A stretch of DNA of 64,000 nucleotides from Promethearchaeota archaeon (GTDB lineage: Archaea; Asgardarchaeota; Lokiarchaeia; Sigyniarchaeales; SOKP01): NCBI GenBank assembly GCA_048938445.1, contig JBHLME010000004.1:13976-77975 (forward strand), read 5' to 3'. How positions within the stretch are numbered: the stretch's first letter is position 1; each line of letters opens with the position of its first letter. Shown one piece after another: positions 1-64,000 of the stretch. The notes beneath the pieces are model-generated. The model saw only the letters and a list, made by a program, of their open reading frames with translations. It was not told the DNA's origin and ran no database searches. The translations under genes were made by a program, and so were the position numbers.

Positions 1-1
1 C

Positions 2-262
2 ATGAGTATCTATGAAGTTAAGGGTCACGGAAGTCAGCGAGGTATAAAATTAGTCGGGAGATCTGGAGAATACTGCATACAATGGATTGATAAATTGAAA
101 TTGGAAATTGTAGTAAGTAGTGAAGTAAATATCGATGAAATTATTGATATAATAATTGAAAAAGCCCAAACTGGACAACCTGGTGATGGTAAAATCTTTA
201 TTACACCCGTAGAAAAAGCGATTAGAATCAGGACTAAAGAAACCGGCGAAACAATCCTATAG
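2..262 (+). CDS. glnK: PII nitrogen regulatory protein (5'-truncated at window edge)
   Basis: EVKGHGSQRG, KLKLEIVV and TGQPGDGKIFITPVEKAIRIRTKETG are PII signatures; the N-terminus lies outside the window. Confidence 0.9.
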   Translation: MSIYEVKGHGSQRGIKLVGRSGEYCIQWIDKLKLEIVVSSEVNIDEIIDIIIEKAQTGQPGDGKIFITPVEKAIRIRTKETGETIL

Positions 263-738
263 AGCTTATAAAATAAATATATAATTCTTAATCCTTTCAT
301 TTTTTTTATTTTTTAAAACTATCATTCAATAAAAATTAGAGGTGGTTCATGAAAACAACTCGAAAAAACTAAAGTAATACTTTTTATTCTTGTATCTTAC
401 CCCTAAAAATTATTAATCCCATTTACTTTTTTTTTAAATCTTGCTCCAAATTATTGGAAATATACTACAAAATAAGCTCATAATGTATAAATCATTATGA
501 TTGGAAAACTTCCTGAATTTTATGGATATTTTCTATAATATGAAGTAGTTTTGTGAAAATGATTTTCCTAATTAATATGAATATTTATGTATGAAATAGA
601 GAAATAAAGATTATAGATTCTTTAAATCATCTATTTTTGTATAAGTAATTACACTAGATTCTTCAATTTCAAGACTTTCTATTTCTTTTTCTGGTTCTCT
701 ACTTTTTTGTTCCATATTACTCATCTTAATTCACAATT

Positions 739-981
739 TTAATTATAAGTTAATTCTATTTTATTCACTACATCAAGTTTCTTTAACAAACCAATTTTAT
801 AGCCTAAATGATTATATTCTATTTTATATATCTCTATTGAACCCGACCTTCCTTTGGTTAGATCCAATAGCGTTTCAACTAAATCATCCACCGATGTTCC
901 CCTGATGATGGGAGTTTCTTGGCTCTCATCATCAAACCACATTACTTCAAAAAATACTTTATTTGTCCTTGAAGAACTCAT
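739..981 (-). CDS. small hypothetical protein
   Basis: 80-aa ORF directly downstream of, and co-oriented with, 998-1600; no recognised motif. Confidence 0.6.
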   Translation of the reverse strand: MSSSRTNKVFFEVMWFDDESQETPIIRGTSVDDLVETLLDLTKGRSGSIEIYKIEYNHLGYKIGLLKKLDVVNKIELTYN

Positions 982-997
982 TTTAATTTTTTTTCTT

Positions 998-1600
998 TTA
1001 TTTAATAATCAATTTAAGCTTCGATAATCCCTCTCTAATTTCCACATTGAATCCCATTTTAAAAAGAACTTCTTCCAAGAAAGTTTTTATAAAATTTTTC
1101 TGAATCTCGGAACCAAGCAATAGCGTATAGCGTTGAGACGTATCTTTTACAATTTTAAAAAAATTACATGCCTCCAAGCGCTCTATAACTCTTTCAACTG
1201 TTAAAAATTCAAATTGGTCTGAAAATTCTTCCGCATGTGCAATCCCGATTGATTTGTTCATTTTCCAAAACTGATCTTGATCTGGAGATTCCTCAATAAA
1301 CTTCAAGAAGGAAAGAAAATGATCAACATCCAATATTATATGTTCTCCGTGAGAAAGTAAGTCTAAGTAAGTATTAATACGTTTTACTATACCATTTTTG
1401 CTGCTTCCAATTGTCTCTTTGAATTTATGATAAAATTGAATTGACTTTCTTATTATTTCTGATTGTGATTTATGTGATTCATCTTTTAATTCCAGTAATA
1501 AATTATGTGTCATATCATCCAAAGCTATGGTTATTCTATTATTTATCTTTCCATTTCCATTTGTTGCCACATTCACCACGTTTTTTATTAATCCCATCAT
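998..1600 (-). CDS. ribbon-helix-helix (CopG-like) regulator with C-terminal V4R-like domain
   Basis: RITIALDD...LLELKDE..KSQSEIIRKSI matches the RHH pattern; the C-terminal G..HAEE...LEACNFF..F..TFLEEVL segment resembles V4R-type ligand domains. Confidence 0.6.
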   Translation of the reverse strand: MMGLIKNVVNVATNGNGKINNRITIALDDMTHNLLLELKDESHKSQSEIIRKSIQFYHKFKETIGSSKNGIVKRINTYLDLLSHGEHIILDVDHFLSFLKFIEESPDQDQFWKMNKSIGIAHAEEFSDQFEFLTVERVIERLEACNFFKIVKDTSQRYTLLLGSEIQKNFIKTFLEEVLFKMGFNVEIREGLSKLKLIIK

Positions 1601-1665
1601 TTTTTTTCATTTTATTCTTACCCCTAAGAATCTTTTTTTATTAAATTTGTATTTATTAAATTAAT

Positions 1666-1833
1666 TTATGTGAATGTCGTTTCTTGTTTTTTAAAACAGG
1701 AGCAACAATAAAATTCAATATAATCTTTCTCCCATAATGATTCTAAATATTCTTGACCATGAGGATAATTTTTGAACATGAAATTTGTCCATGTCAGGAT
1801 TTTTCCACATTTGTAACAATGTCTTTCCTTCAT
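1666..1833 (-). CDS. small zinc-finger protein (55 aa, start reassigned to ATG at 1833)
   Basis: MKERHCYKCGK...FYCCSCFKKQ with two CxxC pairs; the longer track start overlaps glnA. Confidence 0.65.
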   Translation of the reverse strand: MKERHCYKCGKILTWTNFMFKNYPHGQEYLESLWEKDYIEFYCCSCFKKQETTFT

Positions 1834-1910
1834 TTCTTCTTTTCGATGTTTTATTTCTTTAATAATAAAAAAAAATATAATTTCAATAAATATTTTTGAT
1901 TTTGGACGTT

Positions 1911-3407
1911 TTAATAGTCCAGATATTTCATTATTTCCCATGGAGTCACGTACAAACAGAATTGGTTCCATTCATTTCCCTTGAAATCTAAGAACGCATC
2001 ATAGATATGGTTACCTAAGATGTCCTTGAAAAGATCATCACTTGCTAAAGCATCTAATGCATCTTTAAGCGTAGTTGGTAATTGTTTGATACCTTCAGCT
2101 TTCTTTTCTGTGGCGGACATCTCATAAACATCCTTATCGACAGGATCGCCAGGATCAAGTTTTTTCTTGATACCATCCAAACCACAGCGTAAGATAGAGG
2201 CAAACGCAAAATATGGATTGCATGAAGGATCAACTCCACGATATTCAATACGCTTGCGTTTCTTGTATTTATCCCCTCTTAGATACATTGGTATGCGGAT
2301 TAAAGCAGATCTGTTCCTTCGGCTGTAGAGAATGTTAATAGGTGCTTCAAAACCAGGAACTAACCGTTTATAAGAGTTAACCGTTGGACACGTGATAGCT
2401 GTCAAAGCTTCAGCATGTTCTAGCAATCCTCCAATGTAATACCTTGCAACTTGGCTGATTTCAGCATATTCATCAGCAGGATCATAAAACGCATTTTCAG
2501 AACCCTTAAACAAGGAATTATGACAATGCATCCCTGAAGCATTATCTAGATAGATTGGTTTGGGCATGAACGTCGCTATCCAGCCATAGGTTGCTGCAAT
2601 ATTTCTGGCAGCCAATTTATACACTTGTACTTTATCTGCAGTTTCAATTAAAGGACCATACCTGTAGTTGAGCTCGACTTGACCATGCGTTGCTACTTCG
2701 TGATGATGCATTTCAATAGTATAACCCATTTCCTCTAAGGTTGAGGCAAGATCATTACGATAGGATGTTGTCGAATCTTCTGGAGGATTTCTAAAATAAG
2801 CTTCTTTTGGTCTTAGAATATACCTTCCATAACCTACATCAGGTGACTCCGGAGTGATCCTTGGTGGACCCCAACTGTCTCCTGCTCCTCCTTTGGGACT
2901 AACAAACAAGTCATAAGAGAGCCTGCTGGGATCTATTGATTTGAATACAAAGAATTCAATCTCGGGTCCAAAATAAGGGGTATATCCCATATCCTGGGCT
3001 AAATCTATGGCTCTTTGTGCTACATAACCTCTCGGATCGCAATCAGCAGCTTCTATACTTCCAAAAGGTTCTCGAATATCTCCTATTATAACTGCTGTTT
3101 TTTGATTTCCCTCAGTCCAAGGCAACACGTAAAGTGCATCTGGATTAGGATAAAATATCATATCACTTGTATGAAGTTCTTTGAAACCCCGAATACTTGA
3201 ACCATCGAAACCAATACCCGTTTCAAAATATTGATCACCTTCTAAAAAGTGATGCGCGGGAGAGCTAAATGATTGAAAGATTCCCCTTATATCTGTAAAC
3301 GCACATAACACGTATTTAACATGTTCTTTCCTTAAAAGACTTTTAGCGGCATCAACGGCATCTACACCTTTAGGTAAACCACCTGCAGTACTTTTTACTT
3401 CTGTCAT
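1911..3407 (-). CDS. glnA: glutamine synthetase type I
   Basis: FDGSSIRGF, GPEIEFF, HHHEVATHGQVE, FMPKP..NASGMHCH, NSYKRLVPGFEAP and RIEYR motifs. Confidence 0.97.
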   Translation of the reverse strand: MTEVKSTAGGLPKGVDAVDAAKSLLRKEHVKYVLCAFTDIRGIFQSFSSPAHHFLEGDQYFETGIGFDGSSIRGFKELHTSDMIFYPNPDALYVLPWTEGNQKTAVIIGDIREPFGSIEAADCDPRGYVAQRAIDLAQDMGYTPYFGPEIEFFVFKSIDPSRLSYDLFVSPKGGAGDSWGPPRITPESPDVGYGRYILRPKEAYFRNPPEDSTTSYRNDLASTLEEMGYTIEMHHHEVATHGQVELNYRYGPLIETADKVQVYKLAARNIAATYGWIATFMPKPIYLDNASGMHCHNSLFKGSENAFYDPADEYAEISQVARYYIGGLLEHAEALTAITCPTVNSYKRLVPGFEAPINILYSRRNRSALIRIPMYLRGDKYKKRKRIEYRGVDPSCNPYFAFASILRCGLDGIKKKLDPGDPVDKDVYEMSATEKKAEGIKQLPTTLKDALDALASDDLFKDILGNHIYDAFLDFKGNEWNQFCLYVTPWEIMKYLDY

Positions 3408-3653
3408 GATTTTAGTTATATTTTTAATTCAAAGTTATATTAATTGTTATGATCAAATAGTGCATTCTCGTATATAAATATTATACTTTTGATTGCATTT
3501 TCATTATTGTGCTATTATTAATGAGCATAATATTTAAATTTCAATAAAAACTTGTTAACATAACACCAGAAAAAATGTATAACTTTATATCATAACGCAT
3601 TTTTTTTAGCCTTAAAATAAACATTTGATATAGTTTATGTCCAAAAAATAACC

Positions 3654-4157
3654 ATGATCTTGGAAGAATCGGAATCGACAAAATTAGAAGAGGTAGACTT
3701 AGCAATCCTTGAAATTTTTAGTGAAGATGGGAGAGTTTCACTTCGGAAGCTTTCTGAAAGATTAGGGAAATCACCCTTGACGATAAAGAAACATGTGAAA
3801 AAGCTCGAAGAAGGAGGCGTCATAGAAGATTATGGGGTAACCATCAATTATGAAAAGCTCGGGTATAACATTATGGCATTAATCGAGGTTATGTTACACA
3901 AGGGGGTGATTATGGAATTTAAAAAGGAGGTTTCACTCCATCCGAACGTGTTTGCGGTGTATCAAATAGCTGATAGTTATGATGCCTTGCTCTTGGTAAA
4001 GCTACGATCGAGAGAGGAACTAAGCAATTTATTAGAGACAATCACCGGTTTTAAGAGCGTAATGAGGACGAATACGCACTTAGTTCTTAACGTGGTCAAG
4101 GAAGGAACTAATTTTGGAGAGCTCCTCGAGTTCATAAATGAACAAGGTAAAATTTAA
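3654..4157 (+). CDS. Lrp/AsnC family transcriptional regulator
   Basis: D..IL.....DGR.SLRKLSERLGKS HTH plus RAM domain; divergent from glnA. Confidence 0.9.
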   Translation: MILEESESTKLEEVDLAILEIFSEDGRVSLRKLSERLGKSPLTIKKHVKKLEEGGVIEDYGVTINYEKLGYNIMALIEVMLHKGVIMEFKKEVSLHPNVFAVYQIADSYDALLLVKLRSREELSNLLETITGFKSVMRTNTHLVLNVVKEGTNFGELLEFINEQGKI

Positions 4158-4332
4158 TTTTTCCTAAATGATAATGAATCTTCTAAATATTAGTCTAATC
4201 TAGAATTAAAAGGATAAAAGATTAAAATTATAACACCCAAAAGATAAAATTGATGAACATAAAAAGAAAGTAAAAACCTATATATACAATTTTTTAATTT
4301 CTAAGAGCATGGGGATTAAGAAAATGAGAACC

Positions 4333-4488
4333 TTATTTACAAAGCAATTCTTCAGAATATAGATGCCAGATGTTATCTCGTTGCTCTTTTGCTTGTAATT
4401 GTAATTCTTCATTTAACCAAATTCTAAATTTAATTTTTTCTAGTATGTCTTCCAATCTTAGGTCATACATTATCTCTATGTCCGACAT
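4333..4488 (-). CDS. putative small protein (51 aa), not in ORF track
   Basis: Manual translation MSDIEIMYDLRLEDILEKIKFRIWLNEELQLQAKEQRDNIWHLYSEELLCK; fills an intergenic gap, with a TATA-like TTTATAGA upstream. Confidence 0.4.
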   Translation of the reverse strand: MSDIEIMYDLRLEDILEKIKFRIWLNEELQLQAKEQRDNIWHLYSEELLCK

Positions 4489-4613
4489 AATTACTAGAAT
4501 TCTATTGAAAATTTAAATGTGCTCTCTATAATCTATAAATAATATATATGGTATTAGCGGATTAATATAAATTATTATCTGATTAATAATAACAAAATAT
4601 GAATTATGAAGAA

Positions 4614-5537
4614 TTATATCCAAAATTTGATACTCTCAAGCTCGTTTAATATGAGATCGTGAATTTCCCCATTAGATGCAATTAATCCCGGTGTGTTACA
4701 TATCATGTGTTCTGCATTAAATTGTAATTCCTTTCCGTTCAAATCCGTTATTTTTCCTCCCGCTTCCTTCATAAGTAAATATCCTGGTGCAAAATCCCAA
4801 GAAAAAGAATGATTTTTATCAATTGGTTTTATATATAAATCTGCCTTTCCATCAGCGACCATACAAAATTTTGCCATGCTATCAATTTGAATCAACTCCT
4901 TGAATCCAATTTTTTTAGCAAATTTCACGACCCAGGGTTCGTCATAATGTAATGAATGACACATTTTTATCTGATTCAAGTCATCTTGCTGGTTTACTTG
5001 TATTGATTTAAATTTAGATCCGCTTATTGAACAATAAGCACCTTTCTCTTTTTCAGCAATAAAGATTGTGTTGGATCTATCATTATAACGTGGCACTCCA
5101 ATTACACACATTCTTGGATCATTATCTATCATAAAACTAACTCCAATAGCATAAACAAGTCCACTGGAAAACCCTTCAGTGCCATCAATCGGATCAATTG
5201 TCCATTGTCTATGTGAATCAATACCTTTATGACCCATCAATTCATTAATATCGAGAGAATCGTTTAATCCGACCTCATGAAAACATCTTTTTATTATTTT
5301 TTCAGTTGTTTCATCTATGAATTCCTGGTCTTCTTCAGCAATAATCATGTCTTCGGGATAATTTTCTTTAATCCTGGATACTATGAGAATCTGAGAAGCA
5401 AGATCCGCATGAGTAACTGGAGTTGTATCCTGTTTTCTATAAATCTTAAAACCTTCTTTTTGAAACCATTCTGTTACTCTCATCGCATCCTTGATTGCAT
5501 CAATTATTTTTTCAGTTTTTTGCGAGTATTTTGACAT
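4614..5537 (-). CDS. inositol monophosphatase superfamily, 3'(2'),5'-bisphosphate nucleotidase (CysQ/HAL2-like)
   Basis: KQDTTPVTHAD, AEED, WTIDPIDGT and SWDFAPG motifs. Confidence 0.9.
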   Translation of the reverse strand: MSKYSQKTEKIIDAIKDAMRVTEWFQKEGFKIYRKQDTTPVTHADLASQILIVSRIKENYPEDMIIAEEDQEFIDETTEKIIKRCFHEVGLNDSLDINELMGHKGIDSHRQWTIDPIDGTEGFSSGLVYAIGVSFMIDNDPRMCVIGVPRYNDRSNTIFIAEKEKGAYCSISGSKFKSIQVNQQDDLNQIKMCHSLHYDEPWVVKFAKKIGFKELIQIDSMAKFCMVADGKADLYIKPIDKNHSFSWDFAPGYLLMKEAGGKITDLNGKELQFNAEHMICNTPGLIASNGEIHDLILNELESIKFWI

Positions 5538-5729
5538 TATAATTCATTCATTTACTTGTTCTAAGATATTAAAAATTGAGTTGCATTATAAACTTGACCT
5601 CTATATAATGTATGCACATGAGATATTATATTAAATAGGTCTTCAAGTGAAAATTTATATATATGTATTAATTCAATTTTTTATCATATTGTTCAATTAA
5701 TAGGTTAAAAATTGTAGAAGGGGAAAGCT

Positions 5730-6593
5730 ATGGAGTTTAAGAGGTATAGAAAATGGATTTTCTTATATTTTGGAGTGTTGGTTTTTATAATAATACTTAT
5801 AGTAATACAGGTGATTCTGTACAATTATCCCTCAGATTATAATATCACAACAAACAATCTCATGTTAGATTTTTTAATTCTTTTTATTTTGGTCTCCATT
5901 TTTTCCACGATAGGCGGCATTTTTCTCGGTTATTTATTTGGACCTTTATATTTATGGTTTCATGAAAAATTAATAGGAAAAAAGATGCTCTATGGTTTCA
6001 GATCTAAACCAAATTCTGAAAAATTGAAGGGTATATTTACAAAGTTATTTTTTCCAGCCTTGATGGTAATGAACTTTAGTTTTTTACTTTATGACAATCC
6101 AATTCTTAGAAATATCCTCATAGATCCAGATACCTCTTTTGGATTAGATAGGCTCATGGTTATTACTTGGCTTTTTCCATGGTTTTCTATAGTCGGGTTA
6201 GGTTTTTTTTCAGGAGCTTATTTTTTAAACGATGCGGGAATTATTTATTCTAATAAGAACAAAGTGAGAAATGATGTAAGTCCAGTAGAACTTAGAAGTG
6301 TTGGTAATTGGTACATTCAATTCCTCAAAGGTTATGCGGGTATTGCGGTCTTTTTAAACCTTTATGAGCTTATTACAAGTATGGTTAATGCTCTTAATCA
6401 ACCTGGACAATTAATTATAATAATAATATTTTTAATTTCTTGGCCATTCATGCCCTTTATATTGGCATTTCTAATGATCCCTGCAATAATTGGATTAGAT
6501 CTCACGTTTGAGAGAAGAAAAAAATACATGTTAAAATATGCTGAGAAGAGAGGTATAAAAGGAATGATTGATGACCCATTAGATCTAAAATAA
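5730..6593 (+). CDS. hypothetical polytopic membrane protein
   Basis: About six hydrophobic segments; no family recognised. Confidence 0.7.
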   Translation: MEFKRYRKWIFLYFGVLVFIIILIVIQVILYNYPSDYNITTNNLMLDFLILFILVSIFSTIGGIFLGYLFGPLYLWFHEKLIGKKMLYGFRSKPNSEKLKGIFTKLFFPALMVMNFSFLLYDNPILRNILIDPDTSFGLDRLMVITWLFPWFSIVGLGFFSGAYFLNDAGIIYSNKNKVRNDVSPVELRSVGNWYIQFLKGYAGIAVFLNLYELITSMVNALNQPGQLIIIIIFLISWPFMPFILAFLMIPAIIGLDLTFERRKKYMLKYAEKRGIKGMIDDPLDLK

Positions 6594-6635
6594 TCAATCA
6601 AATTGATAGAATCTTAAAATATATTTAGGTGCCTA

Positions 6636-9600
6636 TTAATTATTTTTAATAGCTAATCCATATATAATTCTTCTTAGATGACTATTTTCTGGTTCTCTTA
6701 CACCCATTTTAAGTGCACTATGTATGTAATAGAGTGCTTTTATGTTTTGGCCTTCTTTTAACAAGTTAAGTCCATTGTTTGCATAAATTAATGCTTTTTG
6801 TCCTAAGGGTGAATCTTCTGGTACTGTCGGAGGTAATCCGTTTTGAATTTCTTTAATTATATTATTTAATTTATCTGATTCCGAAGGTTTTCCTTCATTT
6901 TCTAGGATTTTATTAGATTTTTTTGGTTTTTGAGGTACTTTATTTACCTTTTCTCTTAATCTTTCTTTATTTTTTGATTTTTGTTTAAAAGCATATCTTA
7001 TAGTTAAAAAAGTACCTATTAATGAGATGAAACCTATAATTAATATTAAAATATCTAAAAAATCTAAATATTGACTTCCTATAATTTGGAATGATTGTAA
7101 ATTAGACCACGGTCCTTTTAATATACTATAAGTAGGTGAAACTCTCCAGTAATACATCCCTTCGGGTAACATTATAAATAAACTTATATTTGTTGATATA
7201 GGAGTTTCAGCTATATCGTGTATTTCATATAATATATTTGAGAAGTCGAGAATATTTGAGATTTGTAATGTATAATTTACCACTCCAAAGAGGACTTCTA
7301 AACTATCCCAAGAAAATTCATTATATCCATTATATATAAAATTTCCATTTGGAGATATAAGAGTAACTGGATCAATATTTAGGAAAGGTGTAACTTCCGG
7401 ACCATCAATCAGTTCCGTATTAAATGTATTTAGACCATCTGAACAAGTAAATTTAAACTGATAATAATCAAAATTCAGAAATGTTTCGTAATAATATTCT
7501 ATTCCATCAATGTAATTATTATCAAATGGTTCTTGTTTTTCCATACTATATTCATTGCCATTAATCAGAACATTTACAAATAGTGGCGCATTATTATCAG
7601 CATCGCTATATACAACACTAAATGTAAACGGTGTATCTTGATCACCTGAAGTGGGCGTAACCTTTGCATCTGTTAAAGCTGGTGGCCAATAATTAGTTTG
7701 GGGGAATAAAGTAGCTGTAGGATCACCAAATAAATTAATTTCATAGTAGCACCATCTAATAATATTATTTGAAACGAATCCAATACTATCTTCTTTTGAA
7801 TCTTGATTCGCCTTACCAATTTCAAAAATATTTTCAGCAAAAATAGCATCAAAGAATTCTCTGTCAAAATGCTGAGAAGCTCCATTAGTGGAATAATAAT
7901 TTCCCCATCCATACCGACTATTTCCAATAAACGCGAATGCCCCATGAGCTGTATTTACAAGATGTTCGGCAATACAATCATAATTCCTGTACGAACCAGA
8001 TGTCCCTCTATTGTCAAACGATCCGTCATAGCAACCTTGACTGTAGCCAAAAAAATATTTTGTATTGGTAAGTAAGGTATCGACATCATTGTTAACCATT
8101 TTCATTACATAATTTACATTTGCGTGACCCATGTGATTTATCACGTTCACATCATTATTGATCAAATCAATCAATTCATATTTACTCCATATCGAATCAC
8201 GATCATAAAGGGTGTCTACAATATAATCATCAGGAAATCCTGCGGTTTCATAACCAAATGAATTTGAACCGAGTCTTATTTCTTCCTTATAGTCTGATCC
8301 CCATACGGACCAATCCAAATCTTCACCAACCATGAGGGCTTTATTTAAATATGGATCGCTACTTGTTTCATGATTTATTGTTTTTTCTATAAAATTACTA
8401 AGTTCAATCTCAGAATCAACCGGAGCCCTTCCCACATATATTTCAGCAAAAAGATCATCTTCTCCTATTTCACCCCAATAAGAATCACTATCATCATTCC
8501 AAGTACCATCTAATGCCGCATAATATAGGTCTGAGGGTATGTTAGAATCATTTTCACCAGACCCACCGTAATATAAACCTCTTGCAGGAATAATCGGTGC
8601 TTCACTTTCTCCACCTACATCAGAACCATCTCCATCACCACCAAGCAAAACATATTCAATCCCCCATTCATTGTATGCATCTATTATGAAGTTTCTTATT
8701 TTTTCAGCATCATCCCGGCCTGAATAATTTGAATATATATCTTCAGTTGTTACAATTATCGTGTCAATTCCCCGTGAGTTCTTAAGTTCAACTAAATCTT
8801 GGAATTTGTATTCTTCACTTGAATCCCTTAATCTATTGTTAGTTATTATAACATAATCATATGAACCTTCTGGTAATGTCAATTCTCCTGATTCGGGTAA
8901 ATAACTAGATTTGAGATATGAACTAATATCTTCTGGATTATAAACATTATTTATAATACTTTCTACGTCCTTAGGTAAACCTCTATAAAGAGGATTGATG
9001 TCATTATCATCAATTAAATTAACTTTTATCTCCATTTCATCATAATATTCAATAGAATTAGTTTTAGTATTATATTGCAGGGGAAATACATTTAAGATTA
9101 GTATTTTAAAACCTCTTGATTTTTGAATACCTTCTATAGAATAAAATTTGCCAGGAAAGTGATTTAATGATTCATATATAGATTTATCAAAAAAATATTT
9201 AGCATCAACATTTGAACTTAGGGGATATTGAGTTTGAGAAGGTTCAATTTTATATTTTAGGTCTAAAATTTCTGCTTTATCCATCCCAACTTCAATATTT
9301 TCTAGATTTTTATCCATTGGCAGGAGTATCTTTAAAGTTTTAAATGGTATTGCTGGCATTCCCGCATCCATTAGTTTATTATTATCTTCAAAATTTACAC
9401 GAGTGCAAATTTCTCCATTGGGTGTATTAATTTCATTAATTTGGGGTTCTGGTATGGATATTCTAAATTCTAGCTTATCTTTTTCTGTTTTGGAAATATC
9501 ATTTGTTTCATTAAGAATGTCATTGTAATTAACCTGAATTTCAGATATTTGTTTTAAATATCTTGAATCATCATTTTGTTGGTTTAAGAATTTTGTATTT

Positions 9601-9704
9601 AAAGAAATAAATATTGCAAATCCAAATCCATTTAATATAAAATTAAATAAGATAAATAATAAGATCAAAATATTTGATACTCTAGATTTTTTTTTTCTTC
9701 TCAA
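6636..9704 (-). CDS. C25 family (gingipain-like) cysteine peptidase, membrane anchored
   Basis: Propeptide region, YVIIT, EYVLLGGD, SDLYY, VGRAP, catalytic HMGHAN and SQGCY, NLFGDP; N-terminal and C-terminal hydrophobic helices. Confidence 0.88.
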   Translation of the reverse strand: MRRKKKSRVSNILILLFILFNFILNGFGFAIFISLNTKFLNQQNDDSRYLKQISEIQVNYNDILNETNDISKTEKDKLEFRISIPEPQINEINTPNGEICTRVNFEDNNKLMDAGMPAIPFKTLKILLPMDKNLENIEVGMDKAEILDLKYKIEPSQTQYPLSSNVDAKYFFDKSIYESLNHFPGKFYSIEGIQKSRGFKILILNVFPLQYNTKTNSIEYYDEMEIKVNLIDDNDINPLYRGLPKDVESIINNVYNPEDISSYLKSSYLPESGELTLPEGSYDYVIITNNRLRDSSEEYKFQDLVELKNSRGIDTIIVTTEDIYSNYSGRDDAEKIRNFIIDAYNEWGIEYVLLGGDGDGSDVGGESEAPIIPARGLYYGGSGENDSNIPSDLYYAALDGTWNDDSDSYWGEIGEDDLFAEIYVGRAPVDSEIELSNFIEKTINHETSSDPYLNKALMVGEDLDWSVWGSDYKEEIRLGSNSFGYETAGFPDDYIVDTLYDRDSIWSKYELIDLINNDVNVINHMGHANVNYVMKMVNNDVDTLLTNTKYFFGYSQGCYDGSFDNRGTSGSYRNYDCIAEHLVNTAHGAFAFIGNSRYGWGNYYSTNGASQHFDREFFDAIFAENIFEIGKANQDSKEDSIGFVSNNIIRWCYYEINLFGDPTATLFPQTNYWPPALTDAKVTPTSGDQDTPFTFSVVYSDADNNAPLFVNVLINGNEYSMEKQEPFDNNYIDGIEYYYETFLNFDYYQFKFTCSDGLNTFNTELIDGPEVTPFLNIDPVTLISPNGNFIYNGYNEFSWDSLEVLFGVVNYTLQISNILDFSNILYEIHDIAETPISTNISLFIMLPEGMYYWRVSPTYSILKGPWSNLQSFQIIGSQYLDFLDILILIIGFISLIGTFLTIRYAFKQKSKNKERLREKVNKVPQKPKKSNKILENEGKPSESDKLNNIIKEIQNGLPPTVPEDSPLGQKALIYANNGLNLLKEGQNIKALYYIHSALKMGVREPENSHLRRIIYGLAIKNN

Positions 9705-10045
9705 GAGGATTACCCCATCTATTATTTATTAAATAAATTTACTCTTCTTTTATTTATAAATGTATATGATTCATTTTGTTTTGATATATAATTTAGAAAG
9801 TTCTTATTGCACTATATGTAAAATAAATCAATAGTAGTATAAATCAGAATAGATTGCATATGTTTTGAGCCTTTACCAACATAAATTTTAAGTCAAAAAT
9901 AGTTATATTGGATATATTAAATATATATGTAAAACTGATAATATATAATATAAGGGTGTATTAACCTATTTAATTCCATATTCATAATTTGTAAGAATTT
10001 TTATGAAGATGTGTTTAAAAACAAGCTATTGAGGTTTTAAAAAAC

Positions 10046-11692
10046 ATGACAAAATTTGGTATTGTTACAAACAGAAATAGCATGATTGGCTCTCGAACGC
10101 GTGTAGAGGATGCATGCGAATCGGGATTATGTCCAATTTGTATTGCTGATTGTCCCGTGTTCTGTGAGGTTTCCAAATCTGCTCTTCGAGGAAGAGAAGT
10201 TCTTTATCCTTCAAGAGAGTTTTTTGGCGACTCTACAGCAGGGACTCCAAAAGATTTTGGTTTGGGCTACAGGGATTTCCAAATTCAATTTGAAGTCAGA
10301 GGTGCCCTAGGAATAGAAGAAGACATGGACAAGGTAATTTTTCCTAATGCAGATGTAAGCACGATGTGGGGTAATATTCCTCAAAAAGTTCCTATAGTCA
10401 TAGCAGGTTTAGGAAGTACTTATGTTGCCAAGAGAAACTGGGATGGATTAGCAATGGGTTCAGCCCTTGCAGGTTGTAGTATTACTGTTGGAGAAAATGT
10501 CTGCGGTATGGACTCAAATGCAAAATTCACTGATGATAAACCATATCCAAAAGTAATTGATACAGTTGATATGAAGTATCGTGTTGATGCCTTTAGGGAA
10601 TTTTGGGATGGAAAGCATGGAGACATCATTATCCAAAAAAACGTAGAAGATACAAGATTGGGAGTTTTTGATTATGTTACTTCCAAATTAGATATTACAT
10701 CTTTAGAAATAAAATTTGGACAAGGTGCAAAAGCAATTGGTGGAGAAGTAAGATTGGCAACCTTAGAACGAGCACAATTGCTCCAAAGCAGGGGATATTT
10801 GGTCTTACCTGATCCATCAGATCCAGTGGTCATCGACCAATGGAAAGCAGGATTGATTCCTGATTTTGAGAGGCATAGCCGGGTAGGTATCGCTTCCACG
10901 GAAGATGTATTGGAAGAGATTGACCAAATTAAATCAATGGGCGTGAAAAACGTCTTTATCAAGACTGGTGCATACAGACCTGCATCTACTGCGTGGATCA
11001 TTCGATTAGGTGTTGAAGGTAAAGTTGATGGTATGACTTTTGACGGCGCTGGTGGAGGTACAGGAATGAGTCCCGTGAGTATGATGAACGAAGGCTCGAT
11101 TCCAACGGTTTATTTGGAAGCTTTAGTTGTTGGTTGCTTGGATATGATCAAGAAAAAAACCCCTAGTGCCAGAATCCCAACTATTGCGATTGCTGGAGGT
11201 ATTGCTAGCGAGACACAAGTTTTCAAGGCATTAGCTATGGGTGCACCTTATGTTACATGTGTAGCAATGGCAAGAGCACCAATCACCGCGGCAATGAAAG
11301 GTAAGTACATGGGTGAAATAATAGCTGATGGAGCTGCAACTCCTGCAATGTTAAAAACTCTAGGATTTCCAAAAGAAAAGGAACCTGATACGCTTACTGT
11401 TGAAGAAGCATTTGCAGAGTATGATTCACTCAAAAGGGAACATGGTGAGAGAGACATCCCTACTGCTGCTGTTGGTGTTTATAGTTATTTCTCAAGCAAG
11501 ATCGGCACGGGTTTAAAGCAATTGCTAGCTGGTGTAAGAAAATTTAAATTAGACTTGCTTAAACGAGATGATATTGCAACTATTTCTACTCGTGCAGAAA
11601 CAGTATGCGCAAAATGGAAGATTGGAGTTCCCCCTCAAGAAGATTTAGATATTGAAGATGTCAAAAACGAAATTTACTCTGGAAATTATTAA
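10046..11692 (+). CDS. FMN-binding glutamate synthase family protein (archaeal single-domain GltS type)
   Basis: N-terminal Cys cluster SGLCPICIADCPVFCE, EIKFGQGAKAIGGE, DGAGGGTGMSP, FKALAMGAP. Confidence 0.88.
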   Translation: MTKFGIVTNRNSMIGSRTRVEDACESGLCPICIADCPVFCEVSKSALRGREVLYPSREFFGDSTAGTPKDFGLGYRDFQIQFEVRGALGIEEDMDKVIFPNADVSTMWGNIPQKVPIVIAGLGSTYVAKRNWDGLAMGSALAGCSITVGENVCGMDSNAKFTDDKPYPKVIDTVDMKYRVDAFREFWDGKHGDIIIQKNVEDTRLGVFDYVTSKLDITSLEIKFGQGAKAIGGEVRLATLERAQLLQSRGYLVLPDPSDPVVIDQWKAGLIPDFERHSRVGIASTEDVLEEIDQIKSMGVKNVFIKTGAYRPASTAWIIRLGVEGKVDGMTFDGAGGGTGMSPVSMMNEGSIPTVYLEALVVGCLDMIKKKTPSARIPTIAIAGGIASETQVFKALAMGAPYVTCVAMARAPITAAMKGKYMGEIIADGAATPAMLKTLGFPKEKEPDTLTVEEAFAEYDSLKREHGERDIPTAAVGVYSYFSSKIGTGLKQLLAGVRKFKLDLLKRDDIATISTRAETVCAKWKIGVPPQEDLDIEDVKNEIYSGNY

Positions 11693-11899
11693 ATCTAATA
11701 TTTTTTCTTTTTTTTTCTTAAAAATTTCCTAAAATCTTATTTCTAAGATTATTTATATAAAATTTTAAATTTAGATTTATTAGACTTATTGAATTACTCT
11801 ATTTTCACACAATTTCAAATAATTCAATTAAACAAATAAAACCCTTATTTTCTAAATGAGTTAACTATCAAAATTTTATTAGAATAAAAAAAGTAAGTT

Positions 11900-11976
11900 T
11901 TGAATAAATATTCACAAGACTTTTATAGCTTCGAGTTTTTTAATACCTAAAAATAGACCTATGAATAATTATTCAT
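11900..11976. promoter_or_regulatory. two TGAAT-N4-ATTCA palindromic boxes flanking the TATA box of cdhA
   Basis: TTGAATAAATATTCAC at 11900-11915 and perfect ATGAATAATTATTCAT at 11961-11976, with TTTTATA between. Confidence 0.6.
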
Positions 11977-12014
11977 AATAATAAAAATTTAATTAATTGG
12001 TAGAGTAAAGAACA

Positions 12015-14366
12015 ATGAGTAAACATGGAGCAAGATTAAAAATTGACTCTTATAAAGGACCACTTGGCACTATTAAGGGTTTTGAGTTTACAACGGGCAA
12101 GATCGTGCGTGAGGGAGATGAAAGTGAGTGGGAACCAATGGGCCCACACCCAAAACCTCATATTCCCACATTACGCTCTTGGTTCTTCAAATTAATGGAT
12201 AGATACAATCCAACATACATGCCAATCTGTGATATGTGCTGTTTATGTACGTATGGGAAATGTAATCTTTCCAAGGGAAGAACTGGAGCATGTGGTATTA
12301 ATATGGAAACGCAGAATGCTCGAATCGTAGAGATTGCCTGCTGTATTGGTGCAGCATGTCATAGTGCCCATGGGGACCATCTGCTTCACTGGTTAAAGGA
12401 AAAATATGGAAACATTCCTATTAATTTTGGTAACAATATTGCTGTTGAAATGCCCTGTACAAGATTAATAGTGGGTATGAAACCAGAGACATTAGAAGAT
12501 TTGGAAGCAGCAATGGAATGGGTTCATTTTACAATAACTCATTTATTAGCAGCGGGTCATACTGGTCAAGAAAGTTCTAATCTTGATTATGAATCTAAAA
12601 GTTTTCTCGCAGGTTTAGCAGATTCCGTTGGGATGGAAATATCTGATGCCGTCCAAATTGCAGCATATGGATTTCCTGTTGGTGATCCCGATGTTCCAAT
12701 TGTAGAATTAGGTATGGGGACCATTGATACTTCAAAAGCTACGATATTAATGATCGGACATAACGTTGCACCTGGTGTTGAATTAGTTGATTACCTTCGT
12801 GAAAAAGGAATTGAAGACCAAATAGAGGTTGGTGCGATTTGTTGCACTGCTCATGATTTAACTCGGTACTATAGTGGTGCTAAAATTGTAGGGTCAATGT
12901 CAAGACAATTACATTTCATTAGGTCTGGAATACCTGATGTGGTAATGGTTGATGAACAATGTGTTAATCTTCGTGCATTTGAACAAGCTCAATTAATTAA
13001 TGCACCATTTATAGCAACGAATGAAAAAAATATGGGGGGTTTACCAGACAGGACAGCCGATAATATCAATGATATTGTCCAAGATTTAGTCAATGGTAAA
13101 ATCCCTGGAGTTTTAATCCTTGATCCAATTAAAGCAGGAGCGATTGCAGCAGAAACAGCAATAAAAGTGAAACCCAAAAGAGCAGGAAAGAGCGCGGTTC
13201 CGGACGAAAAAGGATGTATCGACATGGCAATGAACTGTAATGGATGTGGTAATTGTCAGAGAAATTGTCCTAATGATTTACCACTTGTAGAGGGAGTAAA
13301 GCTTGCTAAGGAGGGGGATTTCTCAGTGCTTGCTGATGTTTTCGATTTATGCTTAGTCTGTGGACGTTGTGAAAGCGATTGTATGAAAGAAGTCTCTCCA
13401 CTCACGCTAATTATGCATGCTGGAAGAGAGAAAATTAAAAATGAGACGTTTAATTGTAGAGTTGGGAGAGGTCCTATTAAAGATACAGAAATTCGGAATG
13501 TTGGAGCACCAATTGTACTAGGTGAGATTCCGGGAATTGTCGCTATAATTGGATGTGCAAATTATGCAAAAGAAATCCAAGAGTTATATAGAATGGCTGA
13601 AGAATTCTTAACGAGAAATTACATTGTCGTCGTTTCTGGATGTGGTGCAATGGATATTGGTCTTGTAAAAGATGAAGATGGTAAGACTCTTTATGATAGA
13701 TTCCCTGGAGACTTTGATAGGGGTGGTTTGGTTAACGTAGGTTCTTGCGTATCGAATCCTCATATTACTGGCGCTGCGTGTAAAGTAGCAAATATTTTTG
13801 CAAGACGTCCTCTCAGAGGTAACTTCGAAGAAATAGCGGATTATATATTAAACCGTGTTGGAGCTGTTGGAGTTGCATGGGGCGCAATGAGTCAGAAGGC
13901 AGCAAGTATTGCAAGTAGTGCTAATAGTTTGGGAGTTCCTGCGGTAGTTGGACCACACTCTGCTGAATATAGACGTTTATATCTTGGTAAGACTTATGAT
14001 GTAGAAAATTGGAAGGTCTATAATGCCAGGGATGGTTCGAAAGGTCATTTAATTGGCCCCGGTCCTGAACATTTATTAACTACTGCGGAATCCATTGAGC
14101 AAGCAATATGTCTTGTTGCGAAATTAGCTTTAAGACCTGCAGATAACTCAAAGGGAAGGATGATAAAAATCTCTCATTGGATCGACTTGGAGAGAAAATA
14201 TAAAGGCGTTATGTTCCCCAATGATTTAGAGAAATTCGTTCGGGTTGAGGCCGATATTCCAATCAATTTGAAAGATGAGATAGTCGCATATCTGAAAGAA
14301 AAGGGTTGGAAACAGAAAGAACTAATTGATCCTACTCTTATTGAAAGATTATGTCATAATAAATAA
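12015..14366 (+). CDS. cdhA: CO dehydrogenase/acetyl-CoA synthase complex alpha subunit (archaeal Ni-CODH)
   Basis: CDMCCLCTYGKC, GACG, ACHSAH, IGHN, ICCTAHD, DEQC, two ferredoxin motifs, GCAN, SGCG, VGSCVSN, SQKA. Confidence 0.96.
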   Translation: MSKHGARLKIDSYKGPLGTIKGFEFTTGKIVREGDESEWEPMGPHPKPHIPTLRSWFFKLMDRYNPTYMPICDMCCLCTYGKCNLSKGRTGACGINMETQNARIVEIACCIGAACHSAHGDHLLHWLKEKYGNIPINFGNNIAVEMPCTRLIVGMKPETLEDLEAAMEWVHFTITHLLAAGHTGQESSNLDYESKSFLAGLADSVGMEISDAVQIAAYGFPVGDPDVPIVELGMGTIDTSKATILMIGHNVAPGVELVDYLREKGIEDQIEVGAICCTAHDLTRYYSGAKIVGSMSRQLHFIRSGIPDVVMVDEQCVNLRAFEQAQLINAPFIATNEKNMGGLPDRTADNINDIVQDLVNGKIPGVLILDPIKAGAIAAETAIKVKPKRAGKSAVPDEKGCIDMAMNCNGCGNCQRNCPNDLPLVEGVKLAKEGDFSVLADVFDLCLVCGRCESDCMKEVSPLTLIMHAGREKIKNETFNCRVGRGPIKDTEIRNVGAPIVLGEIPGIVAIIGCANYAKEIQELYRMAEEFLTRNYIVVVSGCGAMDIGLVKDEDGKTLYDRFPGDFDRGGLVNVGSCVSNPHITGAACKVANIFARRPLRGNFEEIADYILNRVGAVGVAWGAMSQKAASIASSANSLGVPAVVGPHSAEYRRLYLGKTYDVENWKVYNARDGSKGHLIGPGPEHLLTTAESIEQAICLVAKLALRPADNSKGRMIKISHWIDLERKYKGVMFPNDLEKFVRVEADIPINLKDEIVAYLKEKGWKQKELIDPTLIERLCHNK

Positions 14367-14404
14367 AATAAATAGACAAAGCTCTACTGTCAGTAATCAC
14401 GTGA

Positions 14405-14461
14405 AATATGCGAATTGTCTTAAGACTAACAGAAATGGTAGTTTTAAGACAATTCCATATT
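14405..14461. terminator. long inverted repeat downstream of cdhA
   Basis: GAATTGTCTTAAGACTA (14412-14428) pairs with TAGTTTTAAGACAATTC (14439-14455) with one G-U; extended by AATATG/CATATT. Confidence 0.5.
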
Positions 14462-14568
14462 CTTTTATATTTTAATATAGCTTTTTGTATTAAATATAAC
14501 AAATATCAAATTTAATTAATGAATAATTAAAAATAGTAAAGAAAAAGCAGTCAATAAAAAGTATTACC

Positions 14569-15576
14569 ATGATTAAAACAGAAATTATTTTGCTATGTAA
14601 TAATTATATTGCTCCATTTCAAGATATAAATTTGGATTTTATCCAGTTCAATAAATTATTTGCTACGAGGTCAATTGCAGAACACGGTTTAGGTTTTATG
14701 ATTAATCTTTATGATACTAAAGATTCTAATGAATGGAGCTTTAATTTGTTGAAAACTATTGTCTTTGACACTGGAAGCCTAAATAAATCATTTTTACATA
14801 ACATGGACGTGCGAGCGTATGATCCACAAATAATAGATGAAATTTTAATTTCTCATTGGCATTATGATCATATTGGAGCACTTTATCCCTTACTTGAACG
14901 AATTGATAAAGAGATTCCCGTTGTTTGCCATGAGTCTGCCAAACGTGAAAGGTTTTTTAAGAGATCGAAGGATGTAAAAAATAGTGATTTAGAAGGAAAA
15001 AAAAGGGAAGAAATTTTACCCCTTTTATCAGTATCTAAGATCGTGAATCAAGAACCTATTGATTTAAAACGAATAGAAGAATTGAAAGCAAATGTCATTT
15101 TTTCTAAAGATCCTTATGTGGTTTTTAAAGATCAGGGATTAAAAATAACATTGAGCGGAGAAATTCCGAGGATACATCCTGAAGAATCATTTTACAACTT
15201 TTTTTCACTTCAAGGTGGAACACTTCAAAAAGATATGATTTTAGATGACAAGTGCCTTATCTTAGAATTTCCAGAAAAAATTATTGTATTAAATGGTTGC
15301 TGTCATTCTGGATTAATGAATACGCTCGATTATGTAAAGACTTTAACTTCGAAACGCATTTCACATGTGATTGGTGGATTTCATATGGTTGGTGCAAGTG
15401 AACAAAGAATCAATAAGACATTAAGTTTTTTAGAAATCTTTCAGGATAATTATGAAAATCTATATTTATTTCCAATTCATTGCACGGGAGATAAATTTCT
15501 TTCGATTTTACAAAATAAAAAAAACGCGAAATGGAAAGCATTTAATGCAAGTGTTGGGACGGTCTTTAGTTTTTAA
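14569..15576 (+). CDS. MBL-fold metallo-hydrolase (COG1237 type)
   Basis: AEHGLG, FDTG, SHWHYDH, GCCHSG, GGFH, HCTG. Confidence 0.9.
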   Translation: MIKTEIILLCNNYIAPFQDINLDFIQFNKLFATRSIAEHGLGFMINLYDTKDSNEWSFNLLKTIVFDTGSLNKSFLHNMDVRAYDPQIIDEILISHWHYDHIGALYPLLERIDKEIPVVCHESAKRERFFKRSKDVKNSDLEGKKREEILPLLSVSKIVNQEPIDLKRIEELKANVIFSKDPYVVFKDQGLKITLSGEIPRIHPEESFYNFFSLQGGTLQKDMILDDKCLILEFPEKIIVLNGCCHSGLMNTLDYVKTLTSKRISHVIGGFHMVGASEQRINKTLSFLEIFQDNYENLYLFPIHCTGDKFLSILQNKKNAKWKAFNASVGTVFSF

Positions 15577-15586
15577 TTGATGGATA

Positions 15587-15790
15587 ATGAACAAGATAAA
15601 ACAATGTAAATGGTATTTTTGTTGTCCAATAAAGCGCTTCGTGGAAGAAGATAAATTGGATAAGAAATGGGTCCAAAATTATTGTCTCATTGGGAATAAA
15701 GATTGCGTGAGATATAAGATGGAAGAGTCTAATGAACCACATCCAGATAATCTCCTTCCGAATGGTGAAATAAGGAGCGGTTTAGAATGA
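15587..15790 (+). CDS. small Cys-rich conserved protein
   Basis: CKWYFCCP...NYC...DCVRY..EE...HPDNLLPNG; resembles a conserved small Cys-rich family of anaerobes. Confidence 0.7.
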   Translation: MNKIKQCKWYFCCPIKRFVEEDKLDKKWVQNYCLIGNKDCVRYKMEESNEPHPDNLLPNGEIRSGLE

Positions 15791-16480
15791 ATAGCTATCT
15801 CCTACGCAAACTTTCCTATAATTTCCAGGCAACTTCATTTTTATATCATTGATATTTGCAGTACAATGACAAGCTCCAATAAAATCAATACCATTTAGAT
15901 AGGAATATTTTCTAAAGCCGTGAAAACCACCTATTATCGCTTTAATTGGATTCATTTTTCTCGCTTCTAAGATAAAATTTTCTAATCCAGGGTGAGTGCA
16001 TCCCACTAACAATATTAAATCATGATCTCCAGTTTTTAAGAATAACGCTTGTTCTTTAATTGAAGTTCCAAATTGACCCGAAACATATATATTTTGTTCG
16101 ATTTCGGTACAATCGGTTAATAAATGGATTTGAGCGTTTGAGAACTGTCTCTGGTAATTTTCTATGTTATCAGGTATATAAAGCGATATTTTGTTGTTTA
16201 AATGATATAAGTCATATAAAGCGCCATTATGATCATGATGATTATGAGAGATGATTATTTTGCTGATATCTAATAAATCAACCCCAAATTGGTTTATATT
16301 GTGGATGAGCACTTGACTATTACCTCCCGTGTCAAATAATAAGTACTTATCAGTTAATAAATTATGGATCAATGCTGAAAATCCAAAACCCGGTAAAAAA
16401 CCATCCTTAACACATTTATTATCGAATACAATTTTCACTTCAAAACTCATTTTCCTTCTGATCACTTCATTCAATTGCAT
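15782..16480 (-). CDS. MBL-fold metallo-hydrolase (COG1237 type)
   Basis: FDTG, SHNHHDH, GCTHPG, GGFH, CHCT; true start may be the ATG at 16450 (MSFEV). Confidence 0.88.
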   Translation of the reverse strand: MQLNEVIRRKMSFEVKIVFDNKCVKDGFLPGFGFSALIHNLLTDKYLLFDTGGNSQVLIHNINQFGVDLLDISKIIISHNHHDHNGALYDLYHLNNKISLYIPDNIENYQRQFSNAQIHLLTDCTEIEQNIYVSGQFGTSIKEQALFLKTGDHDLILLVGCTHPGLENFILEARKMNPIKAIIGGFHGFRKYSYLNGIDFIGACHCTANINDIKMKLPGNYRKVCVGDSYSF

Positions 16481-17597
16481 CTAAAATATAATCGGTAATG
16501 TACTTACTTTCCTTATCCTTTTTAATTTTATAATTTACATATCGAAAGTTAAAAACACATAAAGGACATGATGATACAATTTCATTTGTTTCAACTCTAT
16601 CAAAGAGGTCTTTTCCAATTTTAATACATATAGTACTATCAACGCCTCGTATCCCTGATCCAGCTCCACAGCATGGACATTCTTCATGAGTTTCAATTAA
16701 TTCTTTAATTTTTACACCACATTGTTGTAGTATTTCTCGAGGTTCATTAAAAAGAGGTCCATTTTTGTATTTCCTTCCAAGCCTGCAAGGATCGTGATAG
16801 GTAATAGTTTTATCCAAATCTTTAAATTTAATTTTTTTTTGGATCATCATTTCATAAATTATATCAACAACATGTCTTACATTGATATTAAATTCCTTGA
16901 AATACTTGCGATATACCGTATCAAATGCATAAAGACACCCTCCGCACGTCACGATTAAGTTTTTAATTCCACATTTTATGAATAACTCGATATTTGTTTT
17001 AAAAATATTCTTCGCTAGATCCAAATTTCCCGCAGAATATGCATATTCACCGCAACATGGTTCATTTTTCAATATTTTAAAATCATAACCTGCTTTTTTT
17101 AGAATTTCATAAGGTGCAGTAGCACTTTCTTTAACTCTATAAGATGACATGCAACCTAAAAATAATAGCGTATCGGAATCCGCATTTTCGAATAATTCTG
17201 TTTTCAAATAGTTATTGGGTAACCATTTAAGTCGTTCTTCTGGATTTCCCCCCACTGAATTGTTATTATCAACAATTCCTTTTATTATTTTTTCGTGTAT
17301 CTCTAATGGGGCCTTTTTTCTGTCGACTAATTCGAGTTTAGATGCATGTATGATGTTTGCAATATCAATTGGTTGCGGACATACGATGTTGCAAGAAGCA
17401 CAGAGAGTACAAGTATAAAGAGACCGTACTTCTTCTTCTGATATCTCTATGTTGTTAAACACTTTCTCAGCAATTTTTAATCTCCCATTTGGAGATTGTA
17501 AAATATCATTAGTTACTTTAAATGTATCGCACGCATCGAGGCAAGTAAAACAGTTTTGGCAATAACTAATGCTTCTTAATATATCATCTTCATTCAT
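16467..17597 (-). CDS. Fe-S oxidoreductase, HdrD/GlpC-like (two ferredoxin motifs plus two CCG domains)
   Basis: CQNCFTCLDAC, CTLCASCNIVCP, EPCCG, YHDPCRLGR, CCGAGSG, SCPLC. Confidence 0.9.
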   Translation of the reverse strand: MNEDDILRSISYCQNCFTCLDACDTFKVTNDILQSPNGRLKIAEKVFNNIEISEEEVRSLYTCTLCASCNIVCPQPIDIANIIHASKLELVDRKKAPLEIHEKIIKGIVDNNNSVGGNPEERLKWLPNNYLKTELFENADSDTLLFLGCMSSYRVKESATAPYEILKKAGYDFKILKNEPCCGEYAYSAGNLDLAKNIFKTNIELFIKCGIKNLIVTCGGCLYAFDTVYRKYFKEFNINVRHVVDIIYEMMIQKKIKFKDLDKTITYHDPCRLGRKYKNGPLFNEPREILQQCGVKIKELIETHEECPCCGAGSGIRGVDSTICIKIGKDLFDRVETNEIVSSCPLCVFNFRYVNYKIKKDKESKYITDYILDAIE

Positions 17598-17647
17598 GGT
17601 ATATAATAAAATAAAGATTATAATATAATTTTATTTACAATTATCAG

Positions 17648-18034
17648 TCAGATTGCTTCGAGGGTGATCAATTCTTGTAATGCATTGGAAACTTCTGGAG
17701 TGATAAAATGCTCGATTTTACAGCATAAATCTTGAATTAATTGTTGATTTTTCAAGTTTAAAACAATCTTGAAGAATTCCTGTAAACGACTGAAGTTAAC
17801 TAGAAGTTCTTTCACTATTTTTTTTCCCTTTTTGGTTAACCTAATGGGAGAGCGTGGTTTCCAATAAATTAAATCCTGAGCGTTTAATTTATATAACATG
17901 TTACTAACTGAAGCTGGCTTTTTTTTTAAGAATTCAGAGATTTCTTTATTGGAAACCCAGCCCCCCTTATTTTTTTTTGAAATCAAATAAATAGCTTTTA
18001 AATAATCTTCATGAGCTTCAGAAATTTCTTGCAA
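17648..18034 (-). CDS. DtxR/MntR family metal-dependent regulator
   Basis: EDYLKAIY, PASVSNML.KL, LTKKG, CKIEH. Confidence 0.9.
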   Translation of the reverse strand: MQEISEAHEDYLKAIYLISKKNKGGWVSNKEISEFLKKKPASVSNMLYKLNAQDLIYWKPRSPIRLTKKGKKIVKELLVNFSRLQEFFKIVLNLKNQQLIQDLCCKIEHFITPEVSNALQELITLEAI

Positions 18035-18074
18035 TACTTCTTATCCTCCTTCTTACTTTTTTTTTAAAAAAAAA

Positions 18075-18248
18075 TTATTTGGATACTTTTTCCAAACAAT
18101 CCTTACAGAAAAATATCCTGCGCATTTTTTGCTTGCTCCATACCATTATTCCTTGTTCAAACTTCTTTAAACAGGTCCAGCATAATTTAGGTTTTCCATC
18201 AACATCATACCTGTTATTATAATCAAAATCATATTCGGCAACATTCAT
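18075..18248 (-). CDS. small zinc-finger protein (57 aa), not in ORF track
   Basis: Manual translation MNVAEYDFDYNNRYDVDGKPKLCWTCLKKFEQGIMVWSKQKMRRIFFCKDCLEKVSK; CxxC..CxxC; sits between two co-oriented genes. Confidence 0.7.
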   Translation of the reverse strand: MNVAEYDFDYNNRYDVDGKPKLCWTCLKKFEQGIMVWSKQKMRRIFFCKDCLEKVSK

Positions 18249-18298
18249 TTTTTTATATCACTTGGTTTAATATTCTCATAATATATTTTGGATTATTC

Positions 18299-18688
18299 TT
18301 ATTTCTCTAAATCTTCAATTCTTTTAGAAACATCTTTCAGGGCATTCTGAATAGCAGTTAATTCTGATTCTAGGTATTCTTTATCCTGTTTTAATGCTTC
18401 TAATTTCTGCTCTTCTGTTAATTCAGGGGGTACGGGATAAATTGGAGCATTAAAGAAAATACCTGCACGTCCACCTCTAAAATATCCTCCGCCTCCCCAC
18501 CATCGAGCGCCTCTACCCCAGGCTAATCCCCTACCATAAGTATTATAGCCCCTTCTTCCAGCACCCCAGGCACCTCCTCCTCCAGGTCCTTTAGTAAATC
18601 CAGGGGTATCATATCCTGCGCAATATCCTAGTCCTCTTCCAGTTCTAGATCCTAACCCTGCAGGACCAGTCCTATCTCCACCAGGCAC
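18299..18688 (-). CDS. DUF5320 family Gly/Arg-rich protein
   Basis: MPGGDRTGPAGLGSRTGRGLGYC N-terminus, G/R-rich middle, coiled-coil C-terminus; GAGGTGG SD before a GTG start. Confidence 0.88.
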   Translation of the reverse strand: MPGGDRTGPAGLGSRTGRGLGYCAGYDTPGFTKGPGGGGAWGAGRRGYNTYGRGLAWGRGARWWGGGGYFRGGRAGIFFNAPIYPVPPELTEEQKLEALKQDKEYLESELTAIQNALKDVSKRIEDLEK

Positions 18689-18720
18689 TTTTTTACCACC
18701 TCAATTATTAACTAATTATT

Positions 18721-18789
18721 ATGAATAATAATTCATTACTAGATAATAATCAACCTATCTTAATAAATGTTATGAATGATTATTCATAA
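18721..18789 (-). promoter_or_regulatory. promoter with two ATGAAT-N4-ATTCAT boxes around a TTTATTAA TATA box
   Basis: Boxes at 18721-18736 and 18772-18787; near-identical copy at 24758-24826. Confidence 0.7.
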
Positions 18790-19027
18790 TTTCGCTCATT
18801 TTTATTTATTTTTAAACATATATTTATGACAATTTATCAAAATATATCAATGAATAAGCTAATATAATATAAATAATCTAATATTAAGTGAAAAATGGAC
18901 ATTTCAGAAAACATTTATATAAATTAGGAAGAATTAAACAAGAATATGGCTAAAGTATAAGTGAAAAAGCGATCTTGACAGCCTTCCTGAATTTTATTAG
19001 TTTAATTACAAATCATAAATGATTATT

Positions 19028-19043
19028 ATGAATGATTATTCAT
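19028..19043. promoter_or_regulatory. ATGAAT-N4-ATTCAT box adjacent to TATA
   Basis: ATGAATGATTATTCAT immediately followed by AATATTTAAATA, upstream of 19104. Confidence 0.6.
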
Positions 19044-19103
19044 AATATTTAAATATCTTATTTTATATTAAATTTATTGAAAAAAACAATTTGAGGTAAA
19101 ATT

Positions 19104-19850
19104 ATGCCAAGATGTCATAGACATGGATATCATAACTCAGGTTATCCTAATAGATATCGACCAAATTATTTTGCAGGAAATGGTAACAATAAACTAAATA
19201 TATACAAACCTAAGGAAATCTTATATATCTCAACCAATAAACGTGTTCCTATAGAATATCAAAAACCACCAAGTCTGAATCACCATTTAAATCAAAGAAG
19301 GATGAATAATATTGACCTAAAAATCAAGGATATTCAATCTAAAATAAAAGATGAGATTAAATCAAGAAAGATCATTATTAAAAACCATATTTCAAAAGAC
19401 GATGAAACTTTAACGTGGCAAGAAGGAAATATCTATCGTTTAAAACCAGAATATATAAATTTTTTGTCAGAAAATTCTAAATTTGGCTTTTTAAAAAGAA
19501 GAAAATTAAAAAAAACATTGGAATTTATCAGATTTAATCTCAATCATGACTCCGAAGATATATTAATAGATTACAAAAAAAATAAAATATTTAGCTCAGA
19601 TTCCCTTTCTTCAGTTTTAAAAGTAAAATCTTCAGAATGGAAAAAATGGGAAGATATAATCAAACTAATTGGGGCTAATATTAATGACTACAAACTTTCC
19701 ATAAAAGAACAAGTACTTGATCAATTGTATCACGATTACGATGACATATTTTTCCCTGATAATAAAGAACAAGTAAAAATTTGCGAGAAATGCGGTTTAG
19801 AAAATAAGAGGAAAGCACTCTATTGCTATTATTGTGGTAATAAATTTTAG
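19104..19850 (+). CDS. hypothetical protein with C-terminal zinc ribbon
   Basis: CEKCG...YCYYCG at the C-terminus; GAGGT SD upstream. Confidence 0.7.
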   Translation: MPRCHRHGYHNSGYPNRYRPNYFAGNGNNKLNIYKPKEILYISTNKRVPIEYQKPPSLNHHLNQRRMNNIDLKIKDIQSKIKDEIKSRKIIIKNHISKDDETLTWQEGNIYRLKPEYINFLSENSKFGFLKRRKLKKTLEFIRFNLNHDSEDILIDYKKNKIFSSDSLSSVLKVKSSEWKKWEDIIKLIGANINDYKLSIKEQVLDQLYHDYDDIFFPDNKEQVKICEKCGLENKRKALYCYYCGNKF

Positions 19851-19884
19851 AAGTTAATTTTTGATTTAGAATTTATCAAAATTT

Positions 19885-20856
19885 TTGAGATATTTGGTAA
19901 TGAATAAAAAAGCAGAATATAAGTGGAAATATGGATTTTTCTTGGGTTGTGTCATTCCTAATAGATATCCAATGATAGAAATTTCCATTCGAAATGTTTT
20001 TGATTATTTAGGTGTAGAATTAGTAGATCTGCCAGGAGCCTCGTGTTGTCCCGCGCCGGGAGTATTTCGTGCTTTTCATATTCCTAGTTGGTACGTTATT
20101 GCTGCCAGAAATATCTCCATAGGTGAGAGTTTAGGTGTTAATCTCGTAACAGGTTGTAATGGTTGTTATGGAACTTTAAGGGATGTCTGGTATGAGCTGC
20201 AGCATGATAAAGAAATGAAAAAAAAGGTCAATGAGGAATTAGAAAAAGTTGGAAGAATTTATAAAGGTAATTTAGAACCCAAACATCTAATGGAGGTTTT
20301 CTATTTGGATATGGGAATAGATTACGTAAATGATTTTATTCGATATAAATTTAAGGACTTAAAAGTTGCTGTACATTACGGATGTCATATTATTAAACCA
20401 AGCGATAAAAGACCCTGGAATGGCGAATATGAAGTCCCAACCTTCTTTGATGAAATTGTTGAATTAACAAGCGCAAAAAGTATAGACTATAAAGATAAAT
20501 TCATGTGCTGTGGTGCTGGAGGAGCATTAAGAACGGCAGTGAAGGAAGTCGCAGCGGATTTCACTCGAGAAAAATTAATTAACATTCGTAATGCAGGAGC
20601 TGATATAATCGTTGATTGTTGCCCTTTTTGTCACCTACAACTGGACCTTGGACAAGTGGAAGTAAATAATATTTATAAGGACATAATTGGAGAACCATTT
20701 AATATTCCAATAATATATATCACTCAACTTTTAGGCGTTTCTTTTGGAATGGATCCTAATTTATTAGGTTTGGTAAAGAATCATTCACTCTCTGGCGTAT
20801 CTCCATTTATTTCAATTGATCCTTTTGTTGAAATTGTTAAAGAACAATTAGGTTAG
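19885..20856 (+). CDS. hdrB: heterodisulfide reductase subunit B
   Basis: FLGCVIPNRYP, SCCPAPG, GCNGCY, HYGCH, CCGAGG, CPFCHLQLD; start may be the ATG at 19900. Confidence 0.95.
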   Translation: MRYLVMNKKAEYKWKYGFFLGCVIPNRYPMIEISIRNVFDYLGVELVDLPGASCCPAPGVFRAFHIPSWYVIAARNISIGESLGVNLVTGCNGCYGTLRDVWYELQHDKEMKKKVNEELEKVGRIYKGNLEPKHLMEVFYLDMGIDYVNDFIRYKFKDLKVAVHYGCHIIKPSDKRPWNGEYEVPTFFDEIVELTSAKSIDYKDKFMCCGAGGALRTAVKEVAADFTREKLINIRNAGADIIVDCCPFCHLQLDLGQVEVNNIYKDIIGEPFNIPIIYITQLLGVSFGMDPNLLGLVKNHSLSGVSPFISIDPFVEIVKEQLG

Positions 20857-21098
20857 AATTTTAATCTTAACTTGAGAATATGTAGCTCCTAGGACTTAAA
20901 AAAATGACCTTAAAATGGAAGATCTGTCTGATATATCTCTACTCAATAATCAATTAAAAAAGAAAAATTTCAAATTAGCTGAATTTAAAGAATTGAATTT
21001 TTTAAGGATTTTCTATATGCAACATATGAAAGGAGCTCATCTTACAAATTTTTGCAGAAATCTCGAATCCATTTTGAAAATTATAAAAAAATAATGCT

Positions 21099-22031
21099 AT
21101 GAAGTATATATATGGACCTGTTCCAAGCAGGAGATTAGGAAGATCTTTAGGAATTGATCCAATTCCTTCAAAAACATGCAATTATCAATGTGTGTATTGT
21201 CAATTAGGAAAAACAACGAATTTTACAAATCAAAGGAAAAATTATTTTCCCAAACAAGAAATAATCTCCGAAATTTCAGAAGTCCTTGAATATGGTGATA
21301 CAAATTTTGATTATGTAACATTTGTAGGAAGTGGAGAACCAACATTGTTTAAAGATTTGAAGGACTTAATTTTAATAACAAAAAAACTCTCTCACAAACC
21401 TATCTGCGTAATTACAAATGGGGCATTATTATATCAAAAGGAAGTAATAGATTCATTATTACTCTTCGATATTGTTTTGCCTAGCTTGGATGCTGGAGAT
21501 GAGCCCTCTTTTATCAAAATTAATCGACCACATCCATCTATAAAATATAATTCTGTTATTCAAGGGCTTATTGACTTCAAGAATAAATTTAAGGGCAAAT
21601 TCTGGGTGGAGATCATGTTGATAAAAGGAATAAATGATTCAAAAAAAGCACTTTTAAAAATTAAGGACAAAATTGATCTAATAAAACCAGATAGAATTGA
21701 TATAAATGTTCCAATAAGACCCCCTGTTGAAGAGTGGGTTAAAATTCCGGATAAATCTGTCTTCTCCTTATTAAATGAGGTATTTAGTGAATACAACAAT
21801 ATTAGTTTCCCTGAAATTGGATCTTTCGGATTTTATTCATCAGATTTCGAAAAAGAACTCTTATCAATAATAGAGAGACATCCAATGAGACAAGAACAGA
21901 TATTAAAAACGTTTTCCTCTAAAAATTTAGATAAGAATGATATTTTAACAAGATTAAAAAAACTAAAATCCCTAAATGTAATTGAAAAAAAAAAATATTC
22001 GAATATAATTTATTGGAAATTAAAGATCTAA
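21099..22031 (+). CDS. radical SAM protein (COG0731 type)
   Basis: YGPVPSRRLGRSLG, CNYQCVYC, GSGEPTL. Confidence 0.9.
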   Translation: MKYIYGPVPSRRLGRSLGIDPIPSKTCNYQCVYCQLGKTTNFTNQRKNYFPKQEIISEISEVLEYGDTNFDYVTFVGSGEPTLFKDLKDLILITKKLSHKPICVITNGALLYQKEVIDSLLLFDIVLPSLDAGDEPSFIKINRPHPSIKYNSVIQGLIDFKNKFKGKFWVEIMLIKGINDSKKALLKIKDKIDLIKPDRIDINVPIRPPVEEWVKIPDKSVFSLLNEVFSEYNNISFPEIGSFGFYSSDFEKELLSIIERHPMRQEQILKTFSSKNLDKNDILTRLKKLKSLNVIEKKKYSNIIYWKLKI

Positions 22032-22170
22032 CAAATTTAGAATTCTCATTGAAAAAACAACTTTATTTGTTAAAAATGTTGATGTGATTAAGGACATTCC
22101 TGTTTTAATTATTTAATAGGCACAAGATCAAGATGGTAATTTTTTAGGTAATAAATTAGAAATTCCTACG

Positions 22171-22599
22171 TTATTCTATTACAGGGATAATTGCATTATT
22201 AGGGCAATTTTTAAAGCATTTTAAACAATTGTTGCATTCTAAAAGGTTGTTTTTCTGAAATACAATTTTTTCTTTTCCAATTTTATCCTTTTGGAGCTTA
22301 TATAGATTTTTAAAGCAAAAATCATCATTTATACATATTTTACAAAAATTACATTTATCAGAATCAATTTCAAATCCTTTCAATTGACCATCTTCAATAG
22401 AAATTACTTCGATGGCTCCATGTTCACAAACTTCCACGCATTTTAAACACCCCTCGCATTTATTATAGTCTACATAGCGCAAGGAATCTTTAAAAAAAAT
22501 TGCTTTTGTGGAGCAACTATACATGCACCGCTGACATCTTACACATAAATTCGGATTTATACTAATCGGAAATAATTTTTCGTTTATAATGTCATTCAT
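22171..22599 (-). CDS. 4Fe-4S polyferredoxin
   Basis: Four CxxCxxC-type motifs (CVRCQRCMYSC, CEGCLKCVEVC, CNFCKIC, CNNCLKCFKNCP). Confidence 0.88.
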   Translation of the reverse strand: MNDIINEKLFPISINPNLCVRCQRCMYSCSTKAIFFKDSLRYVDYNKCEGCLKCVEVCEHGAIEVISIEDGQLKGFEIDSDKCNFCKICINDDFCFKNLYKLQKDKIGKEKIVFQKNNLLECNNCLKCFKNCPNNAIIPVIE

Positions 22600-22625
22600 T
22601 TATGATTACTCTTGATTTATAGGAA

Positions 22626-23402
22626 TTAAACTAAATTTTTAAACAATTCTTTAGCCTTGATGTAAGCTAAATTATTCTTAGGGAGATTTAAAAGATTTTT
22701 ACCTAATAAATTATATTTCATGAGTTCCATATCTAGTGGAATGTATCCCAATAGATGAATATTTGGATCATTGAGGGATTTTAATTTTTCATTAAAAAGA
22801 TCTATTCTATCGTTTGGAAACTTATTTCCCAACAACCAATAATTTTCAAATGTCAAGTTGACTTCTTTCGATACTATCAGAATATTTTTTAAAGTACTAA
22901 ATGCCATTTTACTTGGCTCAACGATTATCAATAAATCTGATACGTCTTTTCCCGTCTTTCGTGCAAAATGTTCTAAACCTGCTGGTGAGTCAAATAAAAT
23001 GAAATTATAAGTTTCTGAGAGGATATCAAGCGCATTTTTTAACACATTATTTACGGAGCAATAGCACCCCTCTCCTTCCGTACGTCCCATTTCTATTAAA
23101 TCAAATGCATCCTTATTGATTATACAATTAAAAATTTCCGCTTCGATCGCTTGCTTTTTATCTTTATAAGGAGCAATCATATTTTTAGCAATTTTATCTT
23201 GAAGGGTTTTCATTTTTCCAGCAATTGTTTCATTAAAATGAATTTTTTCTCCAATTAAATCTGCAACATTCGCATCAGGATCTGCATCTATAACGAGAAT
23301 TCTATAATCCTTTTTACTTTCAATTAGGAATTTTAAAAAAAGAACCAAGCACGTGGATTTTCCAACACCCCCTTTTCCCGTGAATGCTATTGATTTATCC
23401 AT
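22626..23402 (-). CDS. cooC: CooC-type CO dehydrogenase nickel-insertion ATPase
   Basis: GKGGVGKS, IDADPD, GEGCYC, DSPAGLEH. Confidence 0.85.
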   Translation of the reverse strand: MDKSIAFTGKGGVGKSTCLVLFLKFLIESKKDYRILVIDADPDANVADLIGEKIHFNETIAGKMKTLQDKIAKNMIAPYKDKKQAIEAEIFNCIINKDAFDLIEMGRTEGEGCYCSVNNVLKNALDILSETYNFILFDSPAGLEHFARKTGKDVSDLLIIVEPSKMAFSTLKNILIVSKEVNLTFENYWLLGNKFPNDRIDLFNEKLKSLNDPNIHLLGYIPLDMELMKYNLLGKNLLNLPKNNLAYIKAKELFKNLV

Positions 23403-23420
23403 TTTTTTATTTCTATTTTT

Positions 23421-23906
23421 TTAACTGTTCAGTAGATATTTTATGTCTACTTTTTCATGTTTATTATATCCATTTTCACGCTTAATTATTCTTCTTTTTA
23501 TACGACTTGATGAATTTAATTCATATTTATCGTAATATATATTTAATCTTCTAACATCAATTTGGCTTAAACCTTTGCTTTTTAAAGTTTCTTTTAAAAT
23601 TTTTTCATCAAACCTTTGATCTGGCCCTAAGAGAATAATATCTGGATTAATTTCCAAAACAGTTAATAAAATGTTTTTATCTTTTCTTCCTAATACTACT
23701 TCTTTTACATTTTTCAGATTTTTTATAACTTCTAATCTTTGTTCTTCAGGTATTATTGGCGGTTTTCCAGAATATCTTTCTCGATTTTCATCGGTAGCTA
23801 TAATTACATGAACTTCACCTAATTTAGCGGCTTCATTTATTAAAAATATATGACCTGGGTGTAAAATATCAAAAGTACCTGCTACTAGTATTTTTTTATT
23901 ATTCAT
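23421..23906 (-). CDS. ribL: archaeal FAD synthase (cytidylyltransferase family)
   Basis: GTFDILHPGH, PEEQRLEVI, PDIILLGPDQ, SSSRIK. Confidence 0.85.
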   Translation of the reverse strand: MNNKKILVAGTFDILHPGHIFLINEAAKLGEVHVIIATDENRERYSGKPPIIPEEQRLEVIKNLKNVKEVVLGRKDKNILLTVLEINPDIILLGPDQRFDEKILKETLKSKGLSQIDVRRLNIYYDKYELNSSSRIKRRIIKRENGYNKHEKVDIKYLLNS

Positions 23907-24010
23907 TTAAGATAACTATTTTTTAAATTAATTTCTCAATTAAATATATCTCCATTTATACTTTCTTTACATTCCTTTTATTGAAGTTGACATTAGAAAG
24001 TTATAATTAT

Positions 24011-24355
24011 TTACATCTTTTCAATTATTTCTTTTAAGATTAGCTCCCCCGTAGCACCAACCATTACGCCTTTTTTTACGATAGCTTCACCCATAACTTC
24101 AATGTTTTTATCCAATAGCTTACCATCTTTAAAAAACAATAGAGTTGGTACGGCGAATATATTTAATTTTTGACCCATCTCACGATTTTCATCAATATTA
24201 ATTCGTATTAAATTAATTAACCCTTTATTCTTGAAATTCTCTAAGATTGGAGATATTAACTTACAAGGTCCACACCATTCAGTATATAAGTCAATTATAA
24301 GTTTACCTTCCACAGGACCATCAATTCCATATTGTTTAAAATATTCAATGTTCAT
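24011..24355 (-). CDS. trxA: thioredoxin (start reassigned to ATG at 24355)
   Basis: WCGPC active site, AVPTLLFFKDG; the track's upstream extension overlaps another small gene. Confidence 0.85.
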   Translation of the reverse strand: MNIEYFKQYGIDGPVEGKLIIDLYTEWCGPCKLISPILENFKNKGLINLIRINIDENREMGQKLNIFAVPTLLFFKDGKLLDKNIEVMGEAIVKKGVMVGATGELILKEIIEKM

Positions 24356-24408
24356 ATATTTACACAATTTAAAAGTTAATATTTTCAAATTAATAAATAT
24401 TAAATTAC

Positions 24409-24588
24409 TTATTTTCTTACCAATCTTGACCCACAAGATGGACAAACTTGTTGGTAGCACGGAATTCCTATTTGATGCGGAAATGTTTTGCCACAATTTG
24501 GACAGAAACAGGCTCCTCCAGGACCTGCAGCTTGTCCGCCTCCCATCCTACCTCTACCCCCTCCTTGTCCTCTTCCTCGACCACTCAT
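24409..24588 (-). CDS. small Gly-rich Cys/His metal-binding protein (59 aa), not in ORF track
   Basis: Manual translation MSGRGRGQGGGRGRMGGGQAAGPGGACFCPNCGKTFPHQIGIPCYQQVCPSCGSRLVRK. Confidence 0.88.
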   Translation of the reverse strand: MSGRGRGQGGGRGRMGGGQAAGPGGACFCPNCGKTFPHQIGIPCYQQVCPSCGSRLVRK

Positions 24589-24757
24589 TATTATTCCCTA
24601 ACTAGTAATTTTATATTTTCTTTCTAAGATGTAAAAAAATCTAGTTTTAATGATTTAGTAGATATCACTTTAGATTTTCTACTTACAAAGTATTACAAAT
24701 ATCCTTTTCTTTGTTTTTTTTTAATTTATAGAATTTTTTTAATAATTCTTGATAATT

Positions 24758-24826
24758 CTGAATAATTATTCATTACTAAGTGTTAGTTAACCTACCTTAA
24801 TAAATGTTATGAATAATTATTCATAA
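24758..24826 (-). promoter_or_regulatory. duplicated promoter with two TGAAT-N4-ATTCA boxes
   Basis: Boxes at 24758-24773 and 24809-24824; same 51-bp spacing and flanks as 18721-18789. Confidence 0.7.
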
Positions 24827-25003
24827 ATCACTTAATTATTTCTTATAATCCTTAATGAAAACTTGGGATTAAATTTGATTTGTGGTATAATTATTTTAAG
24901 GAAAAATTTTTTCAGATGCTATTTTTAATAATAGTTATTTTTTAGTATGAGTAAGTCTTATTATTTTTATTATTAATAATTATTCAAAAAAACTTGATTT
25001 AAT

Positions 25004-26008
25004 ATGGATATTGGAAGTATTGAAAGTGGAAAACTTGATATCAAAGTCTTAACGACAAATACCACACTAGCGACGTTGTTAGATAAGGAGAATTTAAAAG
25101 GAAAAGTAAAACAACCAGGTCCTTTAGGTGCAAGGTTATTAGGAGAACATGGGTTATCACTCTTATTTGATATAAAGGACGGGGACCAGAAAAAAAAATT
25201 ACTTTTAGATGCGGGAGGAGCTAATGAAAGTATATTATATAATGCAAAGATCTTGCGTCTTAAATTTAAAGAAATAAATACATTCATCTTGAGTCATGGT
25301 CATATTGACCATTTTGGGGGAATGGAAAAATTATTACCAAATTTAAAAGAAGGATGTGAAATCATTATAAGTCCCGAAGCTTATCTCAATAATGTAATTT
25401 TAGTTCCTGCTGATAATAACTATTATAGTCCAGAAGAATTATCGAAAAATTATGCTAATTTAGCGAAACAGATAGATAATAAGTATAGCATTCCATTACC
25501 TCCCTTCAGTAAAAAAATGGTAAATAATCTCGTAGCTGAAAACAAACTTAATTTAATTGAAGCTAAAGAGCCGATCAAGCTAAATGAGGGGATCATAACC
25601 AGCGGACCCATTGAACTATTTAATGAGGATGAATCCACCAAAGGATTTTATCTCAAGAAAGATAATGATACTTTTGTAAAAAATACCTTCAGGGATGAGA
25701 ATTCTATATATATAAATGTAAAAGATAAAGGATTAGTAGTGATTACTGGTTGTGGGCATGCGGGAATAGTGAATACGATTAAGCATGGTCAAAAATTAAC
25801 TGGAGTAAATAAAATTTATGCCGTAATTGGAGGCTTTCATGAAGAATGGAATCCAATAGAAACCGTTCAAAGAAAAGTGAATTTTATTAAGGAACTGAAT
25901 CCAGAAATTATCTGTGGAATGCATTGCACGGGATTTATATTTAATAAATTGATAGCTGACCATCCTGCTCATGTTTTAGGGATTTCAGGAACAGAGTTTC
26001 GGTTTTAA
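25004..26008 (+). CDS. MBL-fold metallo-hydrolase (COG1237 type)
   Basis: GEHGLS, SHGHIDH, GCGHAG, GGFH, MHCTG. Confidence 0.9.
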   Translation: MDIGSIESGKLDIKVLTTNTTLATLLDKENLKGKVKQPGPLGARLLGEHGLSLLFDIKDGDQKKKLLLDAGGANESILYNAKILRLKFKEINTFILSHGHIDHFGGMEKLLPNLKEGCEIIISPEAYLNNVILVPADNNYYSPEELSKNYANLAKQIDNKYSIPLPPFSKKMVNNLVAENKLNLIEAKEPIKLNEGIITSGPIELFNEDESTKGFYLKKDNDTFVKNTFRDENSIYINVKDKGLVVITGCGHAGIVNTIKHGQKLTGVNKIYAVIGGFHEEWNPIETVQRKVNFIKELNPEIICGMHCTGFIFNKLIADHPAHVLGISGTEFRF

Positions 26009-26089
26009 ATTAATTTAATTTATAGAATTTAAAAAAACTTTAAAGATTCTACAAATAGCGTATTAAATTAGAAAATTCAATCATTAAGT

Positions 26090-27322
26090 TTAATTTGACT
26101 TCAAATTGATTATTTCTTGTAATATGTTAAAATCTGTAATTTCTAAATCTACAAAATTATTTTCAAAGATAAGAGAAGGCCCTTTATTTAGTGGTTTCTT
26201 CAAAAATATGTAATCTATTTTTTTAGATATTAAAAAATCAGAAACTAACAATCCTTTCCGTTTTTCTACTTTTCGAAAAGGATTTTCTAAAATTTCCATT
26301 TTTTTTAATCTATTTTCCTCGAAATCTAAAAGAGCAAAATAATTACTTTCTCCAAAGTGTTCAGAAATGGGAGAACTATTAGCCAAATTATCTTCTAATG
26401 GCACTGCAATTCTTAATTCCTTGATTTGCTTTCCATGAGTGTTAAATACTACTTTAAAAATTTTAGGAAACTTTGCTTTTATTTGATCGGTTAATTTACT
26501 TTTTAAAACATCTACTTTATACTGCGGAATGTTTTCATTTAATGAAAAACTTACTTCTAAGAAGATAAATCTTCCATAAGATCGTATTTCGATATTTTCG
26601 ACTTCTTTAATGGTAGGAAAATTCTTAATTAAATCATAAAGCTCTGTTCGTTTATCAAATTCTACCACGGCATCTAATAGGGTACGCATTGAAGAAATAA
26701 AAATTTCATAACCACCTTTTACTATAAATATAGTTATTAATAGTCCTAAAACAGGATCTAATAGATATAATTTAAAAAAAGCACCTATAACTCCAATAAA
26801 TACAGATGTAGATATTAAAACGTCAACTTTCTTTTCATTTGCTTCAGTTTCAATTATTGGGACATTTGTTTTCTTACTAATTATTTTTAAATAAATGGTC
26901 ATTAAAGACGAAATCAAAATGGAGATAATTAAAAATAAAAATAAATCATTAGAAATTTCTAAAGGATTAGGATTTCCATTGATAAAAGCAATAATACTTG
27001 AAATCGATTCTATAAAAATGTTATAAGCATTAAAAAAAATAAATAAAGCAAAAAATAAACTAATAATATTTTCAATTTTATAATAACCATAAGGATATTG
27101 TTTATTTGGCTTCTTTCTTACTAAAATAAAACCAAGCATTGCTGTAGCATACATTACAATATCATTTAAATTGTCGAAAGCATCTGCTCTGAGAGCGATA
27201 CTATTTGAAATAAAGCTAAAAGCCAATTTTAAAATTATCAAAATTATATATGTAATTAAGAGTACTAAATTAACAAATTCAGGTTTTGTGTATAATTTTT
27301 CATTATCTTTAATTATAGACAT
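26090..27322 (-). CDS. cation diffusion facilitator transporter fused to a NifB/NifX-like domain
   Basis: SIALRADAFDNLND, YPYGYYKIE, DPVLGLLI; C-terminal IAVP...ISEHFGESNYF. Confidence 0.88.
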   Translation of the reverse strand: MSIIKDNEKLYTKPEFVNLVLLITYIILIILKLAFSFISNSIALRADAFDNLNDIVMYATAMLGFILVRKKPNKQYPYGYYKIENIISLFFALFIFFNAYNIFIESISSIIAFINGNPNPLEISNDLFLFLIISILISSLMTIYLKIISKKTNVPIIETEANEKKVDVLISTSVFIGVIGAFFKLYLLDPVLGLLITIFIVKGGYEIFISSMRTLLDAVVEFDKRTELYDLIKNFPTIKEVENIEIRSYGRFIFLEVSFSLNENIPQYKVDVLKSKLTDQIKAKFPKIFKVVFNTHGKQIKELRIAVPLEDNLANSSPISEHFGESNYFALLDFEENRLKKMEILENPFRKVEKRKGLLVSDFLISKKIDYIFLKKPLNKGPSLIFENNFVDLEITDFNILQEIINLKSN

Positions 27323-27436
27323 TTTCTTTCAAATGTGTTCAATGGTTAAATTATGATATTTTTCTTTTTTTTATAAAAATTAAATAATCTATGTTATAAA
27401 TTGTAGAATAATTATTTTTTAAAAAATTTAAGAATT

Positions 27437-27452
27437 ATGAATATATATTCAT
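27437..27452. promoter_or_regulatory. ATGAAT-N4-ATTCAT box
   Basis: Perfect palindrome ATGAATATATATTCAT between the divergent CDF gene and the NifX-like operon. Confidence 0.6.
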
Positions 27453-27566
27453 AAAGCTTAAAAGCAAAAAAAAATTAATTAAATTGTATAAATGAATAAT
27501 TATTAAAAATCATTTTTCGGGTCATTTTAAAATAAAAATAATAAATTTAAGCAGGTTTTTAAAAAA

Positions 27567-27974
27567 ATGAAATATGCAATAAGCACTGACTCCGGTCAAG
27601 TGTGTCCTCATTTTGGACGGGCTCCAGAATTTACTATAATAACTATAGAAGATGGTAAACTAATAGAAAAAAATGTATTTTCAAATCCTGGACACACAGT
27701 TGGGAGTATTCCTCAATTTATTAATGAAAAAGGGGCAAAATGTATGATTACAGGTGGAATGGGTCATAGGGCAGTTCAATTCTTCCAACAGTATGGCATT
27801 GAAGTTGTAATGGGTGTCAGTGGAGATATTAACGAAGTTATTGAAAACATCATAAATGGAACATTAATAGGTGGTGAGAGTTTATGTGCTCCAGGAGCGG
27901 GGAAAGGATATGGAGTAGAAAAAATTCATACTGAAGCAGATGATGATCATCACCATAATCATGGATTGAGCTAA
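27567..27974 (+). CDS. NifB/NifX family FeMo-cluster-binding-like protein
   Basis: CPHFGRAPEF, NPGH, GGMGHRA; His-rich tail. Confidence 0.9.
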   Translation: MKYAISTDSGQVCPHFGRAPEFTIITIEDGKLIEKNVFSNPGHTVGSIPQFINEKGAKCMITGGMGHRAVQFFQQYGIEVVMGVSGDINEVIENIINGTLIGGESLCAPGAGKGYGVEKIHTEADDDHHHNHGLS

Positions 27975-28011
27975 AATAATATTCAAAAGTAATAATAAAC
28001 CAACAAATATT

Positions 28012-28401
28012 ATGACTCATTTAAATAGAATTATCGGAATACCTTCAGTCGGTCCTGAATTATTTGATAATATTTCAGAACATTTTGGACATTGTGAATA
28101 TTTTATTGGAGTAAGAATTGATGGTAATAATAAGTTAGAAAAAGCATTCACTCTACAAAATCAGGGGCATTCTGGATGTATGGAACCTGTAATAAATATG
28201 AAACAGAGGAGTGTTACAGATATGATTGTGGGGGGGATAGGAGGTCGGCCTTATATAGGTTTTATTCAAATGGGAATAAATCTCTATCAAGGTGTGGAAG
28301 GCAACCTAAGGAAGAATGTAGAATTATTATTAGAAGGAAAATTAAAGCCTTTAGGCGGACCAAGTTGTGGAAATAATTCTGAAGGTGCTCATGTTCATTA
28401 A
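28012..28401 (+). CDS. NifB/NifX family protein
   Basis: SEHFGHCEYF, HSGC, GGIGGRP. Confidence 0.88.
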   Translation: MTHLNRIIGIPSVGPELFDNISEHFGHCEYFIGVRIDGNNKLEKAFTLQNQGHSGCMEPVINMKQRSVTDMIVGGIGGRPYIGFIQMGINLYQGVEGNLRKNVELLLEGKLKPLGGPSCGNNSEGAHVH

Positions 28402-28439
28402 TTAATCTCGTAATTAATGAAATTAAAAATAAGAAAAAT

Positions 28440-28958
28440 GTGAAAAATATGCCAAGTTTTAAAGAAACATATGAAGCAATTAAAGCCGACTGGAATGCAG
28501 GGGAGAAGAACTTTAATATTGAATGTGAAATGCTTTCAGAAGGTATGCAAGTGAAATGTACTATGGGAAATCCCGCAGGAGATCCATTTGAGTTGTTAAT
28601 TGATGCTCCTGGAGGGTTAGATGGAACTAATAAAGGCCCATCTCCATTGTTGGTAATCTTATCATCCGTAGGCGCATGCATCGTAGCAGTTACCAAATTT
28701 TGGGCTAAGATCATGGATATTAAAATTGAAGAGTTAAAGGTATTTTCTCGTGGACACATAAATCTTGGTGCTATCTTTGGAATTGATGATTCTAAACTCG
28801 CGGGTTATGATAACCTTGAACCCGTAATAAGAATCAAGGCAGATGCGCCTGAAGAAAAGATTAACGAGTTAATGGATAAAGTGTTTTCCCATTGTCCAAT
28901 TATTACCAATATGGGTGGAGCTTCTCCCATTACACCTAAAGTCCAAATTAGAAAGTAA
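28440..28958 (+). CDS. OsmC family protein
   Basis: DAPGGLDGTNKGPSP...GAC and HCPI Cys pair. Confidence 0.85.
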   Translation: MKNMPSFKETYEAIKADWNAGEKNFNIECEMLSEGMQVKCTMGNPAGDPFELLIDAPGGLDGTNKGPSPLLVILSSVGACIVAVTKFWAKIMDIKIEELKVFSRGHINLGAIFGIDDSKLAGYDNLEPVIRIKADAPEEKINELMDKVFSHCPIITNMGGASPITPKVQIRK

Positions 28959-29014
28959 TTTGAAATCAAATAAATAAAAATTTTTAAATTTTTTTTTTTT
29001 TTGAGGTTAAAAAA

Positions 29015-29863
29015 ATGCAAAAAAATATTACTCCTGATGAAAAACAAAAAGTCATTGAGAAACGAGAAGAAAATATCAGAAAAAATCTTGAAAAGATTAA
29101 ACATAAATTAGTGGTTATCTCTGGTAAAGGAGGGGTTGGTAAGACTACTGTAGCGGTGAATCTTGCTATTAGTTTAGCTAGCATAGGCCATAGAGTAGGG
29201 ATCTTGGATGTCGACATTACAGGACCAAATGTATTAAAGATGTTAGGAGTCAATCCCGAATTAAAACCCGTAGTCGATCCTCAAAATGAAAAATTCTATC
29301 CCGTTAATGGTCCTTTAAATATGAAAGTAATGAGTATGGCTTTTTTATTAGCAGATCAGGATAGCCCAGTAATATGGAGAGGTCCCATGAAAATGACCGC
29401 GGTGAGACAATTTTTGGGTGATGCTGAATGGGGTGAACTTGATTATTTGATTTGTGACTTACCTCCGGGAACATCTGATGAAACATTAGATATTTTACAA
29501 TTAATACCAGATGAAAATGTAATAATCGTGTCAACACCTCAAGAAGTAGCTCTGATGGATGCCCGAAAGACAATTAATATGGCACAAGTCATGAAAAGGA
29601 ATGTTATAGGGATAATTGAAAATATGTCAGGATTCAAATGTTCTAAGTGTGGTTCATTCATAGAGATTTTTGGTAGTGGTGGAGCAGAGAAGGCTGCAAA
29701 AGATTTTGATATCAAATTATTAGGAAAGATTCCTTTTGAAACAGAGATAGGCCAGCAAGGCGACAAGGGGATACCATTTACGATAAAATATCCTGATTCT
29801 GAGAGTTCTAAAGCTTTTAGAAACATTATAAAAGTAATTCAAGAAATATTAGAAAAAAAATGA
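29015..29863 (+). CDS. mrp: Mrp/NBP35 (ApbC) Fe-S cluster carrier ATPase
   Basis: SGKGGVGKT, VIWRGPMK, DLPPGTSD, TPQEVA, ENMSGFKCSKC. Confidence 0.95.
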   Translation: MQKNITPDEKQKVIEKREENIRKNLEKIKHKLVVISGKGGVGKTTVAVNLAISLASIGHRVGILDVDITGPNVLKMLGVNPELKPVVDPQNEKFYPVNGPLNMKVMSMAFLLADQDSPVIWRGPMKMTAVRQFLGDAEWGELDYLICDLPPGTSDETLDILQLIPDENVIIVSTPQEVALMDARKTINMAQVMKRNVIGIIENMSGFKCSKCGSFIEIFGSGGAEKAAKDFDIKLLGKIPFETEIGQQGDKGIPFTIKYPDSESSKAFRNIIKVIQEILEKK

Positions 29864-29878
29864 TTAAATAAAAAGAGT

Positions 29879-30355
29879 GTGAATATTCTCGTGAAAAAAG
29901 ATTCTTTTGATGATTTTGTTGAAGAGCTACAACAAGAAATCATTGATAAAGAACTAGAAGATTATAATGAGTATATTGTAGAATTATTCCATAATCCAAA
30001 AAATTGGGGTAAACCCCCTGATGATGAAATTACCGTTTCTCAAACGTATTTAGGACCCTGTGGAGACACGATGCACTTCTTCTTGAAAATTAATGATAAT
30101 ATTATAGAAAATGCTCATTTTATAACAGATGGTTGTGGTGCTTCAGTTGCGACTGCAAGTCAAACCACACTCCTTATCAAGGGAAATTCAATAGAATTTG
30201 CTAAAAAATTGAAACCAGAAGATATTGATAAAGCTTTGAAAGGATTACCAGAAGATCATAAACATTGTGCTGAATTAGCCGTAAGAACTTTATCACGGGC
30301 AATAGATCAATATGAAATAAATTATAAAAAAAAAAAAATAAAATATAAAAAATAA
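29879..30355 (+). CDS. IscU/NifU-type Fe-S scaffold protein
   Basis: GPCGDTM, DGCGAS, KHCAELA conserved Cys triad. Confidence 0.9.
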   Translation: MNILVKKDSFDDFVEELQQEIIDKELEDYNEYIVELFHNPKNWGKPPDDEITVSQTYLGPCGDTMHFFLKINDNIIENAHFITDGCGASVATASQTTLLIKGNSIEFAKKLKPEDIDKALKGLPEDHKHCAELAVRTLSRAIDQYEINYKKKKIKYKK

Positions 30356-30376
30356 ATTAAAGAGGTAGAAAATAAG

Positions 30377-30814
30377 ATGGTTATAGTAGCCATACCTTCT
30401 AGTGGAGAAGGAGGTTTAAACGAAAGTATGAATCCCCGATTTGGACGCTGTCCTAGCTTTACATTAGTAACTATTGAAAATGGAGAGATAAAAGAAGTAA
30501 GGGGGGTCCCAAATAATGCCGCAAATTCGATGGGTGGAGCAGGAATCCAAGCAGCACAGACTATAGGGAATAATGGCGCGGAAGAAGTTATCGTTGGCTT
30601 TTTGGGACCAAATGCTGCTGAGTCTTTAAATGCAATGAATTTAAAGATATATCAAGCACCAAATCAACAATTAACGGTTAAAGATGTAGTAGATTTATAT
30701 TTAGAAGGATCACTTCAAGAACTAGATTCTGCAAATGTAGGTGCTCATCATGGTATGGGTGGAGGAATGGGGATGGGCAGCGGAATGGGCGGTGGAAGAA
30801 GAAGACAATTTTAA
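30377..30814 (+). CDS. NifB/NifX family protein with Gly/Met-rich tail
   Basis: PRFGRCPSF, GGAGIQAAQ, GPNA. Confidence 0.9.
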   Translation: MVIVAIPSSGEGGLNESMNPRFGRCPSFTLVTIENGEIKEVRGVPNNAANSMGGAGIQAAQTIGNNGAEEVIVGFLGPNAAESLNAMNLKIYQAPNQQLTVKDVVDLYLEGSLQELDSANVGAHHGMGGGMGMGSGMGGGRRRQF

Positions 30815-30846
30815 ACAAATAAGCAAAAATAAAATCAATTGAAATT

Positions 30847-31767
30847 ATGGTTAGAACTCCTAAAATTATTACTATTACAGGCGGTAAAGGAGGTACTGGT
30901 AAGACACTTTGTGCAGTTAATATTGCAACCATGTTTAAAAATGAAGGAAAAAAAGTTTTATTAATAGACGGTGATGTTGAAAATCCTAATACTTATTTAT
31001 TACTCGGTGGAACTTTACTAAATAAAAAGGAAGTACATTTCTTTAAACCTAATATTCTTAAAGATAAATGTACCAAATGTGGATTATGTGCAGAAAATTG
31101 TGCACCACATGCTCTCCTTTATTTAGAAAATGCGATACCAATCCCTATTTTAAGTGTATGTTCCGGTTGTAAATTATGTTATAAAATTTGTCCCTCTGAA
31201 GCAATTCTACCGGATAGTAAAATAATAGGATGGAAATATCAAACGAAAGTAAATCAAATCTCCTTGTTAATTGGTGAATTAAAACCATCAGAAGCCCGTT
31301 CAGCAGCAGTAGTTGATGCACTTTTACAAGATCTTGAAACCATTATTGATAATAATCCTGAGACCTATGATATAGTTATTTTAGATACGGCGCCAGGAGC
31401 TCACTGTGATGTGGAATTATTAATTGAGAAATCAGATTTTGTCATTCCTGTAACTGAACCAACTAAATTTGGAAAATTAGATTTATTACGGATAATTGAA
31501 TTGATTGAGCTATTACAAAAGGAATATAAAGTAATTGTGAATAGATCTTCGTTATTAGGGTATCGAGAACCGTTTTTGAGGGAATTATCCGAGAATAATA
31601 TTGAAACACTTGGAGATATCCCATTAGATGATGAGGTTGTCAAATCTTATTGCCAAGGAACACCATTAATGGACTCTGAAAGTGTTTTTAATAGAAAAGG
31701 AGATGCATATTTAGCTTTTATAAAAATTTTTGAAAATTTAAAATCTTGGATTAAAGACAATATTTAA
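30847..31767 (+). CDS. MinD-superfamily P-loop ATPase with inserted ferredoxin (COG1149)
   Basis: GGKGGTGKT, DVENPN, CTKCGLCAENC, CSGCKLCYKICP, DTAPGAHC, VTEPT. Confidence 0.92.
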   Translation: MVRTPKIITITGGKGGTGKTLCAVNIATMFKNEGKKVLLIDGDVENPNTYLLLGGTLLNKKEVHFFKPNILKDKCTKCGLCAENCAPHALLYLENAIPIPILSVCSGCKLCYKICPSEAILPDSKIIGWKYQTKVNQISLLIGELKPSEARSAAVVDALLQDLETIIDNNPETYDIVILDTAPGAHCDVELLIEKSDFVIPVTEPTKFGKLDLLRIIELIELLQKEYKVIVNRSSLLGYREPFLRELSENNIETLGDIPLDDEVVKSYCQGTPLMDSESVFNRKGDAYLAFIKIFENLKSWIKDNI

Positions 31768-31784
31768 ATGGTGACTAGTTTCTC

Positions 31785-32705
31785 ATGGAAAAAAAAATTA
31801 TAGCGGTCATTTCAGGAAAAGGTGGTGTTGGAAAAACATCTCTTACAGCATCTTTAGCAAGTTTGGCTTCTAATGAAATAAAGATTGCACCAATTATTTT
31901 AGATTGCGATGTAGATGCTCCAAATTTGGCTATAATTCTACCAGCAAGGTCAGAGAAGGAGATAGAATCAATTGATACTTATACTACTTTAAAAGCTGAA
32001 TTTATAGAAGATAAATGTGTTCAATGTAAAAAATGTATCGATGAGCATTTTTGTGAGTTTAATGCTTTAAGATGGGATGCTGAAAGTCAAATACCAAAAA
32101 TTGATTATTTAGCATGTGAAGGATGTGGAGCGTGTAAAGTATTATGCTCTGAGCATGCATTTAAAATTGATGCGGTTAAAAGTGGCGAAATCATCTCTTA
32201 TAAGATTAATACTGGTCATCCATTTGTATATGGAAAAACTAGGTTAGGAAGTACTACATCAGGGAAATTGGTGTCAGATATAAAAGAATATACTAAAAAT
32301 TTAAAAGAATTTAAGGAGAGTAATTTAATCATAATTGATGGTCCACCGGGTATAGGATGCCCCGTAATAGCTACTGTTTCGGGATTAGATTTCGTTATTA
32401 CGATTACTGAACCTACTCCATCAGGTCTTCATGACCTTATTAGAGCAATTGAAGTAGTACAGGAATTTAAAATCCCGTTTGGAATAGTCATTAACAAGTC
32501 TGATTTAAAAAGTCCTTTTCAAGAGAAATTTAATGAATATATAACTCAAACAGATTATACTTTAATCGGAAAAATTCCATATGATGTAAATATTCCTCGA
32601 GCCTTGTCATTTGCTAAACCAGTTGTTGATTTTGACCCAGATACAAATGCGAGCATCGCAATTAAAACAATTTATAAAAATTTAAAAAAGTTGTTATGGT
32701 CTTAA
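31785..32705 (+). CDS. MinD-superfamily P-loop ATPase with inserted ferredoxin (COG1149, second of pair)
   Basis: SGKGGVGKT, DCDVDAPN, CEGCGACKVLC, DGPPGIGCP, TEPTPSG. Confidence 0.92.
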   Translation: MEKKIIAVISGKGGVGKTSLTASLASLASNEIKIAPIILDCDVDAPNLAIILPARSEKEIESIDTYTTLKAEFIEDKCVQCKKCIDEHFCEFNALRWDAESQIPKIDYLACEGCGACKVLCSEHAFKIDAVKSGEIISYKINTGHPFVYGKTRLGSTTSGKLVSDIKEYTKNLKEFKESNLIIIDGPPGIGCPVIATVSGLDFVITITEPTPSGLHDLIRAIEVVQEFKIPFGIVINKSDLKSPFQEKFNEYITQTDYTLIGKIPYDVNIPRALSFAKPVVDFDPDTNASIAIKTIYKNLKKLLWS

Positions 32706-32733
32706 CCGTCTAATTTTATAAATAGTACAATAA

Positions 32734-33156
32734 TTACTTAATTACATCTAAAATTAAGCATGCTTCTATTATTTTTATACCCTTAATTAAAGCAATTTTT
32801 TCTTCTATTATAGGATTAAATTGTGTCATGGAGGGTATTTTTACTTTAAGAAATAAACCGGCATCACCACTTAACCTCCAAATGTCCGTAATTTCTTCCA
32901 TTAAATCCAATTCATGTAATATTCTTTTAATATCTTTTAAATTTGGTTCGATTTTAACTAATATATGAATACTTGATTTAGAGTTTATACTAAATTCTGT
33001 AGTGTATTTTTTAATTACCCCATTTTTTTCTAATTTTTTTATTCTACGTCTAACTGTAGCTTCCGTCTTACCTATCTTATTTGCTATTTGTTGATATGAT
33101 CTCCTGCTATTCTCTTTTAATAATTCAAGTATTTTTAAATCAATAATATCGATTAT
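32734..33156 (-). CDS. Lrp/AsnC regulator with apparent non-canonical (ATA) start, not in ORF track
   Basis: Open frame IIDIIDLKILELLKENSRRSYQQIANKIGKTEATVRRRIKKLEKNGVIKKYT...WRLSGDAGLFLKV; in-frame TGA two codons upstream of the ATA and no in-frame ATG/GTG/TTG before the HTH. Confidence 0.85.
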   Translation of the reverse strand: MIDIIDLKILELLKENSRRSYQQIANKIGKTEATVRRRIKKLEKNGVIKKYTTEFSINSKSSIHILVKIEPNLKDIKRILHELDLMEEITDIWRLSGDAGLFLKVKIPSMTQFNPIIEEKIALIKGIKIIEACLILDVIK

Positions 33157-33541
33157 AAATCATCTTCTGAATAATTTTTTTGTTCTTGATGTAAAATATT
33201 TTTTACTCAAGTATAATAATGAATAAATATTCAAAAACTTTTCTGAGTATTTTATTGAAGTTTAATTTTGGGATGAGTTTATATAAAATATATCATTACA
33301 TTTAATTAGGTTTAATTAAATATAATTGAAACTCATTAATAAATATATGGTATAATTGTAAAAATTACATTGGTAAATTTAATTTATCGAGATATTGAAA
33401 CCATAACAAGGAGAATTGAGTCCAAAACTTTGATAATAATGATGAAATTAGATGAAAATCTTCTAGAGCAAATTTTCCTTGCTGTTTTTTATTCCCCTAT
33501 GAATACTATATTTTTAAATATAAAATAGGAAGTGATATGAT

Positions 33542-34321
33542 ATAATACAATTAGAATTATTAATAATTATTATAATTTTTGCATTCATTTTTGAATTTGT
33601 TGATACTGCTTTAGGTGGGGGTTATGGAACAATAATGACTCCATTGCTATTGATATTTAGCTTACAGAGACTTGATATCGTTCCAGCAATTCTCTTTTCA
33701 GAAATATTTACAGGGATTTCAGGTGCAACAATGCATCATTTCTATGGGAATGCTGACTTTTCACGCGAGGGTAAAACAAATTGGAATATATTTATTCTAA
33801 TAAGCATTATTGGAATAGGAGCAACTATTTTTGCGGTTTTCTTAGCTGTTGAATTAGATAAGTTAATTATAAATACATATATTGGAATTTTGGTTTTATT
33901 TATAGGAGTCCTGATGATGTTAAATAGAAAATATAAATTTTCATGGAAAAAAATAGGAATCGTCGGTACTATAAGTGCATTTAATAAATCGATATCTGGA
34001 GGAGGATTTGGACCATTAATAACTGCTGGTCAAGTTGTTTCAGGTAGGGATACTAAAAATTCAATAGCCACTGCATTAGCTTGTGAGGCACCAATTTGTT
34101 TGGCAGGATTAATAACATATTTTGTTTTAGAATCATCCACAACTGATTTTTTATTATTATCATTGGCATTAATTATTGGAGCTGTTCCAGCAACAATAGT
34201 TGGAGCCTTTACTACTAAAAAAATTAAAGATGAATATAGGTTCAAGCAATTAACAGGTGTTTTTATTATATTATTAGGAGCATTTGTTTTATTAAAAACG
34301 TATAAAATAATTTTCCCATAA
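33542..34321 (+). CDS. TauE/SafE family sulfite exporter, extended upstream to a probable ATA start
   Basis: Frame continues upstream of the track ATG (33635) through FAFIFEFVDTALGGGYGT, the first TauE motif; second repeat SISGGGFGP; GGAAGTGA SD at 33528-33535. Confidence 0.85.
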   Translation: MIQLELLIIIIIFAFIFEFVDTALGGGYGTIMTPLLLIFSLQRLDIVPAILFSEIFTGISGATMHHFYGNADFSREGKTNWNIFILISIIGIGATIFAVFLAVELDKLIINTYIGILVLFIGVLMMLNRKYKFSWKKIGIVGTISAFNKSISGGGFGPLITAGQVVSGRDTKNSIATALACEAPICLAGLITYFVLESSTTDFLLLSLALIIGAVPATIVGAFTTKKIKDEYRFKQLTGVFIILLGAFVLLKTYKIIFP

Positions 34322-34373
34322 AGTATTAATTATGAATATGAAAAAATTAAAACCAAAAATTGATTGAGTTAAT

Positions 34374-35384
34374 TTATAAAGCTTTAATCTTTTCTTGAAA
34401 AATAATTTTATTTCTTTTCTCTTCTATTAAATATAAAATATATTCATGATCTTGGGAAATATCCGGAAGTATGAATAATACTTCTTCACCTGGAAGCCAT
34501 TTTTCTATATTATCATAAAGAATCAATTGTTCAAAAAATTCATATAATGATGAGACCTTGATAATTATTTTATCGAATATATCTTTTGTTCGATTTGTTA
34601 TAATTATTTCTACTTCTTTTCTATCATTAATTACATTTATTTTATTTATTCTGAAAGGATTTTCGCTTTTATAATATAGATCTTGGACTTTAGGCTTATC
34701 AAATAATTTGATATTTGAGAATCCAATTTTTTTATCATTACTTACAATATAACTTATAGGAACTCCTTTTAATGAGAGATATGAAATTGCTTTTTGAATT
34801 TTTAAAATTGTTGTATCAGTTTTTTTTATTACCGATTGAAAATATTGCGAACAAATGTTTTTAATAAGTTTACTAATTCTTTTTTTTATCTTGTCTCCCC
34901 TTTCAATTAATTCTTTAGATTTTTGAGTTTTTATCATATCCAATTTTTCAATTTCAGCTCTAATCAATTCCGAAAGGTAAAATTTAAAATGTTTATTGAT
35001 TCTTTCTGTCATTTCTTTGATTAATGCACCACCAAAAATGTCCATCTCAATGGGTAATGCAAGAATTAATACTATAGTATCATAATTTTCTTCTTCTAAT
35101 CCCGCTCTTCTTTTAATTCGCTTTGAAGGAACTAAGAATTTTTTCGCAAAATACATTTTATCCCCATATTCCAAATCTACCCGATCAAGAGAGGTCTTAT
35201 CACTAAGATCTAAGAACCATATGGAATGGATCCGAAGTATGTGCATTTTTTCTTCATTTTTTTTTATAACATCCTCTGGACTTACTAAAATTGGAATATG
35301 ACCTAATTTCTCATCAAAATATAATAAAAAAACTTCACATAATTGTTCTGCTTGAATAATTTTTCGTTCATTCTCAGTTAACAT
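34374..35384 (-). CDS. hypothetical protein, possible N-terminal longin/uDENN-like domain
   Basis: VFLLYFDEKLGHIPILVSP opening motif; last gene of the hydrogenase operon. Confidence 0.6.
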   Translation of the reverse strand: MLTENERKIIQAEQLCEVFLLYFDEKLGHIPILVSPEDVIKKNEEKMHILRIHSIWFLDLSDKTSLDRVDLEYGDKMYFAKKFLVPSKRIKRRAGLEEENYDTIVLILALPIEMDIFGGALIKEMTERINKHFKFYLSELIRAEIEKLDMIKTQKSKELIERGDKIKKRISKLIKNICSQYFQSVIKKTDTTILKIQKAISYLSLKGVPISYIVSNDKKIGFSNIKLFDKPKVQDLYYKSENPFRINKINVINDRKEVEIIITNRTKDIFDKIIIKVSSLYEFFEQLILYDNIEKWLPGEEVLFILPDISQDHEYILYLIEEKRNKIIFQEKIKAL

Positions 35385-35426
35385 GTTATAAAATTATTTT
35401 TCCTCCATTAATTTTTTAAATTCTAT

Positions 35427-36728
35427 TTAATGTGTAGCACAAGAGATACAAGGATCAAATGCTCTTATCATCATTTGAATTTTTTTTTTTACAAATTGTA
35501 GATCTTTTTTTTCATATAATTTTTGAGCATATTGTGTAATCATTTTATTAATTAGTGGGAGATTTATTTCAGTGGCTATAAAAAGTTTTGCCTCTTCTAT
35601 AATTTTCTTATTATTTATGCGATAATGATGGATTAGCGTGCCTCTTGGAGCCTCAACAACTGCAATTCCATTTTGGTTTTTGATTGTAGATATTTCAGGG
35701 AGTGGAAAAGAATTCTTTAAAATCGGATCTTCCAAGAGATATAATGTTTTAATTACTTCAACATCCATTTCAATTAATCTTAAAAAATTAGCATATAAGA
35801 GATTGTTCCGCCATGATTTTTGAAAAAAATTGAGGTATGAGGAAATTTGATCCGTTCCATAACCTTCTATAATTTGATTTCGAGCTATTGGTCCGACTAT
35901 ATAATTTCTATTATTTTCAATGTTGAAATCAATTCCATGCAGATTAGGATCTTTGTCAAAATATGAGTTATAATGAATCTCGGAAAAATCTTCGTATTTA
36001 GTGTTGCTCTTTTTAAGTGTTAAAACACCCGCATACCTATCATAATCTTTATTCCTGTTTAATGCCAAATAATAGGGATTTGGAAGCATAAATTCTTCTG
36101 GAGGTGTAAATTGTGAAAAAATATTGATGAATTCTTCAATAATTGCTTCTAAAATAAACGATGATTTCTCAAGATATTTTTGGGCAATTTTTATGTTTTT
36201 TAATGAAGGTTGAAATATAGTACCTCCCGGTATGGGTGTTATTAAATGTATGGAACGGCCTCCGAAAAGAATATCAAGATCATTACCAATTTTTATTATA
36301 TCAAAGATATTTGAAGTTAATTGACTATTATATTTCAATAAATCATTTAAATTAAGAGTATTTTTACTTAAATTAAAGATTTCTAAAAGATCAGGAAATG
36401 ATTGAAAATAAAAATGCATCGCATGTGATTTTAACAACTCACCGACCATCAAGATGCGTCTTATAAAAACAGCTTGTTGATGAGGCTTGATATTATACAT
36501 TGTTTCTATAGTTTTACAGCTTACAATACTTTGTGATGCATGACATAATCCACATATTCTTGAAATTATTCTGGGAACATCTGTTATTTTTTTTCCTATA
36601 AGTAAATTTTCAAATCCTCTGTATGGTCCAATTTTAAATTCTACATGAGATATTTCATCATCTTTCATAAAAATTTCCAAATTTCCATGACCTTCGACTC
36701 TCATGCATACATCTACCACCTTTAGCAT
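35427..36728 (-). CDS. mvhA: [NiFe]-hydrogenase large subunit, group 3 (MvhA-like), no C-terminal extension
   Basis: RVEGHG, RGFE, L1 RICGLC, EAPRGTLIHHY, L2 DPCISCATH directly followed by TAA. Confidence 0.88.
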   Translation of the reverse strand: MLKVVDVCMRVEGHGNLEIFMKDDEISHVEFKIGPYRGFENLLIGKKITDVPRIISRICGLCHASQSIVSCKTIETMYNIKPHQQAVFIRRILMVGELLKSHAMHFYFQSFPDLLEIFNLSKNTLNLNDLLKYNSQLTSNIFDIIKIGNDLDILFGGRSIHLITPIPGGTIFQPSLKNIKIAQKYLEKSSFILEAIIEEFINIFSQFTPPEEFMLPNPYYLALNRNKDYDRYAGVLTLKKSNTKYEDFSEIHYNSYFDKDPNLHGIDFNIENNRNYIVGPIARNQIIEGYGTDQISSYLNFFQKSWRNNLLYANFLRLIEMDVEVIKTLYLLEDPILKNSFPLPEISTIKNQNGIAVVEAPRGTLIHHYRINNKKIIEEAKLFIATEINLPLINKMITQYAQKLYEKKDLQFVKKKIQMMIRAFDPCISCATH

Positions 36729-36729
36729 A

Positions 36730-37491
36730 TTATCGCCTCCAAATTTTTGGTTTTGAAAATCTATAGAATATGCCAGAATATTTTTTTAAATCTTTCACAA
36801 GATTAAGCAAACTTAAGAAATTAATTATACTCGAAGTAAAATCTCTTGAGACGGGTCCAAGACATCCTTCACATGGAATTCCTCGCTTTATGCATTCATG
36901 ATCACATCCCTCTCTAGTAATAGGTCCTAAGCACATAATTCCTCTACTTAAGAAGCAATTGGTATTTTCTTCATAATTATTGAGTTCAATATTGTGAGGA
37001 TATAGCTGATTAATCTGAGTAATCGGATTGAATTTAAAAGTAGTTTTGTAGGGACATTCTGAACATAAATTCTTTTTAGATAATTCAATATTTTTTCTCT
37101 CTAATAGTTTTATCAGACAATTTCCAAATAATTTTGACGGTGGAGGACAACCTGGTATGATTCCATCTATCTCTATAAAATCTGATAGAGGGGCGGCAAT
37201 CTTTTTTTTTGATAAACTTAAAATTCCTCCAAAAGCGGCACATGTCCCTAATGCGTATACTTTTTTTGTAGATATTCTTATATCTTTAAGAAAGTCAATC
37301 TGTGAATCCTCTGAAACACATCCTTCTATCAATGCTATATCACATAAATCTGCCCGAGGTTTATCAGATATAAAAGGAAAGTAAGATATTTCTGTTCTCT
37401 CTAGAAGTTGAGGAAAGATATCTAAGGAAATCAAAGAAGATATACAACCGCTACAAGATGTTAATGAGGTAATTAGAAATTTAAGTTTCAA
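36730..37491 (-). CDS. mvhG: [NiFe]-hydrogenase small subunit (MvhG-like)
   Basis: SCSGC, GTCAAFGG, PGCPP, CSECP, CFL..G.MCLGPITREGC...C...IPCEGCLGP. Confidence 0.88.
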   Translation of the reverse strand: MKLKFLITSLTSCSGCISSLISLDIFPQLLERTEISYFPFISDKPRADLCDIALIEGCVSEDSQIDFLKDIRISTKKVYALGTCAAFGGILSLSKKKIAAPLSDFIEIDGIIPGCPPPSKLFGNCLIKLLERKNIELSKKNLCSECPYKTTFKFNPITQINQLYPHNIELNNYEENTNCFLSRGIMCLGPITREGCDHECIKRGIPCEGCLGPVSRDFTSSIINFLSLLNLVKDLKKYSGIFYRFSKPKIWRR

Positions 37492-40027
37492 ATTTGTATT
37501 CCTCCTTTAATAGGTTATAAAATCTATTACTAATGTTTGAAAATTTTATTCCTTCTACAGCATTTAGGTTTTTAACAATTATATTCCTGCCTAACCTTGG
37601 CCCTAAGACCTTTTTTAATAATTGCACTTTTTTCTGTATTTTTTGAATGCCATCTAGATATCTGCAAGCATCTTTCCTACATCCAATAATCATTACTCCA
37701 TGAAATCCCCTTTCAAGAGCTCTTATTATGAAATTAGTATCAACCCGTCCGGTGCAAGGAACTCTAATGATAAATATATTGGGACGATAAAATTGTTTTT
37801 TAAGACCAGCATCATCGGCTGCAGCATACCCACAAGATTTACAGCAAAATGCTAAAATCTTAGGAGAAACGTTAAATTTTGAGTAAATGTCTATAGTTTT
37901 AAAAATCTTTTCATTGGTATCAATATTCATCTCAATAGCATTAGTTGGACAGACGCTTACACATGTTCCACATCCTTTACATTTAAATTTATCAATATTT
38001 ATTTTTTCCCCTTCAATCGTTATGGCATTGTATGGGCAAGCATTAACACACAATGAACAAAGTCCGCATCTTGTCTCATCAAGTTCTATCCCTGTGAATT
38101 CTGAAATTAAATAATCTTTCGATAGAAGTGATATTATTTTAAGTGCAACATTATTGGAAATATTTATTGTTGATTGATAGTTAAAAGGACCTAGTATTGT
38201 TCCAACTCCATAAATCCCTGAGGCCAATGTTTCTTCACTCATGAAACCGTTATCATTTAAAGTAAAATCAAGAGTTTTTCTGAGGGTTTTTAAATCCTTA
38301 TTGGGCATTAAATTGAGGTTCAAAATAATCAAATCACTTGGATATTCTTTTGAATCTGCAATCACTATATTTTCTTTATCATTTTTTTCTATTTTGACTT
38401 GTGAAACATAATGAACTCTTGAATCCATAGATTTCATAATTGGCTCATGGTTATGATGGAAATTTTTTAAATCATAAAAGGTATTTACGTGACAATCTGG
38501 GTTTTTTACTTTAATGCAATTTAAGTATTTTAGAGCAATATTATCTGCAAGTTCGGAATGATCGTGAGCAGGTCCAACATCCTGAATGATGGAGATGGAT
38601 TTTGGAGGTTTTCTATCAGATAATTTAACTATTTTACCTTCAGTAGGACCATCTGAAGATAATATCCTTTCAAATTCTACTGAAGTTATGATATTATCCT
38701 GAGGATTATAGTGATAATCTTTCAGATCTGAATATAAATCAGCACCTATAGCGATAACTTTCACACCCACTTTAATTTTAATTTCCTCTGGTTTTTGAGT
38801 TAAATCTATGGCTTTATTCACGCACGCTCTTTCACAAATCCTACAATTTAAGCAATTTTTAATATCAATTTCTTCTATTAAAGGAGCATAGGGATATGAA
38901 TTTTGAAAAGGAAGAAAAATTACTTTCCTGTTTACAAGATTAAACTCATATTGATTGGGTTTTTCCACACTGCATACTTCTATACATTGTTTGCATCCAG
39001 TACATTTTTTTTCATCTACAAAGCGAGGTTTTTTAATTAAATTTATGGCGAAATTGCCGACTTCACCAGAAACACTCTTTATTTCCGTATTAGTGAATAT
39101 TTCAATGTTTTTTTCTTTTACAATTTCTCCTATCAATTCTGAAATGAAACATATTGAGCAATCCCCCATTTTATAGATTCTATGCCACCGTGCCACTTTT
39201 CCTCCTAAAGTTGGAGATTTTTCAATTAAATACACTTTAATACCTGCTCTCGCCAAATTTAAACCTAAGGTCATTCCTGCTATACCCCCTCCTAATATAG
39301 CACAGCTTTTTTCAACCTCAACTCTTTTTACTTTAATTTCTTTTTGCAGATATATACGCTCGACAGCGGCTTCGATTAATAATTGTGCCTTTTTTAAAAT
39401 CAGAGCTGAATCATCTTTGCTATTAATCATTTGATGCACCCAACAACATTGTTCTCTAATATTTGCTATTTCAAGATTAGATCGATCGATTAATCCCTCA
39501 AAAATCCTTTCAAAAACATGTTGATGTGTCTTGGGAGAACATGCCGCAATTACGATTTTATTCAAGAAGTTTTCTTTAACCCAATTGGAAATTTTATCCA
39601 AATTTTTCTCTTGACATAAATTTTCAAATATCTTTACTGAAACAACATTTTGTATTTTATTGATATAGTTCTCTAAAGCGTTGATGTTAATTGTATTAGA
39701 AATTTCAGTATTACAGTTGCAAATAATCACTCCAATTCGATTTATTTCACTGCCTTTTGAATTAAGATATTCTATTTCTTCTCCTGATAAAATTCTTTTA
39801 TTTATATTAAGAATTTTTAAAATTCTTTTACCATCTTCAGTTAAAAAATATGATTTTTTATCTTTACCAATAAGAGAACCGAGTTTTCTTAGGTGGAAAT
39901 TTAATTGTCCTGTTTGATCTAAACCCAATTTATCCATTAAATCTGTGTATGGTATGTAACCCTCTTTTTCAAGGAGTAGTAAAATTTTTCTTCTAAACTC
40001 ATGAGACAATATTGAGTATATATCCAT
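37481..40027 (-). CDS. fusion of ArsR-like winged HTH, HdrA-like flavoprotein and MvhD domain
   Basis: aa ~1-80 LSHEFRRKILLLL..YTDLM..L....GQLNFHLRKL...YFLTEDGK; HdrA region ICNC, AACSPKTH, NIREQCCWVH, GGGIAG and four ferredoxin motifs; C-terminal FCCKSCGYAAAD, RVPCTGRVD, GCRKDACRY. Confidence 0.9.
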   Translation of the reverse strand: MDIYSILSHEFRRKILLLLEKEGYIPYTDLMDKLGLDQTGQLNFHLRKLGSLIGKDKKSYFLTEDGKRILKILNINKRILSGEEIEYLNSKGSEINRIGVIICNCNTEISNTININALENYINKIQNVVSVKIFENLCQEKNLDKISNWVKENFLNKIVIAACSPKTHQHVFERIFEGLIDRSNLEIANIREQCCWVHQMINSKDDSALILKKAQLLIEAAVERIYLQKEIKVKRVEVEKSCAILGGGIAGMTLGLNLARAGIKVYLIEKSPTLGGKVARWHRIYKMGDCSICFISELIGEIVKEKNIEIFTNTEIKSVSGEVGNFAINLIKKPRFVDEKKCTGCKQCIEVCSVEKPNQYEFNLVNRKVIFLPFQNSYPYAPLIEEIDIKNCLNCRICERACVNKAIDLTQKPEEIKIKVGVKVIAIGADLYSDLKDYHYNPQDNIITSVEFERILSSDGPTEGKIVKLSDRKPPKSISIIQDVGPAHDHSELADNIALKYLNCIKVKNPDCHVNTFYDLKNFHHNHEPIMKSMDSRVHYVSQVKIEKNDKENIVIADSKEYPSDLIILNLNLMPNKDLKTLRKTLDFTLNDNGFMSEETLASGIYGVGTILGPFNYQSTINISNNVALKIISLLSKDYLISEFTGIELDETRCGLCSLCVNACPYNAITIEGEKINIDKFKCKGCGTCVSVCPTNAIEMNIDTNEKIFKTIDIYSKFNVSPKILAFCCKSCGYAAADDAGLKKQFYRPNIFIIRVPCTGRVDTNFIIRALERGFHGVMIIGCRKDACRYLDGIQKIQKKVQLLKKVLGPRLGRNIIVKNLNAVEGIKFSNISNRFYNLLKEEYKFET

Positions 40028-40148
40028 TTTTTCATCCCTTCCACCAATTAAAGGATTATTTTTTTTTGAAAAATTAAATTTTTAAAAAAAATAATTTTGA
40101 AAATTTTTTTTATCGAACTATTTTCACTAAGATATTAATAATATGAAT

Positions 40149-40187
40149 AATATTTAAATATTTTGGTTAAATCCGAAAAATATTCGA
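40149..40187. promoter_or_regulatory. conserved AATATTTAAATATT-N2-GGTT-N4/5-CCGAA-N5-TTCGA element, copy 1
   Basis: Same element at 51765-51804 and 54936-54975, each in a divergent intergenic region. Confidence 0.7.
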
Positions 40188-40271
40188 TAAATATATAAGT
40201 TACTTCAAATTATATTCTATTATTAGTTAGTAGAATTTGAATAACTAATAAAGTTGTTAAAAAATAAACTT

Positions 40272-40325
40272 TGACAATTAGATTTATCAAACCAAATGAA
40301 ATTCTTGTTGTCATTTTGTTTAAAT
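40272..40325 (+). promoter_or_regulatory. TGAYAA-N6-TTATCA...TTRTCA-N5-TTTAAAT promoter, copy 1
   Basis: Identical spacing at 45290-45343 and 45882-45935. Confidence 0.7.
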
Positions 40326-40383
40326 CTCTTAAAAAGATTCTTTACATAGGATATTAAATACCATAAAAATAGTTAAAACTGAG

Positions 40384-41010
40384 GTGGAAAGTCGAATGGA
40401 AGTGCTTGAATTAAAGCCGTTGAAAAAAAAAAGAGTTTGCGCATATGTTGCCAAGAAAAAAAAAGATGATTTTAATGATTTTTATCTGGATAAATTAAGA
40501 GATTTTATTATTAGGAAAAAAATTGACTTTATAACAATCGATTTCAATGTGGATATGAAAGAGTTTAATGATTCAGAACTTGCAAAAACATTAAATGAGA
40601 TGAATATTAGATATTTTCAAGTGGACATACCAGAATATGCAATGGGATATATCTATCAAGAAATTGTAGAAAAAACTGAACTACTAAATGATTTATGTGG
40701 AGAATTTGAATCAATGAAAGAAAAAGATACTTTAAAAGGAGAAAGTCTAAAAAATTGGATAGATGTATTGAGAGAAGATATTCAAGAAAAAGAAATATAC
40801 ATTAGTTTGAGATTAAGACCACAATGGATTGTCAAAAAAATGTTAGATATTGCTAAAACCATTAAAACTGAAGAGGTATCTTTACTTCATCTCGTCCAGG
40901 CAGACATATGCGAGGATATTTGTAATCAAGTTACAGAATATTTAAGAGAATTAGACGTGAAAGTTGTTCAATATACTAAAAAACATAATATAATAAATGT
41001 AGAATTTTAA
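40384..41010 (+). CDS. hypothetical protein, local paralog family member 1
   Basis: VLELKPLKKK N-terminus shared with 41032; YFQVDIP plus coiled coil with L..W motif shared with 41032, 45401 and 45995; likely start is the ATG at 40396. Confidence 0.8.
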   Translation: MESRMEVLELKPLKKKRVCAYVAKKKKDDFNDFYLDKLRDFIIRKKIDFITIDFNVDMKEFNDSELAKTLNEMNIRYFQVDIPEYAMGYIYQEIVEKTELLNDLCGEFESMKEKDTLKGESLKNWIDVLREDIQEKEIYISLRLRPQWIVKKMLDIAKTIKTEEVSLLHLVQADICEDICNQVTEYLRELDVKVVQYTKKHNIINVEF

Positions 41011-41031
41011 AAAAAAGAGGTTGAAAAAAAA

Positions 41032-41763
41032 ATGCCAAAAGTATTAGAATTAAAACCATTGAAGAAAAAACACCTAAAACTGATTATGGTTGAAAGCGAA
41101 TTTCCGGTTGAGTGGTGGTTTGAGGCTCCAAAAAGAGCAAAAGAAGATTTAGTCTGGAATTTACATTTAATATCTAAGGAATATCTTCAAGTTATTGAAG
41201 AATTAATTAATAAATATAAACCAGACTTCGGAACGGAAGAAAAACCAGCGAATTGGGATGATTCACCAAATCAAATAGATCCATTAGAGGAACTATTCAA
41301 ACTAAAAAATATTTCCTTCCAACATGTAGATATTGATGATAACGCTAGAGATTATTTATCATCTGCATTGGATGAACATAGATCTACTATAAAAAAATTA
41401 GAAAACAGAATTCGAGAAATAATGGAAAAAAATGGAGTTATTCCTGAAAATGATGAATTATTTCAAAGATTAGTTCTGTGGAAAGAATATTTAGAACAAG
41501 ATTATGAACAACAAGAAGATGAAGTTCGCTATAATATTAGAGAAGCTTGGATGATGATGAATATCATAAATCTTGCAAAAAATATTGATGGAACAAAACT
41601 CAAAGGATTATTCATATGTGATCTACGACATTTCAATGGAATTGAAAAACTCGCAAGTGAATTAAATATAGACATTGAGAAAATAAAAATTAAGAGATCT
41701 ATTAAAACTGAGGATGTTGAAGAGGAGCTAGAAAAAAATGTCGAAATTGAAGTTAAAGAATAA
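41032..41763 (+). CDS. hypothetical protein, local paralog family member 2 (possible TraB/ChaN-like fold)
   Basis: KYKPDFGTEE, FQHVDID, IREAWMMMNII, LFICDLRHFNGI; GAGGTTGA SD. Confidence 0.8.
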   Translation: MPKVLELKPLKKKHLKLIMVESEFPVEWWFEAPKRAKEDLVWNLHLISKEYLQVIEELINKYKPDFGTEEKPANWDDSPNQIDPLEELFKLKNISFQHVDIDDNARDYLSSALDEHRSTIKKLENRIREIMEKNGVIPENDELFQRLVLWKEYLEQDYEQQEDEVRYNIREAWMMMNIINLAKNIDGTKLKGLFICDLRHFNGIEKLASELNIDIEKIKIKRSIKTEDVEEELEKNVEIEVKE

Positions 41764-41777
41764 TTAATTTAGAGAAT

Positions 41778-42794
41778 ATGAGGAGGAAAATAAAAATGCA
41801 AAAAGAAGATCTGGAAAAAAAAGTACATTCTATTCTTGGAAGAAAATCTATTATTGAATTAACTCCAATAGTTATAAAAAAAAAAGAAACATCCGATAAA
41901 ATCTGTTACTTCTTTGATACTGATGAAAATGCTTCTCCTTTTGACATTAATATGGCCTATGATGCTGGTTTTGATATTGTGGTTCCAATTAGTAGGATGA
42001 CTGCTGATCAAGTTCCCAAACTCGTTCAAGATGCAATTTTTTCTAGGAAACCAAATGCTCCCACAACATTTTTTATAGGGGGGTCCAATGTTAAAGAAGG
42101 TGAAAAAATAGCCAAAAAAGTCTTAAAGTCTTTAGTACCACCCTTTGAATGCCCTGTTATTATCGATCCAAGAGGTTCACACACAACAGCTTCAGCAGTC
42201 GTCGCAATGACAATTGATGTTGCTCTAAAATTTCATAATATTAAAGATTTAAAAGGCAAAAAAATAGTAGTATTTGGAGCGGGGCCTGTTGGAAGGATTG
42301 CAGCTATTTTGGGAGCAAAAATTGGAGCTGATACGTGCATTGTGGAAACTTGGGATAAATCAAGCCAAGATTTTATCACGAATTTAGCAAATGAATTGAA
42401 AGAAGAAGCAGGTAAGGGTGCAACTGCTATTAAGGGAATATTTGCCCCAAATCTCGAAGATCGAGAGAATTTAGCTATTGATGCTGATATTATATGGTCT
42501 TTAGCAGCAGCAGGAATTGAAATTTTGTCAGAAAATTTAATGAAAAAATTGCGCGGAAAGAAAATTGTGGTAGATATAAATCTTGTCCCACCTTATGGCA
42601 TAGAAGGCATTAAGCCAAAACATTATAACGAAGAACTTTATCCTGGGATGTTTTGTATCGGTGCATTAGCGTTAGGTAGATTGAAATCTAATTCTGAGAG
42701 TGAAATTTTAAAAGAAGCCGCTAATACCAAGGGATCAAAAGTATTTGACTATAATTATGCATTTGAAGTTGCTAAAAAGCTTTTAAATAAATAA
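41778..42794 (+). CDS. NAD(P)-dependent methylene-H4MPT dehydrogenase-like protein (MtdA/MtdB family)
   Basis: SPFDINMAYDAGFD, VQDAIFSR, DPRGSHTTASA, GAGPVG, DINLVPPYGIEG, IGALALGRLK. Confidence 0.85.
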   Translation: MRRKIKMQKEDLEKKVHSILGRKSIIELTPIVIKKKETSDKICYFFDTDENASPFDINMAYDAGFDIVVPISRMTADQVPKLVQDAIFSRKPNAPTTFFIGGSNVKEGEKIAKKVLKSLVPPFECPVIIDPRGSHTTASAVVAMTIDVALKFHNIKDLKGKKIVVFGAGPVGRIAAILGAKIGADTCIVETWDKSSQDFITNLANELKEEAGKGATAIKGIFAPNLEDRENLAIDADIIWSLAAAGIEILSENLMKKLRGKKIVVDINLVPPYGIEGIKPKHYNEELYPGMFCIGALALGRLKSNSESEILKEAANTKGSKVFDYNYAFEVAKKLLNK

Positions 42795-42811
42795 ATTTAA
42801 TTTTTTTTCTC

Positions 42812-42836
42812 TGGGATCGTGATTCTTACGATCCCA
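42812..42836. other. short stable hairpin between the mtd-like gene and cdc48
   Basis: TGGGATCGT (42812-42820) / ACGATCCCA (42828-42836), perfect 9-bp stem preceded by a T tract. Confidence 0.5.
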
Positions 42837-42868
42837 TATTTCTGAAATAAAAAAAGGGAGGTTTAAAA

Positions 42869-45157
42869 ATGGTCGAATTTTCGAGGGCTCCTAAATTTTT
42901 GAAAAAAGTTAGAATTAAAGATGCTTTTAAAGAAGATGCTGGGAGAGGGATAGTCAGAATAGATCCTGAAATTATCAAGGAATTAAATTTTAAGTCTGGA
43001 GATGTTATTGAAATTATTCATCCCATCGTAAACAAAAAAACAGCAGCAGTTTTAATGACAGGTAAAAGTGAAGATGCCAATACGAATATCATCCGAATTG
43101 ATCCTTCATTAAGAAGAAATTTAAATGCATCTATTGATGATTACGTGGAAATTAGAAAGATTGAAGCCATTTTAGCAGATAATCTAATTCTTTCAGGATT
43201 AGATCAATCATATATCATTAGAGATATACAACAATTGACTAGGATCTTAGACAGTCGTGTAGTTACCAAAGGTGATAGTCTCAGTTTTTATGCAATGGGA
43301 CGTAGAATCGATTTGGTAATACTTGATTATTTACCAAAAGCTGATGCTGTGAAAATACATTTAGGAACAAAAATTAAGCTCTCTGAGAATATAACTAAAG
43401 AACTTATAAAACAAGAACCATCTAGAGTAAAAAGAATAAAATATGAAGCAATAAGTGAATTAGAAGAGGAAATGGAAAAGCTTCGAGGACGAATAACTTA
43501 TGAAGATATCGGTGGATTAGAAAACATTATTCAAAGAGTTAGAGAAATAATTGAATTACCTATAAGACATCCAGAATTATTTAAAAAAATTGGTATTGAT
43601 CCTCCTAAAGGTGTTTTATTGCATGGCCCGCCTGGTACGGGTAAGACACTGCTTGCTCGAGCTATAGCATTTGAGACAGATGCTCAATTTATTTCTATTA
43701 GCGGTCCAGAAATCATGAGTAAATTTTTTGGTCAGAGCGAAGAAAATTTGAGAAATATTTTTGAAGAAGCAAAAAAAAAGGCACCTACAATAATATTTCT
43801 TGATGAATTGGATTCAATTGCACCTCAACGAGATGAAGGTAAAGGACAAGTAGAATCTAGAGTTGTTGCTCAATTACTTTCATTGATGGACGGATTAGAA
43901 AATAGAGGTGAAATAATTGTAATTGGAGCAACTAATAAAATTAATAATATAGACATTGCTTTGAGAAGACCCGGGAGATTTGACAGAGAAATAGAAATCG
44001 GTGCGCCGAATTTAGATGGGAGATATGAAATCTTATTAATTCATACTCGAGGAATGCCTCTATCAAAAGATTTAGACTTAAAATTAATTGCAAATAAAAC
44101 ACATGGATTTGTTGGAGCAGATATTAAAGCATTATGCAAAGAAGCTGCAATGCTAGCGATAAGAGAGATCCTTCCTGATATTAATTTAGAAGATCCTGTT
44201 CCCGAAGAAATATTAAATAAAATTGAAATTAGAATGGATCATTTTATAGAAGCATTAAATAGTATAGAACCTTCTGCTTTAAGAGAAGTTCTAATAATAA
44301 AACCAACAGAAACATGGGATGACATTGGAGGGCTAGATGAGGCTAAACAACAGTTAAGAGAAACTATAGAATGGCCTTTAAAATATCCAGGATTTTATAA
44401 ATATATGAAATCCCAACCTCCAAGTGGAATCTTGCTATATGGTTTACCAGGAACAGGGAAAACTTTATTAGCAAAAGCACTTGCTCATGAAACAGAGGTA
44501 AATTTTATTTCCATCAAAGGTCCTGAATTTTTATCTAAATGGGTTGGTGAAAGTGCTAAAGCTGTGCGAGAAACCTTCAAAAAAGCACGATCTGCTGCCC
44601 CTTGTATCATCTTTTTTGATGAAATCGATGCTATAGCTTCCAGAAGGGCTGAATCATCTAGCTCTCGTGTAGTTGAACAAGTTGTTGCACAACTTCTAAC
44701 AGAGATCGATGGATTAGAGGAATTACATAATGTTGTATTATTAGCTGCAACAAATAGACCTGATATGCTAGATCCTGCTCTATTGCGTTCAGGAAGATTT
44801 GGGCGCCATATTGAAGTTCCATTGCCAAATCAAGTCTCAAGACAAAAAATATTTAAAATTCATTTAAAAGAAAAACCCCTATCTGATGAAATTGATATTA
44901 ATAAACTAGCTGAAAAACTCGACGGATATACGGGTGCTGATATTAAAGGAGTGTGTGAAGAGGCTACCATATTAGCTATTCGCCGGGGAATTTATGAACA
45001 ATCAGTAGATGAGATCAATCCAAAATCTTATGATAGTGTTAAGATTACTATGAGCGATTTTGATAAATCAATTGAAAAGATCTCCAAAACAGCAGAAAGA
45101 GCGAAAAAGTCCTATCAAGAAAATTTAAAAGAACCTCTTGAAAATTTGTATGGATGA
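42869..45157 (+). CDS. cdc48: Cdc48/p97/VAT AAA+ ATPase
   Basis: N domain [10 protein letters not shown], two Walker A motifs ([16 protein letters not shown]), [12 protein letters not shown]-terminal LYG HbYX motif. Confidence 0.96.
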
Positions 45158-45289
45158 TTTTTAAACCTCCACCCCTTTTTTATTAATAATAAAATGCATT
45201 TAGATAAGATATTGAAAATAATTTAACTTTTAAAACGTTAATTGACTCCGTAAATTTAAAAGACTATTTTTTTTATTAAAATGGAATTT

Positions 45290-45343
45290 AGATAATTAAA
45301 ATTATCAAATTGATAAAAATTTTTCTTATCAAACTATTTAAAT
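45290..45343 (+). promoter_or_regulatory. TGAYAA-N6-TTATCA...TTRTCA-N5-TTTAAAT promoter, copy 2
   Basis: AGATAA-TTAAAA-TTATCA, TTATCA at +36, TTTAAAT at +47. Confidence 0.6.
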
Positions 45344-45400
45344 TTAGATCTTCTGATTATTTAATTAGAATAAAATAAATTGATATAAAAAATAAAAAAG

Positions 45401-45667
45401 GTGAATAAATATATGGAGACCATAACAAGAGTGGAAATGGATCAACTTATTGGTGGAAGGGTAAATAATTCTGATGCAGAATTTCGCTCTGAATTTCTGA
45501 AGGGATATTTATGGGCTGAAATTGACAAACAAGAGCAATTTATAGAAAAACTCAGCCAAGAACTTAAATCTATGAAAAATAGAGACTCTTTTGATGCCCA
45601 ATACCTTGAGACATGGATTGAGTCCTTAAAAATTGATCTTGAAAAAGAAAAACAATTATTAAAATAA
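45401..45667 (+). CDS. small coiled-coil protein, local paralog family member 3
   Basis: KGYLWAEIDKQEQFIEKL..ELKSMKNRDSFDAQYLETWIESLK aligns with MGYIYQEIVEKTELLNDL..EFESMKEKDTLKGESLKNWIDVLR of 40384. Confidence 0.75.
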   Translation: MNKYMETITRVEMDQLIGGRVNNSDAEFRSEFLKGYLWAEIDKQEQFIEKLSQELKSMKNRDSFDAQYLETWIESLKIDLEKEKQLLK

Positions 45668-45881
45668 TTTTTTTTCCTGCTTTTTTTCCAAAAATTAATA
45701 TAATGAAAAAGGATTTGGTATAGATTCTAAATTAAAACTTTTACTTTAATTTGCATATTAATTTACATATAATTAACAAAGAATGAGATTAAAATAGATA
45801 ATAAATAATGATATAAAATTTAAAAATTATCTAATTTGTTTTTGGTATTTATTCTGATTATCCTAGTTTATTATAAAAAAA

Positions 45882-45935
45882 TGACAATAAAAATTATCAA
45901 AATTATGAAAAGGAAAATTGTCATTTTGTTTAAAT
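45882..45935 (+). promoter_or_regulatory. TGAYAA-N6-TTATCA...TTRTCA-N5-TTTAAAT promoter, copy 3
   Basis: TGACAA-TAAAAA-TTATCA, then TTGTCATTTTGTTTAAAT identical to 40308-40325. Confidence 0.7.
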
Positions 45936-45994
45936 TTTGATTTCAATTACATAAAATATTAAAGATTTTAGCTATAAAAGAGGTGTAATTTAAT

Positions 45995-46585
45995 TTGGTA
46001 GCTATAAATAATCGAGCAAGGTTAAAAAAAAACTTAATAATATATTTAGTCGGATTTGAGAATAATAGCACAAAATTTGAAAATTTAAAAGAAATATTTT
46101 GGTTATTCAAGGATAGGTTGGTTAATTACGCAACATTCTATATTGCTGATGACAATTCTATATTATGGCAAGATTCTCCTCTTCCAGATTTATTAAAATC
46201 ATATAATATTCCTTATTTTGAAATAGAAATTCCTAAACAAACAAAAATGTTTTTTGATGATAAAGTTCAAACAATTAAAAAATATATGACTAAGGATTTG
46301 CACGAATATAATCTTTTAGTTGATAAAAATTGTGCTAGAGGTCGTTATTTAAAATTTTGGAAGGAATTATATGAAAATGAACTCAAAGAAATTAAACGGT
46401 TTTTTGAATATAAAATTATACCAGTTTACATAGCAGAATCTATATTAGAAAAACTTGAAGGAATGTTAGATGAAGATTTATTGTTGTTGCATTTTGGTGA
46501 GATAAGTACTTTTGGAGAAATAATGAAAGTAGTAAAACATGTTAATTCAAAAATTGATATCTCCTATATACACTATATGAGCTAG
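45995..46585 (+). CDS. hypothetical protein, local paralog family member 4
   Basis: IPYFEIEIP, RYLKFWKE and LLLLHF motifs parallel 40384/41032; GAGGTG SD before a TTG start. Confidence 0.75.
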   Translation: MVAINNRARLKKNLIIYLVGFENNSTKFENLKEIFWLFKDRLVNYATFYIADDNSILWQDSPLPDLLKSYNIPYFEIEIPKQTKMFFDDKVQTIKKYMTKDLHEYNLLVDKNCARGRYLKFWKELYENELKEIKRFFEYKIIPVYIAESILEKLEGMLDEDLLLLHFGEISTFGEIMKVVKHVNSKIDISYIHYMS

Positions 46586-46736
46586 TATATCAAGTTGGAT
46601 TTGTAGAATCATATAATATTTTTAAAAATTAAAGAAAGGAAAGTAGATTTGGATATAAGTTCGAAATTAATCATAAACAATTAAAAAATGGAGGAAAAAA
46701 ACTAAAATAAAAACAAATAAAGGTAATGCAAAGATT

Positions 46737-48677
46737 ATGGATACAAAGGATAAAAGTCGAATTTTCGTAGCTATCTGTCAATGAGGATTAAATATCACGG
46801 AAGTAATTGAATGTAAGACTTTAGCAGATTATACAAAAAATCTTCCTAATATTGTAGGCAGTGGGAGTTATATCAGTCTCTGTACTGCTTCGGGATCATC
46901 ATTTATTCAGCAAAATATTGAGTCCACTAAAGCCAATCGATTGATTATTGTTGCTTGAACGCCAAAGACACATGAGCCTGTTTTTAAAACAATATTAAAA
47001 AATATTGGAATTGATTCATCTTATTTAGAATTTGTAAATATAAGGGAACATTCCTCATTTGTCCATAGAAACGATAAGAATGGTGCATTGAATGTAGCAA
47101 AAGATCTTATTAGAGGAGCAATTGCTAGAGCCGCAAATTTAGAGAAAATTGCTATTAAAAAAATCGATTTAACTAAAAAAATATTAATAATAGGTGCTGG
47201 AGTAGCCGGATTATCAGCAGCAATAGATTTAGCGAATTTAGGTTTTGATGTGAATATCGTTGAAAAAAGACCTAGCATTGGGGGTCTTATGGCTAAACTT
47301 GATAGAACCTTTCCTACGGATGATTGTAGTATTTGAATATTAGGGCCGATTATGTTAAAAGTAGCGAATATTCCTAACATTCAATTGTTTACATATACAG
47401 ATATTGAAGATATTTCAGGTCATATTGGAAATTTTAAAATTCTTATAAAACAAAAAGCAAGATATGTTACTAATGATTGCAATGGATGCGGAGCCTGCGT
47501 AGAAGCGTGTCCTGCATATGGATTTGATGAATTTAATGAAAATCTCAACTCAAGAAGGGCAATATATATTTATTTTGCTCAAGCGGTACCTTTAACAGCT
47601 CAAATAGATATGGAACGTTGTATAAATTGTAAATTATGAATAGATTCTTGTGAATTGAATGCTATTGATTTTAATCAGAAGGATGTATTTACAAATTTAA
47701 ATGTGGGGTCAATAATTGTTACAACCGGTCTCGATGTTCATAAAGGAAGAGAATATGGCAGAGGAAAATATCAAAACATATTAACTCAGCTTGAATTGGA
47801 AAGAATATTGGCTCCAAATGGACCAACTTCTGGACATTTAGTAAGACCTTCTGATGGAAAGCGACCTAAGAAAATATTATTTATAAATTGAGCTGGCTCA
47901 AGAGATCGTAATAGTCATCCCTATTGTAGCGTTGTATGCTGTAATTTATCCGTAAAAAACTCAAAATTAATAAAAACAGAATACCCTGATACAGAAATAG
48001 TTGTAAGTTTTATAGATATGAGATGTGCTGGAAAGGACTATGAAGAATATTATAATAGAGCAAGAGATTGTGGAATAATATTTCTTAGGGGTCATGTTGG
48101 AAAAATAAAAGAAGATCCTACAACAAAAGACCTACTCGTACAAATTGAAGCCTTTAATATGGAACACTACTTGGAAATGAAATTTGAACTTATTGTGTTG
48201 TCTTCAGCGTCAATTCCTTCAAAATATGCAAAAAAAATAAAAAAAATCTTAGCTTTGGAAACAAGCAGAGATGGATTTTTTAAAGAAGTTCATTCACGTT
48301 TAAATTTAATCGATACTAAAATTCCAGGAATTTGCATTGCAGGAGCTGCACAAGGCCCAAAGTCAATACCAGAAGCGATAATTCAGGGAAGAGCTGCAGC
48401 ATCTTCTTTGTCGGGTATTATGAATAAGGATAAATATGAAATACTTCTCATTCGAGGATATATAGATAATCATTTATGCTCGAAATGTGGATTATGTCAA
48501 TTAAATTGTCCTTACAATGCAATTACAATAAATAATAATCATGCTGAAGTCAATGAGATTACTTGTAAGGGATGTGGAACTTGTTTAGCAAATTGTCCAT
48601 CCGAAGCGATAACACTAAAATATTATAGAGAAGCTCAATATGAAGAACAAATTGATGCTATACTATTTGAATCGTAG
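46737..48677 (+). CDS. hdrA: heterodisulfide reductase subunit A, selenoprotein with five in-frame TGA (Sec) codons, 646 aa
   Basis: Single frame from ATG 46737 to TAG 48677; TGA at 46782, 46956, 47334, 47637 and 47889 in contexts ICQ*G, VA*TPKTHE, TDDCSI*ILGP, CINCKL*IDSC and FIN*AGSRD, all conserved HdrA Cys positions. Confidence 0.92.
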
Positions 48678-48722
48678 AATTGAATTAAAAATTAACAGTG
48701 TCTAAATTTAACAATATTAGCT

Positions 48723-48806
48723 AATAATAAAGCCCGTAAGAAGGATTCCTATGAAGAAATGCTAGTCATATGAGGACTCACCCTGCAAGGGAGCGGGTTT
48801 TTTATT
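48723..48806 (+). ncRNA. structured 3' UTR, candidate SECIS element
   Basis: GC-rich island closed by AATAATAAAGCCCG / CGGGTTTTTTATT; inner TCCT-ATGA...TGA-GGA and CCCT-GCA-AGGG hairpins; begins 45 nt after the hdrA stop. Confidence 0.55.
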
Positions 48807-48844
48807 AAATTTTTATATATAATATCCTGTCAGGTGTTAATGAA

Positions 48845-49351
48845 ATGGTTGCAATTAATTATAAATTTCGGAATCAGATTCTTGAAAATGTTAATGGTTC
48901 AACATTGGCTTGTTGTTATCAATGTGCAACTTGTTCAGGAATTTGTCCTGTAGCACAAGTCACAAAAGGCAAATATAATCCTAGGAGATTAATACTTGAT
49001 GCACTTTTGGGTTTGAGACACATGATATTCGGTTTAGATAAAAATTTTAATATTTGGGGTTGTACTGTCTGTGATACATGTGATGAGGTTTGTCCTCAAA
49101 ATGTTAAACTCACTGAAATCTTTACCATTTTAAAAAATATAAGTGTCGAAAAGGGTGAAGCACCCGATTATTATTACATTCAAGCATCAAATATACTCGA
49201 GACTGCAAAAGCAATTCCAAGTCAACCCGCTATCCAAAGAAGACGAAATCAATTAGGATTGCCTAAAATAATGGAGCCTGATGTTGCTGAAATAAAAAAA
49301 CTCTTAAAAGCCACAAACCTTTCAATGAAACTTCGAAAAATTAGAGAATAA
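48845..49351 (+). CDS. hdrC: heterodisulfide reductase subunit C
   Basis: CYQCATCSGICP, YNPRR, WGCTVCDTCDEVCP. Confidence 0.92.
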   Translation: MVAINYKFRNQILENVNGSTLACCYQCATCSGICPVAQVTKGKYNPRRLILDALLGLRHMIFGLDKNFNIWGCTVCDTCDEVCPQNVKLTEIFTILKNISVEKGEAPDYYYIQASNILETAKAIPSQPAIQRRRNQLGLPKIMEPDVAEIKKLLKATNLSMKLRKIRE

Positions 49352-49674
49352 TTGTTTTTTAAGAGTTGTATTTAATTTTTCACTCAACGATTTTTCTATA
49401 TAATATCTAAAAAGAAATTATAAATATTTTCTTATATATTAAGTGAAAATACCTATACGAATACTCCAGTCAAACTCATCCTTTTTTATAACACCAATGA
49501 TAAATTTAATAATCATATTTTTTAAATTTATTAATATTTATCAAGAGAATAAAATTTCATTTCCTTTTCAAATTATTTAATCACATATACTTTCTAGGTT
49601 TTTGATTTCTATTTTTTACTCTAAATAATCTATTAGTTTAAAAAAAAAAGAAATAATAATTTCATATCATTAAA

Positions 49675-50604
49675 TTAGCCTTTAACAACTTCAATAAGCT
49701 TAGGAAATATCCTAGGATAATGGACTGCCATGCAGTGAACTCCTGCTAATAATTTTTTAGCTTTTAATTCAGTTACAAAAGGTTTTAAGAATTCATAGTT
49801 AGCTTGGTCGTATGCTTCATTTTGATCCTTTTTATCTGTTATTTCTGTTTTTATTTTTTTCCATTTTTCAAGAATATCCTTCGGTACGTCCACCCCTGGA
49901 ACAAACATATCAAATCCTTTTGCAATCGCATAACTTTTCATTGGAAATAAGCCAAGTAAAACAGGAACTTTATATCGAAGGATTGCTCTTAAAAATTCAA
50001 TAGTCTTATCTAGGTCATAAACAACCTGCGTTTGTATGAATTCTGCTCCAGCTTCAGCTTTTCTTCCTATTTTTAAAACTTCAGGTTCCATTGGATCTGA
50101 ATTGGGATTTGCAGCCGCACCAACATGTAGTTTAGGAGGATGATCGATTTCTTTACCATTGATACTCCCAGTATCCACCATCTGTCGTGTGAGTTTTACC
50201 AATGTAGCAGAATCTAGATCAAATACAGGCTTTGATTCGGGCATATCACCCATTCTTGGATGATCTCCAGTAAGAGATAGAACATTATGGATACCTAAAG
50301 CTTCAGCACCCATTATCATTCCCGCAATCCCTAATTTGTTGACGTCTCTTACAGTTAATTGCCAAATACACTCTAAACCTGCGTCTCTCTGGACTATATA
50401 GGATGCAGCTAAACTGTTAATAGTAACGATTCCTAAAGGACTATCTGTCACATTAGCAGCAACCACATAGGGTGCCATATCTTTCGCTTCTTGAACTAAA
50501 TGGGAGAGATTACAAGTTTTCTCGGGTTCAAGCTCTCCGGTGAGGACGAATTCCTTCTTTGCTAATGCTTCACCTAACTTTGAATAAATTTTTGTTTCTA
50601 CCAT
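49675..50604 (-). CDS. metF: methylenetetrahydrofolate reductase
   Basis: GELEP, NVTDSP, TVRDVN, LTGDHP, KAEAGAEFIQTQVVYD. Confidence 0.92.
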   Translation of the reverse strand: MVETKIYSKLGEALAKKEFVLTGELEPEKTCNLSHLVQEAKDMAPYVVAANVTDSPLGIVTINSLAASYIVQRDAGLECIWQLTVRDVNKLGIAGMIMGAEALGIHNVLSLTGDHPRMGDMPESKPVFDLDSATLVKLTRQMVDTGSINGKEIDHPPKLHVGAAANPNSDPMEPEVLKIGRKAEAGAEFIQTQVVYDLDKTIEFLRAILRYKVPVLLGLFPMKSYAIAKGFDMFVPGVDVPKDILEKWKKIKTEITDKKDQNEAYDQANYEFLKPFVTELKAKKLLAGVHCMAVHYPRIFPKLIEVVKG

Positions 50605-50610
50605 TTTTTT

Positions 50611-51276
50611 CTACCTCCATACAACCTCTCTTTGATGTCCTGATTCGCTCCAATCAATAGGCGCTCTCAATTTTGTAAATAAATCCAATTTTTTTAATTC
50701 TTTTAACCTTTCATAAATCAAGATCCATCCACAATCCCGTTCATAATTACCAACCTCGCATTTTCCTCTAACCATTCCACCACAAGGGCCATTCATAAGT
50801 GATTTTGCACAAGTAGTTATTGGACAAATTCCTCCTGTTTCATTTAATAAACATTGACCACAACCCCTACAACGCATATAAAACCTCCCAATCCGTTCAG
50901 TCATTCCCATAAATTCCGTGTTGGTACCGATGAACACAGGAAGTTTAGGATATTTTTTTTCTAGCGCTTTTATAATACTCGCGACTCCAAGTCCACAACT
51001 CAAGGTCAATATCGCATCAGTTTCTTTTAAATCTTCATCAATTTTTCTGAAATCTTTGAGCATTGCTCGATTATCACAGACTTCCTCTGGAATAATAACA
51101 GTCGTAATTTCAAATCCTTTTTCCTCTAATTTTTTTGTCATTTCTGTAGCTCCTTCCGTCCCACCAGTTTGACACATCGCAGCACAGGAGCCACATGAAA
51201 CTATCGCTATTTTATTGGCATTTTTAATGGCTCCAAATATTTCTTCAAAAGGTTTTTTTGTTGTGATTATTGTCAT
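50611..51276 (-). CDS. metV: methylenetetrahydrofolate reductase Fe-S subunit
   Basis: CGSCAAMCQTGG, SCGLGV, CRGCGQC, GGICPITTCAKSLMNGPCGG, CGW..IYERL. Confidence 0.92.
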   Translation of the reverse strand: MTIITTKKPFEEIFGAIKNANKIAIVSCGSCAAMCQTGGTEGATEMTKKLEEKGFEITTVIIPEEVCDNRAMLKDFRKIDEDLKETDAILTLSCGLGVASIIKALEKKYPKLPVFIGTNTEFMGMTERIGRFYMRCRGCGQCLLNETGGICPITTCAKSLMNGPCGGMVRGKCEVGNYERDCGWILIYERLKELKKLDLFTKLRAPIDWSESGHQREVVWR

Positions 51277-51534
51277 TTTAATACCACCTAAATTGATTAA
51301 ATATTACTTTAATTTCAAATTTCGAAATTTTCCTCATCTTCAAAATTAGAAAAATTAATAAAATCCTTGAAGTTATAAAAATAAAATCCATCTTTCATGT
51401 ACATGTATTTTTCTCTATTAATCTCCAATAATCTAATCTTTTCTAATAGATAATTTTTATAATAACTTGGTTTTAACCTCATATTTATAACACCCCTTTT
51501 TACATTTTTCTTAAAAATATTTAAAATCTATTAT

Positions 51535-51711
51535 TTATTCATATGGTATGAAAATATTGTAACCTGTTAAGTCAAATTCTTCAGCTTTTATGGACATATC
51601 ATCTTTATTTTCTCCAATGAGAGGTAATTTAATAACTAATTTTAAATCTTCCATATATAAATTGTTAGAAATTTGTTTTTGTTGTTTTTTAAAACCTAAA
51701 AATTTATTCAT
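51535..51711 (-). CDS. putative small protein
   Basis: 58-aa ORF from the ATG at 51711, 54 nt downstream of the conserved promoter element. Confidence 0.45.
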   Translation of the reverse strand: MNKFLGFKKQQKQISNNLYMEDLKLVIKLPLIGENKDDMSIKAEEFDLTGYNIFIPYE

Positions 51712-51764
51712 TTTTTTACTCACTTTTTTTGAATGATATTCAACAAATATATAATACAATGAAG

Positions 51765-51804
51765 AATATTTAAATATTATGGTTTTTAACCGAACAATGT
51801 TCGA
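51765..51804. promoter_or_regulatory. conserved AATATTTAAATATT...CCGAA-N5-TTCGA element, copy 2
   Basis: AATATTTAAATATTATGGTTTTTAACCGAACAATGTTCGA. Confidence 0.7.
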
Positions 51805-51968
51805 CCAAGAATTTAATAAACAAAATAATCTTCTTATATATATAAAAAAAGAAATAATTAAAGAGTAACATTATAATAGTTTAAAAATTATTGAATTAGA
51901 ATTTCATAGAATTTAATTTGTATCTGATAAATAAAGTATGTTAATCTCATCAAGGATTATATAGAAAG

Positions 51969-53036
51969 GTGGTTAAAATAATAATAAAAATTAAAGAAAA
52001 AGAAGAAAAAGTAATAGTTATCATTTTTTTAATAATTTCATATATTCTTCAATTTTATTTTATATTTTTCTTAAATATAGAGACTGTATATTCTCATTTT
52101 TTTTATATCCCGATTATATTATCTTGTATTTGGTGGAAAAGGAAAGGATTAATAATACCAATTTTATTATCCATTTCAGTAATCATTTTTCCACTATTTA
52201 ATACAACTAATATATTTGATTTTAATATTATCGATAATTTTTTCAGAGCTGTGTTATTGATCGCTATAGGTATTGTTGTAGCTTTTTTAAGTGAAAATAT
52301 TTCTAAGGCAGAACAAAAGACAAAAAAATTAATGAAAGAATTAAAAAGATCTAATGCAGAGTTACAAGAGTTTGCATATATCGCATCTCATGATTTGCAG
52401 GAACCTTTAAGGGCGATAATAAGTTTTTCACAACTTCTAGAAGAAAATTTTGGTGATGAATTGAATTCTGAAGCAAAAGAATATCTTGATTTTATTTTAG
52501 ATGGTGGAATAAGACTAAGGAAGCTGGTCATAGATCTTTTAAATTATTCAAGAATCACTACACATCAAAGACCTTTAGAAATGACCAATTTTGAAAAGGT
52601 ATTACAGGAAGTAAAACTTAATTTACAAGAGGCTATAAAAGAATCTGGAGCGATTATTACTAATGATCCAATGCCTGAATTGAGAGTAGATAGATCCCAA
52701 ATAGTTCAATTATTTCAAAATTTAATTGGAAATGCAATAAAATTTGTTTCTGAAACTAAGCCTAGAATACATGTAGGAGTTAATCAGAATAATTCAGAAT
52801 GGATTTTTTCAATTCAAGATAATGGGATTGGCATTGAAGAAGAATATTTTGAAAAATTATTTAAAATTTTCCAGCGATTGCATACTCGGATGGAATATCC
52901 TGGATCTGGTGTAGGTTTAGCGATCTGTAAAAAAATTGTTGAAAGATATGGAGGTAAAATATGGGTAGAATCTGAAATTGGAAAAGGCTCTATTTTTTAT
53001 TTTACGATCCCCATTTCTCAAAATAATAACTCTTAA
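51969..53036 (+). CDS. membrane sensor histidine kinase (Cph1-like HisKA plus HATPase)
   Basis: N-terminal TM helices; FAYIASHDLQEPLR H-box, NLIGNAIKF, DNGIGI, FQRLH, GSGVGLAICKKIVE. Confidence 0.95.
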   Translation: MVKIIIKIKEKEEKVIVIIFLIISYILQFYFIFFLNIETVYSHFFYIPIILSCIWWKRKGLIIPILLSISVIIFPLFNTTNIFDFNIIDNFFRAVLLIAIGIVVAFLSENISKAEQKTKKLMKELKRSNAELQEFAYIASHDLQEPLRAIISFSQLLEENFGDELNSEAKEYLDFILDGGIRLRKLVIDLLNYSRITTHQRPLEMTNFEKVLQEVKLNLQEAIKESGAIITNDPMPELRVDRSQIVQLFQNLIGNAIKFVSETKPRIHVGVNQNNSEWIFSIQDNGIGIEEEYFEKLFKIFQRLHTRMEYPGSGVGLAICKKIVERYGGKIWVESEIGKGSIFYFTIPISQNNNS

Positions 53037-53094
53037 GATTAAAGATAAATAATTTCATTTAAAGATGATTTCAATAAAGATTTTTAAATAAGAT

Positions 53095-53547
53095 ATGATT
53101 GCTAAAAGTAAAGTAAGATTAGTAGAAATACTACTTGTAGAAGATAATCCAGCAGACGTTCGACTCACCCAAGTTGCTGTAAAAAAAAGTAAAATAGCGA
53201 ATAATTTGCATGTAGTAAGCGACGGAATAGAAGCTATTAATTTTCTTAGAAAGAATGAAAAATACAAAGATAAACCCCGCCCTGATCTCATCCTACTTGA
53301 TTTAAATTTGCCAAAAAAAAATGGATTTGAAGTACTAAAAGAGATTAAGCAAGATGAGAATTTGAGACGAATTCCTGTAGTAATATTAAGTATTTCTGAT
53401 GCTGAGGAAGATTTATTAAAAACATATAACCTATATGCAAATTGTTATATTAAAAAACCAGTAGATATAGTTGAATTTGAAAAGATTGTAAAATCTATCG
53501 GTAATTTTTGGTTTTCAATTGTTATTTTACCTGAAAATGATAAATAA
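53095..53547 (+). CDS. single-domain response regulator (Rcp1-like)
   Basis: ILLVEDNPAD, PDLILLDLNLPKKNG, ANCYIKKP. Confidence 0.95.
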   Translation: MIAKSKVRLVEILLVEDNPADVRLTQVAVKKSKIANNLHVVSDGIEAINFLRKNEKYKDKPRPDLILLDLNLPKKNGFEVLKEIKQDENLRRIPVVILSISDAEEDLLKTYNLYANCYIKKPVDIVEFEKIVKSIGNFWFSIVILPENDK

Positions 53548-53751
53548 TCTCCGTTAAGATGTATTTCAAAAGAAGTATAGAGAAAAAGCCGAATTATTTT
53601 TATATCATAAAAAAAAGTTCGAATTTTATTCAATAAAAATAACTTTAAATCGAAAAATATTTATTTATATTACTCTATTTATATAATAGATATATGAATA
53701 ATTTATGAGTTTTTAAATCAACTAAGATATAGTTTAGACCTGCTGATAATT

Positions 53752-54627
53752 ATGGATAACTTAAAAATCAATATTTTATTAATTGAAGATAATCCTGCGG
53801 ATATACGTCTCATAAAAGAATTGTTGAAAAAATCAAAAGATTTTTCTTATGAACTTGAATCTCATCCCCGACTTGCTGATGGATTGGATATATTAACAAA
53901 AAAAACTTTTGATATACTTCTTTTAGATCTTAGTCTTCCTGATAGTGATAGAACAAAAACCTTGGAATCGGTATTGGAAATAAAAGATAGTGTTCCTATT
54001 ATAATTTTAACAGGATTAGATGAAAAATACTTAGCTTTGGAGTCTCTTAAAAAAGGTGTTCAAGATTATTTAATTAAAGGTGAATTAAATTCCTCGTTAT
54101 TAATTCGATCGATACTATATGCTATTGAAAGGCATAGAATTGAGTATAAAAAGGTAATAAAACCTATTGAAATTACTCCTTTGGATGACAAGGATAAAGA
54201 AATTTTAAATATTTTACAAGAAAATTGTAGGGTTTCTTATAATGAATTAAGCGAAAAAGTCGGATTAGCTGCAAGTACGATACACAATAGAGTTCAAAAA
54301 ATGCAAAAAGATGGAATAATTAATGGATTTCATGCTCAAGTTGATCCTTTCAAAATTGGATTTAAAACTTTAGCCTTATTAGGCCTTTCAATAGATCCTT
54401 TAAAGTTAGATATTGTGGCTAAGAAAATAGCATCATTTGATGAAGTTCAACTAGTTGCTGCAACTACAGGAGACCATGATATTGTAGCGCAAATTATTTC
54501 TAAAAACGAAAAAGAATTATGGAAATTTATCAATACAAAAATAAAAACAATAGAAGGGGTTTATCCTCAACTGCACGTGTCGAGTTTTATCGATACCTTT
54601 AAAATGACTAATAATGTAAAATTTTAG
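53752..54627 (+). CDS. response regulator: receiver domain fused to full Lrp/AsnC regulator
   Basis: LIEDNPAD, LLDLSLPD, QDYLIKG, then LDDKDKEILNILQENCRVSYNELSEKVGLAASTIHNRV and TGDHD RAM domain. Confidence 0.92.
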   Translation: MDNLKINILLIEDNPADIRLIKELLKKSKDFSYELESHPRLADGLDILTKKTFDILLLDLSLPDSDRTKTLESVLEIKDSVPIIILTGLDEKYLALESLKKGVQDYLIKGELNSSLLIRSILYAIERHRIEYKKVIKPIEITPLDDKDKEILNILQENCRVSYNELSEKVGLAASTIHNRVQKMQKDGIINGFHAQVDPFKIGFKTLALLGLSIDPLKLDIVAKKIASFDEVQLVAATTGDHDIVAQIISKNEKELWKFINTKIKTIEGVYPQLHVSSFIDTFKMTNNVKF

Positions 54628-54674
54628 CCTATAAAGAGAAATTACATATAGGTAATTTAAATATTGGTTCTGTT

Positions 54675-54860
54675 TTATAATTTATCGTTTAAAATTTGGT
54701 TTTTTTTTTGAACAGCGTCTATAAAGACTTCGACTTTTTTCTTATTTCTCCAATTATTTAATAATAGTTTTAATTCTGCTTTCTGCAGTTCAATTTCCTT
54801 TTTATTAATTTTTATAGCTTTTTTACTATTTTCATTATATTGAAGATGATGTATCTCCAT
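54675..54860 (-). CDS. small hypothetical protein
   Basis: 61-aa ORF with GAGGTAG SD; lies downstream of promoter element copy 3. Confidence 0.55.
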   Translation of the reverse strand: MEIHHLQYNENSKKAIKINKKEIELQKAELKLLLNNWRNKKKVEVFIDAVQKKNQILNDKL

Positions 54861-54935
54861 TAAATTAATTTCTACCTCTTTTTTTGATATTATTTATAAT
54901 AGAATAGCATTCTTTATTTATAATATGGGCAGAAT

Positions 54936-54975
54936 AATATTTAAATATTTCGGTTAGAGACCGAACTTCATTCGA
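54936..54975. promoter_or_regulatory. conserved AATATTTAAATATT...CCGAA-N5-TTCGA element, copy 3
   Basis: AATATTTAAATATTTCGGTTAGAGACCGAACTTCATTCGA, followed by a second TTTAAATA. Confidence 0.7.
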
Positions 54976-55096
54976 TATATTTAAATATAATGATTCTTAT
55001 GTAATTATTGTAAGAATTGAATTTAACCTAAAAAATCAAAAATATTATTTATGAATAATATTCGATTAACAAAAAAAAATTGAGGTATTTTTAAAA

Positions 55097-55384
55097 ATGA
55101 TAGTAGAAGAAATAAATCTAAATGAGTTTAGAAATAAATTATTAAAAACTCAAGTTGATAAAGCAGCACAAAATCTAATCAAAAAAGCTCTCCCTTTCGA
55201 CGAATTATGTTGGGAACTTGCAGAATTGCAATTAATAATTGACAAAGGTACACATAATTATAATGATCACGAAGTAAGTTCTATGGAAGATAAAATATTT
55301 AATGCTGAGCTTACGTATGAAGAAATTTGCTGGTTAATTGCCTATCTTACAGTTTTTTTAAGAATTCAAAAACTTTATCCATAA
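55097..55384 (+). CDS. small hypothetical protein with internal repeat
   Basis: LPFDELCWELAELQL and LTYEEICWLIAYLTV; GAGGT SD. Confidence 0.75.
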   Translation: MIVEEINLNEFRNKLLKTQVDKAAQNLIKKALPFDELCWELAELQLIIDKGTHNYNDHEVSSMEDKIFNAELTYEEICWLIAYLTVFLRIQKLYP

Positions 55385-55406
55385 TTTAAAATATAAGGTG
55401 AAATAG

Positions 55407-55853
55407 TTGTATAAAAAAATTTTATTTATTACTGATGGTTTAGAAAATGCCACACGGGCAATAGACAAACTTATTGAATTCCATGAAATCTGGGATTCAG
55501 AAATCTTAGTAGTCCACTTTTTAAAGCATAGGATCATAATTCCATTCATGTATCAGTTGAATGCTTCTAAATTGCATACCTACATTCAACAAGAATTTAA
55601 TTATTATGAAATAGGACAAAACATCTTAGATATGACTGAAGATACATTTCAAGCTGCAGGAATTCCTGTAGATTTAAGATTAATTGTTAATGAAAATCCT
55701 GAAGAATTTGTTAAAAAACTAGTAAAAAAACAAAAATTTGATTTAGTTGTTATAGGTGTTCAAGAAATCCATTCAAAAATGGGAGCAGGGCACAATATGT
55801 CAATCAGTAAAAATTTGATAAAAAAAATACCTTGCGATGTTTTAATTGTCTAA
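55407..55853 (+). CDS. universal stress protein (UspA family)
   Basis: YKKILFITDG.E.A..A, FDLVVIG, IPCDVLIV. Confidence 0.9.
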   Translation: MYKKILFITDGLENATRAIDKLIEFHEIWDSEILVVHFLKHRIIIPFMYQLNASKLHTYIQQEFNYYEIGQNILDMTEDTFQAAGIPVDLRLIVNENPEEFVKKLVKKQKFDLVVIGVQEIHSKMGAGHNMSISKNLIKKIPCDVLIV

Positions 55854-55935
55854 TATTATTTCTTTTTTTTTAAATTAAGTACATTAAAGATTAAAATATA
55901 TGTAAAATTGAGTTTTAGTAAATTCATACAATATA

Positions 55936-57837
55936 GTGATTTTTATGATAAATGAAAATTTAAACAGATTTAAGAAAAAAAGAATAAGTATTGAAAATGC
56001 CATACAAAATTTTATTAAACCCGGGGATAGAATCTTTATTGGATCAGGATGTTCAGAACCAATAGATTTCGTTAAAAAATTAATTGATCTTGCCCCTAAA
56101 TTACCAGATATTGAAATTTTGCATCTCGTAAATCTCTCAGATTTAGATTATTATAAAACAGCAGGAGGTAAGGAGGATCTTTTTCGTCATAATACTTTTT
56201 TTATTGGAAATAATTTAAGGGCCCCTATTCAAAAAGGAATGGCAGATTATACACCAATGCTCCTCTCTGACATTCCAAGATTCATTAAGAGAGGAAGAAT
56301 GCATATAAAAACTGCATTATTACAACTTAGTCCACCTGATAAAGAAGGTTTTTGTAGTTATGGGATTAACGTAGATATTGCTAAACCTATAGCAGAAGTG
56401 GCTGATAATGTGATTGCAGAAATAAATCCAAAAATGCCCTATACATTTGGTGATTCTAAGATTCACATGGATGATATCGATGCTTTTGTTGATGCTAATC
56501 ATGATATTGTGGAATTCAATTATAATAAACCTAATGAAAACGCAAAAAAAATAGGTAAATATGTCGCATCTCTTATTGAAGATGAATCAACAATTCAAAC
56601 GGGAATCGGGATAATCCCTAATGTTATTGCTGGTGAATTAGAAGAAAAAAAAGATTTGGGCGTGCATAGCGAAGTATTTTCTGACGGAATTGTCGATCTT
56701 GTCAATAAGGGGGTAATAACATGTGAAAAAAAAACCATTCATAAAGGTAAAATTATTTGTTCTTTTGTAATGGGTTCTAGAAAGCTTTATGATTTCGTGG
56801 ATCAAAATCCGATGGTTGAGTTCTACCCTTGTGATTATTGTAATGATTCTCATATCATAAGCCAAAATAAAAAACAAATAGCAATTAATGCGGCTCTTAC
56901 AGTTGATTTAACGGGACAAGTAAATGCGGATTCTCTTGGACCTTTATTTTATAGCGGTATTGGAGGACAGGTTGATTTTATAAGAGGTGCTGGAAGGTCA
57001 GATGGGGGAAAACCAATTAGTGTTCTGCCAAGTACAGCTACTTTAAGTGATGGAACTGTTGTATCCCGAATTGTTCCATTTCTTCAACAAGGCTCTGGGG
57101 TGGTTATAACTCGAGGAGATGTCCATTATGTAGTAACTGAATGGGGTATTGCTGATTTATTTGGAAAAAATATAAGGGATAGAGTGTTACAGATGATAAA
57201 TATTGCCCATCCAGATTTTAGAGAGGACCTTCTAGAATATGCAAAAAAGTGGAATTATGTATATTCTGATCAAAAACTCCCTAAATCAATTGAGGGGAGG
57301 ATAAGCTTATATCCTGAAAAATATGAGAAGAAATTAAAGCTTTCAGATGGGAGGCTAATAAAAGTAAGACCAATCAAAACCACTGATGAAAGAATGTTAC
57401 AAGAACTCTATTATTCAATGGATAGGAGAGATAGATATCTCAGGTTCTTTACTTTTATGAGTTCATTTGAACATAAAAGAATACAACCCTTAGTCAATAT
57501 TGATTATACAACAAACATGATTTTAGTTGGAGAATATGATGGCGATATTGGAAAAAAACTCATTGCTTCGGCAGGATTTTTCAAAACGCCTGATCCATCA
57601 ACCGCAGAAATAGCTCTGGTTGTAGATGAAAATTGGCGCAATAACAATCTTGCCCAGATTTTTCTCGATTATCTCGTGATTATAGCGAAAGAATTAAATT
57701 ACCGCTTTTTTTCAGGATCGGTTTTAATTGAAAACAAACCAATGATGCATATTATTAACAAAAAATTTGAGCATTATATATCCAGGAAAATTGATGGAGG
57801 AGTTCTTGAATTTAAAATTGATCTTTCAAGAATGTGA
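55936..57837 (+). CDS. acetyl-CoA hydrolase/transferase fused to a C-terminal GNAT domain
   Basis: QTGIG.IP, LGVHSE, SGIGGQVDFIRGA, VVTEWGIA, IAHPDFRE; GNAT region YLRFF...DY...AEIALVV. Confidence 0.92.
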   Translation: MIFMINENLNRFKKKRISIENAIQNFIKPGDRIFIGSGCSEPIDFVKKLIDLAPKLPDIEILHLVNLSDLDYYKTAGGKEDLFRHNTFFIGNNLRAPIQKGMADYTPMLLSDIPRFIKRGRMHIKTALLQLSPPDKEGFCSYGINVDIAKPIAEVADNVIAEINPKMPYTFGDSKIHMDDIDAFVDANHDIVEFNYNKPNENAKKIGKYVASLIEDESTIQTGIGIIPNVIAGELEEKKDLGVHSEVFSDGIVDLVNKGVITCEKKTIHKGKIICSFVMGSRKLYDFVDQNPMVEFYPCDYCNDSHIISQNKKQIAINAALTVDLTGQVNADSLGPLFYSGIGGQVDFIRGAGRSDGGKPISVLPSTATLSDGTVVSRIVPFLQQGSGVVITRGDVHYVVTEWGIADLFGKNIRDRVLQMINIAHPDFREDLLEYAKKWNYVYSDQKLPKSIEGRISLYPEKYEKKLKLSDGRLIKVRPIKTTDERMLQELYYSMDRRDRYLRFFTFMSSFEHKRIQPLVNIDYTTNMILVGEYDGDIGKKLIASAGFFKTPDPSTAEIALVVDENWRNNNLAQIFLDYLVIIAKELNYRFFSGSVLIENKPMMHIINKKFEHYISRKIDGGVLEFKIDLSRM

Positions 57838-57839
57838 AC

Positions 57840-58259
57840 TTAGATAATTTCACGAACGAGATAATAAACATTTTTTGAATTACATTTCACACAATTAATT
57901 TTTTTCTCTTTTGAAGCAGATTCATCTTCCCATTCGTTATTACAGTCAAGACATCCATAACCAACAAAACCTCGTTTAAAATTATAATAACCGCCGTAAA
58001 TCCTAATATCTTTACCCTCGAATAATGCTTTTGTAGTTTTTTGATGTGCGCTCTCTAGAATCCGAGAGAATGTGGGTTGACTGACACCCATTTTTTCAGC
58101 TGCATCCTTTTGCGTTAAATTGACATAATGCTTCAATCGCATTGCTTCAAATTCAGAAAGCGTTAATACAATACTTTTTTCTTTTGAAGGTGTTTCATTT
58201 AAGAAATAACTGTTGTTGGGGGGTTCTGAGACCCATCTATGTCTTATTCTCCTACCCAT
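57840..58259 (-). CDS. DUF134 (UPF0251) HTH protein with C-terminal Cys motif
   Basis: MGRRIRHRWV..PP...F, EFEAMRL, TQKDAAEKMGVSQPTFSRILESA, CLDC..CVKC. Confidence 0.92.
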   Translation of the reverse strand: MGRRIRHRWVSEPPNNSYFLNETPSKEKSIVLTLSEFEAMRLKHYVNLTQKDAAEKMGVSQPTFSRILESAHQKTTKALFEGKDIRIYGGYYNFKRGFVGYGCLDCNNEWEDESASKEKKINCVKCNSKNVYYLVREII

Positions 58260-58303
58260 TCACACCAACCAAAATTGACATAATTATTTATACTAATTAA
58301 TAT

Positions 58304-58344
58304 ATGAATGAATATTCATATTAAGTTTATGATTAATTATTCAA
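58304..58344. promoter_or_regulatory. two TGAAT-N4-ATTCA boxes upstream of the DUF134 gene
   Basis: ATGAATGAATATTCAT (58304-58319) and ATGATTAATTATTCAA (58329-58344). Confidence 0.65.
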
Positions 58345-58357
58345 AATAATTTTATGG

Positions 58358-59608
58358 TCATGGGAATATTCCTCGTAGTTCTATTGCTCTTGATACCCGC
58401 GAAACGGCAACTATATAAGCTGCCGTTCTAAGTGAAATGTTCCTTTCTTTAGATATTTGATATACATCTTCAAATGCTTCAAGAATGATGTTTTTTAATT
58501 CATCATATATTCGATCAAGCTTCCAATAATATGCGTTGATATCTTGAACATATTCAAAGTATGAAACACAAACTCCTCCACTATTTGCTAATATGTCAGG
58601 AATTACAATTATACCCTTTTCGTTTAAAATTTTATCCGCATCTGTTGTTGTTGGACCATTTGCACCCTCCAGAATTATTTTACAATTTATCATATCCGCA
58701 TTTTGCTTTGTAATTACATTTTCCGTTGCGGAGGGAATTAAAATATCACATTTTAAGCTAAAAAAATCTTCTTTTGGAATTGATTTTGCACCCTCATCTT
58801 TATACTCTGCCAATAATTTACCTTGATTTTTCCATTCAATTAATTTATTAATTTCCAAACCTTTCTCCGCGTAGACTGTACCTTTTGAATCCTGGACGGC
58901 TAAAATTTTGCAACCATGATCATATAATTTTTTTGCAATGACCTTTCCAACCTTCCCAATTCCTTGAACTATAGCGGTCATTGATCCTAAATCAAAATTT
59001 TCTCTCTTACATAAATCCTCTAACACGAAAAACATTCCAGTGCCTGTTGCGCCTTGTCTTCCAATAGAACCTCCTATTTCAACGGGTTTACCAGTAACGA
59101 CTCCCGGGATGGTCCTACCTTTTTGCATTGAATAAGAATCCATTACCCAAGCCATAGTTTGACCATTTGTATTCATGTCAGGAGCAGGAATGTCGATATC
59201 TGGACCAATGAAATTGATAATTTCAGAAGTATATCTTCTTGTTAAGCGTTCAACTTCTCTTTGTGATAATTTTTCTGGATCTACATTTACTCCTCCCTTC
59301 GCACCTCCAAGTGGTAAATCTAAAATGGCTGTTTTCCATGTCATCCACATCGCAAGTGCTCTTACTTCATCCAATGTCACATCTGGAGAATATCTAATAC
59401 CTCCCTTACCTGGACCTCTTACTGTATTATGATGAACTCTATATCCTTCAAAAATTTTCAATTTACCATCATCCATCAATACGGGGATGGTAACTATTAA
59501 AGCTCTTTCAATCCTTTTGAGTGCCTCTACTATATTTGGCTCTAATTTCATTTCTTTTGCTACAATATCAATTTGTTTTATAGCAGTCTTATAAGGATTT
59601 AATTGCAT
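58358..59608 (-). CDS. gdhA: glutamate dehydrogenase
   Basis: GPGKGGIRY, GGAKGG, DIPAPDMNT, TGKP..GGS.GR, EGANGP, PDILANSGGV. Confidence 0.96.
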   Translation of the reverse strand: MQLNPYKTAIKQIDIVAKEMKLEPNIVEALKRIERALIVTIPVLMDDGKLKIFEGYRVHHNTVRGPGKGGIRYSPDVTLDEVRALAMWMTWKTAILDLPLGGAKGGVNVDPEKLSQREVERLTRRYTSEIINFIGPDIDIPAPDMNTNGQTMAWVMDSYSMQKGRTIPGVVTGKPVEIGGSIGRQGATGTGMFFVLEDLCKRENFDLGSMTAIVQGIGKVGKVIAKKLYDHGCKILAVQDSKGTVYAEKGLEINKLIEWKNQGKLLAEYKDEGAKSIPKEDFFSLKCDILIPSATENVITKQNADMINCKIILEGANGPTTTDADKILNEKGIIVIPDILANSGGVCVSYFEYVQDINAYYWKLDRIYDELKNIILEAFEDVYQISKERNISLRTAAYIVAVSRVSRAIELRGIFP

Positions 59609-59824
59609 GTCAATTCCTTAATTCTATTTTTATAAATTTGTTTAGAACAATTTCAAATAAATAATTTTGCTATTACAAGCTAAATATCTTTTTCATAGTT
59701 ATTGATTAAAGTAAATTTATATTGATGAACTCGGTTATTTATTTAATTTATTGATATGAGCAAAATATATTTAGACCTTTTTATTGTATATTTTGATTAA
59801 TTTAAAGCTTAACTTGATTATATC

Positions 59825-62695
59825 ATGGAAGTATTTCTAAAAAGAGCTGAGGGTTCGTTTAAAGCGAAAATTGGTGATGAAAAAGCACTAGAAATATTGG
59901 GAAATATAAAAAAATCAACTAATGAAATTCCTATTAAATTTAGGAGAAATATTGGTTCAGAAATTCCAAAAGTTTTGTTTAATTATTCTCAAGAGATCGA
60001 TAGTGTTTCACCAGAAATTGTGGAGAATGTTCTCATACATGTATTGATGTTTGCTGAATCCCTTAAAGACTTGAAGAACAAGGAGAAGAGAGAAGTTGAT
60101 CAAATCTTAAGTAAGAGAAGTAATAATGAAATGAGAACACTTTCTGATTTACTAAGTAAATATATAGAACAAGCCAACCTTGGCAAAAATATAGAAGGTG
60201 AGGTGTCTTTTGATGCAATACTTACTTATATGTTCGGTGGAAAGGAAGAAGTTACTCAAATGAGTGATGTAGGGTTATTCATAAAAAGAGCGAAAGATAA
60301 TTTTGCTTTAAAATTTGGAGAAGCTAAAGCAGAGGAATATGCTTTACAAATAAACCAATCACTAAATCAAATTGATGCTGATCATCAAGATTACATAAAC
60401 TCAGAAATTTCAAAGTACTTATTTAAGTTTTCACAGCATATTGAGGAGTTTTCTGAAGGAACTTTTGAAAGTATCCTGAATAATATATTGCTCTTTTTAA
60501 ATTCATGTTCTGATATTGGTAAGAGTAAAGACGAGATTAGCCAAGAAATATTTAGAAGAAGCAAAAATAAGGTCAGAACAATAGTTGAATTATTAGTTGA
60601 ACTAATTGAGGCAGTTAAAGAAGGAAATTTGATGGAATCTAGCGAGAACCTAGATAGTATTTTAACGCATTTATATGGGGAAGAAGAAGTACGACAGCAG
60701 TTTTCCGATGTTGAAGCGTTTTTAAAGCGTTCTGAGAAGAAATATGTCATGATTTTAGGGGGAGATATGATTCAAATGCTAATCGAAGAATTATTAGATG
60801 CTATCAGCGCGATTCCAGAAGAGCATCGGGAATATTTAGGTTCAGAACTCGCTAAATATATATTTAAATCTTCAGAGACAGCTACTATTCACAATCCTGA
60901 GAAAATTGAATTGATGTTTAATGGGGCAATAATGTTTGCTTATTCATTAGCCGAGATTGAAGGATTATCAAAAGCAGAAATTAATCAATTTATCATTAAT
61001 CGTTCAAGTCATAAAGTACGAAGCTTATTTGATTTATACTTGGCATTTTTAGAAAAAATTGCTGTTAGAATGCCACTTGCGAATGAACCTACCTTTGATG
61101 AAATTCTAAACCATACTTTAGGTCGGTATACAGGACCCAAGGAGATCGAAAAGGCGGGATTAATTCATGATCTCATGGCAGATTATCACGAAGAAATCCC
61201 TCTTGCAAAAGAGCATGCTTCATGGGCTAATGGAATCATGGCGATCATCCCACGATATCTTGAATTATTACCAAATGGGAAAGGAGATCGTATCATGGAC
61301 CAATTATGGGAGCAAAAATTTCCTCAAGAGCAAATTAAGGAAGATTTTCGAGAAAAAATAGCAGAAATCCCAAGGGAGCATGAAAAACAATTTCTATTTA
61401 GACTTTTACATTTTCTTACCCAACAAGTATTAGAAAATGAAGAGGATGATAAAGCTCTCACATCAGCTTTGGCATTCAGAATATTAGGTACAATATTTAT
61501 TGAAATGTTTAGTGGAAGAAATCCACAGATTAGAGGTATAAGGTTAAATAAGCTGTTAAAAGAAAGGGAAATTTCCAATCCTGAACATAAAAAGGAGATC
61601 GACCATGATATAAATATCATTCTTGACGAGGATATGAAGTCTTTAATGCAAAGAACAATGACGATCAATACGATCATCCCAATTATCAACAAAAAGGGCT
61701 TTTTTATAAAAATTTACGACATTGTTACAAAAGACATGCCCAAACCAATTATAAAATTAATTACAGAAAGAAAAGAAGAACGAATTAAAGATATCGGTCA
61801 AGAATACAAAAAGGAAAGCGTATCTGGGGAGCTTATTCCGCTTGTAAATCATTTTCTTGGTGAACTTGAATTAGGCAAGCGGTTTTATAAAAAATATTTT
61901 GAAGAAATGTATTCTATTGCTCACGATGCTCAACAAAACATGCTAAGTATTCGCAAATTCTTTAAATTGATGGTTGATTTAAACGATAACATGGATGCGA
62001 TTGAATATTATAATTTTAAAATTGCTAATACCGAGCATATTGTTTATATCGCCATATTAAAATACTTGTATAATGCCTTATGGGATACTAATATATCAGA
62101 TATACTGAATACAATAAAAACTATCCTTAATGAACAAGAATATCAAACTAAAATAATGACTTTGGATAAATACTTGAGCAATCAAAAATTAGAAGAACTC
62201 AAAGATGAAATAAAACACACGGAAGAAAAAATTGCGGAATATGAAAAAATGCCTGAATTTGATACAACTCAAAAAATTGTAAATTTAAATAAAGCTCTTC
62301 AAAGAGATACTAATGAATTAAAATATTATACCATATTATTTAGACTTCTAGTGGATTCACAGAAAGTTGAGGTAATACTTCGTTCAAGAATAGAATTTTC
62401 AAAAAAACTATTAAGTTATTCAAATTCATTAAGAAAAATCCATCCAAATTTACCCGCCGCATTACCTGATTACTTAGATAAATTCAATGAATTTCCTCAA
62501 GAAATTAATAAAATTCTTGAAGAATTAAAAAAGAAGACTGGAACAGGGATAATTTCTCCATTTGAATTCAAGGAAAGAAATGATGCCGCTGATGATGCCA
62601 AAAAAGAATTATCTATACTATGCGAAAATCAGGAATTTGTTGATCATTTAAACACGATGCTCGAAATTTCTAATATTGATATTTTTGAAAATTAG
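59825..62695 (+). CDS. large helical hypothetical protein with three ~147-aa N-terminal tandem repeats
   Basis: Repeats start VFLKRAE / LFIKRAK / AFLKRSE and share SEI.K.LF, RS...VR.L..L and D.IL....G. Confidence 0.8.
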   Translation: MEVFLKRAEGSFKAKIGDEKALEILGNIKKSTNEIPIKFRRNIGSEIPKVLFNYSQEIDSVSPEIVENVLIHVLMFAESLKDLKNKEKREVDQILSKRSNNEMRTLSDLLSKYIEQANLGKNIEGEVSFDAILTYMFGGKEEVTQMSDVGLFIKRAKDNFALKFGEAKAEEYALQINQSLNQIDADHQDYINSEISKYLFKFSQHIEEFSEGTFESILNNILLFLNSCSDIGKSKDEISQEIFRRSKNKVRTIVELLVELIEAVKEGNLMESSENLDSILTHLYGEEEVRQQFSDVEAFLKRSEKKYVMILGGDMIQMLIEELLDAISAIPEEHREYLGSELAKYIFKSSETATIHNPEKIELMFNGAIMFAYSLAEIEGLSKAEINQFIINRSSHKVRSLFDLYLAFLEKIAVRMPLANEPTFDEILNHTLGRYTGPKEIEKAGLIHDLMADYHEEIPLAKEHASWANGIMAIIPRYLELLPNGKGDRIMDQLWEQKFPQEQIKEDFREKIAEIPREHEKQFLFRLLHFLTQQVLENEEDDKALTSALAFRILGTIFIEMFSGRNPQIRGIRLNKLLKEREISNPEHKKEIDHDINIILDEDMKSLMQRTMTINTIIPIINKKGFFIKIYDIVTKDMPKPIIKLITERKEERIKDIGQEYKKESVSGELIPLVNHFLGELELGKRFYKKYFEEMYSIAHDAQQNMLSIRKFFKLMVDLNDNMDAIEYYNFKIANTEHIVYIAILKYLYNALWDTNISDILNTIKTILNEQEYQTKIMTLDKYLSNQKLEELKDEIKHTEEKIAEYEKMPEFDTTQKIVNLNKALQRDTNELKYYTILFRLLVDSQKVEVILRSRIEFSKKLLSYSNSLRKIHPNLPAALPDYLDKFNEFPQEINKILEELKKKTGTGIISPFEFKERNDAADDAKKELSILCENQEFVDHLNTMLEISNIDIFEN

Positions 62696-63062
62696 TTACT
62701 ATTTCCATCAATGTTAATATTAATATGTACATAATCTAAAATACCAATTTTATTGTTTCCAATATTTTTTGAAGTTTATGATAATTTCTCGTATATTTTT
62801 TTTATAAATCTTCTACAAATTTGTATATGATATAATATAACAAAATCATTCCATAATCTATGATTTGATGCAATACTATTTCAAAAATGTATATATTTCA
62901 AATCTAATTTTCTATATTCCCTTTATAATATATCCAGATTATTTAGAGATATATGAATGATCATGAAACCTCAATTTCACGAAGATAAATTAAAAGTTTA
63001 AATAGATAATCTCTTAAAAATTGATTATTATGAAGTATTAGGAAATTATTCCTCTTGAAAAA

Positions 63063-63542
63063 TCATTGACAATTGCATTCTTCATAGAGTATATTTAAAG
63101 GTAAAATATAATCGTCATTAACTTCAGTTATTAGCTCCATGCGGACATCAGAAATCTCTTCATCATTTCTAAAATGTTTATTAACAATGTTATCAATATC
63201 TTTTATATTAAAACTTGCTACCATAACAACTACATTAAATTCTCCACTTAATCTAAATGCATTAACTAATGAAGGGCATTCATTAACTAAAGTAATAGTT
63301 TTTTCGGGATTACTTGTAGAAATCCAAACCATAGCAAGATAGAGATCAACATCTTTAAGATTGATTCCAGCATGAAAATTAAGGATCCCCGCTTCTTCTA
63401 ATTTTCTAATACGCATACCAACTGTGGGCTGAGAGCGGCTAACATGATTAGCTATTTCAGTATGGGTCAAGTTTGGTTTTCTTTGAATTAATTGCACTAT
63501 TTTTTGGTCAATTTCATCCATGCTATACGCATTACTCATCAT
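63063..63542 (-). CDS. Lrp/AsnC family regulator (start reassigned)
   Basis: MDEIDQKIVQLIQ..P...HTEIA....SQPTVGMRIRKLE; RLSGEFN. Confidence 0.88.
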   Translation of the reverse strand: MMSNAYSMDEIDQKIVQLIQRKPNLTHTEIANHVSRSQPTVGMRIRKLEEAGILNFHAGINLKDVDLYLAMVWISTSNPEKTITLVNECPSLVNAFRLSGEFNVVVMVASFNIKDIDNIVNKHFRNDEEISDVRMELITEVNDDYILPLNILYEECNCQ

Positions 63543-63712
63543 TTTAAATTCATCCTTAAATTTATTTAAATAAAAAATTATTTCGCAATATTTATCTATA
63601 ACGATATGGCAATATTTAAATATTTGCATATTCCAATATTATCATATAAATAATAAATTTTAAAACATTTAAAATTTTTAATATAGACATTCGATATTCC
63701 AAAGTTTTAGGT

Positions 63713-64000
63713 ATGAATGAATTAACAAAATTTTCTATTGAATTTCTCAGGATTTTGAGTGATCAAACTCGTTTGGAAATTTTAGAATTATTAAGAGATG
63801 GTCCTAAAACATCTAAAGAAATTCAAATCCAATTAAATAAATCTCAACCAACAATTTCTCAACATTTAAAGAATCTTCAAGGTTCTAATCTCATAGACAT
63901 TAACTTAATGGAGAATGAGAACAATAAGAGGTTAAAATATTACAGCATAAAAGATAAGGACTTATTCAAACTGCTTTCAACTATTTATTCTTATGTAGCA
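63713..64000 (+). CDS. ArsR/SmtB family regulator, 3'-truncated at window edge, not in ORF track
   Basis: Manual translation MNELTKFSIEFLRILSDQTRLEILELLRDGPKTSKEIQIQLNKSQPTISQHLKNL. Confidence 0.88.
   Translation, partial: MNELTKFSIEFLRILSDQTRLEILELLRDGPKTSKEIQIQLNKSQPTISQHLKNLQGSNLIDINLMENENNKRLKYYSIKDKDLFKLLSTIYSYVA

Follow-up and report, generated by a model that had tools for sequence, protein, structure and literature searches.

A winged helix fused to HdrA and MvhD beside [NiFe] hydrogenase genes: a candidate hydrogenase-coupled transcription regulator of Asgard archaea

The fusion gene and its locus

Here, we analyze a window of 64,000 nucleotides from a Promethearchaeota archaeon. 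Its minus strand harbors a gene for a protein that begins with an ArsR-type winged helix (DUF7347), continues as an HdrA flavin/FeS body and ends in an MvhD domain. The features discussed are:

35427-36728, minus strand: mvhA, large subunit, 433 aa, ending at the His of DPCISCATH, without C-terminal extension
36730-37491, minus strand: mvhG, [NiFe] hydrogenase small subunit, 253 aa, TTG start, 11-nt overlap with the fusion gene
37481-40027, minus strand: wHTH-HdrA-MvhD fusion gene, a single ORF of 848 aa (Pfam, NCBIfam, alignment to solved HdrA)
39788-40027, minus strand: N-terminal ArsR-type winged helix (wHTH), residues 1-80 (Pfam DUF7347, AF2 topology, profile match, Foldseek)
39740-39787, minus strand: linker, residues 81-96, with weak model confidence at 83-93 and invariant G82
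37892-39739, minus strand: HdrA-like body, residues 97-712, with N-terminal FeS, FAD, inserted and C-terminal ferredoxin domains
38540-38584, minus strand: degenerate thioredoxin-reductase-domain [4Fe-4S] site, QDVGPAHDHSELADN, residues 482-496 (alignment, orthologues)
37505-37867, minus strand: MvhD/FlpD domain, residues 721-841, with six invariant Cys
40384-41010, plus strand: up208, unknown protein, likely true start ATG at 40396; paralogue of up243, orf88 and orf196
41032-41763, plus strand: up243, unknown Asgard protein, which other genomes encode as a fusion with the MtdA-like protein
41778-42794, plus strand: MtdA-like homologue of NADP-type methylene-H4MPT/H4F dehydrogenase, 338 aa
45401-45667, plus strand: orf88, short up208-family paralogue behind a putative operator copy
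45995-46585, plus strand: orf196, up208-family paralogue behind a putative operator copy

In Pfam, DUF7347 matches residues 2-71 (E 6.3e-11; 42.8 bits, cut-off 27.6) and FlpD/MvhD residues 724-841 (E 5.2e-31; PF02662, 107.6 bits, cut-off 22.3), and ferredoxin and FAD-Rossmann matches are found as well. The MvhD domain also matches 5odc_D (E 8e-22). The body is 33-38% identical to solved HdrA. The best NCBIfam model is HdrA2, which spans residues 97-841 with 584 bits, half of the family cut-off of 1100; other HdrA models give 435 and 374 bits, below their cut-offs of 1300 and 1400. HdrA2, or type Ia HdrA (e.g. Methanosarcina HdrA2B2C2), a type described in parts of PMC12054007 and PMC11237513, has the same domain order including the fused MvhD. 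In contrast to HdrA2, the fusion protein carries an additional N-terminal winged helix, is without the ligands of the thioredoxin-reductase-domain cluster, has no hdrBC in its conserved operon and is linked to mvhGA instead of F420H2 oxidation. NCBI labels the protein 'hydrogenase iron-sulfur subunit'.

By hand count the fusion occurs in about 120 of 400 Asgard genomes, and also in some Bathyarchaeia; among the matches listed, 120 fusion proteins are 67-85% identical. The next gene is mvhG in all 33 loci that reach past the stop of the fusion gene, and mvhA is found in 32 of 32. The same triplet is seen in 18/18 distant Asgard loci reaching past the fusion stop and in 3/3 Bathyarchaeia loci. 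An uninterrupted frame of the same length lies on more than 100 independent contigs, complete chromosomes included, which rules out that a small regulator gene was joined to hdrA by mis-assembly or by gene calling; nothing was found in support of such an artefact. Some database entries begin 30 residues later (816-821 aa), which reflects the choice of start codon. An earlier note, made from the letters alone, had described an 848-aa ArsR-like/HdrA/MvhD fusion overlapping mvhG by 11 nt and had called for a domain-architecture search across archaea. ORF, Pfam and NCBIfam confirm the description, and the search finds the fusion to be widespread and neither unique to this genome nor an artefact. 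The note also knew of no description of this architecture; likewise, we located no published account of a wHTH-HdrA-MvhD protein in the literature.

Cofactor sites and hydrogenase partners

Every cofactor ligand set of the fusion protein is intact except that of one [4Fe-4S] cluster. Invariant in the 18 aligned orthologues are the N-terminal Cys, GGGIAG, the DCSIC pair, the 8+8 ferredoxin Cys and the six MvhD Cys (C728, C729, C732, C758, C783 and C788). C103, C105, C138, C163, C290 and C293, together with the 16 ferredoxin Cys, account for the N-terminal FeS, Cys197-type and ferredoxin sites. The FAD fold keeps its GxGxxG motif, with E269 and G275/G276 invariant in these sequences. K500 and E451/E453 are invariant too, and by alignment they would be the counterparts of the FAD-N5 pair K409/E356 reported in a part of PMC12054007. 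The exception is the thioredoxin-reductase domain, where 'IHCVGSRDEQ..KPYCSRVCC' of solved HdrA (8rvu_a) aligns with 'IIQDVGPAHDH..SELADNIA'. This stretch is the least conserved of the protein, and the CSxxCC ligands were found in 0 of 18 aligned orthologues. A paralogue within the window retains U/C-AGSRD..CSVVCC. Thus, the earlier note was right about the loss of the QCVGSRD...YCSxxCC ligands and about the retained N-terminal Cys, GGGIAG and ferredoxin motifs; the erosion that it saw in the second FAD segment did not hold up, since G604, G609, G613 and P614 are conserved.

The CxGxRD...CSxxCC ligands are lost in 24/24 Loki-type sequences and kept in 8/8 deeper sequences that bear the winged helix. 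Since these deeper branches have the same fusion, the fusion predates the loss of the cluster. According to passages of PMC9012536, this cluster is the path from HdrA to HdrBC, and Cys197 renders the HdrA dimer obligate. The conserved fusion operon is without hdrBC; hdrBC-like genes adjoin the fusion in some loci only, or sit on another contig. Compared with MvhADG-HdrABC of methanogens (5ODC, 8RVU, 9SW2-6), homologues of MvhA, MvhG, MvhD and HdrA are shared, as are the Cys pair and the FAD site, whereas the HdrBC route and the MvhA tail are missing, MvhD is fused and MvhG is short.

In translation, mvhA contains RICGLCHxxQ and DPCISCATH, in line with the group 3c NiFe motifs RxCGxC and DPCxxCxxH, and the small subunit has its three FeS Cys sets. 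DPCxxCxxH is retained in 46 of 49 loci, the other three (f28) deviating at the aligned end. In 29/29 Loki-type loci MvhA stops directly after the motif His; solved MvhA is 25 residues longer. The VhuA model gives 158 bits, short of its cut-off of 800. The best PDB relatives, 7t2r_D and 5odc_F, are group 3 enzymes, and by similarity to these nearest solved relatives MvhA belongs to group 3 and not to group 2b. A histidine-kinase-like HATPase_c gene, as might be expected beside a group 2b enzyme, lies 3' of mvhA in some loci only (L041, L036). On another contig the same genome carries a canonical VhuG/VhuA-HdrC-HdrB-Fwd-MvhD cluster, whose VhuA reaches 473 bits.

These observations bear on a reading in which the complex is a dedicated one-component H2/redox sensor that carries no metabolic flux and merely reports H2 to the winged helix, much as regulatory hydrogenases report to a kinase. 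It would explain why the outlet cluster to HdrBC is lost throughout the Loki-type clade, why the conserved operon has no acceptor module and why the genome maintains a canonical Vhu/Hdr cluster elsewhere with a far better scoring VhuA. The missing MvhA tail fits as well, since H2-sensing hydrogenases are likewise without it. However, all other cofactor ligands are invariant, including those of the inserted ferredoxin domain, the electron exit of Hdr, and the similarity of MvhA points to group 3 rather than to the sensor group. Moreover, 14 of 34 loci have a FrhB-like gene immediately upstream of the fusion and in the same orientation, and in distant clades up243/MtdA-like genes follow 3' of mvhA, also on the same strand; both suggest a continuing enzyme role. 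We regard a pure sensor as improbable.

The winged helix and a palindrome at linked promoters

The AF2 model of the N-terminal domain has the a1-a2-a3-b-b-a topology of a winged helix (pLDDT 85-97), followed by a linker of pLDDT < 50. Residues 39-52, with an invariant TGQLNFHL, form the recognition helix and residues 53-62 the wing. Profile searches match ArsR-like 1y0u_A (E 5e-6) and PagR (E 0.015), and the Foldseek neighbours, e.g. CadC, YodB, NolR and HlyU, are all winged-helix regulators (TM 0.55-0.72, all at E values of at least 2e-3). ArsR/SmtB and MarR/DUF24 repressors (1y0u, CadC 1u2w, NolR 4omy, YodB 5hs9) share the fold and the H-L-x-x-L signature of the recognition helix, and they themselves act as dimers on palindromes. 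Assignment to the ArsR/MarR repressor type is supported by these data. In contrast to these repressors, the domain is joined to a redox protein of 750 residues and is without metal- or thiol-sensing residues: no Cys occurs within residues 1-95 in any of 15 sequences. An obvious sensor site of another kind is not apparent either, and hence the path by which a signal would reach the winged helix is a matter of conjecture.

In some enzymes an N-terminal winged helix has the role of a dimerisation module, which counts against a regulator. The fusion protein might accordingly be an enzyme subunit only, its winged helix being a structural, dimerisation or docking module while a separate regulator binds the palindromes described below. 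The post-wing helix and G82 are conserved in the manner of a packing element, the name given by NCBI is that of an enzyme subunit, and other regulators are at hand: the same genome has six further DUF7347 matches, of which four exceed the family cut-off, and its canonical hydrogenase adjoins a MarR-type regulator. Yet the recognition helix, T-G-x-L-N-F/Y-H-L, is better conserved than the rest of the domain, also among proteins with as little as 34% overall identity, and the top structural neighbours are all DNA-binding regulators. Close relatives of the winged helix were found only as fragments of the fusion (34/34 shorter matches).

A conserved palindrome, TTGAYAA-N6-TTRTCAA, newly found here, lies at the linked promoters. 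The promoter features of the window are:

40100-40160, minus strand: putative own promoter of the fusion gene, TATA-like TTTAAATA near 40152-40159
40271-40290, no strand assigned: perfect palindrome TTGACAA-N6-TTATCAA in the divergent intergenic region; putative operator
40308-40325, plus strand: up208 promoter, with a third half-site TTGTCA (40308-40313) and TATA-like TTTAAAT (40319-40325)
45289-45308, no strand assigned: putative operator copy, 1 mismatch, 112 nt before orf88
45881-45900, no strand assigned: putative operator copy, 1 mismatch, 114 nt before orf196

These sites fall in the regions singled out by the earlier note (40030-40380, 45290 and 45882). The top three of 10 matches in the window lie 112-114 nt before three paralogous genes. 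Elsewhere, the palindrome marks the promoters of the fusion operon, of the up208/up243 family and of the MtdA-like dehydrogenase, even in clades in which protein identity has fallen to 36%. The enrichment over chance is 10- to 50-fold, in counts that were drawn from related sequences and hence overstate independence. Under the same proviso, the strict inverted repeat has 36 matches in 499 kb against about 0.7 expected (a rough composition estimate), the core has 44 against 4.3 in shuffles, with an upstream copy in 27 of 33 loci, and distant clades give 26 matches in 174 kb against 1.0 (shuffle maximum 4 in 200). Five whole genomes contain 26 sites, 9 of which are no more than 11 kb away from the fusion; a control pattern has 9 sites in total. 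The strict palindrome is found upstream of the fusion neither in the f28 loci nor in the 3/3 Bathyarchaeia loci.

At the fusion's own promoter, where many other genomes have the palindrome, the site directly follows the TATA box; at the up208 and up243-mtdA-like promoters it lies upstream of it. In this genome the post-TATA operator of the orthologous fusion promoters is degenerate, and the sole intact site for the fusion promoter is the shared intergenic palindrome, 243 nt upstream.

Two genomes, G256 (99% complete) and G172 (81%), have the palindrome at their up208-up243 promoter although no Loki-type fusion was found in them, which speaks for a separate regulator; either another factor binds the site or the fusion gene was not assembled. 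On the other hand, the palindrome accompanies the fusion operon through differing gene neighbourhoods and a GC content from 0.26 to 0.62. Of 8 genomes in which the N-terminal query found no fusion, 5 have no palindrome at the up243-mtdA promoter, and one of the remaining three (G189) contains a fusion fragment. In the genome analyzed here, none of the listed sites with up to 1 mismatch shares a contig with any of the six other DUF7347 matches. Taken with the conserved recognition helix, we consider an enzyme subunit without a regulatory role unlikely.

Coupling of hydrogenase and gene control

We favor the reading that the fusion protein, MvhG and MvhA together form a divergent three-subunit group-3 [NiFe] hydrogenase, in which the fusion protein serves as flavin/iron-sulfur subunit and at the same time carries the transcription regulator of its own operon. 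Judged from sequence, we would give such a hydrogenase-coupled, trigger-enzyme-like regulator, which probably still transfers electrons, nearly even chances. Gene control may be coupled directly to H2 or redox state; that the winged helix binds DNA, and under redox control, we infer.

As HdrA proteins are dimers, a complex would present two ArsR-type winged helices on linkers of about 15 residues from the N-terminal domains, and this pair would bind TTGAYAA-N6-TTRTCAA. The position of the site at the fusion's own promoter, after the TATA box, would suit a repressor. Structures of Hdr complexes show the N-terminal domain as part of a mobile arm that swings with the redox cycle (passages of PMC13580544 and PMC12350162), and hence incoming electrons could change the geometry of the winged helices and alter DNA binding. 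Electrons would enter from H2 via MvhA, MvhG and MvhD to FAD, or from ferredoxin via the inserted ferredoxin domain. Without the cluster that feeds HdrBC, the Loki-type protein would be incapable of classical heterodisulfide-coupled bifurcation, and the remaining flow would run among H2, FAD and ferredoxin or to some other partner. A full chain, in which the hydrogenase acts as a one-component H2 sensor through the MvhD/HdrA flavoprotein on a DNA-binding domain of the same chain, the arm swing setting winged-helix spacing, switching operator binding and coupling the H2/ferredoxin state to expression of the hydrogenase and of the MtdA-like C1-pathway dehydrogenase, seems possible but rather doubtful.

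The palindrome evidence would serve a dedicated sensor equally well. However, winged helix and palindrome also occur in clades that retain the cluster ligands, and thus regulation did not arise through cluster loss. The proposal of a repurposed scaffold in the earlier note therefore stands as far as the fusion is real, old and widespread, and is not supported where it has cluster loss turn an enzyme into a regulator. Because fusion and palindrome also occur in clades with the cluster ligands, the other cofactor sites are invariant and the FrhB-like and up243/MtdA-like neighbours share the strand, continued electron transfer is at least as likely as a pure sensor.

In H2-sensing regulatory [NiFe] hydrogenases (HoxJ/HoxA, HupT/HupR), an electron chain reports H2 to transcription. 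These enzymes have a large subunit without C-terminal extension, belong to group 2b and signal via a separate histidine kinase and response regulator, whereas here one subunit of a group-3 enzyme would itself contain the DNA-binding domain. PutA and BirA, as examples of trigger enzymes, have a fused DNA-binding domain and autoregulate, and the function of PutA is switched by the redox state of its flavin; their folds and chemistry are unrelated to the fusion. To our knowledge, no trigger enzyme is linked to a hydrogenase and no other hydrogenase bears its own DNA-binding domain, so that this would be the first.

Hydrogen metabolism is central to current models of Asgard syntrophy and of the origin of the eukaryotic cell, and as far as we know almost nothing is known about H2 sensing or the regulation of Wood-Ljungdahl and hydrogenase genes in these archaea. 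The locus offers a widely conserved candidate with a 95-residue domain, a 20-bp putative operator and defined target genes including the MtdA-like dehydrogenase homologue, all of which are open to in vitro tests that need no genetic system. As for annotation, metabolic reconstructions have inferred 'MvhADG-HdrABC' in Asgard archaea; in many genomes it comprises an HdrA which would be unable to feed HdrBC.

The architecture, spread and partners of the fusion

Here, we show how an HdrA-MvhD protein that carries its own winged helix is built, how old and widespread it is, that one of its clusters was selectively lost and that mvhG and mvhA are its constant partners. The gene lies in an AT-rich part of the window (GC 0.22-0.35 over 30-47 kb) and is tightly packed with its two partners on the minus strand:

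37481-40027, minus strand: fusion, 848 aa
36730-37491, minus strand: mvhG, [NiFe] hydrogenase small subunit, 253 aa, 11-nt overlap with the fusion
35427-36728, minus strand: mvhA, [NiFe] hydrogenase large subunit, 433 aa

Pfam assigns residues 2-71 to a DUF7347 winged helix (E 6.3e-11, above cut-off) and residues 724-841 to FlpD/MvhD (E 5.2e-31), and also reports a FAD Rossmann motif near 244-283 and two ferredoxin regions. In NCBIfam the best match is HdrA2, a model for the HdrA-MvhD fusion type; it covers residues 97-841 at only half of its cut-off score. Among solved structures, residues 94-712 align to Methanothermobacter HdrA (8rvu_a, E 3e-115) and residues 721-840 to MvhD (5odc_D, E 8e-22). 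The chain of winged helix, HdrA and MvhD overlapping mvhG by 11 nt, which an earlier note had described, is thereby borne out. In public databases the protein is annotated as 'hydrogenase iron-sulfur subunit' or 'FAD-dependent oxidoreductase'. HdrA-MvhD fusions, MvhADG-HdrABC, H2-sensing hydrogenases and trigger enzymes are already known. In the published literature we found no hydrogenase subunit with its own repressor-type domain and a matching operator, and no papers on 'DUF7347'. The passages on HdrA fusion types in PMC12054007 and PMC11237513 name MvhD fusions and doubled HdrA and no HTH; the supplementary tables of these papers might.

A search of 5.8 billion proteins returned at least 120 relatives with 67-85% identity among the matches listed. 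Nearly all of these 120 are 840-855 aa long and carry DUF7347; their taxon labels are Promethearchaeota, Loki-, Hod-, Hermod-, Thor- or Odinarchaeota. Of the best 150 matches in a set of 1.84 billion cluster representatives, six align from the first residues; P0124-P0126 are full-length with 34-40% identity, P0129 is a partial record with 41%, and one of the six clusters is from Bathyarchaeia. About 120 of 400 Asgard genomes, from at least eight families, encode the winged helix and the HdrA N-domain in one contiguous stretch, as counted by hand from the listed rows with fusion residues 1-240 as query. All 34 shorter proteins that share the winged helix resemble contig-end fragments of the fusion. 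The earlier note had named an assembly artefact and a feature unique to this genome as possible refutations; with the fusion present in these Asgard genomes and in Bathyarchaeia, neither holds. In a quick maximum-likelihood tree, a branch with 100% SH-aLRT sets apart the 32 winged-helix-bearing proteins; the alignment included the winged-helix columns and thus favours this grouping. Within these 32, 24 proteins without the CSxxCC cluster motif nest beside eight that have it, a placement which indicates that the fusion is older than the cluster loss.

Of 36 close loci taken from species-representative genomes, all 33 that extend far enough have mvhG after the fusion, and mvhA comes next in 32 of 32. 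The same triplet is found in 3/3 loci from Bathyarchaeia and in 18 of 20 more distant Asgard loci, L069 and L070 stopping at or inside the fusion; hdrBC are outside the conserved unit. A FrhB-like gene lies directly upstream of the fusion on the same strand in 14 of 34 loci. MvhA has the nickel-site motifs RICGLC and DPCISCATH; in the clade without the CSxxCC ligands (Loki-type) it stops exactly at the His of DPCxxCxxH in 29/29 loci, and solved MvhA sequences extend 25 residues beyond this end. At one locus from Bathyarchaeia (L073:510-4629), NuoF-like (FMN/NADH-binding), NuoG-like 2Fe-2S and hydrogenase-small-subunit-like genes precede the triplet on the same strand, which hints that the triplet of this group may be linked to NAD(H).

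Selective loss of one cluster

In a pairwise alignment, IHCVGSRDEQ..KPYCSRVCC of 8rvu_a corresponds to IIQDVGPAHDH..SELADNIA in the fusion. This stretch is the most variable part of the protein across 18 orthologues; CSxxCC occurs in none of them and three retain the first Cys alone, in agreement with the earlier claim that the QCVGSRD...YCSxxCC ligands are lost. In the passages cited here, the FeS cluster of the HdrA thioredoxin-reductase domain is the electron exit to HdrBC (PMC9012536), and HA4 is the name of the cluster that hands the high-potential electron to HdrB (PMC13580544, PMC12350162); from these descriptions we infer that the two are the same cluster. The four N-terminal Cys, the DCSIC pair (Cys197 type), GGGIAG, eight Cys each in the inserted and the C-terminal ferredoxin and six MvhD Cys are invariant in 18/18. 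Equally invariant are the Lys and Glu that correspond, in our own mapping, to the FAD-N5 pair described in PMC12054007. Since all cofactor sites except the lost cluster are invariant in the 18 orthologues, the 'eroded second FAD segment' of the earlier note has to be given up. That the scaffold was repurposed as a dedicated H2/redox sensor is an idea which we consider quite unlikely.

The genome also encodes other Hdr and hydrogenase genes. One contig (C158:3442-14822) holds a canonical methanogen-like cluster with free MvhD, two polyferredoxins, FwdD/B/C, FdhD, VhuG (466 aa), VhuA, HdrC and HdrB, as well as a MarR-type regulator (RrpA-like); its VhuA reaches 473 bits versus 158 for the fusion-linked MvhA. 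With 14 MvhD/FlpD matches, the Hdr/MvhD paralogue set is very large; four matches have two in-frame TGA codons and several lie inside 790-1170-aa frames. In the window, an hdrA paralogue at 47088-48677 (plus strand), whose N-terminal end may extend further upstream, stays open only when three in-frame TGA codons are taken to encode selenocysteine, each at a canonical HdrA Cys position (DCSIU, CINCKLU, FINUAGSRD). It retains the canonical cluster motif, CSVVCC, that is absent from the fusion, and it is followed by an HdrC-like 2x[4Fe-4S] protein at 48845-49351 (plus strand). A further N-terminal DUF7347 winged helix sits on a 665-aa open frame on contig C64 (about 4300-6300, minus strand).

Winged helix and promoter palindrome

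We show here that the N-terminal domain has a repressor-type fold and that a conserved palindrome is found at the linked promoters. In AlphaFold models of the whole fusion (pLDDT 86.9) and of residues 1-95 (87.3), the domain begins with a1 (10-22) and a2 (27-33). Residues 39-52 form the recognition helix, residues 53-62 a wing of two strands and residues 64-80 a long helix, after which a low-confidence linker follows at residues 83-93. A profile of 15 orthologous domains matches the ArsR-like 1y0u_A (E 5e-6) and PagR. Foldseek gave no match to the modelled domain at E <= 1e-3 (best 2.1e-3); CadC, YodB, SarZ, NolR-DNA, QsrR-DNA and HlyU, all winged-helix regulators, were retrieved at TM 0.55-0.72 with weak E-values and are taken as fold neighbours only. 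Down to 34% overall identity, the recognition helix keeps the motif T-G-x-L-N-F/Y-H-L, with four invariant residues (G40, N43, H45, L46) and two nearly invariant ones (T39, L42). The domain contains no Cys. Its net charge is +1 to +6 in 15 sequences; the remainder of the protein is likewise basic and therefore charge does not discriminate. A complex prediction with two copies of residues 1-95 gave a score of 0.34 (mark, 0.42).

Upstream regions of the orthologues have in common the palindrome TTGAYAA-N6-TTRTCAA and, about 21 nt beyond it, a third TTRTCA. The palindrome begins 4-5 nt past the TATA box in the fusion's own promoter and precedes the TATA box in the divergent promoter. The copies in the window precede three paralogous plus-strand genes, up208 (40384-41010), orf88 (45401-45667) and orf196 (45995-46585):

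40271-40290, no strand: operator, perfect copy, the sole one in the window, 113 nt before the up208 start
45289, no strand: operator, one mismatch, 112 nt before orf88
45881, no strand: operator, one mismatch, 114 nt before orf196

The operator/TATA arrangement and its distance are the same for these three genes, and the copies fall in the regions that the earlier note had named.

Occurrence of the palindrome
36 close loci, 499 kb: strict 18-bp inverted repeat, 36 observed, about 0.7 expected (composition estimate)
36 close loci: 16-bp core, 44 observed, 4.3 expected in shuffles (maximum 13 of 100)
20 distant loci, 174 kb, GC 0.26-0.62: 16-bp core, 26 observed, 1.0 in shuffles (maximum 4 of 200)
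Five whole genomes: 18-bp pattern, 26 sites, of which 9 lie no more than 11 kb from the fusion; control pattern, 9 in all

A core match lies upstream of the fusion operon in 27 of 33 close loci with enough sequence, and in the distant loci upstream of the fusion in 12 and just before up243 (window 41032-41763, plus strand) in six. Its place before the fusion in close and distant loci thus indicates that the element travels with the fusion operon through changing neighbourhoods; loci from Bathyarchaeia have no strict palindrome upstream of the fusion. We rejected a large genome-wide regulon: the own genome has one perfect and 25 one-mismatch copies of the 20-bp palindrome, 26 versus about 27 from composition, and the regulon is therefore local.

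The promoter of up208-up243/mtdA carries the element (at most one mismatch) in 12/12 fusion-bearing genomes. Eight genomes were picked as fusion-less, G185, G211 and G215 being classed so by the N-terminal query alone; in five of the eight the element is absent and the promoter different, and G189 proved to hold a fusion fragment. In G256 (99% complete, 320 contigs) and G172 (81%) the element is present and the fusion was not found, which leaves room for another binding factor or assembly gaps. Before the up243-mtdA gene of G179, G185, G190 and G215 (loci L076, L077, L079, L081) the GACAA palindrome is absent, and repeated TGATCAT boxes flanked by GTAGATT...AATCTAC are found, a pattern that may be another regulator's site.

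The winged helices of an HdrA dimer would bind the palindrome, and the redox state of the electron chain would control this binding. Descriptions of solved Hdr complexes in PMC13580544 assign the N-terminal domain to an arm that swings in the redox cycle. By analogy, this swinging domain, the tether of the winged helix, is a plausible candidate for the switch. An enzyme with a winged helix that does not bind DNA seems rather doubtful. Tentatively, we rank a trigger enzyme above both this alternative and the dedicated sensor, because fusion and operator appear to be older than the loss of the cluster and the remaining cofactor sites are all retained.

The divergent genes and other neighbours

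A divergent cluster of up208, up243, up338 (41778-42794, plus strand) and cdc48, as in the window, is present in 12 of 36 close loci. In distant clades, up243 and an up338 homologue come after mvhA on the same strand, often joined in a single protein of about 560 aa. Over its full length, up338 is homologous to MtdA (6tge_A, 1lu9_A, E about 1e-28), the NADP-dependent methylene-H4MPT/H4F dehydrogenase. The up243 domain is fused to an MtdA-like dehydrogenase at L063:531-2225, L052:304-1986 and in many 556-577-aa frames, with Mpt_N at residues ~270-350 of the ~560-aa protein. This Rosetta-stone link suggests that the window genes at 41032-41763 and 41778-42794 may act together.

up208, up243, orf88 and orf196 are four plus-strand paralogues of one Asgard-specific family. 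Pfam and NCBIfam gave no matches for these four or for the 336-aa gene downstream of mvhA, and in the protein atlas up243 falls in Asgard hypothetical clusters only, with a weak TraB/GumN lead at 0.82. Conservation of the 336-aa gene (34374-35384, minus strand) is limited to the window's subclade (8 loci); at L041:12708-13769 and L036:12685-13740 the place after mvhA is taken by a 351-353-aa HATPase_c protein (histidine-kinase-like ATPase). Translations of 27567-32705 (plus strand) in the window gave a run of small ORFs, as well as three P-loop proteins that have GKGGxGKT motifs and inserts rich in Cys.

Follow-up and report, generated by a model that had tools for sequence, protein, structure and literature searches.

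The segment 46737-48677 on the forward strand of the window (the whole stretch of Promethearchaeota DNA that was analyzed, 64,000 nt) probably carries an intact selenoprotein gene of the Loki group. As judged from sequence comparisons, the gene would encode an HdrA-type subunit of flavin-based electron bifurcation, with five in-frame UGA codons read as selenocysteine (Sec). Relative to published HdrA selenoproteins, the apparently new features are the number of Sec residues, which is one above the published maximum, two new Sec sites, a SECIS element of the gene's own, and the AGGA core of this element.

Reading frame and HdrA identity

Translation of the segment produced one frame of 646 codons closed by a TAG stop, without a frameshift and without TAA or TAG across 1.9 kb, while stops abound on the opposite strand. 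Exactly five in-frame stops were observed, all of them TGA (codons 16, 74, 200, 301, and 385). With genetic code table 11 the gene breaks up into the ORF fragments 47088-47336, 47352-47639, 47655-47891, and 48018-48677. The initial annotation had joined these four fragments and a 5' part into one frame with five TGAs, and the translation reproduced both the frame and the residue contexts. A frameshifted or fused ORF was ruled out, since the frame is single and has no shift. The gene and its TGA codons are as follows.

46737..48677, + strand: HdrA-type flavoprotein gene, 646 codons, stop TAG, five in-frame TGA codons predicted to be read as Sec
46782..46784, + strand: TGA codon 16, C-x-U in the N-terminal cluster domain, context ICQUG
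46956..46958, + strand: TGA codon 74, N-terminal cluster domain, context VAUTPKTHE
47334..47336, + strand: TGA codon 200, canonical HdrA Sec site D-C-x-x-U, context DCSIUILGP
47637..47639, + strand: TGA codon 301, third Cys of the second CxxCxxCxxxC motif, inserted ferredoxin domain, context CINCKLUIDSC
47889..47891, + strand: TGA codon 385, first of four invariant Cys (C-x11-C-x3-C-C), thioredoxin-reductase-like domain, context FINUAGSRD

The assignment to HdrA, made earlier from the letters of the DNA, was confirmed by a full-length match to the solved chain 9sfi_A (E 6.5e-190, residues 8-643 against 5-650); the chains 5odc_A and 8rvu_a were matched with E 2.7e-181 and 1.2e-179, respectively. 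We take 9sfi, which has X at the Sec site, to be HdrA of Methanococcus maripaludis. Codon 200 was aligned to this X (Sec) and to Cys197 of 5odc_A. Identity to 9sfi_A, read from the alignment by eye, was 52-53% of aligned positions, with D-C-x-x-U present in both proteins and with the same order of domains (N-terminal cluster, FAD, inserted ferredoxin, C-terminal ferredoxin). The Pfam search detected Fer4 domains and an FAD Rossmann domain, whose FAD-binding motif was matched by NAD_binding_8, DAO, FAD_oxidored, and Pyr_redox_2 at approximately residues 147-198. The CxxCxxCxxxC motifs begin at residues 248, 295, 581, and 610, within the inserted and the C-terminal 2x[4Fe-4S] ferredoxin domains.

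Among the NCBIfam models, HdrA2 (E 2.9e-218) reached 726.7 bits, below its curated cut-off of 1100, and HdrA reached 544.9 bits, below the cut-off of 1400. These models, of about 770 positions, were built for the methanogen enzymes; the gene belongs to the wider HdrA family and not to those equivalogs. The window has a second HdrA-like gene, at 37481-40027 on the reverse strand. Of the five aligned sites, this paralog has Cys at four, in agreement with the initial annotation, and Asp at the remaining one.

SECIS element and selenocysteine machinery

A SECIS element, absent from the initial annotation, was found in the HdrA 3' UTR, between hdrA and the downstream HdrC-like gene; its assignment came from a covariance model and from the position of the element in orthologs.

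48729..48802, + strand: Loki-type SECIS element in the HdrA 3' UTR
48729-36 with 48794-801, + strand: lower helix
48742-45, + strand: AGGA core, with GA on the 3' side at 48775-76
48746-54 with 48766-74, + strand: 9-nt stem, closed by an 11-nt loop at 48755-65
48781-91, + strand: mini hairpin, followed by a T run

The core begins 65 nt after the TAG of hdrA. The covariance model R1, which was derived from 24 other SECIS elements with the present one left out, gave the element 57.1 bits (E 9e-13), the only match at E <=1 in the window. In the 9-nt stem, 8 of 9 pairs are formed and one is a C-U mismatch; the loop reads AGAAAUGCUAG and the 3' GA is present. Both close orthologs have the element in the same place, with the canonical AUGA core and with compensatory changes in the stem. 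The offset, counted from the stop codon's first base, was 66-90 nt in the gene and its orthologs, compared to 425-504 nt in 33 of the 34 other HdrA genes. All nine stem pairs showed covariation, and the observed score was reached in none of 500 shuffles. As for the alignments, the MAFFT alignment A1 of 34 SECIS elements misaligned the second clade; alignment A2 dropped 10 of the 34, namely nine second-clade elements and the near-duplicate L049. The first SECIS match of L086 was spurious and was excluded from the alignments.

The core itself departs from the expected AUGA. It was AGGA in 1 of 37 elements, the other 36 being 35 ATGA and a single GTGA (a weak match), and the main text of PMC11227280 is silent on an AGGA core. 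A scan with [AG]TGA misses the element, and a scan allowing NNGA finds it. An Rfam scan of 46000-49500 returned no SECIS family and only a chance miRNA match (E 7.5); it seems that Rfam has no model matching the hdrA element. A simple MFE fold showed no gain in stability of the intergenic region over its shuffles (z 0.30). In our own interpretation, the changed base falls in the kink-turn bulge, and the G-A pairs and the stems are kept. The AGGA-core element is predicted to work and, if it does, would broaden the accepted SECIS core.

A genome search found SepSecS (471.7 bits) and EFSec/SelB (243.3 bits), both above their cut-offs, as well as a Sec-containing SelD, whose gene has one in-frame TGA. 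A PSTK-like gene (E 2.5e-46) and a candidate tRNA-Sec were also found, each with a score below the cut-off. The candidate tRNA adjoins SepSecS; its anticodon is UCA, its acceptor stem has 9 bp, and its T stem has 4 bp. It scored 39.5 bits against the Rfam cut-off of 47, with the 5' half assigned by eye. Aragorn reported no tRNA-Sec, with or without introns, including in the two overlapping contig ends joined, and no other tRNA with the UCA anticodon was present among its 44 calls. R1 had eight further matches elsewhere in the genome. Read-through ORFs with in-frame TGA (VhuD-like, SelD, and a small ORF with three TGAs) have their ends at, or shortly upstream of, some of these matches; for the matches C24 and C176 no read-through ORF was found. 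The estimated contamination of the assembly is 8%.

In the proposed mechanism, the mRNA would start near 46737 and reach the T run that follows 48802, with the 3' UTR SECIS folded as a kink-turn arm in a three-way junction. A Sec-specific elongation factor would bring Sec-tRNA(Sec) to each UGA, 0.85-1.96 kb upstream of the SECIS, and translation would terminate at UAG. Site-specific recoding, with several UGAs decoded per mRNA, had been claimed in the initial annotation and is now supported by the SECIS element, the Sec genes, and the Cys columns described below.

A different reading of the frame would have TGA reassigned, or read as Cys or Trp by a near-cognate tRNA, with no use of selenium. 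Nothing specific speaks for it, although the frame is indeed open under any code reading TGA as a residue. We observed, on the other hand, that TGA terminates 6 of the 42 ORFs of at least 150 aa in the window, including the Cdc48-like ORF 42869-45157, and 396 of the 2185 ORFs of at least 250 aa in the genome (18%). As the initial annotation had argued from fewer genes, TGA remains an ordinary stop here, and the TGAs of hdrA therefore represent site-specific recoding. Reassignment of the code was rejected. The occurrence of the hdrA TGAs only on Cys columns, the SECIS behind the gene, the Sec synthesis genes, and the lack of another UCA tRNA among the aragorn calls likewise count against any selenium-free reading, to which we give a negligible probability.

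Conservation of the TGA positions and competing readings

We found that columns 14, 16, 49, 74, 197, 200, 385, 397, 401, and 402 hold Cys or Sec wherever they are covered (in 42-45 of 45 homologs, the rest being gaps). Every TGA column holds Cys or Sec in homologs, the kind of TGA/Cys alternation that the initial annotation had suggested looking for. The numbers of Sec among the 45 HdrA genes were 38, 16, 44, 1, and 1 at columns 16, 74, 200, 301, and 385, respectively. Column 16 is Cys in the non-Sec homologs that cover it, and column 385 is Cys in the other 44 of the 45.

Conservation in the two close orthologs was divided. Sites 16, 74, and 200 are Sec in both, with TGA itself observed in both at codons 16 and 74, and these three sites are frequent in the Loki group. 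Codons 301 and 385, however, are TGT and TGC in the orthologs, and the two sites would have arisen in the present lineage via single TGY-to-TGA changes. Sec301 and Sec385 were the sole occurrences at their columns among about 68 aligned HdrA genes (sets of 45 and 25). A search with the 301/385 region in 400 Asgard genomes, for which 150 matches were listed and 1929 further ones existed, showed no TGA in the other 149 matches listed. Close relatives were also sought in metagenomes, where the scan gave 20 loci, all with at most 55% identity, and in a genome collection, where the close ones among 15 loci were only the two orthologs already known.

Purifying selection was observed along the entire gene, including downstream of the first TGA. 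Against the ortholog with 81% identity, dN/dS was 0.089 overall, with synonymous sites near saturation (dS >1), and 0.07-0.13 in every inter-TGA and post-TGA segment (0.095 for codons 302-384 and 0.083 for codons 386-646). Lineage-specific changes numbered 60 synonymous and 25 non-synonymous here versus 76 and 19 in the ortholog (Fisher p 0.17); past codon 301 there were 32 synonymous versus 12 non-synonymous changes. We counted 120 hdrA codons one substitution away from TGA, 30 of which are of the Cys type. The placement of all five TGAs on Cys has p ~0.001, and that of the two lineage-specific TGAs alone p ~0.06.

The AGGA core, TGA301, and TGA385 are oddities of a single lineage, and their coincidence also has the look of early decay. 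In such a case, the AUGA-to-AGGA change and the stem mismatch would have abolished SECIS function in a three-Sec ancestor, translation would stop at codon 16, and the extra TGAs would be neutral. A chance of ~0.06 that two random TGA-creating changes both fall on Cys codons is not negligible, and the non-synonymous share is somewhat higher here (25/85 vs 19/95 in the ortholog), though with the p value given above. Against decay stand the frame free of shifts, TAA, and TAG, the low dN/dS after every TGA with the excess of synonymous changes past codon 301, and the recurrence of Cys-to-Sec changes at other ferredoxin-motif positions in intact relatives. The same allele (AGGA with TGA385) is also present in contigs of another study, and the AGGA change, as interpreted above, leaves the G-A pairs and stems in place. 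Decay, which would have to be very recent, is in our estimate unlikely.

TGA16, TGA74, TGA200, TGA385, and the AGGA core recur unchanged in contigs assembled from the public runs of other studies. At TGA16 no difference was seen in records 17 and 19 of run X4 or in the X8 variant; TGA74 is kept in an X8 contig with 10 differences elsewhere; TGA200 is present in record 10 of X3 and record 22 of X4; and the SECIS is identical in record 24 of X4. TGA385 occurs in record 12 of X3, a 975-nt contig from a different study, whose one difference lies elsewhere. The confirmation in other sequence data thus extends to four TGAs and not to TGA301, which turned up in just two places, the probable source run X1 and an X4 contig that has 5 differences at unlisted positions.

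This pattern bears on the possibility that the true protein has three Sec (16, 74, and 200), with TGA301 or both extra TGAs being assembly errors or minor variants and with Cys in the dominant allele. The TGT and TGC codons of the orthologs and the limited sightings of TGA301 would agree with it, as would the nature of the compared contigs, which are consensus sequences with rare variants dropped. However, the TGA385 contig from another study, the source contig that covers the whole hdrA stretch at depth 9.3 with no difference, and the improbability of two errors both at the third base of invariant Cys codons argue against it. We regard a three-Sec protein as very unlikely.

Sec sites, known systems, and gene neighborhood

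Besides the sites of the present gene, Sec was detected at other ferredoxin-motif Cys of Asgard HdrA (column 298 in 5 genes, 248 in 1, and 591 in 2). Across the aligned Asgard HdrA genes, Sec occupies nine Cys columns: 16, 49, and 74 in the N-terminal cluster domain, 200 in the FAD-adjacent Cys/Sec pair, 248, 298, and 301 in the inserted ferredoxin domain, 385 in the FAD domain, and 591 in the C-terminal ferredoxin domain.

All five Sec residues had been placed at Fe-S ligand positions by the initial annotation, which holds to a different degree from site to site. In the inserted domain, Sec301 would stand in the place of the third ligand of a [4Fe-4S] ferredoxin motif, and Sec385 would replace the first Cys of the invariant four-Cys motif in the thioredoxin-reductase-like domain; both are predicted to bind iron. 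The interest of these two is that Sec would appear at an unambiguous ferredoxin-motif ligand position and in a four-Cys motif of the FAD domain. Sec would also stand for Cys at 16 and 74, which are two of four invariant Cys in the N-terminal cluster domain. The iron-binding role of 16, 74, and 385 is our assumption from conserved motifs and from the 2017 crystal structure.

At site 200, Sec would stand for Cys in the FAD-adjacent pair, and the ligand claim meets conflicting accounts. The cryo-EM papers of 2026 assign this canonical site to a Cys/Sec pair located between a cluster and FAD (PMC13518236, PMC13580544), seen as a selenylsulfide in the former and with an unknown bound ligand in the latter, while an earlier account made it a ligand of the N-terminal cluster of the partner subunit (PMC9012536). 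The 2016 paper, which preceded any HdrA structure, considered most Sec sites not to be cluster ligands (PMC4989117). Neither 2026 cryo-EM paper settles what the canonical pair does, and natural Sec variants elsewhere could serve as pointers.

Taken jointly, the comparisons could mean that Sec has replaced Cys in Asgard HdrA repeatedly and independently at [4Fe-4S]-binding positions, and that the present gene places selenium on both bifurcation arms, as a natural Se-ligated cluster set, with a SECIS core outside the AUGA rule. We put this forward tentatively, as a possibility with somewhat less than even chances. If it is true, the high-potential arm, which leads to HdrC, would contain Sec385, and the low-potential arm would contain Sec16, Sec74, and Sec301.

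Multi-Sec HdrA genes of Loki archaea have been known since 2016, so the five-Sec HdrA that headed the initial annotation is not new in kind. PMC4989117 described as many as four Sec in one gene, at five positions in all, as well as up to six UGAs served by one SECIS over ~2 kb, and the survey of Asgard multi-Sec HdrA was widened to 227 genomes in PMC11227280. A review of 2026 lists prokaryotic selenoproteins with 2-3 Sec (PMC13188914). We also found another five-Sec HdrA in the genome of a relative, within the set of 25 homologs. The five published positions would correspond to 16, 49, 74, 200, and 591, as reconstructed from our alignments.

The present gene shares with the Loki multi-Sec HdrA the family, the phylum-level group, the UGAs at conserved Cys including the canonical site at ~200, the UAA/UAG stop, and the eukaryote-like SECIS (9-bp stem, 11-nt A-rich loop, 3' GA) acting over ~2 kb. 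It differs by the count of five Sec, with 301 and 385 used in no other HdrA examined, by the AGGA core, and by a SECIS of its own, as in the two orthologs, with no VhuD downstream. Asgard hdrA was described as 'always' in tandem with VhuD/FrhD, with nearly all pairs sharing one SECIS behind VhuD (PMC4989117, PMC11227280). The gene and its two orthologs are thus an exception to the rule that Asgard hdrA shares its SECIS with a downstream frhD/vhuD.

M. maripaludis uses the euryarchaeal type of SECIS. Its HdrA has one Sec (Sec197) and works in an HdrABC-Vhu-Fwd assembly reducing CoM-S-S-CoB (PMC13518236), compared to four further Sec predicted here.

The Sec residues of eukaryotic selenoprotein P serve selenium transport rather than cofactor binding. 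With this unrelated protein the analogy is of decoding only: many UGAs per mRNA and a kink-turn-type SECIS in the 3' UTR. Selenoprotein P has two SECIS elements and requires SBP2; PMC4989117 describes the two elements and found no SBP2 in Asgard archaea.

The neighborhood of hdrA contains the following genes.

48845..49351, + strand: HdrC-like iron-sulfur protein gene, a possible partner (Pfam Fer4_8; NCBIfam TIGR03290 E 1.2e-27, below cut-off)
49675-50604, - strand: MetF-like gene, convergent to hdrA (Pfam MTHFR E 1.5e-29)
50611-51276, - strand: MetV-like gene, convergent to hdrA (Pfam DUF5981, methylene-THF reductase C-terminal, E 7e-34)

The HdrC-like gene lies directly downstream of hdrA, in the place where VhuD is missing, and no HdrB-like gene was seen among the scanned neighbors. 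Neither HdrB nor HdrC is found downstream of the two orthologs, where the whole MetF/MetV neighborhood is missing as well. The presence of HdrA near MetF, MetV, and an HdrC-like protein resembles the MetFV-HdrABC-MvhD complex of Moorella thermoacetica (PMC9012536); here, however, MetF and MetV are convergent and not in one operon with hdrA, and HdrB and MvhD are not adjacent, which makes the likeness a weak lead. Four other Sec-HdrA genes of the same genome have VhuD downstream and a single shared SECIS behind VhuD.

The HdrA gene and its in-frame TGA codons

The HdrA-type gene is a single frame interrupted by five TGA codons only; the translation agrees with the frame and residue contexts described in the initial annotation, whose ORF fragments are present in the table-11 ORF list. 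The opposite strand is closed. The features of the region are as follows.

46737-48677, + strand: HdrA-type gene, 646 codons, TAG stop, TGA at codons 16, 74, 200, 301 and 385
48729-48802: SECIS element of this gene
49675-51276, - strand: MetF-like and MetV-like genes, convergent to the HdrA/HdrC-like pair
37481-40027, - strand: second HdrA-like gene, Cys-only, 848 aa, with a C-terminal MvhD/FlpD fusion, an N-terminal DUF7347 and Asp opposite codon 385

With TGA taken as a residue, the product matched two solved HdrA chains over the whole length, 9sfi_A (E 6.5e-190, residues 8-643) and 5odc_A (E 2.7e-181), which bears out its naming as HdrA. In the product, Pfam recognized an FAD Rossmann motif, as well as ferredoxin domains at ~241-308 and 575-629. 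The NCBIfam HdrA models, made for longer methanogen enzymes, matched at E 2.9e-218, under the curated cut-offs. Codon 200 falls on X (Sec) in 9sfi_A and on Cys197 in 5odc_A, while codons 16, 74, 301 and 385, counted along the printed alignment, stood opposite Cys13, 71, 299 and 386 of 5odc_A. All five TGA columns were occupied by Cys or Sec in every homolog covering the site.

Since TGA is an ordinary stop for 6 of the 42 window ORFs and 396 of the 2185 long ORFs of the genome, the codon is not reassigned, in agreement with the initial annotation. Cys-type codons account for 30 of the 120 codons one step from TGA. The chance that five of five TGA codons land on Cys was p about 0.001; for two of two it was p about 0.06.

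We found close orthologs in two genomes, G002 (81% identical) and G005 (76% identical), and no others in 61 relatives, 400 genomes of the phylum, a species-representative genome collection and a metagenome collection. Conservation of the TGA codons held for 16, 74 and 200, common to both orthologs, but not for 301 and 385, where the orthologs have TGT and TGC. Four other HdrA genes of the source genome have 2 to 4 TGA each, at these same columns, and five further paralogs are Cys-only. Among 45 aligned HdrA genes, 30 of them the best loci from relatives and 15 from metagenomes, Sec was counted 38 times at column 16, six at 49, 16 at 74, 44 at 200, two at 591 (the fourth Cys of a C-terminal ferredoxin motif), and once each, in our gene, at 301 and 385.

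We also aligned 20 further HdrA genes, picked for at least three TGA, with our gene and the four source-genome paralogs. Here, Sec appeared in five genes at column 298, the second Cys position in the ferredoxin motif that also contains 301, and in one gene at column 248. The HdrA gene on contig C433 of G003, a relative (locus L112), had five Sec, at 16, 49, 74, 200 and 298. Thus, both Sec at ferredoxin-motif positions and a five-Sec HdrA exist elsewhere in public genomes. Loci with Sec at further ferredoxin-motif Cys were L112, L115, L117, L118, L125 and L126, as well as L030 and L045. Nine different Cys columns carried Sec over the aligned genes, compared to five positions named in the 2016 paper (PMC4989117). 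Sec at 301 or 385 was seen in no other gene of the 44-gene and 24-gene sets (one gene in both), nor among the 149 other listed matches of region 240-420 in 400 genomes, where 1929 more matches existed.

Sec machinery and the SECIS element

The Sec genes expected under recoding were found in the source genome; the PSTK-like gene and the tRNA-Sec candidate were both under their cut-offs.

Table. Sec machinery of the source genome (C numbers, contigs)
SepSecS; C157; 471.7 bits, over cut-off
EFSec/SelB; C108; 243.3 bits, over cut-off
SelD; C226; one in-frame TGA
PSTK-like; C208; E 2.5e-46, under curated cut-off
tRNA-Sec candidate; C108:40439-40558 (= L002:1452-1571), continuing into C157:1-75; contigs overlap 73 nt

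In the tRNA-Sec candidate (best Rfam match 39.5 bits, cut-off 47; no call by aragorn), the anticodon loop reads CUUCAAA, the T stem has 4 bp and the variable arm is long. A 9-bp acceptor stem was recognized by eye, with its 5' strand 51 nt upstream, which implies a D-loop insert of ~32 nt; the Loki tRNA-Sec described in PMC4989117 has instead an intron in the T loop. SepSecS begins ~75 nt behind the candidate, and EFSec, encoded on the opposite strand, is found ~4.6 kb upstream of it, the order of the Loki arrangement described there. Separately, contig C215 carries 19 tRNA genes within 2.5 kb (6483-8983) and, 4.6 kb from this array, two tRNA-Ser genes (13610-13791). Its tRNA genes make up near half of aragorn's total in the assembly, which has an estimated contamination of 8%, and the contig may be foreign.

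Elements of the canonical loki type (ATGA, 9-bp stem, 11-nt loop with A's at its start, GA) were located 450-475 nt 3' of the four other Sec-HdrA genes, behind their VhuD, and also behind SelD. The order on C20, C117, C204 and C4 is Sec-HdrA, a VhuD-like ORF carrying two in-frame TGA, and the SECIS, which is the published arrangement. For our gene, Rfam gave no SECIS match at the HdrA region, and a first scan 3' of the gene missed the element because its pattern demanded [AG]TGA. In both orthologs, a conserved element immediately follows the HdrA stop codon, and its stem shows compensatory changes (AUGA/UCAU versus ACGA/UCGU). Its parts are, in order, the core, the two strands of a 9-bp stem on either side of an 11-nt loop, and GA. 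Both orthologs have an AUGA core; our gene has AGGA, and 8 of 9 stem pairs form. Counted from the stop codon's first base, the offsets were 67 nt (our gene), 66 and 90 nt, compared to 425-504 nt in 33 of 34 other HdrA genes.

Over 24 other elements, all nine stem pairs changed on both sides, and none of 500 shuffles reached the observed covariation score. A covariance model built from these 24, with our element excluded, matched the latter at 57.1 bits (E 9e-13) as the sole match in the window, and found eight more elements in the source genome. Given the conserved, covarying and model-matched element directly after the stop, the gene has its own SECIS. A T run behind the element suggests that the mRNA ends there. 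The next gene is HdrC-like, whereas both orthologs have a convergent AMP-ligase-like gene. This differs from the rule stated in PMC4989117 and PMC11227280, by which Asgard hdrA always neighbors frhD/vhuD and, in nearly all cases, uses one element jointly with it.

The element folds as a lower helix, a kink-turn arm and a 3' mini hairpin, together a three-way junction. With the arm constrained, this fold was obtained in 34 of 35 cases, a set that includes 34 other HdrA/VhuD loci (e.g., L028:3923-3999); the mini hairpin stem varies in sequence between genomes. This predicted fold makes the loki-type SECIS at these loci more than a simple hairpin. Apart from its references, PMC4989117 uses neither "junction" nor "hairpin" in the main text; that of PMC11227280 has "junction" in a cited title only and no "hairpin".

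A Cys-free ORF of 118 codons on C53 (11501-11854; L111:1142-1498) has three TGA, which lie in an A-U-G-U-U-A motif, along with a canonical AUGA SECIS starting 5 nt after its TAG stop and a second tandem copy (C53:12067-12423). It had no Pfam match; homologs with two or three in-frame TGA were present in 37 of 61 related genomes, the source genome counted. The ORF may belong to the Prx-like (UxxU) family, for which PMC4989117 reports one or two Sec.

Recoding versus recent decay

The AGGA core occurred in one of the 37 elements scanned, the rest being 35 ATGA and one weak GTGA. The main text of the 2024 survey (PMC11227280), which names the variants AUGA_AA and GUGA_GA, does not mention AGGA. 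The letters were unchanged in a 636-nt contig from another study (X4 record 24, zero differences), so AGGA is not an assembly slip. If read as a kink-turn, the altered base would be the third bulge nucleotide, with the tandem G-A pairs and the flanking G-C pair kept.

The altered core and two fresh TGA codons could mark early decay of the gene, the main rival reading, which we consider unlikely. The dN/dS against the 81% ortholog was 0.089 overall; codons 302-384 gave 0.095, and codons 386-646 gave 0.083. As synonymous sites are near saturation, these values speak for long-term constraint and are compatible with a very recent loss. Our gene showed 60 synonymous and 25 non-synonymous lineage-specific changes, the ortholog 76 and 19 (Fisher p 0.17).

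Less likely still, one or both extra TGA codons are minor alleles or errors. Assembled contigs of public runs bear on this. Runs of another study had TGA16 (X4 records 17 and 19), TGA200 (X3 record 10, X4 record 22) and TGA385 (X3 record 12, one difference elsewhere), and a 95%-identical variant (X8 record 27) kept TGA16 and TGA74. TGA301 was covered by the probable source run and X4 record 23 (five differences, positions not listed), and so, unlike the other four, is not independently shown.

We consider it probable that this is a real, most likely functional five-Sec HdrA, a variant of a multi-Sec kind already published and not new: Loki HdrA with "up to four" Sec appears in PMC4989117, and a 2026 review states "2-3 Sec" for prokaryotic selenoproteins (PMC13188914). 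The supplementary lists of both Asgard papers may well include such genes, with five Sec or sites 301 and 385.

Sec sites and Fe-S cluster ligands

The initial annotation placed all five sites at Fe-S ligand positions, which would hold for 301 by motif, may hold for 385, 16 and 74, all at invariant Cys, and is contested for 200. Site 301, the third Cys of CxxCxxCxxxC with no spare Cys nearby, would, going by the textbook ferredoxin motif, bind a [4Fe-4S] cluster. The invariant C-x11-C-x3-C-C begins with site 385; in the 2017 crystal structure, this motif reportedly binds the cluster beside FAD.

The N-terminal domain, which houses the "shuttle" cluster HA3/A3 (PMC13580544; PMC13518236), has four invariant Cys, and sites 16 and 74 are among them. 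Accounts of site 200 disagree. In one, Cys197 coordinates the N-terminal cluster of the partner subunit (PMC9012536), whereas in 2026 cryo-EM work a Cys/Cys or Cys/Sec pair between cluster and FAD holds an unknown ligand or forms a selenylsulfide (PMC13580544; PMC13518236). The 2016 paper, which predates the structures, regards only the C-terminal Sec site as a cluster ligand (PMC4989117).

The MetF/MetV neighborhood, not kept in the two orthologs, recalls the MetFV-HdrABC-MvhD complex of acetogens.
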